64,000 nt of DNA from Breznakiellaceae bacterium (GTDB lineage: Bacteria; Spirochaetota; Spirochaetia; Treponematales; Breznakiellaceae). The notes under the pieces were generated by a model that was given only the letters and a program-made list of their open reading frames with translations, searched no databases and was not told where the DNA came from. A program made the position numbers and the translations under genes. The stretch is from the NCBI GenBank assembly GCA_964202565.1, contig CAXNJE010000001.1, positions 315 to 64,314 on the forward strand. The letters run 5' to 3'. Shown here in pieces: positions 1 through 64,000 of this stretch; within the stretch, counting starts at the first letter, position 1, and the number at the start of each line of letters is the position of its first letter.

Positions 1-2
1 TT

Positions 3-908
3 GTGGTGGCGGCGGCCCAGGATGACGCGGTTTTGGCGGCCGTGGAGGCTGCGCGGCGGGAAGGCATAGCCCGGGCTGTGCTGATAGGCGACAGGGAAGC
101 CATCGCGCGCATTGCGGAGGCCGAAGGGATAGATCTTTCGAATTATGAACTTATCCACGAGACGGATGTGGCCAAGGCGGCGGCTGCCGCGGTTGCCCAT
201 GTACGAAACGGGGAAGCCCTTTTGGTGATGAAGGGACTGCTCGACACCTCGGTCTTGCTGAAAGCGGTGCTGAACAAGGAAACGGGGCTTAACGCGGGGC
301 GTCTGGTAAGCCACGTGGGCGTTCTGGAGTCGCCCTATTACCATAAACTTTTTGTGGTGACCGACGCGGCCATCAATATCGCACCGACTTTGGCAGAAAA
401 GATCGACATCATCCGGAATGCGGTGGATTGCGCCCGTGCCATAGGTGTGCAACTGCCCAAAGTGGCGCTCCTGGCTGCGGTGGAAAAGGTGAACGCCGAA
501 AAAATGCCCTGTACCGCCGATGCGGCCATCCTTACCCAGATGAACCGGCGGGGTCAGATACCCTTCTGCATCATTGATGGTCCCCTCGCACTGGACAATG
601 CGGTGAGTGCGGAAGCGGCCAGGATAAAAAAGATAGACAGTCCCGTGGCTGGCGACGCGGATATACTGGTGGCGCCTGACATCGAGGCGGGCAACGTCCT
701 GTACAAGGCCTTGCTGGACATGGGCGGCGCCAAGGGTGCCGGCCTGGTGTGCGGCGCCAAGGCTCCCATCATCCTTACCAGCCGTGCGGACAGTGCCCAA
801 ACCAAGCTGGCATCCATCGCCCTGGGCATTCTGGCGGCACTTGGCATGCCGGATGCGCAGGCTAAGCTCTCGGTTTTGCCCAAATCAAGCTCCGTTCCCG
901 GCGCTTAG
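3..908 (+). CDS. ptb: phosphate butyryltransferase (Pta/Ptb family); 5' end cut by window edge
   Basis: ORF runs in from the window edge. Pta/Ptb-type motifs read by eye (MKGLLDTS, VTDAAINIAP, IDGPLALDNAVS, DILVAPDIEAGNVLYK). Lies directly upstream of a 2-oxoacid:ferredoxin oxidoreductase operon. Confidence 0.8.
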   Translation: MVAAAQDDAVLAAVEAARREGIARAVLIGDREAIARIAEAEGIDLSNYELIHETDVAKAAAAAVAHVRNGEALLVMKGLLDTSVLLKAVLNKETGLNAGRLVSHVGVLESPYYHKLFVVTDAAINIAPTLAEKIDIIRNAVDCARAIGVQLPKVALLAAVEKVNAEKMPCTADAAILTQMNRRGQIPFCIIDGPLALDNAVSAEAARIKKIDSPVAGDADILVAPDIEAGNVLYKALLDMGGAKGAGLVCGAKAPIILTSRADSAQTKLASIALGILAALGMPDAQAKLSVLPKSSSVPGA

Positions 909-1002
909 ACCAAAGCCGGGTGAGCCGCTTGTATCCATTCAGGTTCCAGTGTGTTGTTTTTATATACATGCTCTGTTTTGAATTATTTCCCAAGGAGGCT
1001 GT

Positions 1003-1229
1003 ATGGCCAAGCGAGGCAAGGTAATAATTGACCGCGAACGCTGCAAGAGCTGCTACCTGTGCGTGCGCGCGTGTCCGGTAAAGGTTCTGGCACCTGATAC
1101 CAAGATGAACTCGACGGGAACCTATCCGTCGTTTGCCAAATTTACTGAAAAATGCATAGCCTGCGGCAACTGTTTCCAGGTGTGCCCCGACGTATGCATC
1201 GAAGTGTTCGAGCTTGAGGGAGGCGAGGT

Positions 1230-1233
<4 letters not shown>
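1003..1233 (+). CDS. 2-oxoacid:ferredoxin oxidoreductase delta subunit (2x[4Fe-4S] ferredoxin)
   Basis: 76 aa with two CxxCxxCxxxCP motifs (CKSCYLCVRACP, CIACGNCFQVCP). AGGAGG lies 4 nt upstream of the ATG. The stop overlaps the next start (ATGA at 1230). Confidence 0.8.
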
Positions 1234-2369
<1,136 letters not shown>

Positions 2370-2371
2370 AA

Positions 2372-3130
2372 ATGAAAAAGTTGTATGGTCATCCTGAAAG
2401 CCTCGCCAAGGTTCAGACAAAGTACTGCGCCGGTTGCGGCCACGGAGTCATCCATAGGATGATAGCCGAAGTGCTGGACGAAATGGGCGTCCAAGAGAAG
2501 TCCATCATCACGAATCCCGTAGGCTGTTCAATCTGGGCAGACCTGTATTTCCTTTTCGACTCGGTCCAGCCCGCCCACGGCAGGACACCGGCGGCGGCCA
2601 CTGGCATCAAACGCATGCTCCCGGACCACCTGGTAATCTGCTACCAGGGTGACGGCGACCTCGCCGCCATCGGCACCGCGGAGATAATCCACGCCGCCAA
2701 CAGGGGCGAGAAGTTCACCACTATTTTCGTGAACAACGCCATTTACGGTATGACCGGCGGCCAGATGGCGCCCACTACGCTGATAGGCCAGAAAGCTGCC
2801 ACAGCGCCCCTCGGCCGGGATGCGGGGCTTCCCGGTATGGGTTATCCCATCCGGGTATCGGAACTCCTGGCCCAGCTTGAGGGGACCCGCTATATCGCAC
2901 GGGGTTCGGTGAACAACGCGGCCAACGTGCGCAAGACCAAATCCTACATCAAGAAGGCTTTCCAGGCGCAAATGGCGGGGGTGGGCTTCACCATGGTGGA
3001 AATCCTGTCCCCCTGCCCCACCAACTGGAGCCAGGAACCGGTAGAAGCCGTCGATTGGCTCGAGAACAGCATGATTCCCGTCTACCCCCTGGGCGAAATC
3101 AAGAACCAACTCGTGGAGGGAAAATCATGA
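2372..3130 (+). CDS. 2-oxoacid:ferredoxin oxidoreductase beta subunit (TPP-binding)
   Basis: The in-frame ATG at 2372 (MKKLYGHPE) lies 2 nt after the alpha stop; the longer ORF-track start overlaps alpha. Motifs: CAGCGHG and the TPP motif CYQGDGDLAAIG...NN. Confidence 0.85.
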   Translation: MKKLYGHPESLAKVQTKYCAGCGHGVIHRMIAEVLDEMGVQEKSIITNPVGCSIWADLYFLFDSVQPAHGRTPAAATGIKRMLPDHLVICYQGDGDLAAIGTAEIIHAANRGEKFTTIFVNNAIYGMTGGQMAPTTLIGQKAATAPLGRDAGLPGMGYPIRVSELLAQLEGTRYIARGSVNNAANVRKTKSYIKKAFQAQMAGVGFTMVEILSPCPTNWSQEPVEAVDWLENSMIPVYPLGEIKNQLVEGKS

Positions 3131-3660
3131 TCGAGAAATCCTTCTTTGCAGGTTTCGGCGGGCAGGGAATCATTTCCCTGGGCCAAATCTGGGTATATTG
3201 CGGTATGGAAGAGGGCAAGAACGTTACCTTCTTTCCTTTTTACGGCGCGGAAAAGCGTGGCGGCATAGCCCGGGCGGGGGTCGTCATTTCCGACGAGGAA
3301 ATCGCCAGTCCCCTGGTTACAACCCCGGATTCGGTCATCGTGATGAATCAGGATTCGATGGCGCTGTGCGAAAAGATGCTCAAGCCCGGTGGCCTGATGC
3401 TGGTCAATTCCAGTCTGGTGAGCCAAGGTCCTGCGCGCACGGATCTGCGGGTTGTACGTTTGGCGGTCCAGGAAATTGCCGAGCGCATAGGGGATGCCAA
3501 GATCGCGAACATGGTCGCCCTGGGTGCCATGGCCAAGCTTACAGGCGCCCTCGACCTGACAAATGTCGAGAAGATCCTGAAGAAGTTTTTCCCCGAGAGC
3601 AAGCATAAATTCGTGCCCATGAATGTCGAGGCTATTACGGCCGGCATGAAGGCTGTTTAG
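3127..3660 (+). CDS. 2-oxoacid:ferredoxin oxidoreductase gamma subunit
   Basis: The ATG at 3127 overlaps the beta stop (ATGA). The N-terminus FAGFGGQGIISLG is typical of gamma subunits. Confidence 0.85.
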   Translation: MIEKSFFAGFGGQGIISLGQIWVYCGMEEGKNVTFFPFYGAEKRGGIARAGVVISDEEIASPLVTTPDSVIVMNQDSMALCEKMLKPGGLMLVNSSLVSQGPARTDLRVVRLAVQEIAERIGDAKIANMVALGAMAKLTGALDLTNVEKILKKFFPESKHKFVPMNVEAITAGMKAV

Positions 3661-3736
3661 CAAAAATCACGATAGGTTTTTGCTCAGGAATGCGCTCCAT
3701 GGTATATAGTGGTATAAACTGTTTGCGAGGTCATTC

Positions 3737-5212
3737 ATGAGCAAAAATTCGGTCCTGCCGGAAACGGCAGGCGAAAAAAACGATGTGTACGATGTAGTGA
3801 TTGTGGGTTGTGGGGTATCGGGCGCCAACATTGCCCGTCGTCTTTCGGTCTACAAGCTACGTGTGGCTGTCCTGGAGAAGGAAACCGATGTCTCTTTCGG
3901 TACCTCCAAGGCGAACTCGGGCATAGTCCACGGCGGTTTCCACCACAACCGCAAATACCTGAAGGCACGTCTGGAAATTCAGGGTGCGATGATGTTTGAC
4001 CGCCTGCGCCGGGAGTTGGACTTTCCGTTCAGGCGTTGTGGCATCATCGTCGCGGCCATGCATGAGGACGAGATGAAGGCCGTGGAGCACCTGTACATGC
4101 AGGGCGCCGACAACGGCGTTATCGGCATAGAGATGTGCTCCAGGGAACGTATACTGGATCTGGAACCCAAGTTGAGCCAGGACGTGGTGGGCGGTCTGTA
4201 CGCCCCCGCAGGCGGCATCGTGGAGCCCTACCGTTTCGTGTTTGCCCTGGTGGAATCGGCCAAGAAAAACGGCGTTTCCGTCTTTACCGACTACATGCTC
4301 GATGGTGCCAAATGGGACGCCGCCACATCCACCTGGACCCTTCATGCCGCCGACGGCCGTAGCCTGCGGGCGCGTTATGTCGTCAATTCCGCCGGGCTCT
4401 ACGCCGACGAGGTTTCCCGCACGTTCGGCGCCGAAGACTTCCATATTTCCGCCCGCAAGGGCGAATATTACCTTTTGGACCGTCTGACCAAGGCCCGACC
4501 CTCCCGTGTCGTCTTTCCCGTGCCCACCGCGGTCTCCAAGGGCATGCTCGTCATCCCCACCGTCGAGGGGACTGTGTTGGTGGGACCCACTGCCGACGCG
4601 ACTGAGGACAAGACCGACCTGGCCACCACTTCCATGCGTCTGGAACAGATCCTGGACTCGGGGCGTAAAATGATCCCCTCCCTAAGCCGTAACGATGTCA
4701 TCACCAGTTTCGCCGGGCTCCGACCCGTCCTGGACGAGGACTTCTATATCGAGGCTTCCAAGAAGGCTCCCGCCCTTATCCAGGTGGCAGGCATCCAGTC
4801 GCCCGGCCTCACCGCCTCGCCAGCGATAGGCGAATACGTGAAGGACCTCCTCAAAGGCCTGGGCCTGGAACTCACCGAAAAAAGCGATTGGGATCCCTTC
4901 ATCGATCGGCATCCAAGGGTGAGGGAATCCACACCCTACGAGCGGGATGAGCTGATCGCGAAGGATCCGGCTTACGGCAACCTGGTTTGCCGCTGCGAGA
5001 ACGTGTCTGAGGCGGAGATAGTCGAGGCCGTCCGTCTGGGGCACCGCACGCTGGACGGGGTAAAATACTTTACCCGTGCCCAGATGGGGCGTTGCCAGGG
5101 CGGTTTCTGCACCTATAAGATCATCAAGATCATCATGCGCGAGACGGGTCTTACGTACGACCAGGTCACCAAACACGGCAGCGCGAGCCGGGTGCTGGAG
5201 GGCGAGCTATGA
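3737..5212 (+). CDS. FAD-dependent oxidoreductase, glycerol-3-phosphate dehydrogenase-like, with C-terminal BFD-like [2Fe-2S] domain
   Basis: GxGxxG dinucleotide fold (VVIVGCGVSGANIA). C-terminal CRCENVSEAEI...GRCQGGFC cysteine pattern. First gene of the recurrent FAD oxidoreductase / pyridine-nucleotide oxidoreductase / DUF1667 trio. Confidence 0.75.
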   Translation: MSKNSVLPETAGEKNDVYDVVIVGCGVSGANIARRLSVYKLRVAVLEKETDVSFGTSKANSGIVHGGFHHNRKYLKARLEIQGAMMFDRLRRELDFPFRRCGIIVAAMHEDEMKAVEHLYMQGADNGVIGIEMCSRERILDLEPKLSQDVVGGLYAPAGGIVEPYRFVFALVESAKKNGVSVFTDYMLDGAKWDAATSTWTLHAADGRSLRARYVVNSAGLYADEVSRTFGAEDFHISARKGEYYLLDRLTKARPSRVVFPVPTAVSKGMLVIPTVEGTVLVGPTADATEDKTDLATTSMRLEQILDSGRKMIPSLSRNDVITSFAGLRPVLDEDFYIEASKKAPALIQVAGIQSPGLTASPAIGEYVKDLLKGLGLELTEKSDWDPFIDRHPRVRESTPYERDELIAKDPAYGNLVCRCENVSEAEIVEAVRLGHRTLDGVKYFTRAQMGRCQGGFCTYKIIKIIMRETGLTYDQVTKHGSASRVLEGEL

Positions 5213-6462
5213 AAGAACTCCGCTACGACGCCGTCGTTATCGGCGCGGGCGCCGCAGGCATGGCCGCCGCCCTGGAAATAGAGGCTGGTGGTTTCACCTG
5301 TGCCCTCCTGGACCGCGAGGACCAACTGGGTGGCATCCTGCCCCAGTGCATCCACAACGGCTTCGGCCTGCACGAATTCGGCAAGGAGCTCACCGGCCCC
5401 GAGTTCGCCGAACTGTTCGAGGAAAAAGTCCTGGCCAGCAAGGTTTCCATCCACCTGGGGACCACCGTATTCTCCATCAATGCCCAAGGCGTCGCGGACA
5501 AGGAAATCCTCTGTTCGTCGGCAGCCAATGGGGTCATACGGATTCTATGTAGGGTTGTGGTGCTTGCCATGGGTTGCCGCGAGAGGAATCGCGGCAATAT
5601 CCGCATTCCCGGGTCGCGGCCTGCTGGCATATATACCGCAGGGCTGGCCCAGCGTCTGGTGAATATCGAGGGCTACGTACCAGGCCGTAACGTGGTGGTC
5701 ATAGGTTCCGGTGACATAGGCCTGATCATGGCCCGCCGCATGAGCTGGGTGGGCTGTTCGGTAAAGGCGGTCATCGAAATCATGCCCTATCCGTCGGGGC
5801 TGACGCGCAATATCGTCCAATGCCTGAACGACTTTGACATACCGCTCCACCTGTCCTGCCAGACCACCAACATCTACGGCAAGGACCGGGTCGAGGGTAT
5901 CGAGGTGACTCCCCTGGAAAACGGCGCGCCGGTACCGGAAAAGGCTTTCCGCATACCCTGCGACACGGTCCTGCTTTCTGTGGGCTTGGTGCCTGAAAAC
6001 GAATTGTCCAAGGAAGCCGGTGTCGAGCTGAACGCCATGACCAACGGTCCGCTGGTGGATTCCACGCTTATGACCAGCGTGGATGGCGTATTCGCCTGCG
6101 GGAACGTGCTCCACGTCCACGATCTGGTGGACTGGGTGGCAGAGGAAGCCCGACAGGCGGGGCGCCATGCGGTTGCCTGGCTCAAGGGTGAGAGGCCCAA
6201 GGTCCAGTGCCGCCTTAAGGCCGGTTCCAACGTGCGTTACGCCAATCCGGGGCGGCTGGATCCCAATCGCAAGAACAAGGTGTACCTGCGCAGCCTCATC
6301 GTCAAAAACGACGCGGTGTTGGAACTCAAGCTCAACAACCGTATCCTGCGGAGCGAGAAAAAGGGACATATCCAACCTTCGGAGATGATAACCCTTTCCG
6401 TCGGACCCACTGATCTTGAAGGAGCTGATTCCGACGCGGTACTCGAAGTGTCGCTGGTGTAG
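5209..6462 (+). CDS. pyridine nucleotide-disulfide family FAD/NAD(P) oxidoreductase
   Basis: Two Rossmann motifs (AVVIGAGAAGMAAA, VVVIGSGDIGL) and FACGNV near the C-terminal third. The start overlaps the upstream stop (ATGA). Confidence 0.75.
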   Translation: MKELRYDAVVIGAGAAGMAAALEIEAGGFTCALLDREDQLGGILPQCIHNGFGLHEFGKELTGPEFAELFEEKVLASKVSIHLGTTVFSINAQGVADKEILCSSAANGVIRILCRVVVLAMGCRERNRGNIRIPGSRPAGIYTAGLAQRLVNIEGYVPGRNVVVIGSGDIGLIMARRMSWVGCSVKAVIEIMPYPSGLTRNIVQCLNDFDIPLHLSCQTTNIYGKDRVEGIEVTPLENGAPVPEKAFRIPCDTVLLSVGLVPENELSKEAGVELNAMTNGPLVDSTLMTSVDGVFACGNVLHVHDLVDWVAEEARQAGRHAVAWLKGERPKVQCRLKAGSNVRYANPGRLDPNRKNKVYLRSLIVKNDAVLELKLNNRILRSEKKGHIQPSEMITLSVGPTDLEGADSDAVLEVSLV

Positions 6463-6473
6463 GGGGACTGATT

Positions 6474-6884
6474 TTGAGCGAATTGACCTGCATAGTATGT
6501 CCTATAGGTTGTGCCCTATCCATCAGGGAGAACGCGGATGGTACCCTCGCGGTAAGCGGGAATCGTTGCCCCAGGGGCACAGCCTACGCGGTGGAGGAGC
6601 TTCGTTCCCCCAAACGCATGGTTACTGCCACCTGCCGGCTGGTTTCGGCTGTGGCGTGTGGGGATGACGGTTCTCTTCCGGAGCCGCCAGGACGGCAGGG
6701 TCTTTGCGACCCCAGGCGCGTGCCGGTTCGCAGCAGCGCTCCCTGCCCCAAGGAACGGGTTCCCGATTTGTTGGCCGCCATTTATGCAAAAACCGTACAG
6801 GTCCCCGTCAAATGCAGGGACTTGGTTATTGAAAATTGGATGGGAACCGGTATCGACGTAGTGGCCTCCCGTTCGTTAGAATAG
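6474..6884 (+). CDS. DUF1667 domain protein (third member of the G3P-dehydrogenase-like trio)
   Basis: 136 aa. The N-terminal CIVCPIGC...GNRCPRG cysteine motif is typical of DUF1667. Position matches the known trio. Confidence 0.7.
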   Translation: MSELTCIVCPIGCALSIRENADGTLAVSGNRCPRGTAYAVEELRSPKRMVTATCRLVSAVACGDDGSLPEPPGRQGLCDPRRVPVRSSAPCPKERVPDLLAAIYAKTVQVPVKCRDLVIENWMGTGIDVVASRSLE

Positions 6885-6888
6885 CACC

Positions 6889-7335
6889 ATGGCTAATATG
6901 AATGATCCTGCGGAATTCTGGCGCGATTATGAGGCAAAGATAGGTGAGAAGATCCTCAAATACGGCTTGGGCCGTTACCTGTCGGGCTGGGACGAATTCA
7001 AGAGCGATCTTTGGGGTTTGGTCATCGTTACCGAAGGTGGTTTCCGTTTCCACCATTTTCCCCACGAAGGCTGGCTCGGAGCGCTTACCCGCGTTGGCGG
7101 CGGCGGGGGATCTACCCCTACCGAGAAGACACTCCACATCCCAAAGTCATCCTTTGTCTCGATCATTCTGAAACGGGAAAAGTCCCTGCTCAGACGCATC
7201 ATCGCACCCATGATGCCCACAATCCTGGTTACATACAGGAAGGTGGATGGCGGTGATGGTATTCTGATTTTTGAGTTGGACCGCGAGCCGGAGGCCTTTG
7301 TTGCAGCCCTCCAGGAACTGGTTCCTACCGCCTGA
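6889..7335 (+). CDS. hypothetical protein
   Basis: 148-aa ORF starting 4 nt after the DUF1667 stop. Contains a GGGGGS linker and no motif I recognise. Followed by an 11-bp-stem hairpin. Confidence 0.5.
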   Translation: MANMNDPAEFWRDYEAKIGEKILKYGLGRYLSGWDEFKSDLWGLVIVTEGGFRFHHFPHEGWLGALTRVGGGGGSTPTEKTLHIPKSSFVSIILKREKSLLRRIIAPMMPTILVTYRKVDGGDGILIFELDREPEAFVAALQELVPTA

Positions 7336-7339
7336 GCCA

Positions 7340-7376
7340 TTCAACAAAGCGTGTTGAGCCAACAAGCTTTGTTGAA
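7340..7376. terminator. inverted repeat between convergent genes (possible terminator)
   Basis: TTCAACAAAGC-N15-GCTTTGTTGAA, an 11-bp perfect stem. No clear U-tract. Confidence 0.35.
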
Positions 7377-7392
7377 CCAGGGAAGAACCTGT

Positions 7393-8514
7393 CTAAATAG
7401 TAATAATTCTTGATCTTGTAAGTACTTCTGGCCCTTTAGCCGTCATGAGCACATCATTTTCCAGCCGGCAGCCACCGTGTACCGGATCGTATAGGCCAGG
7501 CTCCAGGGTAAAGACCATCCCCGCCGCGAGCCTCCATTCGTTATCTGCCCTACTCCGTATCCAGGGCGCCTCATGGGCTTCGAGTCCTATTCCGTGGCCC
7601 AGAGAGTGGGGCATGGTTTTTTTTGCCTTTCCAAAAAGCGATTCGACCGCCAACGAGAGCTCCCGTGTTGGAAAATCCACCATGCACATGCTCAAGGCCA
7701 GGTCGTAAGCTTTCTTCACCAGGCTGACCATACGGTCCTGGGCTTTGGTCAGGGTTCCACGGCAGACGGTAAGGGTTACGTCCGTCGTGTAGCCCTTGTA
7801 TTTAAGTCCGAAGTCCAGGATTGACAGCCCCTGCGCGGCGAAGGGGTTGGAGGTAAAAGCCGGAACGGCGTGGATGCCGAAACTGCGAGCGGGGCCAGCA
7901 GCTATGGTCTCGAATCCTGTTCCCTCACAATCCTTATCCCTTGCTACGGCCTCGATGTACAACGCAATATCCGTTTCTGTCGCGAAGGCACCGGCCTTGA
8001 GTTTCTTTTCAAGCAGGTCGATGACTTGGTTGGTCTTGGCGGAGGCTTCCCGGTAAAGTCGGATCTCCTCCTCGTCCTTTATGGCCCGCAAAGCCGCGAT
8101 TTCTTCGGAGGCCCCGCCGTCCCGGCAAAGGACGTCGTAGTCGCCCAAGCCCTCCACAAATTTGAGGAAAATGGGATAGGGTGTGACCGAAGGAATCTCG
8201 ACCCTTGAACCGGCGGGAATCTTGAAGAATTCTGCAATGGCTAGCGCGGCTTTTATGGGCTGCCGCTCGAATTCGCTATAGGGCACCATGGCTTCCGCAT
8301 TGGCGTACATTTTGGCCATATTGATGTCCCAGGGTACGAGGGCGCAGCGCTTATCCACCGAAAGGAAAAGAAGCGCATCCCCCGGTTGGCCACTCAGCCA
8401 ACGAATAGCGGGGTCCCGTTTGCCTTCCGTATCTTCGAGCATCAACATGGCAACGCCTTCGCGGGCCATCCAATCGTACAGGCGATCACGTCTTGTGGAG
8501 AAGGAACTATTCAT
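7393..8514 (-). CDS. M24-family Xaa-Pro peptidase (aminopeptidase P / prolidase type)
   Basis: 373 aa. Metal-ligand region HSLGHGIGLEAHEAP and LEPGLY...ENDVL are typical of M24B. Confidence 0.85.
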   Translation of the reverse strand: MNSSFSTRRDRLYDWMAREGVAMLMLEDTEGKRDPAIRWLSGQPGDALLFLSVDKRCALVPWDINMAKMYANAEAMVPYSEFERQPIKAALAIAEFFKIPAGSRVEIPSVTPYPIFLKFVEGLGDYDVLCRDGGASEEIAALRAIKDEEEIRLYREASAKTNQVIDLLEKKLKAGAFATETDIALYIEAVARDKDCEGTGFETIAAGPARSFGIHAVPAFTSNPFAAQGLSILDFGLKYKGYTTDVTLTVCRGTLTKAQDRMVSLVKKAYDLALSMCMVDFPTRELSLAVESLFGKAKKTMPHSLGHGIGLEAHEAPWIRSRADNEWRLAAGMVFTLEPGLYDPVHGGCRLENDVLMTAKGPEVLTRSRIITI

Positions 8515-8619
8515 CCACCTATAATGCCGTCAGAACGGCTTCCGGCTCAAGCCCCGGTGTGTGGTTCCCGAGCTTGCCGAGGCGGCTTTCCGGCGTTACA
8601 CTTGAGGCCGAGGGTAGCA

Positions 8620-9924
8620 ATGCGTTTCAGATCCACCCGCACTCCTGATTCCACCGTTTCCTTCAAGGACGCTGTCCTTCAGTGCCTGCCTATAGATGGC
8701 GGCTTATACGTTCCGGTCGCCCCGGTCGACCTCAGGCAATTCTTTCTGTATATGGACGAGTCCACCAGCTATCCCGATTTGGTTGCCACCGCCATGTCCC
8801 CCTTGTTGGAGGGCGAGCTCAACCCCATGTCTGCTTCCCGGGTTGCGGAAAGCGCCTTCGCCTTCGAACCCGTACTGCACCGTCTGGATGACCGGCTTTC
8901 CTTGCTGGAGCTGCATAACGGTCCCACAGGGGTTTTCAAGGACTTTGGCATAGCCTTCCTGGCAGCGGTGATGGAAGAATTGCTTAAGGGTGGTGGCCGT
9001 GCGATGACACTGACGGCGAGTACGGGAGATACCGGATCGAGCGTAGCACAGGCCTTCGCCGGACGAAAGGGCATTACGACGGTCATCCTCTATCCCAAAG
9101 GCCACGTTCGGGGTTTGGACCCTACCACCTTCATTCAGAACGGTGGAAATATACTCCCCATCCAGATTGAGGGTACCTTCGACGATTGCCAGCGCCTCAT
9201 ACTCGAGGCTTTCGAGGATAGGCCTTTCGCGCTCCGATATGGGCTGACCAGCGCCAACGCCATCAATATCGGAAGGCTATTGCCCCAATCTTTTTACTTT
9301 CTGTTTGCATTCATCAAGCTGAAGCGCGAGGTGAGCGGGGATCTTTTCTTCAGTGTTCCCTCGGGCAATTTCGGTAACCTGATCGCTGGTTTGTACGCCT
9401 GGAAATTCGGCATGCCCGTAAACGGCTTCATTGCCGCCATGAATTCGAACGATGCATTTGGTGATTATCTACGTGGAAAGGCGTTTTCCCCGCGTCCCCC
9501 GATCACCACCGTTTCCTCTTCCATGGACGTAGGCAATCCCTCCAACTACGAGCGCTTGGCAAGTTTCTACTCCGAGGCGCCTTCGGTGATGCGCAATATG
9601 GTTTTTCCGGAAACGGTGGACGATGCTGCTACCAAGGCCGCCATGGTCCGGGCCTGGAAGACCCATGGGGTTCTGTTGGACCCCCACGGGGCGGTTGGCT
9701 ATGCGGCTGCCGAAAGGGCTCTCGCCAGCGATCTGGAAGGCGGCCATGTGGTTGTCATCTCTACGGGCCATCCCGCCAAGTATGCCAAACTAGTCGAAAG
9801 CGTAACCGGCCAGGCACCTGTAATCCCCAAAGCCCTCTCATCGCTGGCGCTTGAAGTGGAGCCTGTCGCAACCATCGCTGCCCGGCTGGATGTTCTGGAA
9901 GCCGTCATCGCCGGTTGTTGTTGA
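8620..9924 (+). CDS. thrC: threonine synthase
   Basis: The ATG at 8620 (MRFRSTR...) is preceded by GAGG; the longer ORF-track start overlaps the divergent peptidase gene. PLP-lysine context GPTGVFKDFG and glycine loop SSGNFG-like SGNFGN. Confidence 0.85.
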   Translation: MRFRSTRTPDSTVSFKDAVLQCLPIDGGLYVPVAPVDLRQFFLYMDESTSYPDLVATAMSPLLEGELNPMSASRVAESAFAFEPVLHRLDDRLSLLELHNGPTGVFKDFGIAFLAAVMEELLKGGGRAMTLTASTGDTGSSVAQAFAGRKGITTVILYPKGHVRGLDPTTFIQNGGNILPIQIEGTFDDCQRLILEAFEDRPFALRYGLTSANAINIGRLLPQSFYFLFAFIKLKREVSGDLFFSVPSGNFGNLIAGLYAWKFGMPVNGFIAAMNSNDAFGDYLRGKAFSPRPPITTVSSSMDVGNPSNYERLASFYSEAPSVMRNMVFPETVDDAATKAAMVRAWKTHGVLLDPHGAVGYAAAERALASDLEGGHVVVISTGHPAKYAKLVESVTGQAPVIPKALSSLALEVEPVATIAARLDVLEAVIAGCC

Positions 9925-9943
9925 TTTTGGACTCGCGACAAGA

Positions 9944-11212
9944 TCAGCGGGATTCGAAAAGGCGCCTCATCAGTTTCTTTCCGTCCCCCGAACGATAGGG
10001 ATTCTTTACGTTTCTCAGATAGGCGCGGTACGCGGCGCAACTGTCGTAAAAGCCGTTCTGCCCCTTGAAGGACGAGGATTCGTCGCAGCGGTACAGTTCC
10101 AGCAACAGCGGGAACAGGGGTGATTCCAGAGCCGTTTGCGTTCTCGTCAGTGGCAGGCGGGGGAGGGCGGCTGGGAGCATATGGTTCCTGACGAGGAAGT
10201 CTACATCCGCAATCGTAGCTGAATCGTACCCCAGGTTGTTGAGGAAGCGGCGTGCGGTCCAGGCCCCCAACTCGGCATGGCCATCAAAACGCCGGCCACC
10301 CGACGACTCGGCCTGTGCTTTTCCCGTATCGTGCAACAGGAGTCCCAAGGATAGGTTTAGGTCCAGAATTTTCCGGTATCGGAAGGTTTCGAGTGTATGT
10401 GCCCAGGCATTGCCTTCGGGGTGGAATTCCTTGGAATGATCCACCTCATTCATGGCTGCCAATTCCGGCCAATGGGCATGGATGAACCCCGTCCGCAACA
10501 ATAGTTCCAGACCCAATTCTGGCCTGCGGGAGGTCATGAGCATGGAAAGCGCAACACGCTGTTCCTCAGGGCCAAGCAGGGGACCGGCCGGTAAAAGCGC
10601 CATGCGGGCAACCAACGCGTCCAATACTAGGGCTTCCTGGTTTTCGGGGGCGGCACCTCGGTAACGGGAAACTATGACAGCCGCATCGGCTGCTGCCCGC
10701 CAGGCTGTTGGACCACCCTTGATTTCCGGCGCGTCGAACCAGGCATCACGTTCTCCGCTGGTCTCCATTACGGGTTCGCGGCCTTCTTCCGTGGCGGTTC
10801 GTTTGCCGTCCCGCAGGCGACGGAGCAGGCGATAGCGGTCATCGCTGTCAAAAAAAGCTTTTCTGGCGGGGTTCCAGGCAAAAGCGAGTACGCTGAAAGA
10901 CGGGTGAGCCGGAGGTATTCCCTGTTCCAGGCAGCGGAAATACCATACTGACCGGCCGTTATGGGTGTCTTCGCATTCAATTGCCGCATCGGCGAGGTCT
11001 AGGCCCGGAAAGCGCAACTCCCCAAAGAGACGGGTCAGGTCTGTAAGGTCCGCTTGGGTTTCAGCCCAATGAAAAGGGGCAGGTTTTAAGCCACAATACC
11101 TGTCAACAGCACTGAAGGAGGTAAGGCTGACAGGGAATCCACCTTCCAGAAGGGTTGCCGTGACTGAGTCCATATACACAAGATAGTTGCCGCGCGTGCG
11201 CAAGTCCACCAC
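9944..11212 (-). CDS. HD-domain protein resembling the C-terminal half of CCA-adding enzymes
   Basis: HD region WAHTLETF...LGLLLHDTGK...GHAELGAWTARRFL. The N-terminal ~200 aa have no intact nucleotidyltransferase motif that I can see. Start uncertain (alternative ATG at 11173). Confidence 0.6.
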   Translation of the reverse strand: MVDLRTRGNYLVYMDSVTATLLEGGFPVSLTSFSAVDRYCGLKPAPFHWAETQADLTDLTRLFGELRFPGLDLADAAIECEDTHNGRSVWYFRCLEQGIPPAHPSFSVLAFAWNPARKAFFDSDDRYRLLRRLRDGKRTATEEGREPVMETSGERDAWFDAPEIKGGPTAWRAAADAAVIVSRYRGAAPENQEALVLDALVARMALLPAGPLLGPEEQRVALSMLMTSRRPELGLELLLRTGFIHAHWPELAAMNEVDHSKEFHPEGNAWAHTLETFRYRKILDLNLSLGLLLHDTGKAQAESSGGRRFDGHAELGAWTARRFLNNLGYDSATIADVDFLVRNHMLPAALPRLPLTRTQTALESPLFPLLLELYRCDESSSFKGQNGFYDSCAAYRAYLRNVKNPYRSGDGKKLMRRLFESR

Positions 11213-11247
11213 GGATCAGCGGTTTTATTGCGGACGCGGCGAACGTA

Positions 11248-14200
11248 TCAGGCCTTCGGGGTTTTTGTCTTTCCCGCCTTTTCCGGAGTAGTGTCGGATA
11301 ATCCCTTTTCCATGGCGGCCAGGAATACATCTACCCGGTATCCCGAACGGGCCTCCGCTTCTTCCGCGACCCTAAGCGTGTGGGCGATGTTCTCGAGTTG
11401 TTTCGTCCACCGGCCAGTATCCAGCTTGGGAGTCTGCAAGGCGTTTCCCTTTGCCACTTTTCCTTCGGTGTTCCCTTCGGTTTTTGATTTTTTGGTCACA
11501 TCAGGTTTGAGGGGAACCTTGCGCATGGTTGAGACGGCGGCTTCCGCTTCGATTGCCATTGCGAAACCCGCATACACGAGGGCTTCGTCGAAGCGTTCCT
11601 TGTTGAACCATTCGACGCCCTCGAATACGTTTACGCCCATGAAAGAACGTACATCGTTGGAGGCGAAGGCACTTCGCACCAGTTGAAGTAGCGGCGTTTC
11701 GGCCTTTGCTTTTGTGGATTCCGATGCGGATTCAGGTTTGATGGATTTCTTGGCAGGTTTGATGGTTTCGGCCTCGGCTTTTGGAGCCGTCCTGCTCAGC
11801 ACAAGCTTCATAAGATTGACTATGCGATACGCCTCGTCGGCACCCACACCTATGTTCTGGTACATTTCGCGCAGTTTCCGGTCTATGCACCAATGGTCGA
11901 TCAGGCGTTGCGCATCTTCGCCATTTGCGCCTTCCCCGACTATTCCACGCAGCAAGGCGAGCGTGAGGTAGCCAGCCAGGAAAGAAGCCGTTTCCGGACG
12001 CTGGCCAAACACGGAAGCAGCGTGGGCGACCAGAGCGCGGCCTGTTTCGGAAAGGCTTGCAGGAGGGGTTGTACCGTATTCTGCAAGTTTTACCAACTTC
12101 TGAAGGGAAAGGGAGAATTCTTCCCAAATGTCTTCGGCCACCATGTCTTTGGCTGGGAGCTCCCTCTCGAAGGCTTCATATCGGCCCGAAGCTCCGTCAA
12201 GATATTCTTCAGCAATAAGTGCAAAACGGATGACCTTATCCTTGAAACTTTCGATCACCGTGGTAGGTTTGGGAACAGATACCGTAAGCCCTGAGCCTTT
12301 TTTGCCTTTGACTGCTTTTTCTTCCTTCTGGTTTCCACACGCTGCCGCAATCATTTCGGATACGGCTGTAAAAAATGTGGGTGTAGCCAGATCCAGATAG
12401 GCGGCGTACAGATCTCTCAGGAAGAGGTCCTGGAATGCGGATTGCAGATCCGGCACCCCCCTGCCGCCCAGTTCATCGCAGAGCCTGCGCCAACGTCCGG
12501 TATCGCTGTCCTCGATCTCGTGGAGGTCCATGAATATCTGGCTGGCATACCCGTTGATGGATACGAAGATGCCTTTTTCAGCCAGTTGGCTGCTGGAACG
12601 TATATACCAAAGATTTGAACGTTGTTCACGGAAAAGCGTGAAGTTTTTCGCGTTGGAAGAGAGGCCCAAGGCGTTCGAAAGGGTTTTGACAAGCATTTTT
12701 TTCTCGCCGTCCTTAGCCTTGACGGCGACCGGTGCGGATGTCCGAATCCAGCCCGATCCGCGTTCGAAATTGTTGTTGAACAGGACCAATACCCGTTCAT
12801 CTCCCAGGCGGTTGGAATAGGCGAAAATATTTTCGTTCACGACGCCGCCATCTCCAAAGAAATCATAGAGGGCAAAATCCGCGCTCCCGGAAAAGAGCCT
12901 TCGCTTCTTCAGCAAGGGGAAGATCTCCCGTTCGTGTCGTTCTATAAGTTGATAATCGGGGATCTCGTCCTTGTAGGCCCGGCGGTACTCCATTCCGTAA
13001 CGCTCTTCGAAACCCTCAAGCTGACCGTGCCCGAACATGGGCAACCCAGGCATGGTGGACATCAAAGTGCAGACCCCGAAATACTTGTCGCCTTTTCCGA
13101 ACTGGGCTACTGCCGTATCCTCGTCGGGGTTGTTCATGAAATTCACGAAACGTTTCAGAATTTCCGGATCGAATTCCAGGGTGTTTTTGATGGTAGCCCG
13201 GTATTTCGCGTTTTCTTCATTCTTGAGCATATTCATGAATGCTGAATTATAGACCCGGTGCATTCCGAGGGTGCGGACAAAATAACCTTCCATCATCCAG
13301 AAGGCTTCGGCAAGGAGTAATGTATCGGGAGCTTCCACCGCACAACGATCCACGACTTCGCGCCAGAATTCGTTCGGCATGCGCTTGTCGAATTCTTCCC
13401 GCGACAGGGCGTGTTCTGCCCGTCCGGCTATGTCACCGCCGTGACCTGGTTCAGGGTACCACAATCGCTGTATATGCTTCTTGGCCAGGGTCATGGCTGC
13501 ATCGAAGCGTACTATGGGGAACTGCTTGCAGACGCCGACTATAGTGGCGATGACAGCCTCGCGGGCGGCGGGGTTAAGGAAATCGATCTGTGCGGTATCG
13601 TTCCAGGGCATGGAGGTGCCGTCGTTGCCATGAAAGATATAACGCGTATCCCCGCTGGAGAAATCGACCCGTTTGAAGACGACTGCGGCGTCGCTTTTAT
13701 CCCAGTAGTGATCTTCCAGATAGATGCCTACACCGGGTCGTGAACATAGATTGTCTCCGTTGAAGGTGTATCCGGGAAAGGGTGATTGCCTGGTCTGCAA
13801 AAAGCGTTCCGGGTGCTCGATGACCCAACGGGAGTCTATGCCGGTATGGTTTGGCACCATATCCGATCCCAGCCGGATACCGCGCCAGGCGCAACGCATT
13901 TTAAGGTTTTCCATACCCTGCCAGGAACCGAGTTCATTGGCGATATCGTAATCATTCAGGCTGTACGCGCTGGCCGCTGCCTCGGGATTTCCACTGCGCC
14001 TTTTTATTTCCTTGCTGGTCCAGCTCCGTTCCCACAGTCCGATCAGCCAGAGGCCGGTGAAACCCCTTTGTGCCATTTCGTCCAACTCTTCGTCAGGGAC
14101 CAGATCGAGGCGATCTATGGTCCGTTCATATTTTCGGGATAGCTGGGAAAGCCAGACAAGGGTGCTTTTTGCCATGAGCACCACCCGGGGCATCCAATCC

Positions 14201-15135
14201 TTGTCCGGAGAAAACCGTTCATATTCATGCTCGAGTTCGCTGTATACATACGCGCGGGTGGGACCGGGGCCGGAGAATACCGGTTTCTCCTCTTCCTTCA
14301 CCATGTCCATGCTGGAAAGGAGCCGGATCAGGTATTCGCCGATCAACAGTCCCCAGCGTTTGCGCAGGAATTCAAGCTGCCCATTCAACGAAAAGGGCTC
14401 CGCAACCGCGGGGCTTCGCAGCAAATCCCATAAATTCAGTGTATCTGGTCCAAAACCGGGGAGTTTCGCGAAGTGTTCTTTCATCAGCTCGACCGCTTCG
14501 AGATAGCAACTAGCCACAGCCAGTTCTGAATCGTCGAAGAGTCTTTTGAAGGGACCGAACGCGGGGTTCGCATTGGCGAGGGTGAGCATCATCAGTTCTT
14601 CGATGGCGAGGGAACGGTTCGATTCGCCACCTTCACTGCCTTTCAGGTATTCCTCCGTGCTCATCCTGCCCGAATATACGGCTGCAGGAGGAAAGCGGTC
14701 GACAAAAGCGCGCAGGAGTGTTTCGGTTTTCCGGACACCCAGTTTCTTTTCAAAAGTATCCAGGAGTGAGGTGAAGGCGGAGGGCGAGACACGTTCCCGA
14801 TAGAGGGCAGCGACGTAATGCAGGATCTCGTCGATCAACCCCATCGCGTTCAGCTTTCCGGCCTTTACGTAACGTTCCGGATGGACAAGCGGATTCACCT
14901 TGCTGTTCAGCTTCTGGGCAAAAACGCGTGCGGCATGAAAATTCGTGAAAATTACGTTGCCCCTCAGGGCAAACAGCGTATCATCGAATCCGTGCTCGTC
15001 CCGGGCTGCGCGGCATACGTGGAATTCCATCGTAGCAGTCCTCAACCTTGCCAAAGGACCTATGGGTACCCTTTCCACCGTATCGAGAGGCCTTTCCAGA
15101 ATTTCTAGCTGCATTTCAAGCTTCATCGTTTTCAT
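11248..15135 (-). CDS. very large (1295 aa) GH13-like alpha-amylase-family glycoside hydrolase
   Basis: GH13 conserved regions read by eye: I DMVPNHTG, II IVRFDAAMTL, III LLLAEAFWM, IV FMNNPDED. Long N- and C-terminal extensions. Adjacent to malQ. Confidence 0.75.
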   Translation of the reverse strand: MKTMKLEMQLEILERPLDTVERVPIGPLARLRTATMEFHVCRAARDEHGFDDTLFALRGNVIFTNFHAARVFAQKLNSKVNPLVHPERYVKAGKLNAMGLIDEILHYVAALYRERVSPSAFTSLLDTFEKKLGVRKTETLLRAFVDRFPPAAVYSGRMSTEEYLKGSEGGESNRSLAIEELMMLTLANANPAFGPFKRLFDDSELAVASCYLEAVELMKEHFAKLPGFGPDTLNLWDLLRSPAVAEPFSLNGQLEFLRKRWGLLIGEYLIRLLSSMDMVKEEEKPVFSGPGPTRAYVYSELEHEYERFSPDKDWMPRVVLMAKSTLVWLSQLSRKYERTIDRLDLVPDEELDEMAQRGFTGLWLIGLWERSWTSKEIKRRSGNPEAAASAYSLNDYDIANELGSWQGMENLKMRCAWRGIRLGSDMVPNHTGIDSRWVIEHPERFLQTRQSPFPGYTFNGDNLCSRPGVGIYLEDHYWDKSDAAVVFKRVDFSSGDTRYIFHGNDGTSMPWNDTAQIDFLNPAAREAVIATIVGVCKQFPIVRFDAAMTLAKKHIQRLWYPEPGHGGDIAGRAEHALSREEFDKRMPNEFWREVVDRCAVEAPDTLLLAEAFWMMEGYFVRTLGMHRVYNSAFMNMLKNEENAKYRATIKNTLEFDPEILKRFVNFMNNPDEDTAVAQFGKGDKYFGVCTLMSTMPGLPMFGHGQLEGFEERYGMEYRRAYKDEIPDYQLIERHEREIFPLLKKRRLFSGSADFALYDFFGDGGVVNENIFAYSNRLGDERVLVLFNNNFERGSGWIRTSAPVAVKAKDGEKKMLVKTLSNALGLSSNAKNFTLFREQRSNLWYIRSSSQLAEKGIFVSINGYASQIFMDLHEIEDSDTGRWRRLCDELGGRGVPDLQSAFQDLFLRDLYAAYLDLATPTFFTAVSEMIAAACGNQKEEKAVKGKKGSGLTVSVPKPTTVIESFKDKVIRFALIAEEYLDGASGRYEAFERELPAKDMVAEDIWEEFSLSLQKLVKLAEYGTTPPASLSETGRALVAHAASVFGQRPETASFLAGYLTLALLRGIVGEGANGEDAQRLIDHWCIDRKLREMYQNIGVGADEAYRIVNLMKLVLSRTAPKAEAETIKPAKKSIKPESASESTKAKAETPLLQLVRSAFASNDVRSFMGVNVFEGVEWFNKERFDEALVYAGFAMAIEAEAAVSTMRKVPLKPDVTKKSKTEGNTEGKVAKGNALQTPKLDTGRWTKQLENIAHTLRVAEEAEARSGYRVDVFLAAMEKGLSDTTPEKAGKTKTPKA

Positions 15136-15147
15136 CCTTTCAATCGA

Positions 15148-17142
15148 TCAATGCAGGGGGCGCGAATGCCTGGAATCGGCTATCGTAGCTATTGCTGCCA
15201 AAAGATCGTCGTCCTTGTCCAATTCGCTTAGGCGGACCGGCAGGCGGTAAGTCCAGTTGAAATTATTTACGCTGCCCGGAACATTAACCCGCTCGCTCGC
15301 GGGATCCATGGCATAATAACGGGAGGATAAGTGCAAGAGGTCCTGGATTTGGAAAACGCATAATCTGGAAGACGTCCTTGCGGCGATTCCCAGCAAGGAA
15401 CGAGCGGTTTCCGGTCCATAGTCATCCGAAATATTCTGTGCACCGAAGGATGAACGGAATGCATCGCGATTCGCTTCGCGCTCCCACCATTCGCGGAGGG
15501 TGGAACTATCATGGACTGACGGGGTACAAACAGACAGTTCCGGGTAGGATTCCACCGGAATATAGGGTTCGCCCGCCACTCCCCAACGGCGTGCCCACCG
15601 GATAACCCGCAGCCCAAGGACTCCCAGTTTTTCCAAGGTTCTTGGTACGCAGTCGGGTACGGCCCCCAGATCCTCGGCACACGCAAGCATTGGTGTCGCG
15701 CTGCTCAGGACGGATAACAACCGTGTGCCCTGCTCCTCCCATATAGCCTCCGAAGCCGCTTTTTTCCTGTTGGCCAAGACTTCGAAACGTCGCTTTTCAT
15801 CATCGGACAGGGTAGTAAAGGAAATGCTGTCCCAGAATGCCCAAGCCGGAACAAAATGATCTTTTTCGTACTCCAGCAAGGCTCGATCACGCCAGGCCGA
15901 GCCCAGGTACGCGCTGGCGGCGGGATGCAAGTCCAGCTCCTCAATATCCATTTCTCCTCGTATGGTCGTCTTGAACAGCCACAATTCCTCATTCTTGACC
16001 CTATCCAGCGCAAGGTTGAAGACTTTCTCTGCCGTAGCCTGTTTTTCGTCACCCGTGTTCTTAAGTGAATTGACCACGGCCTGAGTTGTGATGTGGGGTT
16101 GGGAAAGCCAACGCACCCGTTCCGGGTTGAATCCGCATTCTTCCAGTTCCGCCCTGTTGATGGACAGCGAGGGTATGAAACGGCCGAGTACCGCGCTTCT
16201 GTCGCGTCTGGAGGCGGCCCAAATCCTGAAAAATCCCAATACATGGTCTATCCGGTAAGCTGAATAATACCGGTCTGCCAGTGCCAGCCTGTCGCGCCAC
16301 CACCTATAATCATCCCGGGCAAGGGTATCCCAATCATAGATGGGGAATTGCCAGTTCTGTCCAAGTGGACTGAACATGTCCGGAGGTGCTCCTGCGGCAA
16401 GATCCCGTCTGAAATATTCCGGGTGCGCCCATACATCGCAGGAATCCTCATTCATCAGGATGGGAAGATCCCCTTTAAGGACGATATTCCTTTTTGAAAG
16501 GGCGGTGGCGGCTTGCAGGAATTGCTTGTCCAGTTCGCGTTGGAGCCAGACCCAATACAGGTGTTCTTTTTTGAACTTGGGTGAATCCCACAGGGTTTTA
16601 ATCCCCGTTTCGTCAATGTTGGAATGGCTTTTCCATTCCTTCCAATGGGAACCGCCCTGGATTTCCTTAAGTCTCCGGTAAACAGCGTATTCGATAACCC
16701 AGGGATTCGCGCTTATCCAGGCAGCCAATGAACCATTTGGTTGGGATTGCTCAAAAACGGCCCCTGCGGCTTTTTCGTATATCTTGCCCAGGATGTCCAG
16801 TTTGGCTTTTAATATTTCGCCAAAAGTGAAGCGTGAGTCATTATCGAAACGCTTCCTTACAGCTTCCAAGTCTTTCTTGAAGGAGCCCGCCCCATCCACA
16901 TCTTCCAAGCGAAGGTATAAGGGGTGCAGGGCAAAGGCGCTTAGGGCACTGTAAGGTGAACTCTGGAAACCTGAATCATTTACCGGCAAGAGCTGGATCA
17001 AGCCAATATGGGAACGCTCGCAAAAATCAGCCAATTCAATCAAGTCGAGGAATTCACCGACACCGAGGCTTCGCGCGCCACGAAGGGCGGAAACAGGAAC
17101 GACTACGCCGGTAAGACGCCGCGTATCGGCAGGAAAGCGCAT
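15148..17142 (-). CDS. malQ: 4-alpha-glucanotransferase (amylomaltase, GH77)
   Basis: 664 aa. N-terminus GVVVPVSALR...GVGEFLDL...LIQLLPVND, plus YRIDHVLGFFR and GDLPI motifs typical of GH77. AGGAGG 5 nt upstream. Confidence 0.85.
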   Translation of the reverse strand: MRFPADTRRLTGVVVPVSALRGARSLGVGEFLDLIELADFCERSHIGLIQLLPVNDSGFQSSPYSALSAFALHPLYLRLEDVDGAGSFKKDLEAVRKRFDNDSRFTFGEILKAKLDILGKIYEKAAGAVFEQSQPNGSLAAWISANPWVIEYAVYRRLKEIQGGSHWKEWKSHSNIDETGIKTLWDSPKFKKEHLYWVWLQRELDKQFLQAATALSKRNIVLKGDLPILMNEDSCDVWAHPEYFRRDLAAGAPPDMFSPLGQNWQFPIYDWDTLARDDYRWWRDRLALADRYYSAYRIDHVLGFFRIWAASRRDRSAVLGRFIPSLSINRAELEECGFNPERVRWLSQPHITTQAVVNSLKNTGDEKQATAEKVFNLALDRVKNEELWLFKTTIRGEMDIEELDLHPAASAYLGSAWRDRALLEYEKDHFVPAWAFWDSISFTTLSDDEKRRFEVLANRKKAASEAIWEEQGTRLLSVLSSATPMLACAEDLGAVPDCVPRTLEKLGVLGLRVIRWARRWGVAGEPYIPVESYPELSVCTPSVHDSSTLREWWEREANRDAFRSSFGAQNISDDYGPETARSLLGIAARTSSRLCVFQIQDLLHLSSRYYAMDPASERVNVPGSVNNFNWTYRLPVRLSELDKDDDLLAAIATIADSRHSRPLH

Positions 17143-17188
17143 GGTGCCTCCTAAATGGAACCAAAGAGGATAGCTTGCTTGCCTTTAG

Positions 17189-17216
17189 TATATATTTATT
17201 CGAGTAGGTTTGTAAA
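17189..17216 (-). promoter_or_regulatory. candidate sigma-70 promoter for malQ
   Basis: On the minus strand: TTTACA-16 nt-TATATA, about 45 nt upstream of the malQ ATG. Confidence 0.3.
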
Positions 17217-17230
17217 ATGCGCTTCGCTGT

Positions 17231-18298
17231 TTATGCGATAAATCCGGTCTTCCAATGCCATATCGGGATGGAAAGTTCTGATGAGAAGGGATTTTCCCTT
17301 TCAAAATCCGGTAACCAATCGTCTGAAGGCACTAATTCCTGATAAAAACCGTCCGAAATATCAAAATCTTCCAGCATACCGAGCACCGTTTCGTACTCCC
17401 GTTCATCCACAAAACGGGAAGAAGGGGGCGCTTCGGTGTGTGGGTCCTTTCCGTCTGGTGTAGGGCCAGCGCTGACTGGGGTATACTGCATCATCACCGA
17501 TAGAAGGGCTCTGCCGTTCAGGTTTCGTGCGAACCATTCGATTACCTTGCGGGTAGAGTCCATGCGATCCGGCAGCACCAGGTGTCTCACGATCACGCCG
17601 GATTCCAGAATTTCTGGTAGCTCTGGATCCGGGTTGATCATAGCCTTGCCTTCCCTTTCCGCCTCGGCCTTCTTGTTGTTTCGGCAGGGACCAAAGCGGA
17701 TTTCGCGCAGTTCGGCCATGCGGAGTATCGCCCTGCTGGCCACCTCCGGGTAGTCTGGGGCTTTGAAGTAGCGGGCGGAGATTTCACTGTCCAGGGTTTT
17801 CAGGTCCGGCAGGTAGACGGCCAAGTGTTCGGAGGCTGCTTCGATGGCTTCGACCGACTCGTAGGCGGATGAATTCCAGAGGGCCGGAATCATGAGCCCC
17901 CGATGGCGGGCCGCTTTCAAACCCTCGACTATTGCGGGTACGGCATGGCTTCCGGTCACGATATTGATGTTTTCAGCGCCCTGGCTCTCAAGTTCCATGC
18001 ATATGGATGCGAATTCAACAGGGCTGACAATCAAGCCCATGCCTTGGTGGGATATCTGATAATTCTGGCAAAATGAACAGCGTAGCGTACAGCCGGTTAT
18101 GAAGATCGTCCCGGACCCGCCCATGCCCGTGATGGGTGGCTCCTCGCCCTTGTGGATGGATGCGCTCGCAATCCTAAGTTCGGAGCTCTCGCCGCAAAAG
18201 CCGCGTTGATCCGTCTGTCGTTTGGTTCCACAATTTCTTCCACATAGCGAGCAAATTTCATAGGCATTGTTTTGGGGCTTGTCGGCAGGACTTTTCAT
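17231..18298 (-). CDS. radical SAM protein (PflX-like putative activating enzyme family)
   Basis: CX3CX2C cluster motif CTLRCSFCQNY preceded by GSGTIFITGC. Start set to the ATG at 18298, because the upstream ATG at 18343 lies in the loop of a terminator hairpin and would translate the U-tract as PAFFFS. Confidence 0.75.
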   Translation of the reverse strand: MKSPADKPQNNAYEICSLCGRNCGTKRQTDQRGFCGESSELRIASASIHKGEEPPITGMGGSGTIFITGCTLRCSFCQNYQISHQGMGLIVSPVEFASICMELESQGAENINIVTGSHAVPAIVEGLKAARHRGLMIPALWNSSAYESVEAIEAASEHLAVYLPDLKTLDSEISARYFKAPDYPEVASRAILRMAELREIRFGPCRNNKKAEAEREGKAMINPDPELPEILESGVIVRHLVLPDRMDSTRKVIEWFARNLNGRALLSVMMQYTPVSAGPTPDGKDPHTEAPPSSRFVDEREYETVLGMLEDFDISDGFYQELVPSDDWLPDFERENPFSSELSIPIWHWKTGFIA

Positions 18299-18322
18299 GT
18301 ATAGGCAAGATAGCTTCTGGTT

Positions 18323-18354
18323 GGAAAAAAAGAAAGCCGGCATTGCCGGCTTTT
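18323..18354 (-). terminator. intrinsic terminator (minus-strand sense), immediately upstream of the radical SAM start
   Basis: On the minus strand: AAAAGCCGGC-AAU-GCCGGCUUUCUUUUUUU, a GC stem of 6-7 bp plus a long U-tract. Confidence 0.7.
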
Positions 18355-18660
18355 GTAAGACCCCACCTGTTGCCGAGTCAATTCGACTCGGATCCGGTTC
18401 GGGCTTAACTTTAACGACCTTAAAGGTCTATTCCGTTCAAAATAAAAATTCTCTTTTATTGTTATCGGTTAATGGCCGATTTCGTGACATGACCACGATA
18501 TCGACCTTAGCACTTCCGGCGGAGTGTCCAAAAGGTACCTCCTACGATTCCTGCGGCTTACGGGCCGCCAACATATCGAATCCGGTATTCGCCATCCGGC
18601 GCACCGGCACCGTTACTATCTTAAATTTACCCCATCCTGTGGAAAAAACAAGAGGAGTTC
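18355..18660 (-). ncRNA. candidate structured non-coding RNA or cis-regulatory leader (unclassified)
   Basis: About 300 nt with no ORF of 60 aa or more on the minus strand. Several compact hairpins at 18373-18391, 18416-18428, 18464-18480, 18553-18568 and 18596-18607. Ends at the terminator at 18323-18354. No Rfam-class signature recognised by eye. Confidence 0.3.
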
Positions 18661-18722
18661 AGAAATATTTATTTTGTGCATGAAGGATCGGATTAATGGA
18701 TTTTATTAATTTCAAAGCGAAT

Positions 18723-19130
18723 TCAGTGCAAGGCTCCCCTGTTTACCAGGTCGGTCATCAAGCGGCTGAGGGTATCCATATTCATTTCTTCAGCTTCCGC
18801 TGAAATGCTATCGCGTATCGAAGCCCAGTCGTCCATATCAAGATCCATTTTTTCGTCATCGTAATCACCGATAAGGAAAGAGCCGATATGGGCTAGTTTT
18901 TCGAAACGCGGCCCATCGGCGGGTGTGTGGCGTTCGCTCCACCAGGCAAAAAGTTCGGAAGCAGCAGATTCGCCCAGGATGGGAACCGCAAGACCCATGA
19001 ATATGGTTTTCGCGCTTTCGGTGGCGGATTTGTTCGAGGCTGCTGATTTTTCCGGAGCCCGTGCTTTCGCGGCTTGCAAGCTGCGGGCTATGGCCTCAAG
19101 TTCTGAATGAATATGATCGGCGGGACGCAT
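18723..19130 (-). CDS. hypothetical protein (acidic C-terminal half)
   Basis: 135-aa ORF with an ATG start and no recognisable motif. Confidence 0.45.
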   Translation of the reverse strand: MRPADHIHSELEAIARSLQAAKARAPEKSAASNKSATESAKTIFMGLAVPILGESAASELFAWWSERHTPADGPRFEKLAHIGSFLIGDYDDEKMDLDMDDWASIRDSISAEAEEMNMDTLSRLMTDLVNRGALH

Positions 19131-19209
19131 GGGTATACACTAGCACCATGAATGCTCATTCGTAAAGTGCCATCAAATACCCACTTCCAAACCGCAAAAC
19201 CCGTTCTCC

Positions 19210-19238
19210 TTGACTTTTCCCGTCCACGGTTCTACACT
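19210..19238 (+). promoter_or_regulatory. candidate sigma-70 promoter of ptsN, placed for a leaderless transcript
   Basis: TTGACT-17 nt-TACACT, with the ATG at 19246 lying 7 nt after the -10 hexamer. No Shine-Dalgarno sequence. Confidence 0.45.
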
Positions 19239-19245
19239 TGCCCTT

Positions 19246-19692
19246 ATGAACCTCAAGACCGTTTTGACCCGCGACACCGTCAGTCTGCATCTGAAAGGTA
19301 CGAATAAAGAAGCCATAATCAATGAACTGTTGGATATACTGGTAAAAGCCGGCAAAGTCAAAGATAGGGACGCCGCCTTGGCGGGGATTCTCGATCGTGA
19401 ACGTAAGATGTCGACGGGGATGAAACATGGCATCGCCATACCGCATGGAAAAACCATTGCAGTCTCGGATCTGGTTGCCTGCATAGGCATTTCGGATACT
19501 CCGGTTGAATTCGATTCCCTCGATCATGAGCCCTGCCGGATTTTCATTATGACCCTGTCTCCGATCGACAAGACCGGACCACACCTGCAATTTCTTGCCG
19601 AGGTCAGCCTGCTTTTCAAGAGTTCCGAAAAAAGGGCAGAAATTCTTGCCGCTCCCAGTTCAGAAGCGGTTCTCAAGATTTTAACCGAATAA
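19246..19692 (+). CDS. ptsN: PTS EIIA(Ntr)-type regulatory protein
   Basis: EIIA type-2 fold signature with phosphorylatable His context GIAIPHGK. The N-terminus MNLKTVLTRDTV...KEAIINELL is typical of PtsN. Confidence 0.75.
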   Translation: MNLKTVLTRDTVSLHLKGTNKEAIINELLDILVKAGKVKDRDAALAGILDRERKMSTGMKHGIAIPHGKTIAVSDLVACIGISDTPVEFDSLDHEPCRIFIMTLSPIDKTGPHLQFLAEVSLLFKSSEKRAEILAAPSSEAVLKILTE

Positions 19693-19788
19693 ACGGACAA
19701 GTAGAACCGGATGCTGATGGCGTACATCTGCAAAGCTTGTAGTCATATTGCTTTATTGTCGGGTTACGTCGCTGTACGGTCAAACCCC

Positions 19789-19819
19789 AAAAAAAGCCGC
19801 CTTTTGTGGCGGCTTTTTT
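19789..19819. terminator. bidirectional intrinsic terminator between convergent genes
   Basis: AAAAAAA-GCCGCC-TTTTGT-GGCGGC-TTTTTT. Confidence 0.75.
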
Positions 19820-19841
19820 AGTTCAATGTATATCCATCCTG

Positions 19842-21002
19842 TCAGCGAAGTTTTTTCAGGGCTTCCGTCGCAAGAACCTTAACCGCATTCGTCCAATCGG
19901 TCAGCTCTACCTGTTGCAGGGCGATGCGGCCCTTGGTACTGCCTTGTGTGCCCAACGCGGGGATAATGGCGCGCACCATTCGTTCGTCTTCCTGCTTGAT
20001 ATCATTCGCACGACGTTTGGAGTTCATGTTGAGTAGGAAAGAAGCCAGAGCCTGTGCTGCCGCATCGCTCTTGTTCATGGATAAGGCAGTGATCGCCCCT
20101 AATTTCTCTTCCGCATCGATACCTTCCTTATAGCAACGCTCCAGAAGGGGAACGGCATCCGGTGTGGAGGATCCATATTTAACCATCATATCTATGGACA
20201 ATTTCCTGATCCGTGAAAGGATTACCCGTTCCTTCACATCATTGGTGGCCGATTTCCACGCTTCGCCCAAGCCAAGCAGGGCAACATCGGATTTTGCGGA
20301 GGCGGATGCCTTGGACTCATTCTCCTTCTGTAATCCGAGCAACTTGATTTCGTAGGTCCCGGATTTAATGATGGAGGAAATTGCATCTGAAGGGTCATCA
20401 ACTATATAAGGGAGAGCAGCTATGGCCTGATCCTTGACGCGACGGGAATACCAAGAGTTGGCTGCGAAGAAAACCGGGGAATAGCCGGAGAGATTGCGGT
20501 ATTTTTCCAAAGAAAGGATGGCTCCATAAGCTATCTTTTCACCTTTTTCCCTATCCGCCGCAGGATTTAGGTTCAAGTCTTCGAGTAATCTGACAATCAG
20601 CTCGAGATGAGCTTCGGACCGAATTCTTCCCAAGGCAATCAAGGCATCGGCTTTGACCAAGGGATTATCGAAAGCTTCCACCATGCGCCACAGATCATTG
20701 GCAGCTCCGGTGTATTTGCTTTCTCCCAGTAGATTGGTGAGCAAACGGGCCATTGCGTCGGCCGTTTCTTTTTCAGCGCTTGTCCGCATGCGTGGTTGTT
20801 CCAGCAATAACTGGGAAATGGCTTCGGCGTACAATTCACCCGTACCGTCGAGCTTGGCTTCCGCAACATTCCTGAGTACGCCAAGGCGTTCTGTGGCGTT
20901 GCCGGCTCCACGATACAGCCACGTATAGATATCGAGTTCTTCTGAAGCGAAGGTAATGGATGCGAAGAGCGTCAGGATTCCTGCAAGTATGATGCGTTTC
21001 AT
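19842..21002 (-). CDS. secreted alpha-helical repeat (HEAT/ARM-like) protein
   Basis: The ATG at 21002 gives a signal peptide (MKRIILAGILTLFASITFASEE), preceded by GGTGGGGG. Helical repeat character judged by eye only. Confidence 0.55.
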   Translation of the reverse strand: MKRIILAGILTLFASITFASEELDIYTWLYRGAGNATERLGVLRNVAEAKLDGTGELYAEAISQLLLEQPRMRTSAEKETADAMARLLTNLLGESKYTGAANDLWRMVEAFDNPLVKADALIALGRIRSEAHLELIVRLLEDLNLNPAADREKGEKIAYGAILSLEKYRNLSGYSPVFFAANSWYSRRVKDQAIAALPYIVDDPSDAISSIIKSGTYEIKLLGLQKENESKASASAKSDVALLGLGEAWKSATNDVKERVILSRIRKLSIDMMVKYGSSTPDAVPLLERCYKEGIDAEEKLGAITALSMNKSDAAAQALASFLLNMNSKRRANDIKQEDERMVRAIIPALGTQGSTKGRIALQQVELTDWTNAVKVLATEALKKLR

Positions 21003-21015
21003 TGTTTCCCCCACC

Positions 21016-21993
21016 TTAATCCTGGATGGTCCGTTGTTCTTCACGAACCGTATATTCAAATGTGGTGGTAAGTTTCGACTTTCCCGCCAAGTCTTCAAAA
21101 ATTTTCCTGATCACTTCTCCATCCGGGCCGTATTCATAAGCAATTTTTTGTTGGACGACACCCCCCGCTGTCCTGCGTTCTTCGGATATGACGATTCCGT
21201 CCTTCCAGATGCTCGCTTCCACTCGCATCAGGCTTCCATCGGCTTTGTGGAATTTCTGTGCCTCGAGCCGGCCTTCTGCCGAGTACTCGTACACGCTGCC
21301 TCCGGTTTTCTTGCCGGTGCCATCACGCATCTCGGACTTGCGTATTTTTCCGTCCTTGTAATCGTATAGCGTCTCGGCGACGGTGGACTCGCGACTATCC
21401 TTCACAATCCATTTTACTTTGAACCCGGCTTCATATTCGTAGGCAAAGGAACTGAGGCGCTTGCCCGCACCGTCATCCAGTGTTTCCATAACCAGTTCCC
21501 CGGTTGGGGTGTACTGGTATGAACGCTTTGAGACGAGTTTCCCTTCAGCATCTTTCTGGGTTTTGGTAACCAGACGGCCAGCGGCATAGGTAAATTCAGT
21601 TTTCTCGACCATGCTACCCGAAGCGGTATAGCGGGTTTGCGAGACCAGGGAACCAGCGGCATCCCGTTCCGAGATGGTGTATTCGTCCAATGAACCATCG
21701 GAAAACCAGATGCTGGATTTGCGCTCCATGGGGATTCTTACGGTAATAATCCGGGGTTCCACTTTAACGGGTTCCACTTTAACGGGTTCCACTTTAACGG
21801 GTTCCACCGGGGCTGCCGGCTCTTCTTTCGGTGCTGCCTCAGCTGTCGGAATAGGAGCCGGTTCGGCTTTTTTTTCGGAAACCGTGGCGGGTGAAGGCTC
21901 TGTTACGGGTTTTTCCATAGGAGCGCTTGCGCAGGACACGATAAGGGAGACGCTGAGCGCGATACCTATTGCGGTATAATATGATTTCTTCAT
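21016..21993 (-). CDS. lipoprotein with a VEPVK tandem repeat and YD-like repeats
   Basis: The ATG at 21993 is preceded by AGGAGG. Signal peptide with lipobox (...SLIVSC). Repeated x-Y-x-Y/T-x-x-G-x-L modules (FTYAAGRLV, YQYTPTGELV, YEYSAEGRLE, YEYGPDGEVI). Confidence 0.6.
   Translation of the reverse strand: MKKSYYTAIGIALSVSLIVSCASAPMEKPVTEPSPATVSEKKAEPAPIPTAEAAPKEEPAAPVEPVKVEPVKVEPVKVEPRIITVRIPMERKSSIWFSDGSLDEYTISERDAAGSLVSQTRYTASGSMVEKTEFTYAAGRLVTKTQKDAEGKLVSKRSYQYTPTGELVMETLDDGAGKRLSSFAYEYEAGFKVKWIVKDSRESTVAETLYDYKDGKIRKSEMRDGTGKKTGGSVYEYSAEGRLEAQKFHKADGSLMRVEASIWKDGIVISEERRTAGGVVQQKIAYEYGPDGEVIRKIFEDLAGKSKLTTTFEYTVREEQRTIQD
21756..21807. repeat. perfect 15-bp tandem repeat, ~3.5 copies, inside the lipoprotein gene
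   Basis: GTTCCACTTTAACGG occurs three times plus a partial copy. It encodes (VEPVK)n on the minus strand. Confidence 0.9.
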
Positions 21994-22095
21994 TGGGGGA
22001 ATACCTCCTATGCGGATTTTGACGATTATGGTGGATCGACGAGGCTTTTTCAAGGACATGTTGCGATTGTACCCAGAAAAGCTTTTGGATTCGCA

Positions 22096-22124
22096 TGGAC
22101 AATCAGGCATCCCCAAGTTATCCT
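22096..22124 (+). promoter_or_regulatory. candidate promoter of the TetR gene, leaderless geometry
   Basis: TGGACA-17 nt-TATCCT, with the ATG at 22131 lying 6 nt after the -10 hexamer. Confidence 0.4.
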
Positions 22125-22130
22125 GAAGGT

Positions 22131-22718
22131 ATGGCCCGTCCTCAAGATGAAAAAAGACGCGAAGTGATACTTAAAGTCTCAAAACGCTTGTTCGCTGAAA
22201 AAGGCTACGCCTCCGCCACCATAAGCGATATCGTCAGGGAGAGCGGTTACCCGGTAGGTTCGATCTACACGTATTTTGAGAATAAGGAAGCAATTATCCG
22301 TTCCATCATTGAGGATGGATGGCATGATTTTTCACTTGAATTGAATGCGGACCTTGTCGCGGAGCAGTCCGGGAAGAAACGATTGGACCTCCTGATATCC
22401 CGCTTTCTGCTGCGCCTGCTGGATGATGGCGAATTCGTAAGCATACTGCTTACTGAGGGCCTTCAATATGTGCAGGTACAATCTAAAATGGATGTGCTAT
22501 CCGGGATGATTTCAGAAGCCGTGGTGGATGCGGAGAAACACGGAAGCGGTACCTATCTGGATTTCACCCCCAAAGCCTTGGATGCGGGGTTGATGATTTT
22601 CTTTCTTGGCGCTTTGGAGGCTTCCAGGGTGTCCAGAAAGTTGGGATTGGGCATGACCAACGCGGACATCGTTGATTTTCTGCGCCAACTGGTTCATTCC
22701 TCTTTTCCTGAAAGTTAA
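22131..22718 (+). CDS. TetR/AcrR-family transcriptional regulator
   Basis: N-terminal HTH LFAEKGYASATISDIVRESGYPVGSIYTYFENKE. Start at the ATG at 22131 (MARPQDEKRR). Confidence 0.8.
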   Translation: MARPQDEKRREVILKVSKRLFAEKGYASATISDIVRESGYPVGSIYTYFENKEAIIRSIIEDGWHDFSLELNADLVAEQSGKKRLDLLISRFLLRLLDDGEFVSILLTEGLQYVQVQSKMDVLSGMISEAVVDAEKHGSGTYLDFTPKALDAGLMIFFLGALEASRVSRKLGLGMTNADIVDFLRQLVHSSFPES

Positions 22719-22759
22719 GGTACTGCAGTTGACAACATCGTGTTGGGGGTTGGTTCGGC

Positions 22760-24625
22760 ATGAAGGTTGATGGTGGGTTTTTTGTCGATGACGAAGGTCG
22801 GCGGCTTTTGTTGAGGGGCTGCAACCTGGGAGCCAATTCCAAGCTTCCTGTGACACCGGATGGAGCCAGCCGAAATTCTGCCGGACTTGATACCAGCACC
22901 GCCATTTCCTTTGTGGGCAGGCCTTTCCCGCTCGAGAAGGCGGACGAACATTTTAGCAGGCTTGTCTCGTGGGGTTTTACCTTTCTCCGCTTCGTGATTA
23001 CCTGGGAAGCGTTGGAACACAGTGGACCCGGTATCTATGACGAAGCCTACCTGGCGTATGTGCGTAAAATTCTCAAGAAGGCTGAGGAATACGGCATCTC
23101 CGTCCTCATGGATCCCCATCAGGATGTTTGGTGCCGATGGACCGGGGGCGATGGGGCTCCCTCCTGGACCCTCGAGAAGCTGGGTATGGATCTTTCCAAG
23201 TTGGGAGCCACAGGTGCCGCCCTGACCCACCAGGAATTGGGGGCCTCCTATCCAAGCATGTTATGGCCTTCCAATTATAGCCGATATGCCGCTGCGACCA
23301 TGTTCACCCTCTTTTTTGCGGGAAATGATTTTGCACCGGAGACGCTGATTGAAGGAGGGAGTGCCCAGGATTGGTTACAGGCTACATATATTGCGGCGAT
23401 GAGGCATGCCTACAGGAGATTGAAGGATTGCCGCGCCATTATCGGCTGGGGTGCCATGAACGAGCCGGATGCCGGTTTCGTGGGTTACCAGGATGTGTCG
23501 AAATTGGAAAACTGCGCCCTTGCCCTTGGGCCGATGCCTTCTGCCTTTCAGGCGATGGCCGCAGCGGGGGGGTATCCCCAGCGGGTCCCAAATTATTCGA
23601 TGGATCTACGGGGTTTCCATAATGAAGGAGAAAGCACCCTGAATCCCGCTGGGGTTCGTCTATATCGTGAGGGGTTCGAGTGCCCCTGGAAGCAGGCTGG
23701 CGTCTGGACCGATAAAAACGGGGAAGCCAGGATCCTGAAAAAGGATCACTTCGCCTTTCGTCCCGATGGGAGTCCGGCTGATTTTGTCCACTCTTACCTG
23801 AAACCCTTCTTAAAGCGTTTTGCCGCGACCCTGCGCGAAGTAAGACCCGATTCTATCCTTTTCATCGAGAGCCTGCCCCATGGCGACCACCCGGATTGGA
23901 CTCCGGAAGAGGCTGGCAATACGGTGAATGCCTTCCATTGGTACGATGGCATGCCGCTTGTCCTGAAGCGCTTCATGCCTTTTTTCTCTGTCCGCACCGA
24001 TACCCGCAAGCCTGTATTCGGTCAGGCTGCGGTGAAAAAGAGTTTTTCCACCCAACTGGCCGACAGTGTTCGGTGGACAAAAGAAAGCATGGCGGGTATA
24101 CCCTGTGTATTGGGTGAATTCGGCCTGCCTTTTGACCTGCATGGAAAAAAAGCCTATGCCAGCGGTGATTATCGCCTGCATGAAACAGCCTTGTCCATGT
24201 ATTACGATGCGGTGGATGCCAATCTATTAAGCAGCACCATCTGGAATTACAACCCTGACAATACCCACATTTACGGAGATGATTGGAATGGCGAAGACCT
24301 TTCGATTTGGTCCAAGGATGGCGGTGCGAGGGCTATCGATGGGTGGAGAAGGCCCTATCCCATCGCGATTGCAGGAGAACCGCTTTCCATATGCTGGCAA
24401 CGGAAAACCCGCCGCTTCGAATTCCGTTTCCGCCCGGATCCGCTCGTTCAGGCCCCAACGAAACTATATCTCCCCGAGGAATGCTTCGGTGGAAAGTACC
24501 GGATCGAAGTCAGCTCGATCGGTTCCGCCTGCGCGTATACCATTGAAAAGGTAAAATATGGTGTCGTGCTTCTTGATCTTGGAAGCTCTGCAGGAGAGGT
24601 CCTGATCAGGGTTACTTCAGACTGA
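22760..24625 (+). CDS. glycoside hydrolase family 5 protein (endoglycoceramidase / beta-glycosidase-like)
   Basis: GH5 acid/base motif GAMNEP and nucleophile context VLGEFG. The N-terminal LRGCNLG...FLRFVITWEALE is typical of this GH5 clade. Confidence 0.75.
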   Translation: MKVDGGFFVDDEGRRLLLRGCNLGANSKLPVTPDGASRNSAGLDTSTAISFVGRPFPLEKADEHFSRLVSWGFTFLRFVITWEALEHSGPGIYDEAYLAYVRKILKKAEEYGISVLMDPHQDVWCRWTGGDGAPSWTLEKLGMDLSKLGATGAALTHQELGASYPSMLWPSNYSRYAAATMFTLFFAGNDFAPETLIEGGSAQDWLQATYIAAMRHAYRRLKDCRAIIGWGAMNEPDAGFVGYQDVSKLENCALALGPMPSAFQAMAAAGGYPQRVPNYSMDLRGFHNEGESTLNPAGVRLYREGFECPWKQAGVWTDKNGEARILKKDHFAFRPDGSPADFVHSYLKPFLKRFAATLREVRPDSILFIESLPHGDHPDWTPEEAGNTVNAFHWYDGMPLVLKRFMPFFSVRTDTRKPVFGQAAVKKSFSTQLADSVRWTKESMAGIPCVLGEFGLPFDLHGKKAYASGDYRLHETALSMYYDAVDANLLSSTIWNYNPDNTHIYGDDWNGEDLSIWSKDGGARAIDGWRRPYPIAIAGEPLSICWQRKTRRFEFRFRPDPLVQAPTKLYLPEECFGGKYRIEVSSIGSACAYTIEKVKYGVVLLDLGSSAGEVLIRVTSD

Positions 24626-24653
24626 TCTGAAACCTGTGGTTGAGGCCGGTGAG

Positions 24654-25436
24654 TCAACGTCGGTAGGCGTTCAGGATGGGGAAGCGTGCTTTGGCCGCCT
24701 GCGCTGTGGAGAATCCACGCGTCGCATCCGGTCTGATCTCGCCGTTCGCCAGTATCTGCCAACGAATCGCAAATTCCTGTTCGAAAAGGCTGTCGAGTCC
24801 GTTCTTGAAATCCAGGATACGGGAAGCATAATCCAGGGTTTTCTTGGGAGTACCCCCGGTACTTACCCTGGTTGTTCCCGCGTTATACATGGCCAGCGCG
24901 GAAACGTCAGTACCTGCAAGATCCAGGCACCAGCGTAGGTGCGCGGTTCCAAGTCGTGTATTTTCCCCTATATCGAAGAAATCGGATTCCTTCAATTTGG
25001 GGAAGGATTTGGAATTGAGCTGGAAAAGCCCACGGTCCACGCTACCCTTGTTCTTGTTCAGTGCCAGGTGATCGAAACGGCTTTCTTCCCATACGAGGGC
25101 AGTTACCAGACTTGGCGGCAAGTCGTATTCATCTGACTGCCTGAGGATGGCCCGTGCGATTTCTTCGGAATGGGTGATGGCGGTAAAAAAGGCGATGACT
25201 TCCGCTTGCGAAGTCTTGCCACGGTAAAAAACAAGTACCGGATCTATCTGACGGCGGGCTTCAAGGACAGCATCGCGGTACTCATCGGGGTGCAGGGCGG
25301 TCCAGGACTCTTGCTCCAGCCTGGCTCCGTCGGCAGCCGGGGCGGCATTCACGACCGTCAAGGCCGACAGAAGCAGGATAGGCATCCATGCAAGGACACG
25401 GAACGTATGGGCACCTATTCGTATATATCTATTCAA
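24654..25436 (-). CDS. lytic transglycosylase (SLT domain) with signal peptide
   Basis: SLT motifs VWEESRFD, GLFQLN and AMYNAG. N-terminal hydrophobic signal. Confidence 0.75.
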   Translation of the reverse strand: MNRYIRIGAHTFRVLAWMPILLLSALTVVNAAPAADGARLEQESWTALHPDEYRDAVLEARRQIDPVLVFYRGKTSQAEVIAFFTAITHSEEIARAILRQSDEYDLPPSLVTALVWEESRFDHLALNKNKGSVDRGLFQLNSKSFPKLKESDFFDIGENTRLGTAHLRWCLDLAGTDVSALAMYNAGTTRVSTGGTPKKTLDYASRILDFKNGLDSLFEQEFAIRWQILANGEIRPDATRGFSTAQAAKARFPILNAYRR

Positions 25437-25548
25437 ACGCGTAATACTCCACTATACAGGTTTACGCTTCTTTAGCGTTTGTTGCCTAAACTTGATGAAG
25501 TCCGCATTGTATAGATGGACCGGTATTGTTTCAAGGGTGCTTTTTCCC

Positions 25549-26721
25549 TCAAGCGCGTGCAACGGTCCTGACCCTGATGATGCCATCCACTGCGCTTATC
25601 CTGTTAAGGACTTCGTCCGGTATCGCCTGCTCGGTATCGATCATGTTGTATGCGTATCCATCGCGGTGGTGGTTTATCATGTCGGTAATGTTGATGCTCG
25701 CACCGGCGAGGATTGTGGTTATCTGCCCAACCATGTTGGGAATATTCCGGTTCGCTACCAACAACCTGCAGGGAGAACGGAGTTCGAGTCGGCATTCGGG
25801 ATAATTGACCGAATGTTTGATGTTGCCCGATTCCAGATAATCCATCAATTGGCGTACCGCCATGACCGCGCAGTTGTCCTCTGCTTCCGGCGTCGACGCT
25901 CCCAGATGGGGGACGCAAATGGCGTGTTCGCAGGCGAGCAGTTCCGCGCTGGGGAAGTCGGTAACGTAGGCGGCAACGCGGCTATCGTTCAGGGCCCTGA
26001 TCATGTCCGCTTCGTTCACCAGGCCTCCCCGCGCAAGATTCACGACGCGGACGCCTTTTTTCATGAGATTGAATTTTTTCGAGTCCAGCAAGCCCTTTGT
26101 TCCCTCCACGAGTGGGACGTGGAGAGTCACATAGTCTGCTTTCATCAGGAGTCCGTCCAGCGAATCGGCGCGTTTGACCGCCCGGGAAAGATTCCAGGCG
26201 GCTTCCACCGAGATGAAGGGGTCAAAACCAATAACCTCCATCCCCAGGGAAATCGCGTCGTTCGCCACCATGACCCCGATGGCGCCCAAACCGATTACAC
26301 CAAGGGTTTTCCCCTTGATCTCGGGTCCTTCAAATCTGGACTTGCCCTTCTCGACGAGTTCCGGAACCTCGTCTGCCTTGTCTGCGATGGTTTTTGCCCA
26401 TTCGATGCCGCCAAGTATGTTCCGGGAGGACAGTAGAAGGGATGCCATAGCCAATTCCTTGACCGCATTGGCATTGCCGCCGGGTGTATTCAGGACGACA
26501 ATGCCGCGGTCAGTACATTGCGGTATGGGTATATTGTTGACTCCGGCTCCCGCGCGCGCGATCACCTTGACCGATTCCGGTATTTCCATCTCGTGAAGGT
26601 CGGCACTCCGGACCAGCAGGGCGTCCGGATTCGGAATCTCGCCGGCTACTTCATACGCCGAGCGGGAAAAAAGTTCGAGGCCGACTGGTGAAATCTTGTT
26701 GAGGGTGCGCACGCGGAACAT
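25549..26721 (-). CDS. serA: D-3-phosphoglycerate dehydrogenase
   Basis: 2-hydroxyacid dehydrogenase NAD motif GVIGLGAIG, and a C-terminal ACT-like region. Directly downstream of serC. Confidence 0.85.
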   Translation of the reverse strand: MFRVRTLNKISPVGLELFSRSAYEVAGEIPNPDALLVRSADLHEMEIPESVKVIARAGAGVNNIPIPQCTDRGIVVLNTPGGNANAVKELAMASLLLSSRNILGGIEWAKTIADKADEVPELVEKGKSRFEGPEIKGKTLGVIGLGAIGVMVANDAISLGMEVIGFDPFISVEAAWNLSRAVKRADSLDGLLMKADYVTLHVPLVEGTKGLLDSKKFNLMKKGVRVVNLARGGLVNEADMIRALNDSRVAAYVTDFPSAELLACEHAICVPHLGASTPEAEDNCAVMAVRQLMDYLESGNIKHSVNYPECRLELRSPCRLLVANRNIPNMVGQITTILAGASINITDMINHHRDGYAYNMIDTEQAIPDEVLNRISAVDGIIRVRTVARA

Positions 26722-26724
26722 ATA

Positions 26725-27819
26725 TCACTTCCCGTTTATGGCTTCGAAACGCTTCATGAAATCCACCAAGGCCACGACACCGTCGCGGGGCATGGCGTTG
26801 TACACGCTGGCGCGCATCCCGCCCACAAGCCGGTGTCCGGCCAGGTTGATCAGATCAGCGGCAGCCGCTTCCTTAATAAAGCGTGTTTCCAGGTCCGCAT
26901 CGCCAATGACGAAGGGAATGTTCATGAGGCTCTGGAATTTTTTATCCACCGGGGAACGGAACATCTTGGAAGAATTCAGGTAATCGTACAGGATCGCGGC
27001 CTTTTCCCTGTTACGCTCACCCATGGCTTTGACGCCGCCACTCTGCTTCATCCATTCCAGCACCAGGCCGACTATATAGATGGAATAGCAGGGGGGGGTG
27101 TTGTACATCGATCCCTCTTTGGAATGGGTATCGTAGCGGAGCATGGTGGGGGTGGATGCGGGGATGTTTTTAATAAGGTCTTCCCGGATAACGACTACCG
27201 TTACGCCCGCGGGGCCAAGGTTCTTCTGGGCACCGGCATACAGAAGCCCGAAACGCGACACGTCCAGCGGTTCGGAAAGGATATTGCTGGAAATATCGGC
27301 AACCAACGGCACGGAACCGGTATCAGGAAGGTCTGCCCATTTGGTGCCGACTATGGTGTTGTTCAGGGTGATATGGTAATACGCGTCTTTCGGGTCCGCC
27401 TTGGGAGCCGCAGGTATGTAGGCGTAGGCGCGGTCCTTGGAAGAGGCCACAACTTTGGCGTCCATGTATTTTGATGCTTCCTCTACCGCTTTTCCGGCCC
27501 AGACGCCGGTGTCCACGAAAGAAGCCTGCCTTCTGGCACCGGATGCATCCGGCGCGCCCAGATTGAGGGGGATCATCGAAAACTGGAGGGAGGCGCCACC
27601 CTGGAGGAAGAGCACCTTATAGTTGGAGGGGATGCCCATCACTTCCCGCAGAAGGGCTTCCGCGCCTTCTATTATGGGCTTGTAGTCCTTGGACCGGTGG
27701 CTCATCTCCATCACCGATTGGCCGCATCCGTGATAATCGGTCATCTCGGCGGCTGCACGTTCCAGGACAGGAAGCGGCAACATCGAAGGTCCTGCTGAAA
27801 AATTGTAGACTCGGTTCAT
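26725..27819 (-). CDS. serC: phosphoserine aminotransferase
   Basis: 364 aa with the typical SerC N-terminus NFSAGPSMLP...MEMSHRSK and class-V aminotransferase features. Confidence 0.9.
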   Translation of the reverse strand: MNRVYNFSAGPSMLPLPVLERAAAEMTDYHGCGQSVMEMSHRSKDYKPIIEGAEALLREVMGIPSNYKVLFLQGGASLQFSMIPLNLGAPDASGARRQASFVDTGVWAGKAVEEASKYMDAKVVASSKDRAYAYIPAAPKADPKDAYYHITLNNTIVGTKWADLPDTGSVPLVADISSNILSEPLDVSRFGLLYAGAQKNLGPAGVTVVVIREDLIKNIPASTPTMLRYDTHSKEGSMYNTPPCYSIYIVGLVLEWMKQSGGVKAMGERNREKAAILYDYLNSSKMFRSPVDKKFQSLMNIPFVIGDADLETRFIKEAAAADLINLAGHRLVGGMRASVYNAMPRDGVVALVDFMKRFEAINGK

Positions 27820-27861
27820 CTGTAGCTCCTTTTTATGTCCCCATCGTTGCGGGTTTGACTT

Positions 27862-28449
27862 TCACTTCTGACTCTCAACGGATGATAGTTTCGCCGCCAG
27901 CGCCCTCAGATCGTCCACCACGTACACATCCTGGACGGAAATTCCTGCCGGTACGACAAGCGCCGTTGGGGCGAAGTTGACTATACCCTTGATCCGCGCG
28001 TTGATCAACTTTTCCGCAGCGGCTTGGGCTGCGTTGGCCGGTACGCACAATAAGGCTATTTCAATGCCGAAACGCCCCACCACCTCTGAAAGTTTGTAGT
28101 TGGGGTACAGGGGTACGGTGGAACTGAGAATTTCCACCCTGTTGACACTGGAGTCGAAGCCGGCTACCAGGTCAAATCCCTCCTCCACAAACCCGGAAAA
28201 GTTAAGAAGCGCTGATCCGAGCCTGCCGAGTCCGACGATGCAGCATTTCCTTCTGCGGTCCAAACCTAAAGCCGTTTCGATGGCTTTGAGTAGGGGTGCG
28301 ATGCCATAACCCGCCCCTGAAGAGAAATCCCCGCCCAGATAGGAGATGTCCCTGCGGATGGTATGGCTTGAACAACCTGTCACGTTTTCCAGTTCCGCTG
28401 AGGTCATGGTTTCAGCTGTGGAATTACCCAGGATGCGAGTCAGATTCAA
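27862..28449 (-). CDS. rex: redox-sensing transcriptional repressor Rex
   Basis: wHTH segment SAELENVTGCSSHTIRRDISYLG and Rossmann motif IVGLGRLGSAL. C-terminal NFAP...VP...V pattern. TTG start. A perfect Rex box lies upstream. Confidence 0.8.
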   Translation of the reverse strand: MNLTRILGNSTAETMTSAELENVTGCSSHTIRRDISYLGGDFSSGAGYGIAPLLKAIETALGLDRRRKCCIVGLGRLGSALLNFSGFVEEGFDLVAGFDSSVNRVEILSSTVPLYPNYKLSEVVGRFGIEIALLCVPANAAQAAAEKLINARIKGIVNFAPTALVVPAGISVQDVYVVDDLRALAAKLSSVESQK

Positions 28450-28495
28450 AAGCCTTTCTACGGTGGGTTCCGGGAATACTACAATGGCAGCCGCT

Positions 28496-28517
28496 CCCTG
28501 TGAAATATTTCACAGGG
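28496..28517. promoter_or_regulatory. Rex operator (perfect 22-bp palindrome)
   Basis: CCCTGTGAAATATTTCACAGGG contains the Rex consensus core TGTGAA-N6-TTCACA. It abuts the candidate rex -10 element. Confidence 0.65.
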
Positions 28518-28547
28518 AGAATATTCCAATATCAGGGAAGCTGTCAA
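28518..28547 (-). promoter_or_regulatory. candidate rex promoter
   Basis: On the minus strand: TTGACA-18 nt-TATTCT (or 16 nt to AATATT). The Rex box starts immediately downstream. Confidence 0.45.
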
Positions 28548-28565
28548 TGTCTCCTGATGGTGCCG

Positions 28566-28594
28566 TTGCGCGAAGGTAGGCTTTGCGTTATCAT
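28566..28594 (+). promoter_or_regulatory. candidate hprK promoter, leaderless geometry
   Basis: TTGCGC-17 nt-TATCAT, with the ATG at 28601 lying 6 nt after the -10 hexamer. Confidence 0.4.
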
Positions 28595-28600
28595 GACCCC

Positions 28601-29590
28601 ATGACCGGCAAGCGTTTTACCGTGCTGGACCTCATCGATATAGACTTGAAGGAACACAATTCCCTCGATCTCCGTTGCATCGGAGGCAGGAAGGGTTTGG
28701 CCCGGGAAATTTCGATTCCCGATCTCAATCGACCCGGATTGGCGCTGTCCGGTTTTTATGATTCATTTGCTTATCAGCGAATCCAGATTTTTGGGCGTGG
28801 CGAGGCTGCCTACCTGCGCATGCTCGCCTCGGAATCCAGGACGGAAACCATCGAGCGCATGTTCAGCTATGCGATTCCTTGCTGCATATTCACCCACAGC
28901 CTGACACCGGACCGCGGTTTTTTCGAGATGGCGGAGAGATCCCAGTGTCCCCTCCTGCAGACCGACCTCCCTTCGGCGGAATTCTCCTCCCGGGTTTTAC
29001 GGGTACTCTCCAACCTTTTCGCCCCCCAGAAAACCATGCACGGCGTGCTGGTCGAGGTCTACGGCATAGGCATCCTGATCCTGGGCGATTCCGGTGTCGG
29101 CAAGAGCGAGGCTGCCCTGGAGTTGATCGAACGCGGCCATCGCCTGGTAGCGGACGATGTGGTGGACATGCGCTGCGTAAACGGAAATATCCTGATGGGA
29201 GCAGGTGCCAACAAGATCATCGGCCATCACATGGAAATCCGCGGTCTCGGCATCATCAATATTACCCATTTATATGGAGTAGGCGCGATCCGCGACAAGA
29301 AGCAGGTGCAGCTTGTAGTCGAGCTGGAAGAATGGGATCCAGAGAAACTGTACGACCGGATCGGGACTCAGGAACAATATATGGAAATTTTGGGAGTGAA
29401 GATACCGCGTCTGGAAATTCCTGTAAAACCGGGACGGAACATCCCCATAATCATAGAAACCGCCGCCATGAACGAGAGGCTTAAGAAAATGGGTTACTTC
29501 TCCGCCAAGGAGTTCAATCAGAACGTCCTGAAATGGATAGAGAGCGACGCCGCCAGATCGGTTTACTTTGGCCAGGATGATATCATTTAG
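28601..29590 (+). CDS. hprK: HPr kinase/phosphorylase
   Basis: Walker A GDSGVGKSE and signature LVADD...GLGIINI. The start at ATG 28601 (MTGKRFTVLDL) is preferred over the upstream TTG. Confidence 0.85.
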   Translation: MTGKRFTVLDLIDIDLKEHNSLDLRCIGGRKGLAREISIPDLNRPGLALSGFYDSFAYQRIQIFGRGEAAYLRMLASESRTETIERMFSYAIPCCIFTHSLTPDRGFFEMAERSQCPLLQTDLPSAEFSSRVLRVLSNLFAPQKTMHGVLVEVYGIGILILGDSGVGKSEAALELIERGHRLVADDVVDMRCVNGNILMGAGANKIIGHHMEIRGLGIINITHLYGVGAIRDKKQVQLVVELEEWDPEKLYDRIGTQEQYMEILGVKIPRLEIPVKPGRNIPIIIETAAMNERLKKMGYFSAKEFNQNVLKWIESDAARSVYFGQDDII

Positions 29591-29610
29591 ATCATATTCA
29601 AGGAAGCGAA

Positions 29611-29877
29611 ATGATTGAACAGATGGTGAAAATCAAGAACAGAGCCGGTATCCATGCGCGCCCGGCCGCCCTGCTCGTGCAAACCGCGAGTCGTTTCAAA
29701 TCGAAAATCTTCATCGAGAGGGAGACGGACAGGATCAATGGCAAATCCATAATGGGTATCATCACCCTTGGTGCCGCCTATGAAACTCCCTTGAAACTAA
29801 TCGCGGAAGGGGAGGACGAAGCCGCTGCGATCGAAGCCTTGGTTCACCTGTTCGATTCGAAATTCGAAGAGGATTGA
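29611..29877 (+). CDS. ptsH: phosphocarrier protein HPr
   Basis: 88 aa with His-15 context GIHARPA and Ser-46 context NGKSIMG. Confidence 0.85.
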   Translation: MIEQMVKIKNRAGIHARPAALLVQTASRFKSKIFIERETDRINGKSIMGIITLGAAYETPLKLIAEGEDEAAAIEALVHLFDSKFEED

Positions 29878-29901
29878 TCATCGCATCAGGGGAAGTCCAG
29901 T

Positions 29902-31704
29902 ATGCGCACGGTACGCACCCGATCCGGAACCTCCCTTCTTGGACTTCCCACCCTATTTTTCATTTATCTTTTACTCGGTATTCTGGGTACCCTTTTTTCG
30001 TCCGCGTTTTTTGCCCAAGCTCTGGGTTCTGAACCCGGAGCAGGGCAATTCCTGATTGTCGTATTCATCAGCGTTCCCCTTGTATTGCTTGCCTTTCTCC
30101 TCCTTTCCACCTTCCGGCTGGTCCGTGATGTCGCCGCCCGAAGGCCGGGGGGGAAACTTCGGGCGCGCTTACTCATGTATTTTGTCACCGCTGCCGTCCT
30201 CTCGTCCGCGCCGTCTACAATAATCGCATCGCGCTTCGTGTCGGGCATTCTGGAATCCTGGAACTCCGCAGAAATTGGCGTCGCGCTCCAGGCTGCCCGC
30301 AATTTCGCCTTGGATTCGTATCGCTACCGCTTGTCCGTCCTTGAGCGTTCGGTAAAAAGCGGTACCATAGACCTGGCGGCGCAATTGGCGGATTCCGGCG
30401 ACCATGAAGCCGCGATGAAAGTATTGCAAGCCGAGGATGATGCCTTCGTAGCCGTACAGTCTTTCCATCTGGATGCAAGCGGGGCCTGGATTGAGGCATC
30501 CTACATCGGTGATATTCGATATGGCCTGAAAATCCCTCCGGGTTTCAAGTCGGGGTTCTTGCCCAGGGATCCCGTCCGGGACGGGGACACCATCCGGTAT
30601 ATTTCCGCGAGTGGAAGGAATATCCTCCGTGTCGCTTGTTTCTCGCTCGGAGCAGGGTTCGATGACGCCAATGCCAGAATTGAAAAAGCAGCGGAGAAGA
30701 CCCTTGCCGTGGATAATCTGCACCCTACCCTCTCGACAATCCTTATCCTTCTTTACGCTGCTTTTTCCCTGCCCACCTTGCTTATGACCGTCATCATCGC
30801 CTTCTCCCTCAGCGAGATGGTGACCCTGCCCATAGTGAGCCTGGCCGATGCGACCCGACGTGTTGCCGAAGGCGATTTTTCCATCCGCATTCTTGCCCGC
30901 CCCGGAGACGAACTGGGACATTTGATCAGTTCTTTCAATGCAATGGTGAGCGAATTGGAAAACTCACGCATTGCTTTGCTGAGGACAGAGAAAATAAACG
31001 TTTGGCAGGATATTGCCCAAAGGCTGGCGCATGAGATAAAAAATCCCCTGACACCGATAAAACTTTCCGCAGAACGCATCCTGCGGCGCTTGAAGACCGA
31101 TCCAAGCGGACTCGAAGAGATCCTGGAGCCTTCCATGATGGCCATCGTACAGGAAGTGGACGGCCTTTCCACGCTGCTTACCGAGTTCAGGACCTTTGCG
31201 CGCCTGCCACCACCCTCGCTCGAACGTTCAAAACTACGTAAAATCATTGAGGATGCGGCTGCGGTGTACCAGACATCCTACCCGGAAATTGTGTTCAAGT
31301 ACGAAACCGTCGATCCCGAGCTGACCCTGGAAGTGGATCGGCGTCATATCTCGCAGGTATTGTCGAATCTGATCGTAAATGCGGTGGACGCCATGGAAGG
31401 CCACGGCATACTGGAATTCCGGGCCGAGCTTGTCAAAAAAAGGGATAGCCGCTATTGTAGATTGAGCGTTCGCGATAACGGTAAGGGGATACCGGAAGAG
31501 GATAGGGCGCTGATATTCAACCCGTATTTTACCACCAAGGAAACAGGCACAGGGCTCGGTCTCTCGATCGTCGAGCGTATTGTAAACGACCACGGTGGAA
31601 CGATTTGGTTGGATTCCGCGCCCGGTGTCGGAACAAGCTTCTATATCGATCTCCCCATAGACCGGAACGCGGCACCGCGCAGCGAAGGTGCGAGGAATCA
31701 ATGA
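29902..31704 (+). CDS. membrane sensor histidine kinase (NtrY-like: TM segments, HAMP, HisKA, HATPase)
   Basis: H-box LAHEIKNPLTPI, N-box NLIVNAVDA and G-box GTGLGLSIV. Several N-terminal TM helices. Confidence 0.8.
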   Translation: MRTVRTRSGTSLLGLPTLFFIYLLLGILGTLFSSAFFAQALGSEPGAGQFLIVVFISVPLVLLAFLLLSTFRLVRDVAARRPGGKLRARLLMYFVTAAVLSSAPSTIIASRFVSGILESWNSAEIGVALQAARNFALDSYRYRLSVLERSVKSGTIDLAAQLADSGDHEAAMKVLQAEDDAFVAVQSFHLDASGAWIEASYIGDIRYGLKIPPGFKSGFLPRDPVRDGDTIRYISASGRNILRVACFSLGAGFDDANARIEKAAEKTLAVDNLHPTLSTILILLYAAFSLPTLLMTVIIAFSLSEMVTLPIVSLADATRRVAEGDFSIRILARPGDELGHLISSFNAMVSELENSRIALLRTEKINVWQDIAQRLAHEIKNPLTPIKLSAERILRRLKTDPSGLEEILEPSMMAIVQEVDGLSTLLTEFRTFARLPPPSLERSKLRKIIEDAAAVYQTSYPEIVFKYETVDPELTLEVDRRHISQVLSNLIVNAVDAMEGHGILEFRAELVKKRDSRYCRLSVRDNGKGIPEEDRALIFNPYFTTKETGTGLGLSIVERIVNDHGGTIWLDSAPGVGTSFYIDLPIDRNAAPRSEGARNQ

Positions 31705-33110
31705 ACCAAGTCCTGGTGATCGACGACGAGCCCGGCATACGTACCGCCCTTCGTTCGATCCTTGAAGATGAAAAATATAAAGTCCATACCGCTGAAGATG
31801 CTTTGGAGGGTCTTGCGCTACTCGAACGCCTGAATGTGGATCTGGTGTTTCTGGACGTCTGGCTGCCACGTCTTGGGGGCATGGAAGCCCTGGAACGCAT
31901 CCATTCTGCCTGGCCCGAACTCGAGGTCGTGATCATTTCCGGGCACGCCAACGTGGATATGGCGGTTCGGGCTGTCAAACTGGGGGCCTTCGATTTTCTG
32001 GAGAAACCCCTATCATTGGATAAGGTGCTCACCGTCACCCGGAATGCATTGGCCATGCGGAAGCTCCGTGTAGAGAATACGGGCCTGAAGCGGGTTTTGG
32101 GCGGCGATTCCATCATCGGAACCAGCCCCGGCATAGAACGGGTGCGGGCGATGATAGAGCAGGCTGCCTCCACCGAAGCCCGTATCCTCATCATGGGCGA
32201 AAATGGTACCGGCAAGGAATTGGTGGCCCGCGACATACACCGGCGTTCCAGCCGGGCGGACCGGGCCTTCGTGGAAGTTAATTGTGCGGCCATACCGGAT
32301 ACCCTGATAGAGAGCGAGTTGTTCGGACACGAAAAAGGCGCCTTTACCGATGCTGTTGCCGGGCGAAAGGGCCGTTTCGAGCTGGCCCATAAGGGGACGC
32401 TTTTCTTGGACGAAATTGGCGATATGTCACTTTCCGCCCAATCGAAGGTGCTTCGGGCCATCCAGGAGCTCAAGATAGAACGTCTGGGTGGTGAACGCTC
32501 CATAGATGTGGATGTCAGGCTGGTGACCGCGACGAATCGGGATCTGCCCGCCGAGGTGCGAGCCGGCCGTTTCAGGGAAGACCTCTATTTTCGCCTCAAC
32601 GTCATCCCCATCACCATGCCTCCCCTGCGGGAGCGGACAGATGATATCCCCGCCTTGGCGCTACACTTTCTTAAGAGCTTCGGAGCGGACAGTACGAGCC
32701 TGGACGACGAGGCCATCGCATTCCTCAAGTTGTACCGTTGGCCGGGCAATATCCGGGAGTTGAAAAATTTGATGGAACGGATTTCAGTCATGTGCGATGA
32801 CGACCGTATCGGTGTGGAAGCGATTTCGGGTTTGCTGGAGCGTAGCGGTAAGATCTTTGGCGCTCCCCGCCCCGTTCAGCCATCGGCTTTCGGTTCCGAT
32901 TCCGCTGAAACCGGGGTTTCCTTGGGAAATCCTGCAGACTTTTTGTCGATAAGTTTCAATGATGCAAGGGATTTATTCGAAAAGCGATATATTGAACAAA
33001 AATTCCTGGAAAACGGGTATAATATTTCACGTACGGCGGAGGCGATAGGTTTGTATCCAAGCAATCTCCACGCAAAACTCAAGAAGCACGGAATAAGGTC
33101 GGAAAGATGA
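31701..33110 (+). CDS. sigma-54-dependent response regulator (NtrC/NtrX family)
   Basis: The ATG at 31701 overlaps the kinase stop. Receiver domain (VLVIDDEPG...DVWLP), AAA+ Walker A GENGTGKE, GAFTGA-like GAFTDA, and a C-terminal Fis-type HTH. Confidence 0.85.
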   Translation: MNQVLVIDDEPGIRTALRSILEDEKYKVHTAEDALEGLALLERLNVDLVFLDVWLPRLGGMEALERIHSAWPELEVVIISGHANVDMAVRAVKLGAFDFLEKPLSLDKVLTVTRNALAMRKLRVENTGLKRVLGGDSIIGTSPGIERVRAMIEQAASTEARILIMGENGTGKELVARDIHRRSSRADRAFVEVNCAAIPDTLIESELFGHEKGAFTDAVAGRKGRFELAHKGTLFLDEIGDMSLSAQSKVLRAIQELKIERLGGERSIDVDVRLVTATNRDLPAEVRAGRFREDLYFRLNVIPITMPPLRERTDDIPALALHFLKSFGADSTSLDDEAIAFLKLYRWPGNIRELKNLMERISVMCDDDRIGVEAISGLLERSGKIFGAPRPVQPSAFGSDSAETGVSLGNPADFLSISFNDARDLFEKRYIEQKFLENGYNISRTAEAIGLYPSNLHAKLKKHGIRSER

Positions 33111-33721
33111 GAGAGCTCACGGAACGGCAACGGGAAGTGTTGTCCTTCATCACGATGTACATCTCCAAGCATGCGTACCCCCCAACCATCAGGGAAGTCG
33201 CGGACCACTTCTCCATTTCGGTCAAAGGCGCCTACGACCATCTGGGTGCCTTGAAGAAGAAAAATCGTTTGCGCTACGGCGACAAACGTTCGCGCACGAT
33301 GGAGGTCATCAAGCGCGACGAGGATGGCAGTAGCGAAAACGCTACCGTCTCTGTCCCGGTCCTCGGCGAAGTCGCAGCCGGCAAGCCCATACTCTCGGAG
33401 GAGAACTGGGATGGGACAGTCCCGGTGCCCCTCTCGCTACTGCGCAAGGGTGGTTCCTATTTTGCCCTGCGCGTCCGGGGCGATTCCATGGAACGGGCGG
33501 GCATAATCGATGGCGACCTGGCGGTGATCGAGAAAAAGGATGTCGCCCGCGACGGCGAGATAGTCGTGGCGGTAGTGGACGAGGCGGTCACCCTCAAGCG
33601 CTTTTTCAAGGAAAGTTCCCGAATCCGTCTTCAGGCCGAAAACCCGGTGTATTCGCCCATTTACTGCAGGGAAGTCCGAATCCTGGGTAAGCTTGCCTGC
33701 CTGCTCAGGCGTTACGCGTAA
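33107..33721 (+). CDS. lexA: LexA repressor
   Basis: wHTH N-terminus, cleavage site VAAGKP, and catalytic Ser (GDSM) and Lys (TLKRF). The start overlaps the stop of the sigma-54 activator (ATGA). Confidence 0.85.
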   Translation: MRELTERQREVLSFITMYISKHAYPPTIREVADHFSISVKGAYDHLGALKKKNRLRYGDKRSRTMEVIKRDEDGSSENATVSVPVLGEVAAGKPILSEENWDGTVPVPLSLLRKGGSYFALRVRGDSMERAGIIDGDLAVIEKKDVARDGEIVVAVVDEAVTLKRFFKESSRIRLQAENPVYSPIYCREVRILGKLACLLRRYA

Positions 33722-33729
33722 GGTTGCCC

Positions 33730-34731
33730 ATGGCGAAGGGACGCAATTATCTCTATACCGGTCCAGAAATTGGTGAGCGCAACGATGCACTCCAAGCATT
33801 GCGGAAAGCCTTGGCGAAGGCTGCCGGTTTCCCGCCGGAGGAACATTCCTTTTATTGCGGTGAAACGAGGATGGGTGATGTGGCATCCCTGCTGCGCAAT
33901 GCGTCCCTTTTCTGTGAGCAACGCCTTGTGCTGCTCAAGAACGCCGAGCTCATCAAGAAGAAAGAAGACGTGGACCTGCTCTGCGACTATCTTGCAGCCC
34001 CTGCCGACGATACCGTTCTGGTCCTGCTATCCGACGAGATTTCGGTGGATAAGAAGATAGATGCCGCCATACCAAAGGATTCCAGACGCATTTTCTGGGA
34101 ACTATTCGAAGATAGAAAAACCGAGTGGGTGGGAGCCTTTTTCAGGCGGGAAGGGTATCGCATCAGTCCGGATGCGATCGAGAGTATTCTGGAATTGGTG
34201 GAGAACAATACAGATGCCCTCAGGCGTGAATGCGGCCGTTTGTTGCCCTTCCTGAAAAAAGAGCTGGTGATCGAAGAATCCGAGATCGAGAATTTGCTGG
34301 CCCATACCCGTGAGGAATCGGCTTTTTCCCTTTTTGCACGTATTGCCGAGGGTGAGCTGGCCAAGGCCCTTGAAACCGTCCGTTCCCTGTTGGCCGCCAA
34401 AGAGGTGCCTGTACAAATACTCGCGGGCCTGCTCTGGTGTTTCAGGCGTCTGGGCGATTATATCGCCTTGGTGGAATCCGGACGGCTGAACGATTTCGAG
34501 CTGAAAAAAGCCGGTCTCAGCTCGAAAAAAGCCCAGAGGGATTATGTCGCCGCGGCAAAACGCTACTCGGCACAGGATGTGGAGCTTTGCATATCCCTGC
34601 TGGCCAAATACGACATTCAGTTCCGGTCCTCTGGTTCCGGAGTGGAGGATATCCTGATGGACACCCTCGTCTACGCACTTTTGGTCGGGCGTGGAAAGGC
34701 CCTGGAACGGGCTTCCTACGCCGACGCCTGA
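33730..34731 (+). CDS. holA: DNA polymerase III delta subunit
   Basis: HolA-like N-terminus (YLYTGPE...SLF...RLVLLKNAE). ATG at 33730; the in-frame TTG at 33724 is also possible. Confidence 0.7.
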   Translation: MAKGRNYLYTGPEIGERNDALQALRKALAKAAGFPPEEHSFYCGETRMGDVASLLRNASLFCEQRLVLLKNAELIKKKEDVDLLCDYLAAPADDTVLVLLSDEISVDKKIDAAIPKDSRRIFWELFEDRKTEWVGAFFRREGYRISPDAIESILELVENNTDALRRECGRLLPFLKKELVIEESEIENLLAHTREESAFSLFARIAEGELAKALETVRSLLAAKEVPVQILAGLLWCFRRLGDYIALVESGRLNDFELKKAGLSSKKAQRDYVAAAKRYSAQDVELCISLLAKYDIQFRSSGSGVEDILMDTLVYALLVGRGKALERASYADA

Positions 34732-34742
34732 GGTTTTTTCAA

Positions 34743-36053
34743 CTACAGCACCTCGTATATGCCGCATTTCAGGTACAGCGACTCGTCGTAACCCAACAGA
34801 ATGGGGTGGTCGGGAGACTGATAGGTAAAGGTTACGAGTCGGAGCCGTTTTTCGGCATCCATGGCGGCGTGGTTTATCATGGATTTAAAACGGTTCTCGC
34901 CAAGGGCATGGCTACACGAACAGCTTACCAAAATTCCTCCCTTGTCCAGCAGGCGAAGGGCGCGGCTGTTTATTTCACGGTATCCCCTCAGCGCATCGTC
35001 CAGGTTGGTCCGTGATTTTGCGAAGGCCGGCGGGTCCAGCACGATCAGGTCGAAGCGCTCCTTCGCCCGGTCGGCGGAACGCAGGTAATCGAAGATATCA
35101 TCCTTGACGCACTGAATTAGCGGGCTTACCCCGTTCAGGGCGGCGTTCTGCATTACGGCTGCCAGCGCATGGGCGGAGGAATCCAGCGCAGTGACGGCGA
35201 CAGCCCCTGCATGGGCTGCATTGATCGCAAAGCCGCCTGTATGACAGCAGGCGTCCAGCATCCGCTTGCCCCCGGCGAAGCGTGCCGCAAGGGCCCTGTT
35301 GAATTTCTGGTCCAAAAAATGGCCGGTCTTTTGACCGCCCAGCAGATCTACAGCAAAGGATAGACCATTCTCGCGGATGATTATGCCCTTTTCGGGATAG
35401 GATCCCGAAATCAGGCCCGAGCGGAGCGGCAAGCCTTCCAGTTCCCGGACAGGGGCGTCGTCCCGTTCGATCAGACCTTCCGGTTTCCCCAGGAACCCCG
35501 TTTCCGTTTCAGCCGCATCGGCTCCGGCCTTTGGTGTCGCCTTGGCCGAAGCCAGCACCTCTTCCAGGGCTGTCAGGATTTCTTCCTTCCGGGCGTCCAT
35601 GCCCCAGGCCAGAAACTGCACCGAAAGCCAGGAAAGGGCAGGGCTGTCCCTGTTATCCACCGGTGTGCCGACATACCGGTCCACAATCAGGCCGGGCAGG
35701 AAATCGGCTTCCGCAAAAACGAGTCGGGCGGATTCGGTGGAAAGGTCGAAATCCCTGCGCCGCCGTTCTATGGCTTCCCGAATACGACGTTTGAAGAAAC
35801 CCGTATCCATGCCTTCCTTGGAGGGCGAGAATATTCGGGCCCGTATCTTGGAATGGGGATTCACGATAGCCCTGCCCAGGTACTCTTTGCGGGAACTTTC
35901 CACTTCCGCCAGGTCGCCGGGTTCCAAGACCGCAGGGCTTGCTTTCTCCCGTGGTCCTGGACCCATGACCGAAGCTATCTCGTTATCGTATACCCAGGGA
36001 TGGCCGGACTTTATCCTCGCTTCCTCTCCCTGCTTCAATATGATGCGGTTCAT
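34743..36053 (-). CDS. rlmI: class I SAM-dependent 23S rRNA m5C methyltransferase (RlmI-like, PUA domain)
   Basis: N-terminal PUA-like GHPWVYDNEI, SAM motif LDACCHTGGF, and catalytic LDPPAF...SCSC. Confidence 0.8.
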   Translation of the reverse strand: MNRIILKQGEEARIKSGHPWVYDNEIASVMGPGPREKASPAVLEPGDLAEVESSRKEYLGRAIVNPHSKIRARIFSPSKEGMDTGFFKRRIREAIERRRRDFDLSTESARLVFAEADFLPGLIVDRYVGTPVDNRDSPALSWLSVQFLAWGMDARKEEILTALEEVLASAKATPKAGADAAETETGFLGKPEGLIERDDAPVRELEGLPLRSGLISGSYPEKGIIIRENGLSFAVDLLGGQKTGHFLDQKFNRALAARFAGGKRMLDACCHTGGFAINAAHAGAVAVTALDSSAHALAAVMQNAALNGVSPLIQCVKDDIFDYLRSADRAKERFDLIVLDPPAFAKSRTNLDDALRGYREINSRALRLLDKGGILVSCSCSHALGENRFKSMINHAAMDAEKRLRLVTFTYQSPDHPILLGYDESLYLKCGIYEVL

Positions 36054-36085
36054 GGTGCTCCTTGTTCTTTGCTGGTGCTACGTTC

Positions 36086-38254
36086 CTATTCTTTTGCGTT
36101 TGGAGGCCTGCGCCTGACTATGAATTCCTGCTTGGGCGCGTGTCTGGCGGCTTCGACCCCTTCCTTGACGGCTTCGTAGAGGCGTTCCTGGGCGCGGAAC
36201 GGTTCTTCGCCCTCAGGAGCATGTGCGAGGGTCCAGATGCCATCCGACCCGAGGGTACGGGCCCGGGAATCGTCCCGGAACCAGGTATCCAGGATATCGC
36301 CAATGCGCTTTTTCAGATCCTCATTCAATATGGGGAACATCAACTCTATCCTGCGCTCCAAATTGCGAGGCATCCAATCGGCGCTGGAAAGGAATAACTC
36401 TTCCGCGCCTCCGTTGGAGAATCGGAAAATCCTGGCGTGCTCCAGATAGCGGTCAATGATGCTCACCACCTGTATGTTTTCGGACATTCCGGGAACTCCG
36501 GGTATGAGCATGCAAATTCCGCGTATGTTCAGCCTGATTTTGACGCCGGCCCTGGACGCCCGGTACAGGGCGTCTATCACCTCGACATCCGCCAGGGAAT
36601 TCATTTTGGCGATGATCGAGCCTGGATACTCCTGGCTGGATCGTTTTGTTTCCCTTTCGATCAAGGCGATTATCCGGTGCTTCAATTCCGTTGGCGCTAT
36701 CACGAGCTTGCGCATATTCTGTACGGCCGAATAGCCGGTAACGATATTGAAGAAAATGTTGGTCTCGTAGGCTATTTCATCATTGGCGGTGATGATTCCC
36801 AGGTCGCCGTACAGGCGGGCGGTTTTATCGTTGTAATTCCCTGTCGACAGATGAACATAGCGCTTGACACCCTCCGCTTCCCGTCGGATGACGATGCAGG
36901 CCTTCGCGTGTACTTTGAGTCTGGCAATACCGTAAACCACGATGGCCCCGGCCTGCTCGAGTTGGGCTGCCCAGGCGATATTGCGGCTTTCGTCGAAGCG
37001 GGCTTTAAGTTCCACCAGAACCGTAACCTGCTTGCCATTCCTGGCAGCCAACTCCAAGGCCTTGATGATGGGCGAATCACCGCTGGTACGGTAGAGGGTA
37101 GCTTTTATCGCAAGAACGTGCGGATCTTTGGCAGCGTCGGAAAAGAAACGGATGACGGGTTCAAAGGACTCATACGGCAGGTGCAGGAGGATGTCCTGTG
37201 TTTTGATACGGTCCCAGAGTGGTTCATCTTCCGGCAGATCGGCGGGCCACCAGTTTTTCCAAGGTTTTTCCCGTAGGTAGTCGAAGCCCTTGGCCTGGCT
37301 CAGATCCATGAGGCTTCTCAGGTCTATGGGTCCCGGCATCGAATAGACGTCGTTCGGCTGCAAGCCCAGGCGCTTGCTTATTTCCCGTTCCAGAAGCGGG
37401 CTATCCGTGGAGATGGTTAGCCGCACCGGATGGGATTGCTCCCGTCCCACAAGGACTTCCTCCATGGCTTCCACAAAATCCTCGTCCCGTTCCTCGTCAA
37501 CGGAAAAATCGGCATCCCGGGTGACCTTGAAAAGGGTGGCTTCCTTGATCGTCCACCCGGGGAAAAGGCGGAAACCCCAAGTCATTACCACGTCATCCAG
37601 TAAAGTAAAGCAGGTTTTACCGCTCTCCTCGTGGGGTAACCATACGATCCTGTCCAGGTTAGGGGGGATCTGGACCACTGCAAGGCGTTTTGAGCCGCAA
37701 TCGGCAGCAAGGTCCTTTGCGACGGGACCGCAGGCGTCCGCGTCGTTGGGCTCGATAAGGAAGGCCGCGTTCATGCGCAGGTTGCCGGAGGAAGGGAATT
37801 GGGCGTTATCGTCTACCCGAAGTGGTGTAAGCACCGGAAAGACTTCCGTTATGAAAAGGTTTTCCAGGTACCGTTGCTGGCGTGCCGTGTACGAACCCGG
37901 GCGTACCAGTTCAAGCCCTTCCTTGGCCAAAGTAGGCAGCAACTCGTTCATGAGGCAGTCGTATTGTTGGCGCACTATCTGGCGGATGCGGTGGGATGCC
38001 GCTTTCAGCTGTTCGGAGGGTTTTAGACCTGAAGGATCAGCCCCGACTCCCGCACGATCGGCGCGCTTCAGGGCAGCGATCCGGACCATAAAGAATTCAT
38101 CAAAATTGGAGCTGACTATGGACAGGAATTTCAGGCGTTCCAGAGGGGGTAGTTCCGGCCTGAGCCCTTCTTCCAGCACGCGGGCGTTGAATTCGATCCA
38201 GGAAAGATCCCGGTTGAAATATCTTGCTTCCTGTTTTACCATCGCGACTGCCAT
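36086..38254 (-). CDS. ppk: polyphosphate kinase 1
   Basis: 722 aa with N-terminus YFNRDLSWIEFNARVLEE, autophosphorylation His context LKVHAKACIV, and two PLD-like domains. Confidence 0.9.
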   Translation of the reverse strand: MAVAMVKQEARYFNRDLSWIEFNARVLEEGLRPELPPLERLKFLSIVSSNFDEFFMVRIAALKRADRAGVGADPSGLKPSEQLKAASHRIRQIVRQQYDCLMNELLPTLAKEGLELVRPGSYTARQQRYLENLFITEVFPVLTPLRVDDNAQFPSSGNLRMNAAFLIEPNDADACGPVAKDLAADCGSKRLAVVQIPPNLDRIVWLPHEESGKTCFTLLDDVVMTWGFRLFPGWTIKEATLFKVTRDADFSVDEERDEDFVEAMEEVLVGREQSHPVRLTISTDSPLLEREISKRLGLQPNDVYSMPGPIDLRSLMDLSQAKGFDYLREKPWKNWWPADLPEDEPLWDRIKTQDILLHLPYESFEPVIRFFSDAAKDPHVLAIKATLYRTSGDSPIIKALELAARNGKQVTVLVELKARFDESRNIAWAAQLEQAGAIVVYGIARLKVHAKACIVIRREAEGVKRYVHLSTGNYNDKTARLYGDLGIITANDEIAYETNIFFNIVTGYSAVQNMRKLVIAPTELKHRIIALIERETKRSSQEYPGSIIAKMNSLADVEVIDALYRASRAGVKIRLNIRGICMLIPGVPGMSENIQVVSIIDRYLEHARIFRFSNGGAEELFLSSADWMPRNLERRIELMFPILNEDLKKRIGDILDTWFRDDSRARTLGSDGIWTLAHAPEGEEPFRAQERLYEAVKEGVEAARHAPKQEFIVRRRPPNAKE

Positions 38255-38256
38255 CC

Positions 38257-39795
38257 TTAGGTTATTACGACCCTGTATCCAAAAACGTCTTCGAACATAT
38301 CGGCTTTTTCTTCCATACCCAGGCGTTCGAGGGAAAGATCCTCATTGCCTTGGGTTCGGAGGACGATAGTATCCGATCTTTTTTCAAGTTCAATGGTTTT
38401 GATCCTTCGCGAATGACCCCGGTCCAAGGCATCGGCCACCCGCAGGATTGACGCAAGTTTGAGTACGATCATGCGTTCTTCCCGCTGGAGGGCGATATAG
38501 GCAATATGGGTGGAGTTTGGCGCTGATCGCCTGTGGTAGCGGACGACATTGGACACTACGTCCAAGTCGTCCCGGTGCAACCCGAAAATTTCCGAGTTTG
38601 CCACGATGTACTGGCTATGCTTGTGGTGTCCCGAACTCCGCAGATACATGCCTATATCGTGAAGGATTCCGGAGACTTCCAGCAGCAAACGCGCGCGCCT
38701 GTCCATGCCATGGTCCTCTTTGAGTGCATCGAAAAGCACCAGGGACAGGTGTGAGACGTGCAAGGCGTGGTCTTCGTCGAAATGATACTTGCGCCCCAGG
38801 CTAACGGCGGAAGCGATGACCTGGGAATAGAATTCTTCCAGCAGTTCGGGGTCCACTCCAGAGGCCATGTTGACGAGCATGCCCTCGCGTATGGAGACAT
38901 TGGGTACGATGATTTCGGTGGCGGCTGTCTGTTCCAGAAAAAGCTTGTAGGTGAGCAGGCCAGGAATGATGCCTTCGGCTTCCGCGAAGGGTATGCGCAG
39001 TTTCTGCACGCATTCTTCAATCGAGTACCCACGAATACGCTCCACGAAGCTCTCGAAGGCTTCACGGCGTATGAGTGCGCAGTTTTCGTTGATTTCCTCT
39101 CCCAGGCGGGCAGCTGCGAAGCGTGCATCCGAACCCGCGACGATGAAATTGCGTACATGGGTCAGATCAAGTTCGGAATTGAGTGTTTCGCAGGTGGTGC
39201 GCACGTGTTCTGCCAAAAAACGGAGCAGGTACTCGTTGGAACCGGTAGCCTGACGCACCTGCTGGTCAATAAGTATGGTTCCAAGGCGGATGCTGTGGGC
39301 GGCTACCATCTTGCCCCGCCGTAGCAGCATCATTTCAGTGGAGCCGCCGCCAACCTCGATGATTATCGAATTGGACCTGGAGAACTGGGGGTGGTCGTCT
39401 TTTATGGCATAGCGCACCGCCAGGTACATCAGCCGGTTTTCCTCGATACCCTCCACCACATTGATACGGAAACCGGTCTGTATCTGGACCCGGTCCATGA
39501 ATGAGTCACGATTGCGGGCTTCCCGCAAGGCGCTGGTGGCGATGACGCTGATGTCGTCATTCCCGATACCCCAACCCGAAAGGAGTTCGCGGAAACCATT
39601 CAGGACATTCAGACAATTGAGCAATGAATCCCTGGATACGAAGCCGCTGGTGAATACGTCGCGTCCCAGGGATACGGGTTTGCCTGCCCGGTCGACGATA
39701 CGCCAAATCCCGCCAGAGGCAATTTCCGCGACCACCATGCGAATGCCTGTCGAGCCGATCTCGACGACAGCGACAAGCCTTTTTTTATCCGGCAT
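38257..39795 (-). CDS. ppx: exopolyphosphatase (Ppx/GppA family) with C-terminal HD domain
   Basis: ASKHA-fold N-terminus VVEIGSTGIRMVV...IIEVGGGSTE, and the HD region ILHDIG. There is a 2-nt gap to the ppk start. Confidence 0.85.
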   Translation of the reverse strand: MPDKKRLVAVVEIGSTGIRMVVAEIASGGIWRIVDRAGKPVSLGRDVFTSGFVSRDSLLNCLNVLNGFRELLSGWGIGNDDISVIATSALREARNRDSFMDRVQIQTGFRINVVEGIEENRLMYLAVRYAIKDDHPQFSRSNSIIIEVGGGSTEMMLLRRGKMVAAHSIRLGTILIDQQVRQATGSNEYLLRFLAEHVRTTCETLNSELDLTHVRNFIVAGSDARFAAARLGEEINENCALIRREAFESFVERIRGYSIEECVQKLRIPFAEAEGIIPGLLTYKLFLEQTAATEIIVPNVSIREGMLVNMASGVDPELLEEFYSQVIASAVSLGRKYHFDEDHALHVSHLSLVLFDALKEDHGMDRRARLLLEVSGILHDIGMYLRSSGHHKHSQYIVANSEIFGLHRDDLDVVSNVVRYHRRSAPNSTHIAYIALQREERMIVLKLASILRVADALDRGHSRRIKTIELEKRSDTIVLRTQGNEDLSLERLGMEEKADMFEDVFGYRVVIT

Positions 39796-40769
39796 CAGGC
39801 ATTCCTGGCTAAAAGCGCTGCTCCCAGGGGCACTGCATCATCGCCCAGCGAGCCCACCAGGACTTGGACCTCGTTTATGACGCTCGGCATTGCATGCTCG
39901 CGCATCGTACTCAATACAAGGTCCAGGTAGCGTTCCTGCAGACGGTCTGCGAAACCGCCGCCGATAATGAAGGCCTCGGGATTAAGCAGCATCGCGATGC
40001 TCGCGAGCGCCACACCAAGGTGGAATGCGGAGCGGTCAACGATCTTGATGATATCCGGGTTGCCCTTTTCAAGGCCTTTCTCGAAGATCGAACTCTTGAA
40101 TTTGCGGAAATCGGTACCTGTCTTGTCTATCAGTTCCGGAAGATTCCCCGCCGCTGCCGCCGAAACCGCGTCCTTGGCCATCGCATTGCGGGAAGAAAAG
40201 GCTTCCAGGCAACCATATTGTCCGCACCCGCAGAGGGGTCCCCCTTCCTGTATTATGAGGTGCCCCACTTCGCCCGCCGAGCCCTTCCAGCCACGGTATA
40301 GTTTCCCGTCCAGAATAAGTCCGCCGCCTATACCGGTGCCCACGAAAACACCTACGACATGGCGCAGTCCCTTTGCCGCCCCCAGTTGGAATTCGGCCCA
40401 AGTCCCTGCGTTGACGTCATTCTCCATGAATACCGGGAGACCCAAGGCTTTCTCCAGGTTGGCGCGTAGGGGATAATCCTTAAGGTTGAGGTTGGTAAGG
40501 GTAACCGTGCCACGAACTGGATCCATGACGCCCGGAACCGCGGCACCGATGGCTTTCACTTTTTCCGGTGCCAGCCCGGCCTGTGCGCAGGCTTCCTGAA
40601 TGGTGGCCGCCATGGCTGCGGCTACCGCATCCGCACCCTCGTCACCCGGGGTCTTGCCTCGGGCCCTGGCTATGATGGTCCCATCGCCATCCACGAGGGC
40701 GGCAATCATTTTGGTGCCGCCCAGATCGAATCCGATATAGTACGCGTCATCTTTCATATCTTCAAGCAT
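39795..40769 (-). CDS. ROK-family glucokinase
   Basis: DLGGTK ATP motif and ROK zinc motif GHLI...CGCGQYGCLE. The stop overlaps the ppx start (TGATG). Confidence 0.8.
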   Translation of the reverse strand: MLEDMKDDAYYIGFDLGGTKMIAALVDGDGTIIARARGKTPGDEGADAVAAAMAATIQEACAQAGLAPEKVKAIGAAVPGVMDPVRGTVTLTNLNLKDYPLRANLEKALGLPVFMENDVNAGTWAEFQLGAAKGLRHVVGVFVGTGIGGGLILDGKLYRGWKGSAGEVGHLIIQEGGPLCGCGQYGCLEAFSSRNAMAKDAVSAAAAGNLPELIDKTGTDFRKFKSSIFEKGLEKGNPDIIKIVDRSAFHLGVALASIAMLLNPEAFIIGGGFADRLQERYLDLVLSTMREHAMPSVINEVQVLVGSLGDDAVPLGAALLARNA

Positions 40770-40823
40770 AGCTGAAAGTATGCGTATTATACAGGCCTCG
40801 GCAGCCCTGAAGAGTCTTTTGAA

Positions 40824-42248
40824 TCAGAGCTTGTCGATGAGCATGGAGCATTTCCCCGAAGGGATGGGAAGGGTTTTTTTCTTTTTTCCCAGAATGTTTA
40901 TGGTGAAGTAGTATAGTTTTTCGCTTTCCATGTGAATTTCCCAACCCCGACCGCTCTTGTTGGAAAGTATGGTTATCATATTCCGCTTGAGGGACAGATT
41001 CTCGATACCCATGATTTCCAGGTTGGGAATGATCCAATCCACCGTCTTTCGCGGCAGCGAGATTGAAAGTCCTACGATATTTTCTATCATGAGGCTGATC
41101 GTCGATAATCCCGCATAGGCAAGGTATTGGGGCCGGGGAAAATCTGCTTTGTCAGCCCGTTTTGCGGGACCTTCCTTTTTTGGAAGATACGCTTCCCAAA
41201 GGTTGCCCTTGTGGTGGTTCCCTTCGGGATTCATGGAGTCGAGGATATAGTATAAGTGGCGAATCGAGCATTCCCTCGCCAGGTCCCAGCGCTGGTACCT
41301 TTCCAGCCCCTTGATCACCATAAACGTAAAGGGCGGGATGACCGAGCCCCGATACCCGTTTCCGTCCGGGTCGAAGGAGGGTTCGTTCACGGCTACTGTG
41401 GGAAAAGGGTGTTCGGACCCGAAAAAGAGTGGGTCGCTGAGTTTGTCTATTATACGTTCGGCCTTGTCATCGTTGGGGAGTTCTGCCAGGAGCGGCCAAT
41501 AACCGGCTATTGTTTTGACCGGAATGCGCTTTTCGGCTTCATCCAGATCGTAGTAGAAGCCGGATTCGTTGTCCCACATCAGGGAGTTGATGCGGGTTTT
41601 TAGGGAGAAGTACAGGCGCTTGTACTGGAAGCTCGTTTCCTTGTCGTTAAGGATATCGCCCATGGCGGATATGTAGAGGGCATTTACGGCCATGGCTGAA
41701 TTGTAATCTACGTGATACACGGCTTTTTCGCGGGGGGCATTGTCCATTGAGGTGGCTGCGAGGGGAACCGCGTAAAGACCATTTGGCTGTTTGAAGGTCG
41801 CATCGATCCAGGCCATGTAACGCTGAAGTATGGGGAGAACATCTTTTACACGTTTCTTGTTGGCGGTCTTATGGTACAGGTTGAATTCAGCCCAAGCGAA
41901 AAGGGGCATGCCCAAGCCTTCCGGGTTGGAAGGGTCCGTAACAGGTATGCCGGTTTCGACATCGTAACGCCAGCGAATGGCTCCATTTGCCTCCTGTTTC
42001 TGGTAGAACAGGTCGAGCGTGGGATGGGCTTGGTATATCCTGTTGGAATACACAAGAAAAAAGGAGGAACAGATAGCGTCGAACTGATCGACTGTAGGAC
42101 TCCCGGGATACCCGAAGAACTTTCCTTCGAAGCCGCTTTCCTTTCCACCGGCAAGCCAGCAGTCTTGGATCCAGGCCCAGGTCCTATCGTATATATCCAC
42201 GAAATCCTGATCGTAAAAGTGGACTTTGGGAAAGTCGCGCTTCGTCAC
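40824..42248 (-). CDS. (alpha/alpha)6-barrel glycoside hydrolase, GH63/trehalase-like
   Basis: 474 aa with a GTG start preceded by GGAG. Motifs resemble GH63/GH37 six-hairpin enzymes (MWDNESGFYYDLD, TIAGYWPLLA, GYRGSVIPPFTFMVIKGL). Family call is by eye only. Confidence 0.55.
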   Translation of the reverse strand: MTKRDFPKVHFYDQDFVDIYDRTWAWIQDCWLAGGKESGFEGKFFGYPGSPTVDQFDAICSSFFLVYSNRIYQAHPTLDLFYQKQEANGAIRWRYDVETGIPVTDPSNPEGLGMPLFAWAEFNLYHKTANKKRVKDVLPILQRYMAWIDATFKQPNGLYAVPLAATSMDNAPREKAVYHVDYNSAMAVNALYISAMGDILNDKETSFQYKRLYFSLKTRINSLMWDNESGFYYDLDEAEKRIPVKTIAGYWPLLAELPNDDKAERIIDKLSDPLFFGSEHPFPTVAVNEPSFDPDGNGYRGSVIPPFTFMVIKGLERYQRWDLARECSIRHLYYILDSMNPEGNHHKGNLWEAYLPKKEGPAKRADKADFPRPQYLAYAGLSTISLMIENIVGLSISLPRKTVDWIIPNLEIMGIENLSLKRNMITILSNKSGRGWEIHMESEKLYYFTINILGKKKKTLPIPSGKCSMLIDKL

Positions 42249-42323
42249 GGGATCTCCTTATGGTAACAAAAAAATACCCTATGGGATTGAGTATGGATGA
42301 GATTTCTATACCCTATTCGAATT

Positions 42324-42352
42324 AGACTATCGGAATATGCCTAAAAAGTCAA
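42324..42352 (-). promoter_or_regulatory. candidate promoter for the GH63-like gene
   Basis: On the minus strand: TTGACT-17 nt-TAGTCT, about 75 nt upstream of the GTG start. Confidence 0.35.
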
Positions 42353-42474
42353 ACAATTTCGCGTTCCGGAAGCGCTTTGTCCCGGATTAGCCATCCTGGC
42401 TCCAATTGCAACACCAGTTGGTGCGCCTTGACAGGCCCTGCGTGCACGCGCATAGTCCTGAGCAGGAGACCTCC

Positions 42475-44862
42475 TTGTACAAGTCCCATATCGCGCTGGA
42501 GGCGCGTATCCTTCTTTCAACCGACGTAAAAACTTTTTGTTCCTGCGCCGTCGGTGACGAAGGCCGGGGGGGGACCTGTCCTGTTTGTCGTGGTGAGGAA
42601 GGTGCGGTTCCTACCTTGAACGTGGATGCTGCCCGCAAGGCATATTTTGCCGTCCGGGCCTTGGCCTGTGAAATCGTCAAGGATCCTGTATACGAACGAA
42701 ACCTCAATACCCCCGAAATGCCGGAAGAACACACACTTTCCCGTCTGTCCCTGAAAATCGGAACAAATGGATGGATGGACATCACCTTCCACCGAAGGAA
42801 GAAACGCATCCGTATTGCGGAGATTCGGGTCGAGGAAGACGCGGGACGGCTCACCCACTCGGGTAACCAGACGCGCATGGAATATGCGAACGCCGGTATG
42901 CCCAGTCTGCGTATACGAACGGAAGCGGATTTCGAGATTGGAGAGGAAGCCGAAGTTTTCCTGTCCGATTTAAGGCGCCGCATCCAATATCTTGAAATTA
43001 TTCCGGGGGTGCCCCTGGAAAGCGTTATACGATGCAATGCGCATGTCTCGATTGCGGCCTACCCCGAGGAACCCACCGATTTCGTCAAGCTCCGGAACCT
43101 CAATTCCTTCAACTTTGTCCGAAAAGCGGTCAATGTCGAACTTGGGCGCCAGGAAGATATCCTTTCGAACGGCGGTTCCATCGTTCCCGAAAGCCGCATC
43201 TGGAATGAAACCAGGAATCAGACCGAGGCTTTCCAGAAACGCAGTCCGGAATCACGGACCAGATTCGAGCCTGTGGCCGGTATTCCGACCTTCCCGCCGG
43301 ATCCGGTAGTGCTCGAAGCCCTGGACGCCTTTACGGTGGAGCTGCCGGAGGCACGCAGGGATCGGCTGGCGGCTCAGTACGGTCTTACTTTGGCCCAGGC
43401 CGAATTTGTGTGCGACGAAAAGAGCCGGGCGGATTATTTTGAGCAGGCAGTTACCGCAGGGGCCGCTCCGAAAGAGCTTGCCCACTGGTTGTCCACCTTC
43501 ATCGTCAAGGAATTCAAGCGCCTGCAACTGACACCGGCCTCGGCTTCCCTCACACCGGAACGGACGGCCGAACTATTGCGCATGCTTTCGGACCGGCGCA
43601 TACACGGGGGAATAGCCAAGCAGGCCATCGTTGCAGGATTGGAGTCCGGCCGCGATCCGGCTGAAATAGTGCGCGAGCGTGGTTGGGAACAGGTTACCGA
43701 CCGGGTCCTTATCCAGACTTTGGCCCGTTCCATCGTTGCCGCCAACCCGAAGGAAGTACGGCGGGTGCGCGAGGGGGATGCCCGGCCAATACGTTTTCTT
43801 ACCGGCCGGATCATGCAGGAAACCAACGGACTCGCGGAACCTACCCTGGTAAAGGAAATCCTCCGCGAGGAATTATCCGTCTCGCTCGTGTACGTGCTGG
43901 CTATGGGTGGCGCTATATCGGGCAGGTACGGGGAAGAGGGTACGGTAGAAAGCGGCGACGAACGGGTGTTGCGGGAACTGCTTAACGGCTGGGACGCCCC
44001 TTCGGGTATCCGCTTCGAACAGGTGCAGGTGGGCCGTTCGCTCTCGGAAGAGATAGTACCGGCCGACTGGGCTACCCTGATTACGGCGATTTCTGACAAG
44101 CTCAATTCCGGAACGGCCAACGGAATTGTGGTAACCCACGGAACCGACACGCTGGCCTACACGGCACCCCTGCTCTATTGGCTTTTTGCGGACGCCAACG
44201 CTCCTGTTGTCCTGGCTGCGTCATCTGCCCCACCGGGAAATTCCAGCGAGGCAGCCGAAACCCTGCGCCGGGCGGTGGCACTCGCCGTGGAAAAGAAGTC
44301 GGGTGTCTACGTCGTATACGGTTCGCAGGTCTTGTCCCCGATGAACCTTAAATTTGAACGGATCGGCCTTCATGCCTTCCGGAATTGGAACATGGACTCA
44401 TCCATCTTTACAGGAACATCCTTGTTGTCAGGCCCGCTGGAAGCCGACCGATATGTTTTGGCACAATTGCTTGAGGATGCGGTCAATTCCTTGTGCATTA
44501 TTCGGGTGTACCCGGGTTTGCGTCCCGACTATTTGATATCCCTTATGGACTTGGGGGTACGGAATTTTTTTCTGGAACTATACGATACGGGGACAGCGAA
44601 CCTTCGGGACGGCCCCTATTCCCTCAGAAGGGCTTTCTCCGCTGGTAAAAAGAAGGGTGTCCGTTTCTTCTGCAGCTCCCAACAGGAAGGTTCGGTGGAT
44701 TTCTCGGTCTATTCAAGTTCCCGGGAACTATGGAAGGAAGGCGCCATCCCCTTGGGCAGCATGGCTACAGAAACAGCCGTAACCCGATTCCTGGCTGCCA
44801 GCATCATCGCCGATAGCGATGAGGAATTGGTGGAACTTATGGATTGTACCGGTTCGGAATAA
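42475..44862 (+). CDS. fusion protein: GatB/GatE-like amidotransferase module + YqeY-like tail + L-asparaginase (GatD-like) domain
   Basis: N-terminal part: TFCSC...CPVC zinc-ribbon-like insert, EIRVEEDAGRL, IRCNAHVSI, LRNLNSFNFV, and the tail FLTGRIMQETNG. C-terminal part: VVTHGTDTLAYTAP, the asparaginase signature. Probable TTG start at 42475, 5 nt after AGGAGA; the ORF is open from 42406. Confidence 0.7.
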   Translation: MYKSHIALEARILLSTDVKTFCSCAVGDEGRGGTCPVCRGEEGAVPTLNVDAARKAYFAVRALACEIVKDPVYERNLNTPEMPEEHTLSRLSLKIGTNGWMDITFHRRKKRIRIAEIRVEEDAGRLTHSGNQTRMEYANAGMPSLRIRTEADFEIGEEAEVFLSDLRRRIQYLEIIPGVPLESVIRCNAHVSIAAYPEEPTDFVKLRNLNSFNFVRKAVNVELGRQEDILSNGGSIVPESRIWNETRNQTEAFQKRSPESRTRFEPVAGIPTFPPDPVVLEALDAFTVELPEARRDRLAAQYGLTLAQAEFVCDEKSRADYFEQAVTAGAAPKELAHWLSTFIVKEFKRLQLTPASASLTPERTAELLRMLSDRRIHGGIAKQAIVAGLESGRDPAEIVRERGWEQVTDRVLIQTLARSIVAANPKEVRRVREGDARPIRFLTGRIMQETNGLAEPTLVKEILREELSVSLVYVLAMGGAISGRYGEEGTVESGDERVLRELLNGWDAPSGIRFEQVQVGRSLSEEIVPADWATLITAISDKLNSGTANGIVVTHGTDTLAYTAPLLYWLFADANAPVVLAASSAPPGNSSEAAETLRRAVALAVEKKSGVYVVYGSQVLSPMNLKFERIGLHAFRNWNMDSSIFTGTSLLSGPLEADRYVLAQLLEDAVNSLCIIRVYPGLRPDYLISLMDLGVRNFFLELYDTGTANLRDGPYSLRRAFSAGKKKGVRFFCSSQQEGSVDFSVYSSSRELWKEGAIPLGSMATETAVTRFLAASIIADSDEELVELMDCTGSE

Positions 44863-44883
44863 ACATTGTCCTGTTTTTCGTGC

Positions 44884-45576
44884 TTAGTTGCGTGGGGGCG
44901 AAAGCTTTTCCGCGTTATCATTCATCGCTGTCCATGTCATGGTCAATGCTCCCGAGGGCATACGTTCCACTTTCAGGCAGTAAACCCGACAATTCCCGCA
45001 TGACACCAGCGGAAACCAGGTTTGCGTACCAAAGGTAGTTCTGAAAAGCCATTGCAGGAAACCTGCGTGGCTCACCGCGATGACCCTGCGCACCCCTTCG
45101 TGGGAACCGGAGATTTCGGCATCCCGCAGAAGTTCCCAGGCAGACATTGCCCTCTCGAAGAGAACCTTGGATTTTTCCGCACCCTCAACGCCTTCCCAGC
45201 TTTCGTGATGGAAGCGATCCCAGGCATCCGGTTCATTTTCCTTTATTTCATGCCAGCTTCGTCCGGTAAAATTACCTGTCTCAAGCTCAATGAGCCTGTC
45301 AGACGTGATAGGACTGTCTAACCGGGCTTCCTTGGCTATGAGTTCGGCCGTTTCCCGAGCCCTTGCCAAGGGGGAACAGAACAGAACCGTATTCGGATTT
45401 CCCGAAAGGGCTTTGCCTGCCTGCTCGGCCTGCTTCCTGCCCTTCGCGGAAAGAGGATAATTCTTGCGACCCTGAAAAATTCCTGCGGTATTTCCTTCGC
45501 TTTCGCCATGCCGCAACAACAGGAATTCAGTAGTCTGGGTCAGGTTCCCAAAAAAGTCCGTATCGGCGATTCTCAT
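44884..45576 (-). CDS. histidine phosphatase family protein (phosphoglycerate mutase-like)
   Basis: RHG motif LLLRHGESEGN and downstream SPL.RA. The start overlaps the stop of the upstream gene by 1 nt. Confidence 0.8.
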   Translation of the reverse strand: MRIADTDFFGNLTQTTEFLLLRHGESEGNTAGIFQGRKNYPLSAKGRKQAEQAGKALSGNPNTVLFCSPLARARETAELIAKEARLDSPITSDRLIELETGNFTGRSWHEIKENEPDAWDRFHHESWEGVEGAEKSKVLFERAMSAWELLRDAEISGSHEGVRRVIAVSHAGFLQWLFRTTFGTQTWFPLVSCGNCRVYCLKVERMPSGALTMTWTAMNDNAEKLSPPRN

Positions 45577-47363
45577 CAGTACACGATCCGGATGTGCTCG
45601 GTCGGGTTCCGATGCTTGATCTTCAGCATGAGCGTCTGTTCGGATTGGGAATAAGCCCAGCCGGAGGAATCGTAACGCTCAAAACGGGGGTCGGTACGGA
45701 AGTCGATACCGTACAGCTGGATTTTCACGAAGGGCTTAACGCCCCGTACGAGCAGGTAATGGGTGGTACCAACCGGGAAATCCGTCGCAATATCGATGGC
45801 GTTCCCATCCCGAGCAGCGCGGATCGGGGCGCCGGTCCATATCCAGATACTGGTTGCCGTATCCAACTGGAACGGCACCGTGCGGGGAAGCAGGTCCTCA
45901 GGATGCAAAAACCTGTAAATCCGGGAAGCGGGAATGCGTTGGCCATCAGCCGGCACCGGTGTGGCGGCACCGGCAGGCAAGGAAAGCCGTGTAGGAAGTG
46001 TCGCGCTGGCGTCTGCCAGGGAGAGGGCGGAAACTATGAGGCTTCGTCCGATATTTTCCCAAGCCTTGTTTTTCGTTTCACCCATGGCTTTGATCAAAGC
46101 CCGTCCCGCGCGGAGATTGAAGACTGAATCGGCCGTGTCATTTTCGACAAGGAATACCCGGTCATCCTGAGTCTTCCGTAGGAGGCCCGAGAACACGAAA
46201 AGGGATTGATCCTCCAGCCGGTCAAAAGGATTTTCCTGGTTTGGTCGGATCCTTTTCCAGTCCTTCGAGTATTCAAGAAATCCTGCGGCCTGGCGGGGCG
46301 TCATGGCGGTAGGATCGAAGCTAAGGGTAAAAGCGGCGATCGCATCAAGAAGCGTGCGGTTTCCACGCACATCCAGATAGGAGATCAGGTCGGGTTCGAT
46401 GAACAAGGCCGGATCGCGCTCATTTACCATTTTTGACAAACGCCCGAGCGTGTCGCGTTCTGCGGCGGCGTAGGTCCTCAAGCCCTGGTCCAAGCGGCCA
46501 AAGTAGACTGCGGACCGGTATGTACGATCGGTACCGTCCAAAAAGGCCTTTGGCACGCCGGCCACGGCCCCCCGATAATTTCCGCGCCTGGACGATTCGG
46601 CGGTATAGGTGACGACCGAATCTTCATCCGGAGTTTCAGCCATGGATCGTTCCCAATCTACGAAAGCGGTATCCGTCCATTGCTGGACAATCCTATTATA
46701 GGAAGCCGCATCACTCGCGGCGGCGATCGAGAAGTCCGCGGGATCGAAGCCTTTCTTGGCTACGAATTTTCCGTAGGCGAAGGTGGGGGAGGTTGAATTC
46801 AGTATGATAGCCCGCTTGTCGTTGTCGATTTTGCCGGATAGAACAAAGGATTCTCCCGCAACAATCAAGCTGGGTTTACCTTCAATAGCCTCTCCAGACC
46901 GTGCGGAACGAAGCGGACGGAATGGAAGGCGCAATTCGGTGACGCCTTTAGGAAACGCAGCCCGGGCTTGAAGCAATTCCTCGCCATCGACGAACTCTGT
47001 CATGAAACTGAGTTGTGTGCCATCCTCCAGGACGATGCGCACTGCGTTGTTTTCGTTTTCAAAAGAAGCCGGAGCGATCGGTCGGGGCGCGGTATTCCCC
47101 TTGACCGATGCCAGACCCTCGTTGCCTGCGAGCCGGAATTCCATGCCATTGAAAAAGACAGCCAAGGGACCAACCAGTTTCCGTCCCGCTTTGGATTGCC
47201 CTTTCGCATCGCCACCTTTTGCGTACTTTCCGCTGACTGTCAGGGACCCGATAGTCATCGTAAAACCCGTATTATTGGAGAACTGAACCAGCGCCAAGCC
47301 TAGCGCAACAGCAAGATATGCGGTGACGACGATGAATCCGCGTCGGAATGGATGTCTTTTCAT
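45576..47363 (-). CDS. hypothetical membrane-anchored protein (595 aa)
   Basis: A single N-terminal TM/signal anchor (FIVVTAYLAVALGLALVQF). No recognisable catalytic motif. Confidence 0.5.
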   Translation of the reverse strand: MKRHPFRRGFIVVTAYLAVALGLALVQFSNNTGFTMTIGSLTVSGKYAKGGDAKGQSKAGRKLVGPLAVFFNGMEFRLAGNEGLASVKGNTAPRPIAPASFENENNAVRIVLEDGTQLSFMTEFVDGEELLQARAAFPKGVTELRLPFRPLRSARSGEAIEGKPSLIVAGESFVLSGKIDNDKRAIILNSTSPTFAYGKFVAKKGFDPADFSIAAASDAASYNRIVQQWTDTAFVDWERSMAETPDEDSVVTYTAESSRRGNYRGAVAGVPKAFLDGTDRTYRSAVYFGRLDQGLRTYAAAERDTLGRLSKMVNERDPALFIEPDLISYLDVRGNRTLLDAIAAFTLSFDPTAMTPRQAAGFLEYSKDWKRIRPNQENPFDRLEDQSLFVFSGLLRKTQDDRVFLVENDTADSVFNLRAGRALIKAMGETKNKAWENIGRSLIVSALSLADASATLPTRLSLPAGAATPVPADGQRIPASRIYRFLHPEDLLPRTVPFQLDTATSIWIWTGAPIRAARDGNAIDIATDFPVGTTHYLLVRGVKPFVKIQLYGIDFRTDPRFERYDSSGWAYSQSEQTLMLKIKHRNPTEHIRIVY

Positions 47364-47428
47364 TAAGGATAGGATAGCCTATTCATGGATAATGTTTCAA
47401 CTTGTCGAGTTTGGACCGATCATATACA

Positions 47429-49018
47429 ATGTCGCCAACAAATATGCTTCGACGTACCGAAATTCATGTACGCTTACTGGCTCTCTCATTAACATCGCTA
47501 GCCTTCATCCTGGGCTTCTTTTCCTGCGCGGGAGCCCCCGATTCGGTTCCACAAGTCCTTCCACCCAGTGTCGTAACGCCTTCGCAGGAGGAAGCTCCGG
47601 TGGTTGCAATTCCGGCACCCGAGCCCGAGCCGGCACCCGAACCCGAGCCGGCACCCGAGCCAGCACCCGAACCCGAGCCGGAGGTGGCACCCGAACCCGA
47701 GGCACTCCCTCAACTTCCCCCTTTGCCTCCCGCCATTCCAAGCGTTGAAGACCGTTTGTCGGAAATTTCCCGTATGCTCTCTTCCGGGAAAGCGGAGGCT
47801 GCCCTTTTGCTTTTTGACCTTCCTCCGCTTTCGGATTCTGAAGATTCAAGCCTCGCCCTGCTCAAGGCCTCAATCCTCAGTTCCCTGGGGAAAGCCGCGG
47901 ATGCGCGTGCCATTGCCCAGTCGTTGGTTAAGGCGGACCCTTCCAATGCAGAAGCCTTATTCGTTTTGGCCGCTGCCGAAGGCGCCGCGGGCAAGACCAA
48001 GGAGCGAAAGGCGCTACTCGAGAAGACCATCGCCGCTGATCCCAAACATTCCGCAGCCCTGGCAGCCCTGGGCACCATCGCATTGGGTTCAAAGATTTTT
48101 AAGCTTGCGGAAACCTATTACGACAAAAGCCTTGAAAGTGACCCTCGGGGTATGGAAGCCCTGATTGGCAAGGCCCGCATGCGCAGGGTTTTCGACGACC
48201 CATCCGGCGCGGAGGCTGTCCTCAATTTTGCCATGAAGGAATTCCCCGACTGGGCCCTTCCCCTTGCGGAAAGGGCGAAGGTGTATCGGGAGAAAGGCTT
48301 CCTGACCCATGCCCTGGCCGATCTGAGCAAGGCCCGCTTGCTTGACCCGGAAGATTACTGGATAGCCTTGGATCGTGGGGTCGTGCTTTTCGATCTTGAG
48401 CGGCAGGATGATGCACTGGCCGAATTTGATCAGGCGGCAAAACTTCAACCAGACCACTTCCTCTCCTACGTTTACAGTTCCGGAATTCGTGATGAACTGG
48501 GGGATTGGGCTGGTGCGGAACACGACTACGCCAGACTGGCGGCGTTGAAACCCGACTATTACTATGCGAATGAGGCGCTTGGCATACTGAGGATGCGGGA
48601 CGGTCGCTGGGCTTCTGCAGCGGATGCCTTTATCGACGCCTTTAAACGGGCACCACACCAGTCCCAATACGCCCTCTTGGTGTCCCTTTGCTGGATGCAT
48701 TCCGGTAAAACCGCCGAAATAAGGCCATTTCTGGCTAAAGTACTTCCAACGGTGAACCGTACCGTGCTGGAATGGTATCTGTTAAGGCTTTTTCACGATC
48801 AATCGGGGGACACAGACATCGCGATCAGAATCGATAAGGAAACGGATTGGGACAAACGGGCGAGGATGCTATACTATCTTGCGCAGTATTATGCGGCCAA
48901 AGGTGACAGCGGACTCGCGATTCGTTACCATCTGCAGGTGCGTGATATGGACCGCCGGGGAATAATCGAGTGGCGGCTCAACGAGTGGGCTCTCGACACG
49001 TACCAGCCCAAAGGTTGA
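47429..49018 (+). CDS. TPR-repeat protein, probable lipoprotein, with a Pro/Glu/Ala-rich linker
   Basis: Signal peptide ending ...ILGFFSCAG, a (PEPEPA)n low-complexity tract, then multiple TPR-like repeats. Start uncertain (TTG 47402, ATG 47429 or ATG 47444). Confidence 0.6.
   Translation: MSPTNMLRRTEIHVRLLALSLTSLAFILGFFSCAGAPDSVPQVLPPSVVTPSQEEAPVVAIPAPEPEPAPEPEPAPEPAPEPEPEVAPEPEALPQLPPLPPAIPSVEDRLSEISRMLSSGKAEAALLLFDLPPLSDSEDSSLALLKASILSSLGKAADARAIAQSLVKADPSNAEALFVLAAAEGAAGKTKERKALLEKTIAADPKHSAALAALGTIALGSKIFKLAETYYDKSLESDPRGMEALIGKARMRRVFDDPSGAEAVLNFAMKEFPDWALPLAERAKVYREKGFLTHALADLSKARLLDPEDYWIALDRGVVLFDLERQDDALAEFDQAAKLQPDHFLSYVYSSGIRDELGDWAGAEHDYARLAALKPDYYYANEALGILRMRDGRWASAADAFIDAFKRAPHQSQYALLVSLCWMHSGKTAEIRPFLAKVLPTVNRTVLEWYLLRLFHDQSGDTDIAIRIDKETDWDKRARMLYYLAQYYAAKGDSGLAIRYHLQVRDMDRRGIIEWRLNEWALDTYQPKG
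47612..47703. repeat. imperfect short tandem repeats encoding the PEPEPA tract
   Basis: Reiterated CCCGA(G/A)CC(C/G)GAGCC(G/A)GCA units, visible directly in the sequence. Confidence 0.8.
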
Positions 49019-49022
49019 TCAG

Positions 49023-50012
49023 ATGGTCCCATCCGGTTCGTTTGCACGGCTTATTTCTGCCCTGAACGGATCGGGAGCTCCTGTCGTGGTAATCCAGCCC
49101 CATGACGATCCCGACCATGACGCGGTCGCCGCGGCTTTCGGCCTTTCCCGCCTGCTTGATCGCGCGGGGTTTTCGCCCCGCATAATGCATCGTGGACAAG
49201 TCCGGAGTCATTCGCTCAAACTGATGATCGCCCACTTGGGCATCGTGCTGGAACGGGTTTGCGAACCCCTCGAAGGTGATCTGGCAAATGCTCCCTGTGT
49301 CATCGTCGACGGCAGCCCGGTGTATTCCAACGCCCGTCCGCTGACGAATTCATTGTTGGGGGTAATCGATCACCATCCGAATCCTGGTGCCATCTCCTGT
49401 CCTTTTATGGATATACGAACAAGTTACGGCGCCTGCGCCTCCATAGTATCCGATTATTGGATGGATGCTTCCCTGGATGCCGACCGAGGAGCGGCGACGG
49501 CCCTCCTTATGGGCATACAGATCGATACCGACTTCCTGTCACGCCGGGTGAGCCCTGCGGATCTGGAAGCCCACCACCGACTTTTTTTCAGGGCCGATTG
49601 GGAGTTCGTCACCCATGTAGTCAAGGCCTCCCTTTCGCTGGATGATCTTCCGGCGTTCGAAGCCGCGGTCAGGCAATCCCGGGTTGATGGTTGCCTTTTT
49701 TTTACCATCGTGCCTATGGATTGCTCACAGGAACTCATTTCCATCATGGCGGATTTTTTTCTCCGTTTGAAAGAAATCTGTCTTACCGTAATTGTCGAAA
49801 AGGGCGGAGGTCGATACCATGTGTCGGTCCGCAGCCGCTCTGCAGACCTTTCCGCAGCGTACGTCATACGACGTGTTTTGGTGGGGATTGGCAAAGGTGG
49901 TGGCCACGATCATATGGCGGGCGGCATTATAGAACCCGACCGTTTCCCGGGCGAGGATGCTCTCTTTGCCAGATTCATAGAAGCGGCAGAAACCGCCCAG
50001 GAGAACCAATGA
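49023..50012 (+). CDS. DHH-family phosphoesterase (NrnA-like)
   Basis: DHH motifs HDDPDHDAV, DGS and VIDHHPN, plus a C-terminal DHHA1-like GGGH. Confidence 0.75.
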   Translation: MVPSGSFARLISALNGSGAPVVVIQPHDDPDHDAVAAAFGLSRLLDRAGFSPRIMHRGQVRSHSLKLMIAHLGIVLERVCEPLEGDLANAPCVIVDGSPVYSNARPLTNSLLGVIDHHPNPGAISCPFMDIRTSYGACASIVSDYWMDASLDADRGAATALLMGIQIDTDFLSRRVSPADLEAHHRLFFRADWEFVTHVVKASLSLDDLPAFEAAVRQSRVDGCLFFTIVPMDCSQELISIMADFFLRLKEICLTVIVEKGGGRYHVSVRSRSADLSAAYVIRRVLVGIGKGGGHDHMAGGIIEPDRFPGEDALFARFIEAAETAQENQ

Positions 50013-51187
50013 ACGGAACTGTACGACGCCTGACCCTACGGGACCGCGAGTTCATACTCGTAGGAACCGCCCATGTTTCACGGGAAAGCGTCGATGAAGT
50101 CGCCCGCGTCATCCAGGAAGAACACCCGGATCGTGTGTGCGTTGAAATGGATGAAGGCCGGCTCCGCGCGATGCGTGACACTGCATCTTGGGAAAAGCTC
50201 GACATCGTCAAGGTATTGAAGGATGGGAGGGGCTTCCTTCTCATGGCCAACCTGGCGCTTTCCAGTTTTCAGAGACGGCTGGGAGAAGGCCTTGGCGTAA
50301 AGCCTGGTGACGAGATGAAGCGCGCCGTGGATGTCGCCGATGAGCTGGGGATTTCCTGGTCCCTGTGCGATCGCGAGGTCCAGCTCACTTTGAAACGGGC
50401 TTGGTCCAAGTGCGGTTTCTGGAGTAAGAACAAGCTGATCGCCGCCCTTTTATCCAGCGCCCTCAGCAATGAGAAACTTGAGGAAGGCCAAATCGAATCC
50501 CTCAAGAACCAGAACGAGCTTGACGGTATGATGGCCGAACTCGCGGCTTACCTGCCCGCAGTCAAGGAAACTCTGATCGACGAACGGGATCGTTATCTGG
50601 CTACGCGTATCTATTTGAGCGAGGGCAACAAAATAGTAGCCGTAATCGGTGCCGGGCATATGGAAGGCGTCGTTACCCGTCTGGCCGAATTGGATACTGG
50701 AACCCTAAGTACCGACTTGGGTGAGCTGGAAAAGGTTCCGCCCCCTGGCTTTTTTGCGCGGGCCGCTCCGTGGTTGGTCCCTACACTCATAGTTGCGCTC
50801 ATAATCGCTGGCTTCTTCTACGCCGGTGCTGATATCAGCCTATCCATGTTGCTGCGTTGGGCGTTATGGAATGGGTCCCTTGCAGCTTTGGGGACTGCGC
50901 TGGCACTTGGGCATCCTCTGGCAATCCTGACTGCCTTTTTTGGTGCCCCTGTCGCCACCATAAATCCACTAGTTGGCGTCGGTCTTTTTGCAGGCGTGGT
51001 CCAGGCGACCGTGCGCAAACCCCAAGTGAAGGACTTGGAATTTCTGGGTGCCGATGTTACCAGTGTAAAGGGGTTTTACCGCAACCGCATCACCAGAACC
51101 CTGCTGGTGTTTTTTCTTTCATCGTTGGGGGGAATGATAGGCAATTTCATCTCCATACCCTACATCACGAGCCTTATGGTGAAGTGA
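50009..51187 (+). CDS. TraB/GumN-family protein
   Basis: The ATG at 50009 overlaps the DHH stop. N-terminal LVGTAHVSRESV signature and C-terminal TM helices. Confidence 0.75.
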   Translation: MNGTVRRLTLRDREFILVGTAHVSRESVDEVARVIQEEHPDRVCVEMDEGRLRAMRDTASWEKLDIVKVLKDGRGFLLMANLALSSFQRRLGEGLGVKPGDEMKRAVDVADELGISWSLCDREVQLTLKRAWSKCGFWSKNKLIAALLSSALSNEKLEEGQIESLKNQNELDGMMAELAAYLPAVKETLIDERDRYLATRIYLSEGNKIVAVIGAGHMEGVVTRLAELDTGTLSTDLGELEKVPPPGFFARAAPWLVPTLIVALIIAGFFYAGADISLSMLLRWALWNGSLAALGTALALGHPLAILTAFFGAPVATINPLVGVGLFAGVVQATVRKPQVKDLEFLGADVTSVKGFYRNRITRTLLVFFLSSLGGMIGNFISIPYITSLMVK

Positions 51188-51253
51188 GCATCCAGAGGCC
51201 TCCCTTTGCCGGATCCAGGTTCGGCAAAGGTTCCAATGGCTCCATCAGGCAAT

Positions 51254-51283
51254 AAAAAAGCCCGGCATTAAGCCGGGCTTTTT
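51254..51283. terminator. bidirectional intrinsic terminator
   Basis: AAAAAA-GCCCGGC-ATTAA-GCCGGGC-TTTTT, between convergent genes. Confidence 0.75.
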
Positions 51284-51305
51284 CACGCTTGCGCGTTATC
51301 TGCGA

Positions 51306-51581
51306 TTACCAGCGGGAATTGCTCTCGCGGCGGGGTTTGTCCATCGCTTCGTTCACTTTGAGCTGGCGACCGTCGTACTCGCGGCCGTTGGTTCCGGCGA
51401 TGGCAGCGCGTGCCTCGTCATCGGTGCTCATTTCCACAAAGCCGAAGCCTTTGGAGCTTCCGGTGTCGCGGTCGGTGATGATCTTGACTGATTCTACATT
51501 GCCGTACGCGGCGAAGAGGTTACGAAGACCGTCCTCGTAGGTGTTGTAGCTGAGGTTTCCGACATAGAGTTTCTTGGCCAT
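51306..51581 (-). CDS. RRM-type RNA-binding protein
   Basis: RNP2 LYVGNL and RNP1 KGFGFVEM. 91 aa. Confidence 0.85.
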   Translation of the reverse strand: MAKKLYVGNLSYNTYEDGLRNLFAAYGNVESVKIITDRDTGSSKGFGFVEMSTDDEARAAIAGTNGREYDGRQLKVNEAMDKPRRESNSRW

Positions 51582-51627
51582 GGTGGGCCCTTCCTTCGTC
51601 TGGGCGCTAGTCCAGACTTTCTTGTTC

Positions 51628-51646
51628 CGCCTATCCAGGATAAGCG
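51628..51646 (-). promoter_or_regulatory. conserved 5'-leader hairpin, copy 1
   Basis: On the minus strand: CGCUUAUC-CUG-GAUAGGCG, an 8-bp stem with one G-U pair. It ends 46 nt upstream of the ATG and is preceded by GAAA. Confidence 0.4.
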
Positions 51647-51860
51647 TTTCCTACCGCGCAGTCGAGTAAAAAACTCCTGATGCGATAGGTAAACGAGCGG
51701 AGAGACGGACAGGTCGGGCGGTGCTTTTCCAAGCTGTAAACGTTACCAAGTCGGTTTTCATGAACCACACCATGTGAATGGCGCATTTCAGGAACTTCGA
51801 AAGGAGATCATCAACGGGAAAGGACTTTTCGTTGTCTTGAGTTTCTCTCACTCTGCATTT

Positions 51861-51889
51861 ATATTAGTACAGCTACGAGAATTAGTCAA
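51861..51889 (-). promoter_or_regulatory. candidate sigma-70 promoter of the first RRM gene
   Basis: On the minus strand: TTGACT-17 nt-TAATAT. Implies a leader of about 270 nt. Confidence 0.5.
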
Positions 51890-51916
51890 GCTACATATCG
51901 AACTCGGTGAAGCAAT

Positions 51917-51948
51917 AAAAAACCCGGACATGATGACCGGGTTTTTTT
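51917..51948 (-). terminator. intrinsic terminator of the second RRM gene
   Basis: On the minus strand: AAAAAAACCCGG-loop-CCGGGUUUUUUAUU, 10 nt after the stop codon. Confidence 0.7.
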
Positions 51949-51958
51949 GGAGAACCGA

Positions 51959-52258
51959 TTACCAGCGGCCGCCGTAGCCACCACCACCACCGGAGTCACG
52001 ATCGCGACGGGGCTTGTCCATGGCCTCGTTTACGCGGAGCTGGCGACCATCGAGCTCTTGACCGTTGGCACCGGCAATAGCTGCGCTCGCTTCCTCATCC
52101 GTGCTCATCTCGACGAAGCCGAAGCCTTTGGAGCTACCGGTGTCGCGATCGAAAACGATCTTGGCAGACATAACATTACCGAAACCCGAAAAAAGGTTGC
52201 GGAGTCCGTCCTCGGAGGTGTTGTAGGAGAGGTTACCGACGTAAAGTTTCTTGGCCAT
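51959..52258 (-). CDS. RRM-type RNA-binding protein with glycine-rich tail
   Basis: RNP2 LYVGNL, RNP1 KGFGFVEM, and a C-terminal SGGGGGYGGRW. Paralogue of the gene at 51306-51581. Confidence 0.85.
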   Translation of the reverse strand: MAKKLYVGNLSYNTSEDGLRNLFSGFGNVMSAKIVFDRDTGSSKGFGFVEMSTDEEASAAIAGANGQELDGRQLRVNEAMDKPRRDRDSGGGGGYGGRW

Positions 52259-52306
52259 CGAAAAAAGTCCTTCTCCCGGAGATGCGTCCGGGCGCGCGAT
52301 TTATCT

Positions 52307-52325
52307 CGCTTATCAAATATAAGCG
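52307..52325 (-). promoter_or_regulatory. conserved 5'-leader hairpin, copy 2
   Basis: On the minus strand: CGCUUAU-AUUUG-AUAAGCG, a 7-bp stem. It ends 48 nt upstream of the ATG and is preceded by AAAA. Confidence 0.4.
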
Positions 52326-52438
52326 TTTTTCGCACTCCGTACGGAGTTGCGAAGGAGACTGTATTGTGGGGGATTGCTTGATTCGGATCGGGTTGAAGGG
52401 TGTGAAGATCTTTGGTTGTACTCGATCGCCGACGGCTT

Positions 52439-52468
52439 ATTATGGCCGCATACAATTGTGCTATTCAA
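52439..52468 (-). promoter_or_regulatory. candidate promoter of the second RRM gene
   Basis: On the minus strand: TTGAAT-18 nt-CATAAT. Implies a leader of about 170 nt. Confidence 0.3.
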
Positions 52469-52506
52469 ATTAATCCCGCTCAGAAAGAAAGATAACTCAA
52501 AGAGTT

Positions 52507-53952
52507 CTAGTCGTCAAGTGTTGCTGCCTTCACTTTTTTATCCCCAAAAATTATCCGTATGCTGGATCGTAAATCGGCTGCTGCGGTCCATGTTTCGGGG
52601 CCGTCACGATCACCCGCATCGTTGCGGACGATGGATTCGTTGCGGGGTCCGACGAAACGTTCGAAACCCAGAGCGCGGGCGGCTTTTACCCTTGAAGCCA
52701 GGCGTCGGACCGGGCGCAATTCGCCGGCAAGGCTCAATTCACCCGCGACGGCTAACCGGGAAGGAAGGGGCAAGCCGGTTCGCGCGGAGTACAGGGCCGC
52801 TGCCAAGGCCAGTTCCACGCCGACTTCGGCTATGCGTATGCCTCCGGCGACATTGACGTAGAGGTCGTGGTCGGAAAAGCGTATGCCAAGGTGCTTTTCC
52901 AGTACCGCAGCGACCCGCGAAACGCGGGCATTATCCACCCGGTCGGAGAAAACCCTGCTCATGGCGCCTTTTGAGGGTACGGTCAGGGCCTGGATCTCAA
53001 CCATCAGCACCCGGGAACCTTCCAATACGGCAGCCGTGGCGATACCTGCGGGCAGTTCTCCCTCGCGGCGCACCAGAAAAAGAGTCGACGGATCGTCCAC
53101 CGGGGTCAGACCCTTGTCGCCCATGGTAAAAATGCCTATCTCGTCCACCGAGCCAAAGCGGTTTTTGGCAGCCCGCAGGAAGCGGCTGTCCGCGTCGTTC
53201 TGTTCAAAATAAAGGACCGTGTCCACCAGATGTTCCAGGCTCTTGGGGCCTGCTATGATGCCGTCCTTGGTTACATGGGCTACCAGGAATAGCGCCGCGT
53301 CTCGTTCCTTTACCCAGGATACCAGTTCGTGGGCGCAATACTTCATCTGGTTGACCGTACCGGGCACAGGTCCTATCTCCGGAGAGTGGAGGGTCTGCAC
53401 CGAATCCACGATTATGATGACCGGTTTGACGGCTTCCAGGATATGAGCCACCTCGTCCAGTCGGGCGGAGCAGAAAAGTTCTATCCGCTCGCCGCTTATG
53501 CCCAGGCGGTCGGCCCGCATCCGTATCTGCCCGGCGGATTCCTCGCCGGAAATATAGAGCACCCGCCCTTTGGTGCCACACGAAGCCGCAGCCTGCAATA
53601 ACAAGGTGGATTTGCCTATACCCGGCTCGCCGCCCACGAGTATGGCCGACTTCTTCATGATGCCGCCACCCAGTACCCGGTCCAGTTCGCCTATGCCGCT
53701 GGAGATCCTGGTTCCTTCGTCGGGATCCACCGCCGTAAGCGGCAAGGACCCCGTTCCGGAAGCCGCTCCCGTGCCGCTTCTACCCAGGCCACCCGCAGTC
53801 ATGGCCCGTAAACCTGTGGCAGCAACCGGTGCCGAGATGGCCGTTTCTTCCAGCGTGTTCCATTCCCCGCATTGGGGACAACGCCCCAACCATTTGGGTT
53901 CCTCGTGGGAACAACCGGAACATCGGTACAGGACGGTTTTAGGTTTCTTCAT
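52507..53952 (-). CDS. radA: DNA repair protein RadA
   Basis: N-terminal zinc finger CSGCSHEEPKWLGRCPQCGEWNT, Walker A GGEPGIGKST, the KNRFG motif, and a Lon-like C-terminus. Confidence 0.9.
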   Translation of the reverse strand: MKKPKTVLYRCSGCSHEEPKWLGRCPQCGEWNTLEETAISAPVAATGLRAMTAGGLGRSGTGAASGTGSLPLTAVDPDEGTRISSGIGELDRVLGGGIMKKSAILVGGEPGIGKSTLLLQAAASCGTKGRVLYISGEESAGQIRMRADRLGISGERIELFCSARLDEVAHILEAVKPVIIIVDSVQTLHSPEIGPVPGTVNQMKYCAHELVSWVKERDAALFLVAHVTKDGIIAGPKSLEHLVDTVLYFEQNDADSRFLRAAKNRFGSVDEIGIFTMGDKGLTPVDDPSTLFLVRREGELPAGIATAAVLEGSRVLMVEIQALTVPSKGAMSRVFSDRVDNARVSRVAAVLEKHLGIRFSDHDLYVNVAGGIRIAEVGVELALAAALYSARTGLPLPSRLAVAGELSLAGELRPVRRLASRVKAARALGFERFVGPRNESIVRNDAGDRDGPETWTAAADLRSSIRIIFGDKKVKAATLDD

Positions 53953-54058
53953 GGTGTTGGATTACGAGTATAGCCAGAACGGGAAAAAATACCTACACCT
54001 TTGGTGGTTTTGATAGTTTATTCATTATCAGTTAAGCGGATATTTCAATTCATAAGCA

Positions 54059-54433
54059 TCACGCCCGTAGTATCTTCTCGATGGCCTTGCCCTTTGCCAG
54101 TTCATCCACCAGTTTATCCAAATAGCGGACTTTTTGGATCACGGGGTCTTCAATTTCTTCCACACGATAACCGCAAATCAGGCCTGTTATTTTGGAAACA
54201 TTGGGATGCAGCTGCGGGGCTTGGTTAAAGAAGGTCTCAAAATCGCTTTGCTTATCGATCTGCTCTTGCAACTCTTCTTGATCATATCCTGTCAGCCAAC
54301 AGATGATTGTATCCACCTCCTCCTTGGTGCGTCCTTTTCTTGCTGCTTTTTGTATGTACAACGGATATACATTGCCAAAAACCATTTTATAAACCCTCTC
54401 GGCGTTCATGCTGCTTTTAGAATGTTCCCCCAT
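54059..54433 (-). CDS. DUF2200-like small protein
   Basis: 124 aa with GGAGG 6 nt upstream. The sequence (VYPLYIQKAARKGRTKEEVDTIICWLTGY) matches my recollection of DUF2200. The gene is visibly more A/T-rich than its flanks. Confidence 0.55.
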   Translation of the reverse strand: MGEHSKSSMNAERVYKMVFGNVYPLYIQKAARKGRTKEEVDTIICWLTGYDQEELQEQIDKQSDFETFFNQAPQLHPNVSKITGLICGYRVEEIEDPVIQKVRYLDKLVDELAKGKAIEKILRA

Positions 54434-54480
54434 ACTTTTCCTCCCTGAAAAGCGCCTTTGTCAATTCAATTTACCACCAA

Positions 54481-54618
54481 CCGGAAATCCCTTCCAGCTT
54501 AATGGTTGAAGTTCCGTAACATAATGACTGGAGTTCCTCCGGAACTCCAACGGAAATCCCTTCCGCTTAATGGCTGGAGTTCCGTAGGAACTCCATTGGA
54601 TTTTCCTACGGAAAATCC
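54481..54618. repeat. composite repeat region: two ~38-bp imperfect direct repeats and three TTCC-N3-GGAA palindromes
   Basis: Direct repeats at 54481-54520 and 54550-54588. Palindromes: GGAGTTCC-TCC-GGAACTCC (54530-54548), GGAGTTCC-GTA-GGAACTCC (54576-54594) and GGATTTTCC-TAC-GGAAAATCC (54598-54618). Confidence 0.85.
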
Positions 54619-54621
54619 ACC

Positions 54622-54651
54622 TTGACTTGCGAAGAAATCCGATCGTATCCT
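54622..54651 (+). promoter_or_regulatory. candidate promoter of the adenylate cyclase gene, leaderless geometry
   Basis: TTGACT-18 nt-TATCCT, with the ATG at 54658 lying 6 nt after the -10 hexamer. Confidence 0.4.
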
Positions 54652-54657
54652 ATTGGG

Positions 54658-57108
54658 ATGGAACGGACAGATTATCGCCTGGCGGCCATCCTTTATACGG
54701 ATATTGCCGGCTTCTCGAAAATGATGGAAAAAAACGAGGCTCTCACCCTTGAGTTGCTCCAGAAACACAACGACATAATCGAGGCTATCGTCGCAAAGAA
54801 GGGCGGTACGGTCATAAAGACCATAGGCGACGCCTTTCTGATCGATTTTCGGAATACCGTGGATGCCCTGCAGAGCGCCATTGACATCCAGTATCAGCTG
54901 TATGAGTACAATAAACTGCACCCGGAATTGCCCTTGCTGGTGCGTATCGGGGTACATCTGGGGGATATTTATTTCTACAAGAACGATGCCTTGGGTGAGG
55001 GGATCAATATCGCGGCGAGGCTCCAGTCCGTAGCACATCCGGGCTGCATCTGCATGTCCCACGATGTCTATAACCATGTGCTCAACAAGGTGGAGTTCAA
55101 GGCAGAGAAACTGGGACGGGTAAGTCTGAAGAATATTACCAAGGAAATACATGCCTACGAAATAGCGACGCCGAATATCGAGTTTGATCCCAATCGGGAT
55201 GCCCGGACGATACTGATACCCGACAAGGAAGAAAAAGCCGCATCCGAGACCGCCCTCGCAGCCTTGGTTCCTGCAGGTGGCGGACAAACGGCTACCATAA
55301 CGGCTGCCAAGCCCAGGGTAACACGAAAAGCGACCAAGACTTCCAGCGCCGGAGCAACGCCCCCGGATGTGTCGAATATTGCTGAAACCTCCGGTAGCGC
55401 CAGCGAAGCAAGTATTGCAGGCGAAAAGCAGAAACAGAAGCCCCTTGACGAGGATGCCCGGGCCAAGGACATCAAACGCCGGATAATGCTGGACATCAAA
55501 TCCGCCGGCAGGCGTCTGGGTGTGGACCAGATGCGCATACGTTACCGATCCGAAGGACAGCTGGCGATTTCGGTTATAGAAGATCTGGCGGCCAAGGGTT
55601 TTCTTCTTGGGGATGAGATTCCTTCGGAGGAATCGACCGAAAGTCCGGACTTGCGGGATGATATTGTACACACCGTAAACACCTTGGAGTATAGGATAGA
55701 GGACGAAATTCGCCGTGGCTTGAACGCGGCCTTTGCCCACCGGCGACAACGCCATGATGGGCGGGATGTCCGCGAAGAAATAAAGGTGAGGGTGCGGGGC
55801 CTGAAGGACGAAGTTGATGAGGATCGCCGTGGAGCCGGCAAGTGGGAACGCCGTTTGGACAAGTCGCGCTTCCGGAGCGCGGCGGACGGGCTGGTGGATT
55901 ATGAAAAATACGCGAAGAAAACCCGCAGCGAGGCCAGCTCCTCGATCGCCGGTTTTGTCGGTCACGCACTGAGTTTCATCGCTGTAAATGGTGTTCTTAT
56001 GGCCATCAACGCCTCCACCAGTCCCGGCTTCCCCTGGGCGCTCTTTCCTTTGGGTGGTTGGGGAATAGGTTTGCTTGAGCACCTGGTTTCGGTGATGAGA
56101 AAGACTGAAAAAGCCAAGGACCTGAAACACCTCCCCGAGCTGGATCCTGAGAAGCTCGAACTTTTTAAATCATTGCAGAAGAAAAAAGACGGATTCTGGA
56201 TGCACCTGTCATCCACCCTGACGACAACCTGCTTCCTGGCAGCCATAAACCTGATCACCTCACCCGGTTTCCTTTGGTTCCTGATTCCCGGCATAGGAAT
56301 GGCCATAGGTCTTTTCACCCATGCCGCTAGCTACGCCATGAAAAAGTCGGAACTGGAAAAAAGCCTGCTGGAATCCTTTGGTCTGAGCGGTTCCTGGGCT
56401 GGCGCGTTAAGGAATATGCCGGCTACGGCCAAGGTAGCGCCGGAAGATCTTGGACCCTACCAGCCCTTGGTTGACGAGGCCAAGGCCATACGCCTGTCCA
56501 TCATCGCGCAGACGGGAACGGGTTCGACCTCGGAGGCGGCAAAAAAAGGGAAAGGCACCCGCGCGGGCGAGAAAGGAAAGAACGTGAAAGGCAAGGGAGC
56601 TTCGTCCGGTTTCGGTGCGGCTTGGGATGGGGATCTTCTGCCCACGCTGGATTCGTACGTCGAACAAATCGGCCTGCTTGCGAAGCGGACCTACGAGGTA
56701 GACAGGATCATCGACCTGATTCCCATGGATGCGTTGGGAAAGGACAAGGCCGACCTGGCCCTGAAAATGGAAGAAGCTGTGGGCGTGGGGCTGAAAAAGG
56801 AATACGAAAAATCGCTGGCAGAGATTGAAAAGCAGGAAAAATCCTTTGCCGAATTGAAGGAACAACAGGAACTCATGGAATTGAGGCTCCGATCGTCGGT
56901 GAACACCATGAAGCAGATGCGCATAGACCTGGCCCGACTGTCCGGCATGCCCGCCGGGGGCGAAAACGCCCCGCTGAATGCCATCCGTGATAAAACGGTG
57001 GAGCTAAACCACTATTTGGATGATTTGAAAGCGGGCTACGAGGAATTGGACCGGCTGGAAGCCTTGGCTCTTCCCGCAGCCGTTGGCGGGGATGAGGAAG
57101 AGGATTAG
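54658..57108 (+). CDS. class III adenylate/guanylate cyclase fused to two 2-TM modules and a C-terminal coiled coil
   Basis: Cyclase motifs AILYTDIAGFS, KTIGDAFL and GEGINIAARL. Two homologous hydrophobic pairs (AINASTSPGFPWALFPLGGWGIGLLEH and AINLITSPGFLWFLIPGIGMAIGLFTH). Confidence 0.8.
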   Translation: MERTDYRLAAILYTDIAGFSKMMEKNEALTLELLQKHNDIIEAIVAKKGGTVIKTIGDAFLIDFRNTVDALQSAIDIQYQLYEYNKLHPELPLLVRIGVHLGDIYFYKNDALGEGINIAARLQSVAHPGCICMSHDVYNHVLNKVEFKAEKLGRVSLKNITKEIHAYEIATPNIEFDPNRDARTILIPDKEEKAASETALAALVPAGGGQTATITAAKPRVTRKATKTSSAGATPPDVSNIAETSGSASEASIAGEKQKQKPLDEDARAKDIKRRIMLDIKSAGRRLGVDQMRIRYRSEGQLAISVIEDLAAKGFLLGDEIPSEESTESPDLRDDIVHTVNTLEYRIEDEIRRGLNAAFAHRRQRHDGRDVREEIKVRVRGLKDEVDEDRRGAGKWERRLDKSRFRSAADGLVDYEKYAKKTRSEASSSIAGFVGHALSFIAVNGVLMAINASTSPGFPWALFPLGGWGIGLLEHLVSVMRKTEKAKDLKHLPELDPEKLELFKSLQKKKDGFWMHLSSTLTTTCFLAAINLITSPGFLWFLIPGIGMAIGLFTHAASYAMKKSELEKSLLESFGLSGSWAGALRNMPATAKVAPEDLGPYQPLVDEAKAIRLSIIAQTGTGSTSEAAKKGKGTRAGEKGKNVKGKGASSGFGAAWDGDLLPTLDSYVEQIGLLAKRTYEVDRIIDLIPMDALGKDKADLALKMEEAVGVGLKKEYEKSLAEIEKQEKSFAELKEQQELMELRLRSSVNTMKQMRIDLARLSGMPAGGENAPLNAIRDKTVELNHYLDDLKAGYEELDRLEALALPAAVGGDEEED

Positions 57109-57129
57109 ACCGGATCCCACGCCACGGGT

Positions 57130-58113
57130 GTGGAAATTTATGGGGTGTACGGCATGCTACCGGTTTTTGAACCATTCTTGCGCTCGACCCAAGCACATGT
57201 GGCTTATAACGCCGCGAGTACCCTGAAGGTCTCCAACCTTGATGATTATTATGAACGCCTGCTACTCGATGATAGGATTGTCTCCCTTGTATCCAGACTT
57301 GCGGCCTGGCCCGGACCCGTCCTGAGCAGTCATAAAAGCGCGCAGCAATTTTTCCATATATTGGCATTCGTCGCCGATCTTGGTCTCTCTGTCGAGTATC
57401 CGGGAGTCCGTGATGTCATACAAAAGGTTCTTTCATGCCGGGATGAAGAGGGTATTCCCTGCCTGCCCATGAACATCGGGAAAGCCTATGGTGGGAACGG
57501 AGGGGAAATCCGTGCCTGGGCTTTGTGCGACGCACCGACAACTATGTATGCCCTGCTGAAATTGGGTTTTATCGATGAGGGGCTGAGGCAGGCGATCGGC
57601 TATCTTTCAGGAAAAACCTTGGAACGTGGCTGGCCCTGCGTCGTATCCAAGGAACTGGGAAGCTGGCGCGGACCTGGCAAGAAAACGGATCCCTGCCCCT
57701 ACGCCACCCTGATCATGACAAAGCTGTTGATTCAGAGCGACCCGGCAGGGTACGCGGATAAGATTAGACACGGGGCCGACTGCCTTCTGGATCTATGGGA
57801 AAACAGTCTGGACCAGCATCCCTATATTTTCTACATGGGAAATGATTTCAGGAAGTTGAAGCTGCCCTTCATCTGGTACGACATCCTGCACGTTGTCGAA
57901 GTACTGAGCAGGATCGATTCGTGCTGGTCCGACAGGCGCTTTCTGCAAATGGTGGAACTCATCAATGCGAAGGGAACAACCGGCATCGGTTTCGTACCGG
58001 AATCGGTGTACCAGGTGTGGAAGGATTGGGACTTTGGCCAGAAGAAAAAACCATCCGAATGGATGGCGTTCTGTGTCGCAAGGATCAATGCGAGAAAACC
58101 CGCACGTCCCTGA
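57130..58113 (+). CDS. hypothetical protein (possibly alpha/alpha-toroid, prenyltransferase-like)
   Basis: 327-aa ORF with a GTG start at 57130 or an ATG at 57154. Only vague resemblance to terpenoid-cyclase/prenyltransferase repeats. Confidence 0.45.
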   Translation: MEIYGVYGMLPVFEPFLRSTQAHVAYNAASTLKVSNLDDYYERLLLDDRIVSLVSRLAAWPGPVLSSHKSAQQFFHILAFVADLGLSVEYPGVRDVIQKVLSCRDEEGIPCLPMNIGKAYGGNGGEIRAWALCDAPTTMYALLKLGFIDEGLRQAIGYLSGKTLERGWPCVVSKELGSWRGPGKKTDPCPYATLIMTKLLIQSDPAGYADKIRHGADCLLDLWENSLDQHPYIFYMGNDFRKLKLPFIWYDILHVVEVLSRIDSCWSDRRFLQMVELINAKGTTGIGFVPESVYQVWKDWDFGQKKKPSEWMAFCVARINARKPARP

Positions 58114-58143
58114 CGGAACGCGCGGGTTTGAAAGGGCAGCCTA

Positions 58144-60003
58144 TTATCTGGACAACAACCTGTTCATGCGCTGCACGAAGTCGGCGGGATCCTTGAGTTT
58201 GATGCCTTCCACCAAGAGGGCCTGGTCCAGGAGAACGCCGGCAACGTCGGCGATGCGGGCTTCGTCTTCCACATCCTGAAGGCCTGCAAGGATGGGGTGG
58301 TCGCCGTTTACTTCCAGGATGGGTTTGACGTCGGGCAGTTCGGTCTGGCCCATGGCGCGCATCATCTGGGCAAACTGGATGGACGGGTCGTTCTCGTCGG
58401 CCACGATGCAGGAGGGCGAATCGTGGAGGCGACGGGAAAGCTTGACGTCCTTCACCCGGTCGCCAAGGGCTTTCTTGAGCCTGTCTACAAGGGGCTTCAG
58501 GCGCTTCTCGGCGTCCTTATCCTTCTTTTCACCCAGTTCCTCGTCTGCCCCGGCGCGGTTCACCGATTTTAGCTCTAAATCCTTGAACTTCCCGATGGCG
58601 GGCGTGACGATCTCGTCGATGTCATCGTCCATGACCAGGACTTCGATATCCTTGGCCTTGTAGGCTTCCAGCAGGGGGGAGGCCTTGAGGGTTTTCTCAT
58701 CGCCGCCGGTGATGTAGTAGATGGACTTCTGGTCGCTCTTCATGCGGTCCACGTATTCGGCAAGGCTGGTGCGTCCTTCCACGGCTGAACTTTTGAAGCG
58801 TACCAGTTCGAGTATCGCGTCCTTGTTGGAGAAATCCTGGTACAGGCCTTCCTTGAGGGGGCGGTTGTACTGGCTGATGAAGGTTTCCCACTTGTCCTTG
58901 TCGTTGTCCGCGATGGACTTGAACTCACCCAGCAGTTTCTTTACCGAACCGTTCTTTATGTTGAGCAGGACCCGGTTTTGCTGCAGTATCTCACGGCTTA
59001 CATTGAGGGGAAGATCTTCTGAATCGATGACGCCCCGCACGAAACGCAGCCAGGTGGGCATGAGTTCCTTGTCGTCGTCGGTTATGAAGACGCGCTTGAC
59101 GTAGAGCTTTACCCCCGCCTTGTAGTCCACGTTGTACAGATCGAAAGGTGCCTTTTTGGGGACGTAGAAGAGCGTGGCGTATTCGAGGCTGCCTTCTGCC
59201 TTGGTGTGCACATAATGGAGCGGTTCTTCCGTGTCGTGGGAAATCTGCTTGTAGAACTCGGCGTAATCCTCGTCCTTAAGCTCGCTCTTGGAACGGCGCC
59301 AGATGGCGCTTCCCGAATTGATCTGGTCGACCTTGCGTTTTGAACCTTTTTCCTTACCCTTGTCGTCCCATTCCTTCTCGTCGTAGTGGAGGTAGATGGG
59401 GAAGGCTACATGGTTGGAATAGCGTTTCACTACATCTTCGATGGACCAGCGGTTTGCGTATTCGAGGCCTTCCTCGTTCAGGTGGAGCAGGATGGTGGTT
59501 CCTTGTCCTTCGCGGGTAGCGCCCTCCAGCTCGAAGCCTTCCTTGCCGTCGCTGGTCCATTTCCAGGCGCTTTCCTCGCCGGCTTTCCGGGTGACAACCT
59601 CGATCTTGTCCGCCACCATGAAGGCGGAATAGAAGCCCACGCCGAACTGGCCAATCAGGTTCGAGTCCTTTTTCGCATCGGCGCTGAGTTTTTCCAGGAA
59701 GTTGCGGGTGCCTGAGCGCGCAATGGTACCCAAATGCTCGATGAGGTCCGCCTCGTTCATGCCGATACCGCTATCGGAGATGGTGATGGTCTTGGCGTCC
59801 TTGTCGAAGGAAATGTCGATGCGGGGGTCGAAAACGAGTGACTTGTACGCGTCGTCGGCCACGGTCAGGTATTTGAGCTTGTCCAGCGCGTCCGATGCGT
59901 TGGACACCAGCTCGCGAAGGAAAATCTCGCGGTGCGAGTACAGGGAATGGATGATGAGGTGAAGCAGTCTGCTTACCTCGGTCTGAAATTGGTGTACGGC
60001 CAT
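58144..60003 (-). CDS. htpG: molecular chaperone HtpG (Hsp90)
   Basis: N-terminus FQTEVSRLLHLIIHSLYSHREIFLRELVSNASDALDK. 619 aa. AAGGAG upstream. Confidence 0.9.
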   Translation of the reverse strand: MAVHQFQTEVSRLLHLIIHSLYSHREIFLRELVSNASDALDKLKYLTVADDAYKSLVFDPRIDISFDKDAKTITISDSGIGMNEADLIEHLGTIARSGTRNFLEKLSADAKKDSNLIGQFGVGFYSAFMVADKIEVVTRKAGEESAWKWTSDGKEGFELEGATREGQGTTILLHLNEEGLEYANRWSIEDVVKRYSNHVAFPIYLHYDEKEWDDKGKEKGSKRKVDQINSGSAIWRRSKSELKDEDYAEFYKQISHDTEEPLHYVHTKAEGSLEYATLFYVPKKAPFDLYNVDYKAGVKLYVKRVFITDDDKELMPTWLRFVRGVIDSEDLPLNVSREILQQNRVLLNIKNGSVKKLLGEFKSIADNDKDKWETFISQYNRPLKEGLYQDFSNKDAILELVRFKSSAVEGRTSLAEYVDRMKSDQKSIYYITGGDEKTLKASPLLEAYKAKDIEVLVMDDDIDEIVTPAIGKFKDLELKSVNRAGADEELGEKKDKDAEKRLKPLVDRLKKALGDRVKDVKLSRRLHDSPSCIVADENDPSIQFAQMMRAMGQTELPDVKPILEVNGDHPILAGLQDVEDEARIADVAGVLLDQALLVEGIKLKDPADFVQRMNRLLSR

Positions 60004-60108
60004 GTTTGGAAGACTCCTTGTCCTTAGCGTGGAATATAGATTGGAAGATACTGATGACAGGGGACCGACGGCAAGAGCGACCGGAGCGTATGGGATAAAA
60101 AAGGGGGA

Positions 60109-61686
60109 TTAATGGCCCGGCACTTGCAGGAAGCCGGGGTTTAGGAGGAATTCAACCTTGAACCGTACCGGCGGACCGCTTTCAGCTTCCCACGAACCGA
60201 ACAGCTGCGAAACCAGGGCATCCACCAAGCGCAGACCAAGACCGTTCGTTTCCCGGAAGCCTTCAGGGAGGGGCGGCCCTTCATTTTCTACTGCCAGCAC
60301 GAGCTTTGGCCCTTTCTTGGTCAGGGATATGAAGACCCTGCCCTTGGTACCATATTTGTAGGCATTGGTGAGCAACTCCGTGAGGATGAGGCCTATAGGC
60401 ATGGCCTCTTTCGAACTCAGGTCGACATCATCCACAGAAATCTCGGGAATCGCCCCCCCTTCCCCCAGGGTAACATAGATGTAGGTGACCAAGTCCTGTA
60501 TATACGGACCGGCCTCGATGTGATCCATGTCCTTTCCCCTGTACAGTTTCTCATGGATGAGTGAGATGGAATGGATGCGCTTGGCCAATTGTGAGAAGGC
60601 TGCCTCGAAGCGGGTTCCTTGGGCGTCCACGGACTGGAGGGATACGATGCTCTCCACTACCGTAAGGTTGTTTTTGACGCGATGGTGGATTTCCCGGAGG
60701 AGTATATCCTTGGCTTCCACAGAGGCGGCCAGGAGGGCTTCCGCCTTTTTCCGCTCGGCGATCTCGATGGTCAGGCTTTTTGCCAATCGTGCGAGGTTCC
60801 TGCGCTTGTCGATGTAGGCTGAAAAAAGGAAGGCGGCTGTCAGTGAAACGATCAACGAGGCGATAATCACAGAATTTCTGTGGAACACATACTTGCCCTC
60901 GTCTACGGAAGCCAAAGCCAGAATCCAGGTGGAGTTTGGGAGGTTGATTTCCGTGAAGACCGGATCGACCAGGGGAAGCGTATCCGAGGATGCGATGATG
61001 CTTGGTATTGCGGATTCCGAATTTCCGCTTGTTTTGGATGGAAGGGCCGAGAGCGACCAGTTATAACCCCTACCTTCAAAGGACGAGAGTTCGCTGGCTT
61101 TCAATAGGGGCTCCAGCTTGATTACCGAGACGGCAAAGCCCCAGAATTTATCGGTTCCCGCCTGCTTCGGATCGGGGATGAAAACCGGGTAGCGGGCTGT
61201 CAATCCGAGGTCCCCCACTGCGAGCTCGTAAGGCCCTGTGACTATGAGCGAGCGGGTGTCGCGGGCACGTATGGCATCTTCCCGGCGAAGGGGATCGTTT
61301 AGTAGATCGAGACCGATTGCCCCCAGATTGCCTTCCCGGGGATAGATGTACGAAACGATTCCATTGGGTGCGATGGAAATATGGTAGATGAGCGGCCAAC
61401 GTTCGATCAGGCGTTTTGCGTGTTGTTCGAATGCATTTCCCGTTTTTTCGAATTCCGGGTTCAATTCGATAAGGCCGCTGAATGAGTACGCAGCGGCGAA
61501 TAGGGGTTCCATCAAACCAGCGATTGCCCTGCCTTCGGCCCTGCCCAACTCCGCCAGGCGGGCAATATGATCGCTGTGGTCCCGCTCGATGAACCCTATG
61601 GAAAGAGCAGCAAAAGTTGTGGCTAAAAGGACCCAGGTGCAGAGGAAGATGAGAATTCTGGAAAACAGGCTGTTTTTAATCATCAC
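60109..61686 (-). CDS. sensor histidine kinase (HisKA_2 type) with periplasmic sensor domain
   Basis: H-box EIHHRVKNNL, two TM helices flanking a ~250-aa extracytoplasmic domain, and HATPase_c motifs. No adjacent response regulator. Confidence 0.75.
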   Translation of the reverse strand: MMIKNSLFSRILIFLCTWVLLATTFAALSIGFIERDHSDHIARLAELGRAEGRAIAGLMEPLFAAAYSFSGLIELNPEFEKTGNAFEQHAKRLIERWPLIYHISIAPNGIVSYIYPREGNLGAIGLDLLNDPLRREDAIRARDTRSLIVTGPYELAVGDLGLTARYPVFIPDPKQAGTDKFWGFAVSVIKLEPLLKASELSSFEGRGYNWSLSALPSKTSGNSESAIPSIIASSDTLPLVDPVFTEINLPNSTWILALASVDEGKYVFHRNSVIIASLIVSLTAAFLFSAYIDKRRNLARLAKSLTIEIAERKKAEALLAASVEAKDILLREIHHRVKNNLTVVESIVSLQSVDAQGTRFEAAFSQLAKRIHSISLIHEKLYRGKDMDHIEAGPYIQDLVTYIYVTLGEGGAIPEISVDDVDLSSKEAMPIGLILTELLTNAYKYGTKGRVFISLTKKGPKLVLAVENEGPPLPEGFRETNGLGLRLVDALVSQLFGSWEAESGPPVRFKVEFLLNPGFLQVPGH

Positions 61687-61738
61687 TTCTTAGCATACAA
61701 GCGTTTTCCGATTCCCGATAGTATTATTTTCCCCCATT

Positions 61739-61754
61739 TTTGACCTGGGTCAAA
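61739..61754. promoter_or_regulatory. palindrome upstream of the metal-efflux genes (candidate operator)
   Basis: TTTGACC-TG-GGTCAAA, about 60 nt upstream of the CopZ-like ATG. Confidence 0.3.
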
Positions 61755-61812
61755 GCTTTGTTGTTTGGTGCATGATTACTATACAGGTACGATATTCCAC
61801 AGGAGGAAACGA

Positions 61813-62028
61813 ATGAAAGAAACAAGCTACCAGTTGGAAACCCTTACCTGCCCAAGCTGCATGGCCAAGATCGGGGGAATGCTAAAAAAGACGGCGGGCA
61901 TCAAGGAATCCGAAGTACTGTTCAACTCGTCCCGGGTCAAGGTGACCTTCGACGAGAGCATCGTCGACTCAGCTGCCATCAAGGCTAGCATTGGCCAGCT
62001 GGGTTACCAAGTCCTGAGCGAGAAATAA
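61813..62028 (+). CDS. heavy-metal-associated (HMA) domain metallochaperone, CopZ-like
   Basis: The ATG at 61813 is preceded by AGGAGG. Metal-binding motif LTCPSC. Confidence 0.75.
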   Translation: MKETSYQLETLTCPSCMAKIGGMLKKTAGIKESEVLFNSSRVKVTFDESIVDSAAIKASIGQLGYQVLSEK

Positions 62029-62066
62029 GGGAGAACCCGGAAAAAATATGAGAAAAAGGGTGCCGC

Positions 62067-63944
62067 ATGTTTAAAATGACGAAAACGCAGATTATCGTAG
62101 TGTCGGGGATACTCGTGTCCCTTTCCTTCGTACTCAAGCAAGCCCTTGGCTACGCGCCTGCCACCATCATCGCCATGCTCGCCACGACACTCGTTGCCGG
62201 CACCCCCATTTTCCTGAAAGCCTTTGGCGCATTGCGCTACCGTATAGTAGGAATCGACGCCCTGGTAACCATAGCCGTCATCGGGGCGCTCGCCATAGGT
62301 GAATACTGGGAGGCGGCGGCCGTCACCTTCCTGTTCATGTTCGGCGATTATCTTGAAGCGCGGACCATAGAGAAAACCCGGTCCTCCATAAAGGCCTTGC
62401 TGGACCTTGCACCCGACAGTGCCAGGGTCCGCAGGGACGGTAAGGAAATCGTGGTGAGCCCCGGTGAGGTGGTGAAGGGCGACCTGGTCGTGCTGAAACC
62501 TGGAGAAAAGATCTCCGTGGACGGCACTGTCAGGGAAGGTTCGGCCTACGTCAACCAGGCCGCCATTACCGGAGAGGCGGTTCCCCTGCACAAGCTTGAG
62601 GCCGATCAGGTCTTTTCCGGTACCATCATCGAATCCGGGTACCTTATAGTCGTCGCCGACCGCGTTGGGGACGATACGACCTTTGCCAGAATCCTTCACC
62701 TGGTGGAGGACGCCCAGGACAAGAAAGCCAAAACCCAGAAATTTCTGGAAAAATTCTCGCGCTTCTACACCCCGGCGGTCATTGTACTGTCCATTATCGC
62801 CTTTTTGGTTACCAGGAATGTGGTGTTGGCGCTTACCCTGCTGGTCATTGCCTGTCCGGGTGCCCTGGTGATTTCGGCGCCCGTATCCATAGTCGCCGGC
62901 ATAGGCAACGGCGCCAAGCACGGCGTGTTGGTTAAGGGTGGCGATATCATGGAAAAACTGGGCACCATCAAGGTGGTGGCCTTTGACAAGACGGGGACCC
63001 TCACCATCGGCCGGCCGGTAGTCGCCGCCATCAAGGTGTTTGGCATGGCGGAGGATGAACTGTTGCGCATGGCTGCCATCGGCGAGTCCTACTCGGAACA
63101 TCCCCTGGCTAAAGCCATAGTGAAGGAGGCTGAAGCCAGGCTCGGCAAAGTCCACGACGTACCCGAAGACACCCGCCTGATCATGGGGCAGGGGCTGGAG
63201 TTCACCCTGGAAGGAAAAACCTGGCTGCTGGGCAACCGCAAGTTGTTCGCTTCCCACGGTGTTGATATTGGTGAGCAGGAACCTTGGCTGGATGCGGAGG
63301 AGCGGAAGGCCCGCACCGCCGTCATGGTGGGAGACACCATGAAAGTTTTCGGCGTCATATCCATTTCTGATGTGGTAAGGGACGATGCCAAGCGGCTGGT
63401 GCGCGAGCTCAAGTCGTTGGGCATACGGAAAGTGTTCATGCTCACCGGGGACAACGATCATTCAGCGGGGGTCATCGCCGGCGAGCTCGGTCTGGACGGG
63501 TATTTCGCGGAATTGCTTCCGGACGGCAAAGTAAGCGCCCTTAAGGAACTGCAAAAGAAATACGGCAGGATCGCCATGGTGGGTGACGGGGTGAACGACG
63601 CCCCCGCGCTGGCTTCCGCCGATCTGGGTATTGCCATGGGTGGAATGGGCGCGGACGTGGCGATGGAAACCGCCGATGTGGTGCTCATGTCCGCGGATAT
63701 ACGGAAACTTTCTTACGCCGTGGGCCTGAGCCGGGCGACGGTACGCAACATGAAACAGAACATAGCCTTTGCCCTGTTGGTCGCCGCGCTGCTCCTGGCG
63801 GGGGTGTTGGTCAAAACCGTAAACCTGTCCTTCGGCATGCTCATCCACGAGCTTTCGGTCCTGCTGGTGATCATCAACGCGGTGAGGTTGCTTGGCTATG
63901 GAAATAGGGCACGCAGAAAAGAAGCGAAAGCTGTTCTATACTGA
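62067..63944 (+). CDS. heavy-metal-translocating P1B-type ATPase lacking an N-terminal HMA domain
   Basis: Motifs DKTGTLT, TGDN and GDGVNDAPAL. TM metal motif ACPGALV (CPG rather than CPC) and late TM motif HELSVLLVIINAVRLL. Confidence 0.85.
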   Translation: MFKMTKTQIIVVSGILVSLSFVLKQALGYAPATIIAMLATTLVAGTPIFLKAFGALRYRIVGIDALVTIAVIGALAIGEYWEAAAVTFLFMFGDYLEARTIEKTRSSIKALLDLAPDSARVRRDGKEIVVSPGEVVKGDLVVLKPGEKISVDGTVREGSAYVNQAAITGEAVPLHKLEADQVFSGTIIESGYLIVVADRVGDDTTFARILHLVEDAQDKKAKTQKFLEKFSRFYTPAVIVLSIIAFLVTRNVVLALTLLVIACPGALVISAPVSIVAGIGNGAKHGVLVKGGDIMEKLGTIKVVAFDKTGTLTIGRPVVAAIKVFGMAEDELLRMAAIGESYSEHPLAKAIVKEAEARLGKVHDVPEDTRLIMGQGLEFTLEGKTWLLGNRKLFASHGVDIGEQEPWLDAEERKARTAVMVGDTMKVFGVISISDVVRDDAKRLVRELKSLGIRKVFMLTGDNDHSAGVIAGELGLDGYFAELLPDGKVSALKELQKKYGRIAMVGDGVNDAPALASADLGIAMGGMGADVAMETADVVLMSADIRKLSYAVGLSRATVRNMKQNIAFALLVAALLLAGVLVKTVNLSFGMLIHELSVLLVIINAVRLLGYGNRARRKEAKAVLY

Positions 63945-64000
63945 CCTGGGGTGTATAGATGGCTTGTGCGTGTACAAAGTGCGGACAATATAATTGCATA

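Follow-up and report, generated by a model that had tools for sequence, protein, structure and literature searches.

The locus studied here raises the question of whether a protein that joins a GatB-like and an asparaginase-like module in one chain still takes part in tRNA-dependent amidation. It lies in a 64-kb window, by which we mean the whole stretch of DNA that was analysed. An uninterrupted reading frame of 818 amino acid residues extends over 42406..44862 (+). The coding sequence was assigned to 42475..44862 (+; 795 residues, TTG start, stop included), since homologues, of which hundreds are full-length, begin with MYKS... and the gene caller on the ENA contig picked the same TTG with an identical 795-residue protein. 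A Shine-Dalgarno-like AGGAGA, read from the sequence, is located at 42464..42469 (+), 5 nt 5' of the TTG. The single reading frame read by the first-pass annotation is thereby confirmed, and the start it proposed is supported. Further upstream, the sequence TTGACA-17-CATAGT (42428..42456, +) agrees with a sigma-70-like promoter at 10 of 12 positions and is a consensus match only. No structured leader was detected upstream of the gene, where folding was no better than that of shuffled sequence (z = 0.23). This region also had no Rfam match, be it to a T-box, a riboswitch or another family, and within the reading frame only sub-threshold chance matches to Rfam were found. A sequencing artefact, frameshift or pseudogene was ruled out: the frame is intact in hundreds of homologues, dN/dS is about 0.1 and the substitutions described below are fixed.

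The domain layout was analysed with Pfam. GatB_N was found at residues 6-268 (E 5.5e-40), GatB_Yqey at 320-467 (E 4.9e-33) and Asparaginase at 472-639 (E 5.2e-26), whereas Asparaginase_C at 675-788 stayed below its cut-off (28.9 vs 34.6 bits). An AlphaFold2 model of the protein (mean pLDDT 79.5) was compared with solved structures by Foldseek. It matched GatB chains with TM scores of 0.73-0.80, normalised to the target, type I asparaginases with 0.72-0.78 and GatD with 0.56. Pfam and the fold matches thus show the cradle, helical region and YqeY tail of GatB, followed by a two-domain asparaginase fold, in one polypeptide, as the first-pass annotation had read it. All NCBIfam equivalog cut-offs for GatB were failed (best NF004012, 311.2 vs 338 bits; TIGR00133, 258.9 vs 314.8). 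The GatD model NF003217 reached 95.4 bits where 310 are required, with a match that covers the asparaginase core only, and the GatE models gave 56 and 22 bits, so that the partner module is of the GatB type and not of the GatE type.

The catalytic cradle domain (residues 1-290; 42475..43344, +) was aligned with HMMER to the solved structures 3h0l_B, 3al0_B and 2df4_B; GatB residues are numbered as in S. aureus GatB. The Mg2+ ligands His12, Glu124 and Glu150 correspond to Arg11 (42505-42507, +), Glu120 and Arg146 (42910-42912, +), which means that two of the three are now arginine. Lys205 (43087-43089, +) stands for Glu210 and Asn188 for Asp192. The RKNYFYPD loop reads YER-NLNTPE and its Lys79 is deleted. 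Among the residues of the ATP and second-metal pocket together with the Lys79 loop (E10, K79, D192, N194, S196, E210 and K212), only E10 and S196 are kept; K79 is missing and the others are changed to D192N, N194H, E210K and K212R. Retained are Glu9 and both glutamates of the EEDAG motif, Glu124 and Glu125, as Glu120 and Glu121. Profile-HMM and structure alignment upheld every substitution that had been listed by eye in the first-pass annotation, namely the lost histidine, the lost Mg-ligand glutamate, the altered DRKNYFYPD cradle and the exchange of the asparaginase nucleophile beside an intact HGTDT. The replacements H122R, K129R, V152R, D192N, N194H/Y, E210K and K212R have to be added to that list. 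In GatE, changing any single Mg2+ ligand to alanine abolishes the kinase and the transamidase activity (PMC2330236), and the homologous Mg ligands of yeast GatB are H36, E156 and E186 (PMC4027206).

These changes are shared by the close relatives of the protein. About ten pocket residues that are near-universal in GatB have been exchanged and become fixed, among them H12R, E150R, D192N, E210K and the loss of K79. R11 is invariant in the protein and its 120 closest homologues, and R146 is present in 118 of these 121 sequences. Within group B, the lineage that includes the window gene, R11 is fixed to 100% and R146, K205 and R207 to 99% each; with single exceptions, each of the 73 loci of this group that were examined has the R/R/N/K pattern. 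The net charge of the cradle is +0.6 in the remodelled form and -9.2 in canonical fusions, a rise of about 10. Two loops that are near-invariant in GatB, RKNYFYPD...YQISQ and DYRYFPEPD, are without constraint in group B. Both loops reportedly line the ammonia channel, an observation attributed to Nakamura et al. 2006.

The helical domain (residues 291-405) and the YqeY tail (406-468) make up the tRNA-binding part (43345..43878, +; Pfam GatB_Yqey). In S. aureus GatB, the residues M452, G457, A459 and P461 form a hydrophobic pocket of the tail domain that binds the tRNA D-loop (PMC2811023). All four are kept as M447, G452, A454 and P456, and the equivalent positions do not vary in either canonical GatB or group B. 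A tRNA-binding role may well have been retained, as it fits this pocket. In the tail, the Lys-rich motif G(K/R)A(N/D)P is weakened to GLAEP, and the acceptor-stem recognition element in the 3-10 turn region, which recognises U1-A72, carries an insertion of two residues. The specificity or affinity for tRNA may therefore differ. Taken as a whole, the protein has 29-31% identity and TM scores of 0.7-0.8 to bacterial GatB (S. aureus 3ip4_B/2f2a_B, A. aeolicus 3h0l_B, T. maritima 3al0_B). It shares with them the order of cradle, helical and YqeY parts, EEDAG, the Glu10 equivalent, the Zn-ribbon cysteines and the tRNA pocket of the tail, and differs in the cradle replacements, the 3-10 turn insertion, an extra C-terminal domain of 330 residues and a locus without gatC and gatA.

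This extra domain (residues 469-795; 43879..44859, +) was identified as type I asparaginase-like by alignment to Thermococcus and Pyrococcus asparaginases and by its fold match. At the position of the Thr nucleophile it has Ala480 in the motif GGAISG (43912-43914, +), which is invariant in the protein and its 120 closest homologues. The Thr-Asp-Lys triad (T89, D90 and K162 in E. coli AnsB numbering) is conserved as T557 and D558 in HGTDT (44137-44151, +) and K626 (44350-44352, +), and the S58 equivalent is retained as Ser524. The conserved Tyr that follows the nucleophile on the hairpin was not found in the domain. Among clades, the nucleophile position alternates between A, T and S, with Thr, alongside T89, D90 and K162, in one subclade of group B that may have asparaginase activity. 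The structures 5dnc and 7c8x are Thr-to-Ala asparaginase mutants deposited as complexes with bound Asn, so such variants are able to hold a ligand without hydrolysing it. Archaeal GatD and the type I L-asparaginases (Pyrococcus/Thermococcus, E. coli AnsA) have the fold, the triad and the Ser58 equivalent in common with the window protein, but they possess the nucleophilic Thr that is Ala here. The features of GatD, an N-terminal domain, pairing with GatE and the equivalog score, are all missing from the window protein, which is fused to a GatB-type module. An asparaginase-type partner has counted as a hallmark of archaea (PMC2811023, PMC2330236).

The first-pass annotation had taken the fusion for a rare, GatDE-like arrangement in a single chain. 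This did not hold, as the same asparaginase-like domain is present on 91 of the 119 closest listed relatives of Spirochaeta thermophila GatB and many Spirochaetia have this fusion as their ordinary GatB. These group A fusions, for example in Spirochaetaceae bin59 (CP070696.1) and Alkalispirochaeta sp., are named GatB in the databases. They have the same four-part architecture with a short linker and the same motifs GGA, LSEE, HGTDT, NLKF, LELYDTGTA and CTSQQE. The family-specific motifs LSEEI.P.DW, SPLNLKFE, LELYDTGTA and C(T/S)SQQE are conserved in groups A and B alike. In contrast to the window protein, group A has kept the canonical catalytic residues of GatB and passes the equivalog cut-off (the member P0132 scores 559.5 vs 338 bits). 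All 13 group A loci examined have gatA upstream, together with gatC wherever the contig extends that far, and 12 have a non-discriminating aspS downstream; in the exception (L004) the contig ends 84 nt after the gene. The nucleophile position is Ala in 90 of the 91 group A fusions. As the domain is already Thr-less beside gatA and coexists with GatA in these relatives, it is not an ammonia-generating subunit of the GatD type that replaces GatA. A single-chain amidotransferase like GatDE was therefore rejected, because the nucleophile is absent even in GatA-bearing relatives and the first module is of the GatB type.

The chromosomal position links the window gene to these operons. Upstream of it, a conserved block on the minus strand (36086..42248, assigned with Pfam and used for positional orthology by synteny) encodes polyphosphate kinase (36086-38254), Ppx/GppA (38257-39795), a ROK kinase (39795-40769) and an MGH1-like glycoside hydrolase (40824-42248). 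The genes of this block also flank the gatC-gatA-gatB-aspS operon, with gatB fused or unfused to the asparaginase-like domain, in other spirochaetes. Group A fusions likewise adjoin the MGH1-like glycoside hydrolase and ppx-ppk. In S. thermophila an unfused gatB lies in gatC-gatA-gatB-aspS with the glycoside hydrolase and ppx-ppk flanks shared, and a Rectinemataceae MAG has gatA, an unfused gatB and aspS. A functional link to ppk, ppx and ROK, with polyphosphate as a phosphoryl donor for the Arg-lined pocket, was considered and set aside: the same adjacency is found at canonical GatB operons and is therefore inherited synteny.

Group B, which occupies the chromosomal position of group A, comprises at least 71 species of Treponemataceae and related taxa. 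It is monophyletic in 100 of 100 bootstraps and has a long stem; its sister is formed by the group A members P0124 and P0132 and P0144 of unfused length. The correlation between the substituted residues and the neighbouring genes represents one evolutionary transition in one clade and not many independent events. In about 73 group B loci, no gatC, gatA or aspS was found up to 10 kb from the gene, and the 64-kb window contains no gatA, gatC, canonical gatCAB, asnS, glnS or tRNA genes. The downstream neighbours vary among group B loci. In the window, the gene lies between the glycoside hydrolase, which is divergent, and a histidine phosphatase, which is convergent, without an operon partner that would explain its function. 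Searches with a group A GatA and with S. thermophila GatB gave 120 best matches each in which no protein bears the name of a group B taxon; both lists are taken up by closer relatives. What sets the window gene apart is thus not the fusion, which is common beside gatA and aspS, but its derived and orphaned form with a charge-inverted GatB pocket. Literature searches for the fusion and for T. primitia amidotransferase genes found no description of the fusion or of the window-type form.

The divergence between the two groups is confined largely to the cradle. It contains 20 of the 23 sites that are conserved in both groups but differ between them, and 45 of the 49 sites that lost constraint in group B; neither the tail nor the asparaginase-like domain has any of the latter. 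The asparaginase-like domain gained 18 constrained positions in group B, and the two groups share 145 invariant positions. In 10 independent close pairs, dN/dS was 0.00-0.21 in all three regions and about 0.1 throughout, and the asparaginase-like domain had the lowest value in most pairs.

From these data we favour, with moderate confidence, that the window protein is a retired GatB maintained for a role other than transamidation, probably the binding of tRNA and of a ligand. The partner genes at the locus and the catalytic residues are lost, yet the gene is strongly conserved, which probably reflects a different tRNA-linked job. The ancestral locus would have consisted of the glycoside hydrolase, gatC-gatA-gatB-aspS with a non-discriminating aspS, and ppx-ppk, and its operon would have served the tRNA-dependent synthesis of Asn-tRNA and probably also of Gln-tRNA. 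In many Spirochaetia the GatB C-terminus would then have gained the type I asparaginase-like domain, Thr-less from the outset, on an otherwise canonical GatCAB enzyme, as in group A. In the lineage related to Treponemataceae, the locus would have lost gatC, gatA and aspS, the metal and ATP ligands of the cradle would have become Arg, Lys or Asn, and constraint would have gone from the Lys79 and DYRYFPEPD loops.

The present protein would neither phosphorylate nor amidate aminoacyl-tRNA, nor hydrolyse Asn or Gln. Its function would be carried by the unchanged parts, the helical/YqeY tail, a D-loop binder in GatB, and the pseudo-asparaginase domain. The latter probably binds an amino acid without turnover and probably dimerises like other asparaginases and GatD. 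The new Arg and Lys residues probably pair with Glu9, Glu120 and Glu121 and so occupy the sites of the former metals; the cradle would thereby stay folded and serve as a scaffold or an anion-binding pocket. Candidate roles in the cell are a sensor, a sequestration factor or a chaperone for tRNA-Asn or tRNA-Gln species. A bolder version, which we think doubtful, is that the protein was repurposed as a new aminoacyl-tRNA factor after the amidation pathway had been dismantled in the Treponemataceae lineage, or that it couples tRNA binding to amino-acid sensing by the dead asparaginase domain.

A new catalytic or ligand-binding function would account for the fixed Arg and Lys residues and the strongly selected cradle (omega about 0.1) just as well as a mere scaffold. 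The protein would then be a neofunctionalised enzyme in which Arg11, Arg146 and Lys205 bind a free side-chain carboxylate in place of Mg-ATP. Mischarged species would be hydrolysed or sequestered, a trans-editing or quality control needed after the loss of GatCA, or another anionic or phosphorylated substrate would be used. We regard this as rather unlikely. The almost perfect fixation of R11, R146, K205 and R207, a purifying selection equal to that of the other domains, the retained tRNA pocket and a charge shift of +10 suited to an anionic ligand all speak for it, and Glu9, Glu120 and Glu121 could serve as general base. However, 45 otherwise invariant cradle positions are unconstrained, which resembles dismantling more than re-tooling, the element for U1-A72 is altered and the neighbourhood holds no linked partner or substrate gene. 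We know of no precedent for hydrolytic chemistry in the GatB cradle fold, which also counts against it. Improbable to a greater degree is that the asparaginase-like domain is the business end, as an unusual amidohydrolase or a high-affinity sensor of Asn, Asp or Gln regulated by a tRNA-responsive GatB-like part. GatD is indeed switched on by tRNA bound to GatE (PMC2330236), and the invariant T557, D558, K626 and Ser524 equivalent, the 18 gained sites, the low dN/dS and the Thr-bearing subclade point in this direction. Against it stand the Ala that the window protein shares with the majority of group B and with nearly all group A fusions, the toggling between A, T and S, unexpected for an essential nucleophile, the hairpin without its Tyr and the sub-threshold Asparaginase_C.

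That the protein still acts as the B subunit of a GatCAB with gatC and gatA moved elsewhere, by a non-canonical, Arg-assisted and metal-poor mechanism, is highly improbable. Its domain order and EEDAG motif are kept and JGI annotates homologues as subunit B, but two Mg ligands, K79, D192 and E210 are lost, the RKNYFYPD...YQISQ and DYRYFPEPD loops are unconstrained, and the protein falls below every curated GatB cut-off and gets no GatB name from the NCBI pipeline. That the 120 best matches to a spirochaete GatA, a list saturated by closer relatives, include no 'Treponema sp.' GatA is a weak hint in the same direction. A non-functional relic heading for loss would explain why both halves are without catalytic residues and the operon partners are gone; its probability is close to nil, as the frame is full-length in at least 71 species, the substituted residues are themselves fixed and dN/dS of about 0.1 in every domain effectively refutes it. 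The idea of an inactive tRNA-binding module in the first-pass annotation therefore stands in part: judged by residues and cut-offs a working transamidase is very unlikely, and tRNA binding is consistent with the tail pocket, both on sequence grounds.

For the retired GatB that we favour, partial precedents come from synthetases. Two reports describe non-catalytic tRNA-binding modules derived from GatB/YqeY, the C-terminal YqeY domain of D. radiodurans GlnRS (PMC1865053) and the N-terminal domain of eukaryotic GlnRS (PMC3333875), in which pieces of GatB were kept as tRNA binders after the catalytic role had ended. These are only helical or tail grafts on a synthetase, whereas the window protein is a whole, free-standing GatB including the cradle, with a pseudo-asparaginase added.

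The occurrence of a GatD-like asparaginase fold on the ordinary GatB of many Spirochaetia, within gatCAB-aspS operons, bears on the evolution of tRNA-dependent amidotransferases and puts a Thr-less asparaginase domain in a working transamidosome. In group B, the subunit of an essential translation enzyme would not have been lost when its pathway was dismantled, and its metal/ATP pocket was systematically rebuilt with basic residues. It would be a clean natural example of pseudoenzyme formation or neofunctionalisation in the aminoacyl-tRNA world, with ancestral, intermediate and derived states extant. An aminoacyl-tRNA factor or tRNA-coupled sensor, if true, would add a class of translational quality-control or sensing proteins that was not known before. 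The group B species under strong purifying selection include cultivable termite-gut treponemes. Subunit B is the name given to the homologues by the JGI pipeline, and the NCBI pipeline declines the GatB name; the JGI label 'amidotransferase subunit B' could mislead metabolic reconstructions of these organisms into assuming an indirect Asn/Gln-tRNA pathway.

The TTG codon at 42475 behind AGGAGA, proposed as the start of the fusion gene in the first-pass annotation, was borne out by its spacing of 5 bases, by the same start in an independent gene call and by the homologues, which begin MYKS..., and is almost certainly the true start. The ORF was confirmed as single and unbroken (42406..44862 (+), 818 codons counted from the first possible start). 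An ENA metagenome contig (assembly ERZ27280308) encodes an identical protein, for which the gene caller gives 795 aa from this start; the source organism of the window is uncultured. That a GatB-like and an asparaginase-like module share one polypeptide was supported by Pfam, with GatB_N at aa 6-268 (E 5.5e-40), GatB_Yqey at aa 320-467 (E 4.9e-33), Asparaginase at aa 472-639 (E 5.2e-26) and a sub-threshold Asparaginase_C at aa 675-788. In the AlphaFold2 model (mean pLDDT 79.5), the N-terminal 470 residues match solved GatB chains and the remainder matches type I L-asparaginases and GatD. The protein fell below the curated NCBIfam cut-off of all GatB, GatD, GatE and asparaginase models, its top score being GatB NF004012 with 311 bits against a cut-off of 338. 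A sub-threshold Rfam match to the Fibrobacter-1 sRNA inside the coding region (43232-43335 (-); 29.5 bits against a gathering threshold of 77.9, E 0.002) is most likely due to chance.

The catalytic substitutions listed by eye were confirmed by HMMER alignment to the solved GatB structures of A. aeolicus, T. maritima and S. aureus, which also revealed additional ones. In the S. aureus numbering, His12 corresponds to Arg11 of the window protein and Glu150 to Arg146, the Lys of RKNYFYPD is deleted (YER-NLNTPE), His122, Lys129, Val152 and Lys212 are replaced by Arg, Asp192 by Asn, Asn194 by His and Glu210 by Lys. Glu10 is retained as Glu9, and Glu124/Glu125 are retained in EEDAG. The catalytic Mg2+ ligands of GatB are His12, Glu124 and Glu150, equivalent to H36, E156 and E186 in yeast (PMC4027206), and in GatE an Ala at any one of the three eliminates the kinase and transamidase activities (PMC2330236). 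In the asparaginase-like half, the predicted loss of the nucleophile with HGTDT kept was also found, since the Thr of the GGT hairpin aligned to Ala480; the Thr-Asp-Lys triad (T557, D558, K626) and the equivalent of Ser58 are present. R11 and A480 were invariant and R146 occurred in 118 of 121 sequences when the protein was compared with its 120 closest homologues, and this near-fixation shows that the substitutions are not noise.

Close homologues (58-94% identity) were found in Treponema primitia, Breznakiella homolactica, Termitinemataceae, Treponemataceae and Spirochaetaceae MAGs, where NCBI names them merely 'asparaginase domain-containing protein'. In an exhaustive profile-free search, full-length fusions reached down to 28% identity, and their alignment separated two kinds. 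Group A retains all canonical GatB motifs (GLEIHxQ, RKxYFYPD, HLEEDAGK, PLLEIVTEPD, RCDANIS and EIKNLNS), whereas group B, the window protein included, carries the substituted set. One genome per GTDB species was scanned, yielding 239 genomes with a relative, and the best 80 loci among these were retrieved. For 89 loci and the window, the key residues were read off the alignment, and GatC, GatA, the non-discriminating AspRS (ND-AspRS, encoded by aspS) and the flanking genes were searched with tblastn. The loci split cleanly into 13 of group A, such as Alkalispirochaeta sp. and chromosome CP070696.1, and about 73 of group B, such as termite-gut Treponema MAGs, Treponemataceae, Gracilinema caldarium, Candidatus Treponema caballi and Spirochaetales MAGs. 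Complete genomes with a group B gene include T. primitia ZAS-2, B. homolactica, G. caldarium DSM 7334 and the MAG chromosomes OY762953.2 and OW818665.1. The pocket residues H12, K79, H122, E150, V152, D192, N194, S196, E210 and K212 of group A read R, N or gap, R, R, R/K, N, Y/H, A, K and R in group B, with single exceptions.

In the group A loci L001 and L003, the operon comprises a response regulator, gatC, gatA, the gatB::asparaginase-like fusion and a class IIb synthetase, in this order. The synthetase is an aspartate--tRNA(Asn) ligase, i.e. ND-AspRS (NCBIfam 476 and 504 bits against a cut-off of 353), and the group A fusion clears the GatB equivalog cut-off with 559 bits. The flanking genes, namely ROK, ppx, ppk and, in the opposite orientation, an MGH1-like glycoside hydrolase (GH), are those adjoining the window gene (36086-42248). 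The 13 group A loci had gatA upstream, gatC as well where the contig extends far enough, and aspS downstream; the sole one without aspS, L004, is on a contig that stops 84 nt beyond the gene. The highly divergent members L008 and L009 were likewise linked to gatA and an aspS-like gene, and L008 to gatC too. In the about 73 group B loci, no gatC, gatA or aspS was detected by tblastn within 10 kb; the GH neighbour is conserved in both groups. Spirochaeta thermophila has the order GH / gatC-gatA-gatB-aspS / ... ppx-ppk with an unfused GatB of 474 aa, and a Rectinemataceae MAG has the same gatA-gatB-aspS core (GatB 472 aa) in different surroundings.

Synteny between the gatB locus and a ppk - ppx/gppA - ROK-kinase block (window 36086-40769 (-); also in L001, L003 and L090) extends across spirochaetes. 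Group A has the block downstream, on the strand of the operon, whereas group B has it upstream, inverted and adjoining the GH; the loss of gatCA and aspS therefore went together with a rearrangement. When a neighbour-joining tree was built from the GatB part, group B came out as monophyletic (100/100 bootstraps) on a long stem and grouped with the group A members P0124 and P0132 and the unfused-length P0144 (67/100). The correlation between residues and neighbours therefore represents one evolutionary transition and not many independent events. P0144 itself (JGI, 497 aa, on a 4-kb contig) has canonical residues and groups with the fusion P0124; either it has lost the asparaginase-like domain secondarily, or its gene call is truncated.

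Constraint was compared between 104 group A and 73 group B sequences. Conserved-but-different residues were found at 23 positions, constraint was lost in group B at 49 and gained at 24. The corresponding numbers were 20, 45 and 3 in the cradle (the GatB catalytic domain, 290 aa), 0, 4 and 3 in the helical part, 1, 0 and 0 in the tail and 2, 0 and 18 in the asparaginase-like domain. The lost positions include the entire RKNYFYPD...YQISQ and DYRYFPEPDL loops, which Nakamura and colleagues are said to have placed along the GatA-GatB ammonia channel in 2006, and the PN...G.PG.LP segment. The cradle carries a mean net charge of -9.2 in group A and -7.2 in canonical GatB, as against +0.6 in group B. 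The tail pocket of S. aureus GatB that contacts the tRNA D-loop consists of M452, G457, A459 and P461 (PMC2811023), and the equivalents are invariant in group B. Two further tRNA-contact elements differ in group B: the Lys-rich motif beside this pocket is weakened to GLAEP, and a conserved 2-residue insertion lies in the 3-10 turn region, which recognises U1-A72. For ten independent pairs of closely related group B genes, dN/dS was 0.00-0.21 for the cradle, 0.03-0.22 for the helical part plus tail and 0.02-0.14 for the asparaginase-like domain. Strong purifying selection acts on every part of the group B gene, the rebuilt cradle included.

Among the 119 closest relatives listed for S. thermophila GatB (64-75% identity), 91 were fusions of roughly 800 aa, 26 were unfused and 2 were of intermediate length; named members are annotated simply as GatB. 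All 91 fusions had the canonical GatB residues, and in 90 of them Ala takes the place of the asparaginase nucleophile, alongside S-E-E, HGTDT and K/R. The domain thus appears to have been without Thr from its origin, and since it coexists with the GatA glutaminase, a function as GatD-type ammonia source was ruled out. The residues that hold the substrate alpha-carboxylate and alpha-amino groups are kept in the window protein, and PDB 5dnc and 7c8x are Thr-to-Ala asparaginase mutants deposited as Asn-bound complexes; binding of an amino acid by this domain, with no turnover, is therefore plausible. Since asparaginases and GatD are dimeric, dimerisation of the window protein is plausible as well.

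In a group B subclade of about 17 loci (among them L057-L061, L063, L065-L068, L071-L073, L075, L077, L078), which shares about 50% identity with the window protein, the nucleophile position is occupied by Thr, and the equivalents of T89, D90 and K162 are present too; the GatB pocket of this subclade shows the charge inversion seen in the rest of group B. Three further loci (L005, L006, L070) have Ser. This toggling between A, T and S argues against an essential nucleophile, and the Thr subclade leaves room for asparaginase activity there. In the deep group A operon L008 (JGI metagenome 3300017992), a protein of 655 aa that bears Asparaginase and Asparaginase_C domains (4276-6243) is encoded directly 5' of gatC-gatA-gatB::asnase-aspS. 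Its HGTDT (near aa 183) precedes TGGTID (near aa 305), an order that suggests a permuted or duplicated asparaginase possessing the Thr nucleophile; this protein may be a partner of the Thr-less domain in the GatB fusion.

Taken together, these comparisons indicate that Treponemataceae and their relatives harbour, in group B, a pseudo-GatB lineage that is derived, orphaned and strongly conserved. The observation holds up and is of more interest than a lone odd ORF: the GatB::asparaginase-like architecture is widespread in Spirochaetia and apparently undescribed, as no paper on such a fusion was found in a literature search. The most economical reading of the locus has three stages. An ancestral gatC-gatA-gatB-aspS operon would have made Asn-tRNA, and probably Gln-tRNA too, by the tRNA-dependent route. 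A Thr-less asparaginase-like domain would have been added onto GatB in many Spirochaetia. Finally, a Treponemataceae-related lineage would have lost gatC, gatA and aspS from the locus, and the catalytic pocket of GatB would have been remodelled wholesale.

Having lost two Mg ligands, the Lys79 loop and the residues for the second metal and ATP, the window protein in all likelihood would neither phosphorylate nor amidate aminoacyl-tRNA. A GatB that still works with partners encoded elsewhere in the genome would accommodate the missing neighbours, and with such a pocket it is very improbable. Decay of a relic would explain the lost catalytic residues and partner genes and is scarcely credible at the dN/dS values measured. 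Since the cradle is where constraint was lost (45 of the 49 positions), and the tail and asparaginase-like domains retained or increased theirs, the function that persists most likely belongs to these two parts, and the gene would be kept for functions already present in group A, tRNA binding and a pseudo-asparaginase role. The constraint gained in the asparaginase-like domain would also suit a function centred there, which we consider unlikely. We lean towards a non-catalytic protein that binds tRNA and a ligand. The newly acquired Arg and Lys residues may form pairs with Glu9, Glu120 and Glu121, all of them retained, and plug the former metal sites, or they may line a novel anion-binding pocket.

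Further genes of the window were noted. A 595-aa ORF without a Pfam match (45576-47363 (-)) is convergent with the fusion gene, and the group B locus L005 has a protein of comparable length (621 aa), likewise without a Pfam match, in the same position. Two more ORFs, of 1295 aa (11248-15135 (-)) and 422 aa (9944-11212 (-)), had no Pfam match. In an 828-aa protein (54622-57108 (+)), two 2TM domains and DUF6320 occur together with the catalytic domain of an adenylate/guanylate cyclase. About 6.5 kb 3' of the fusion gene, two small RRM_1-domain RNA-binding proteins of 91 and 99 aa are encoded (51306-51581 (-) and 51959-52258 (-)), as taken from the gene calls on the ENA contig with the identical fusion protein.
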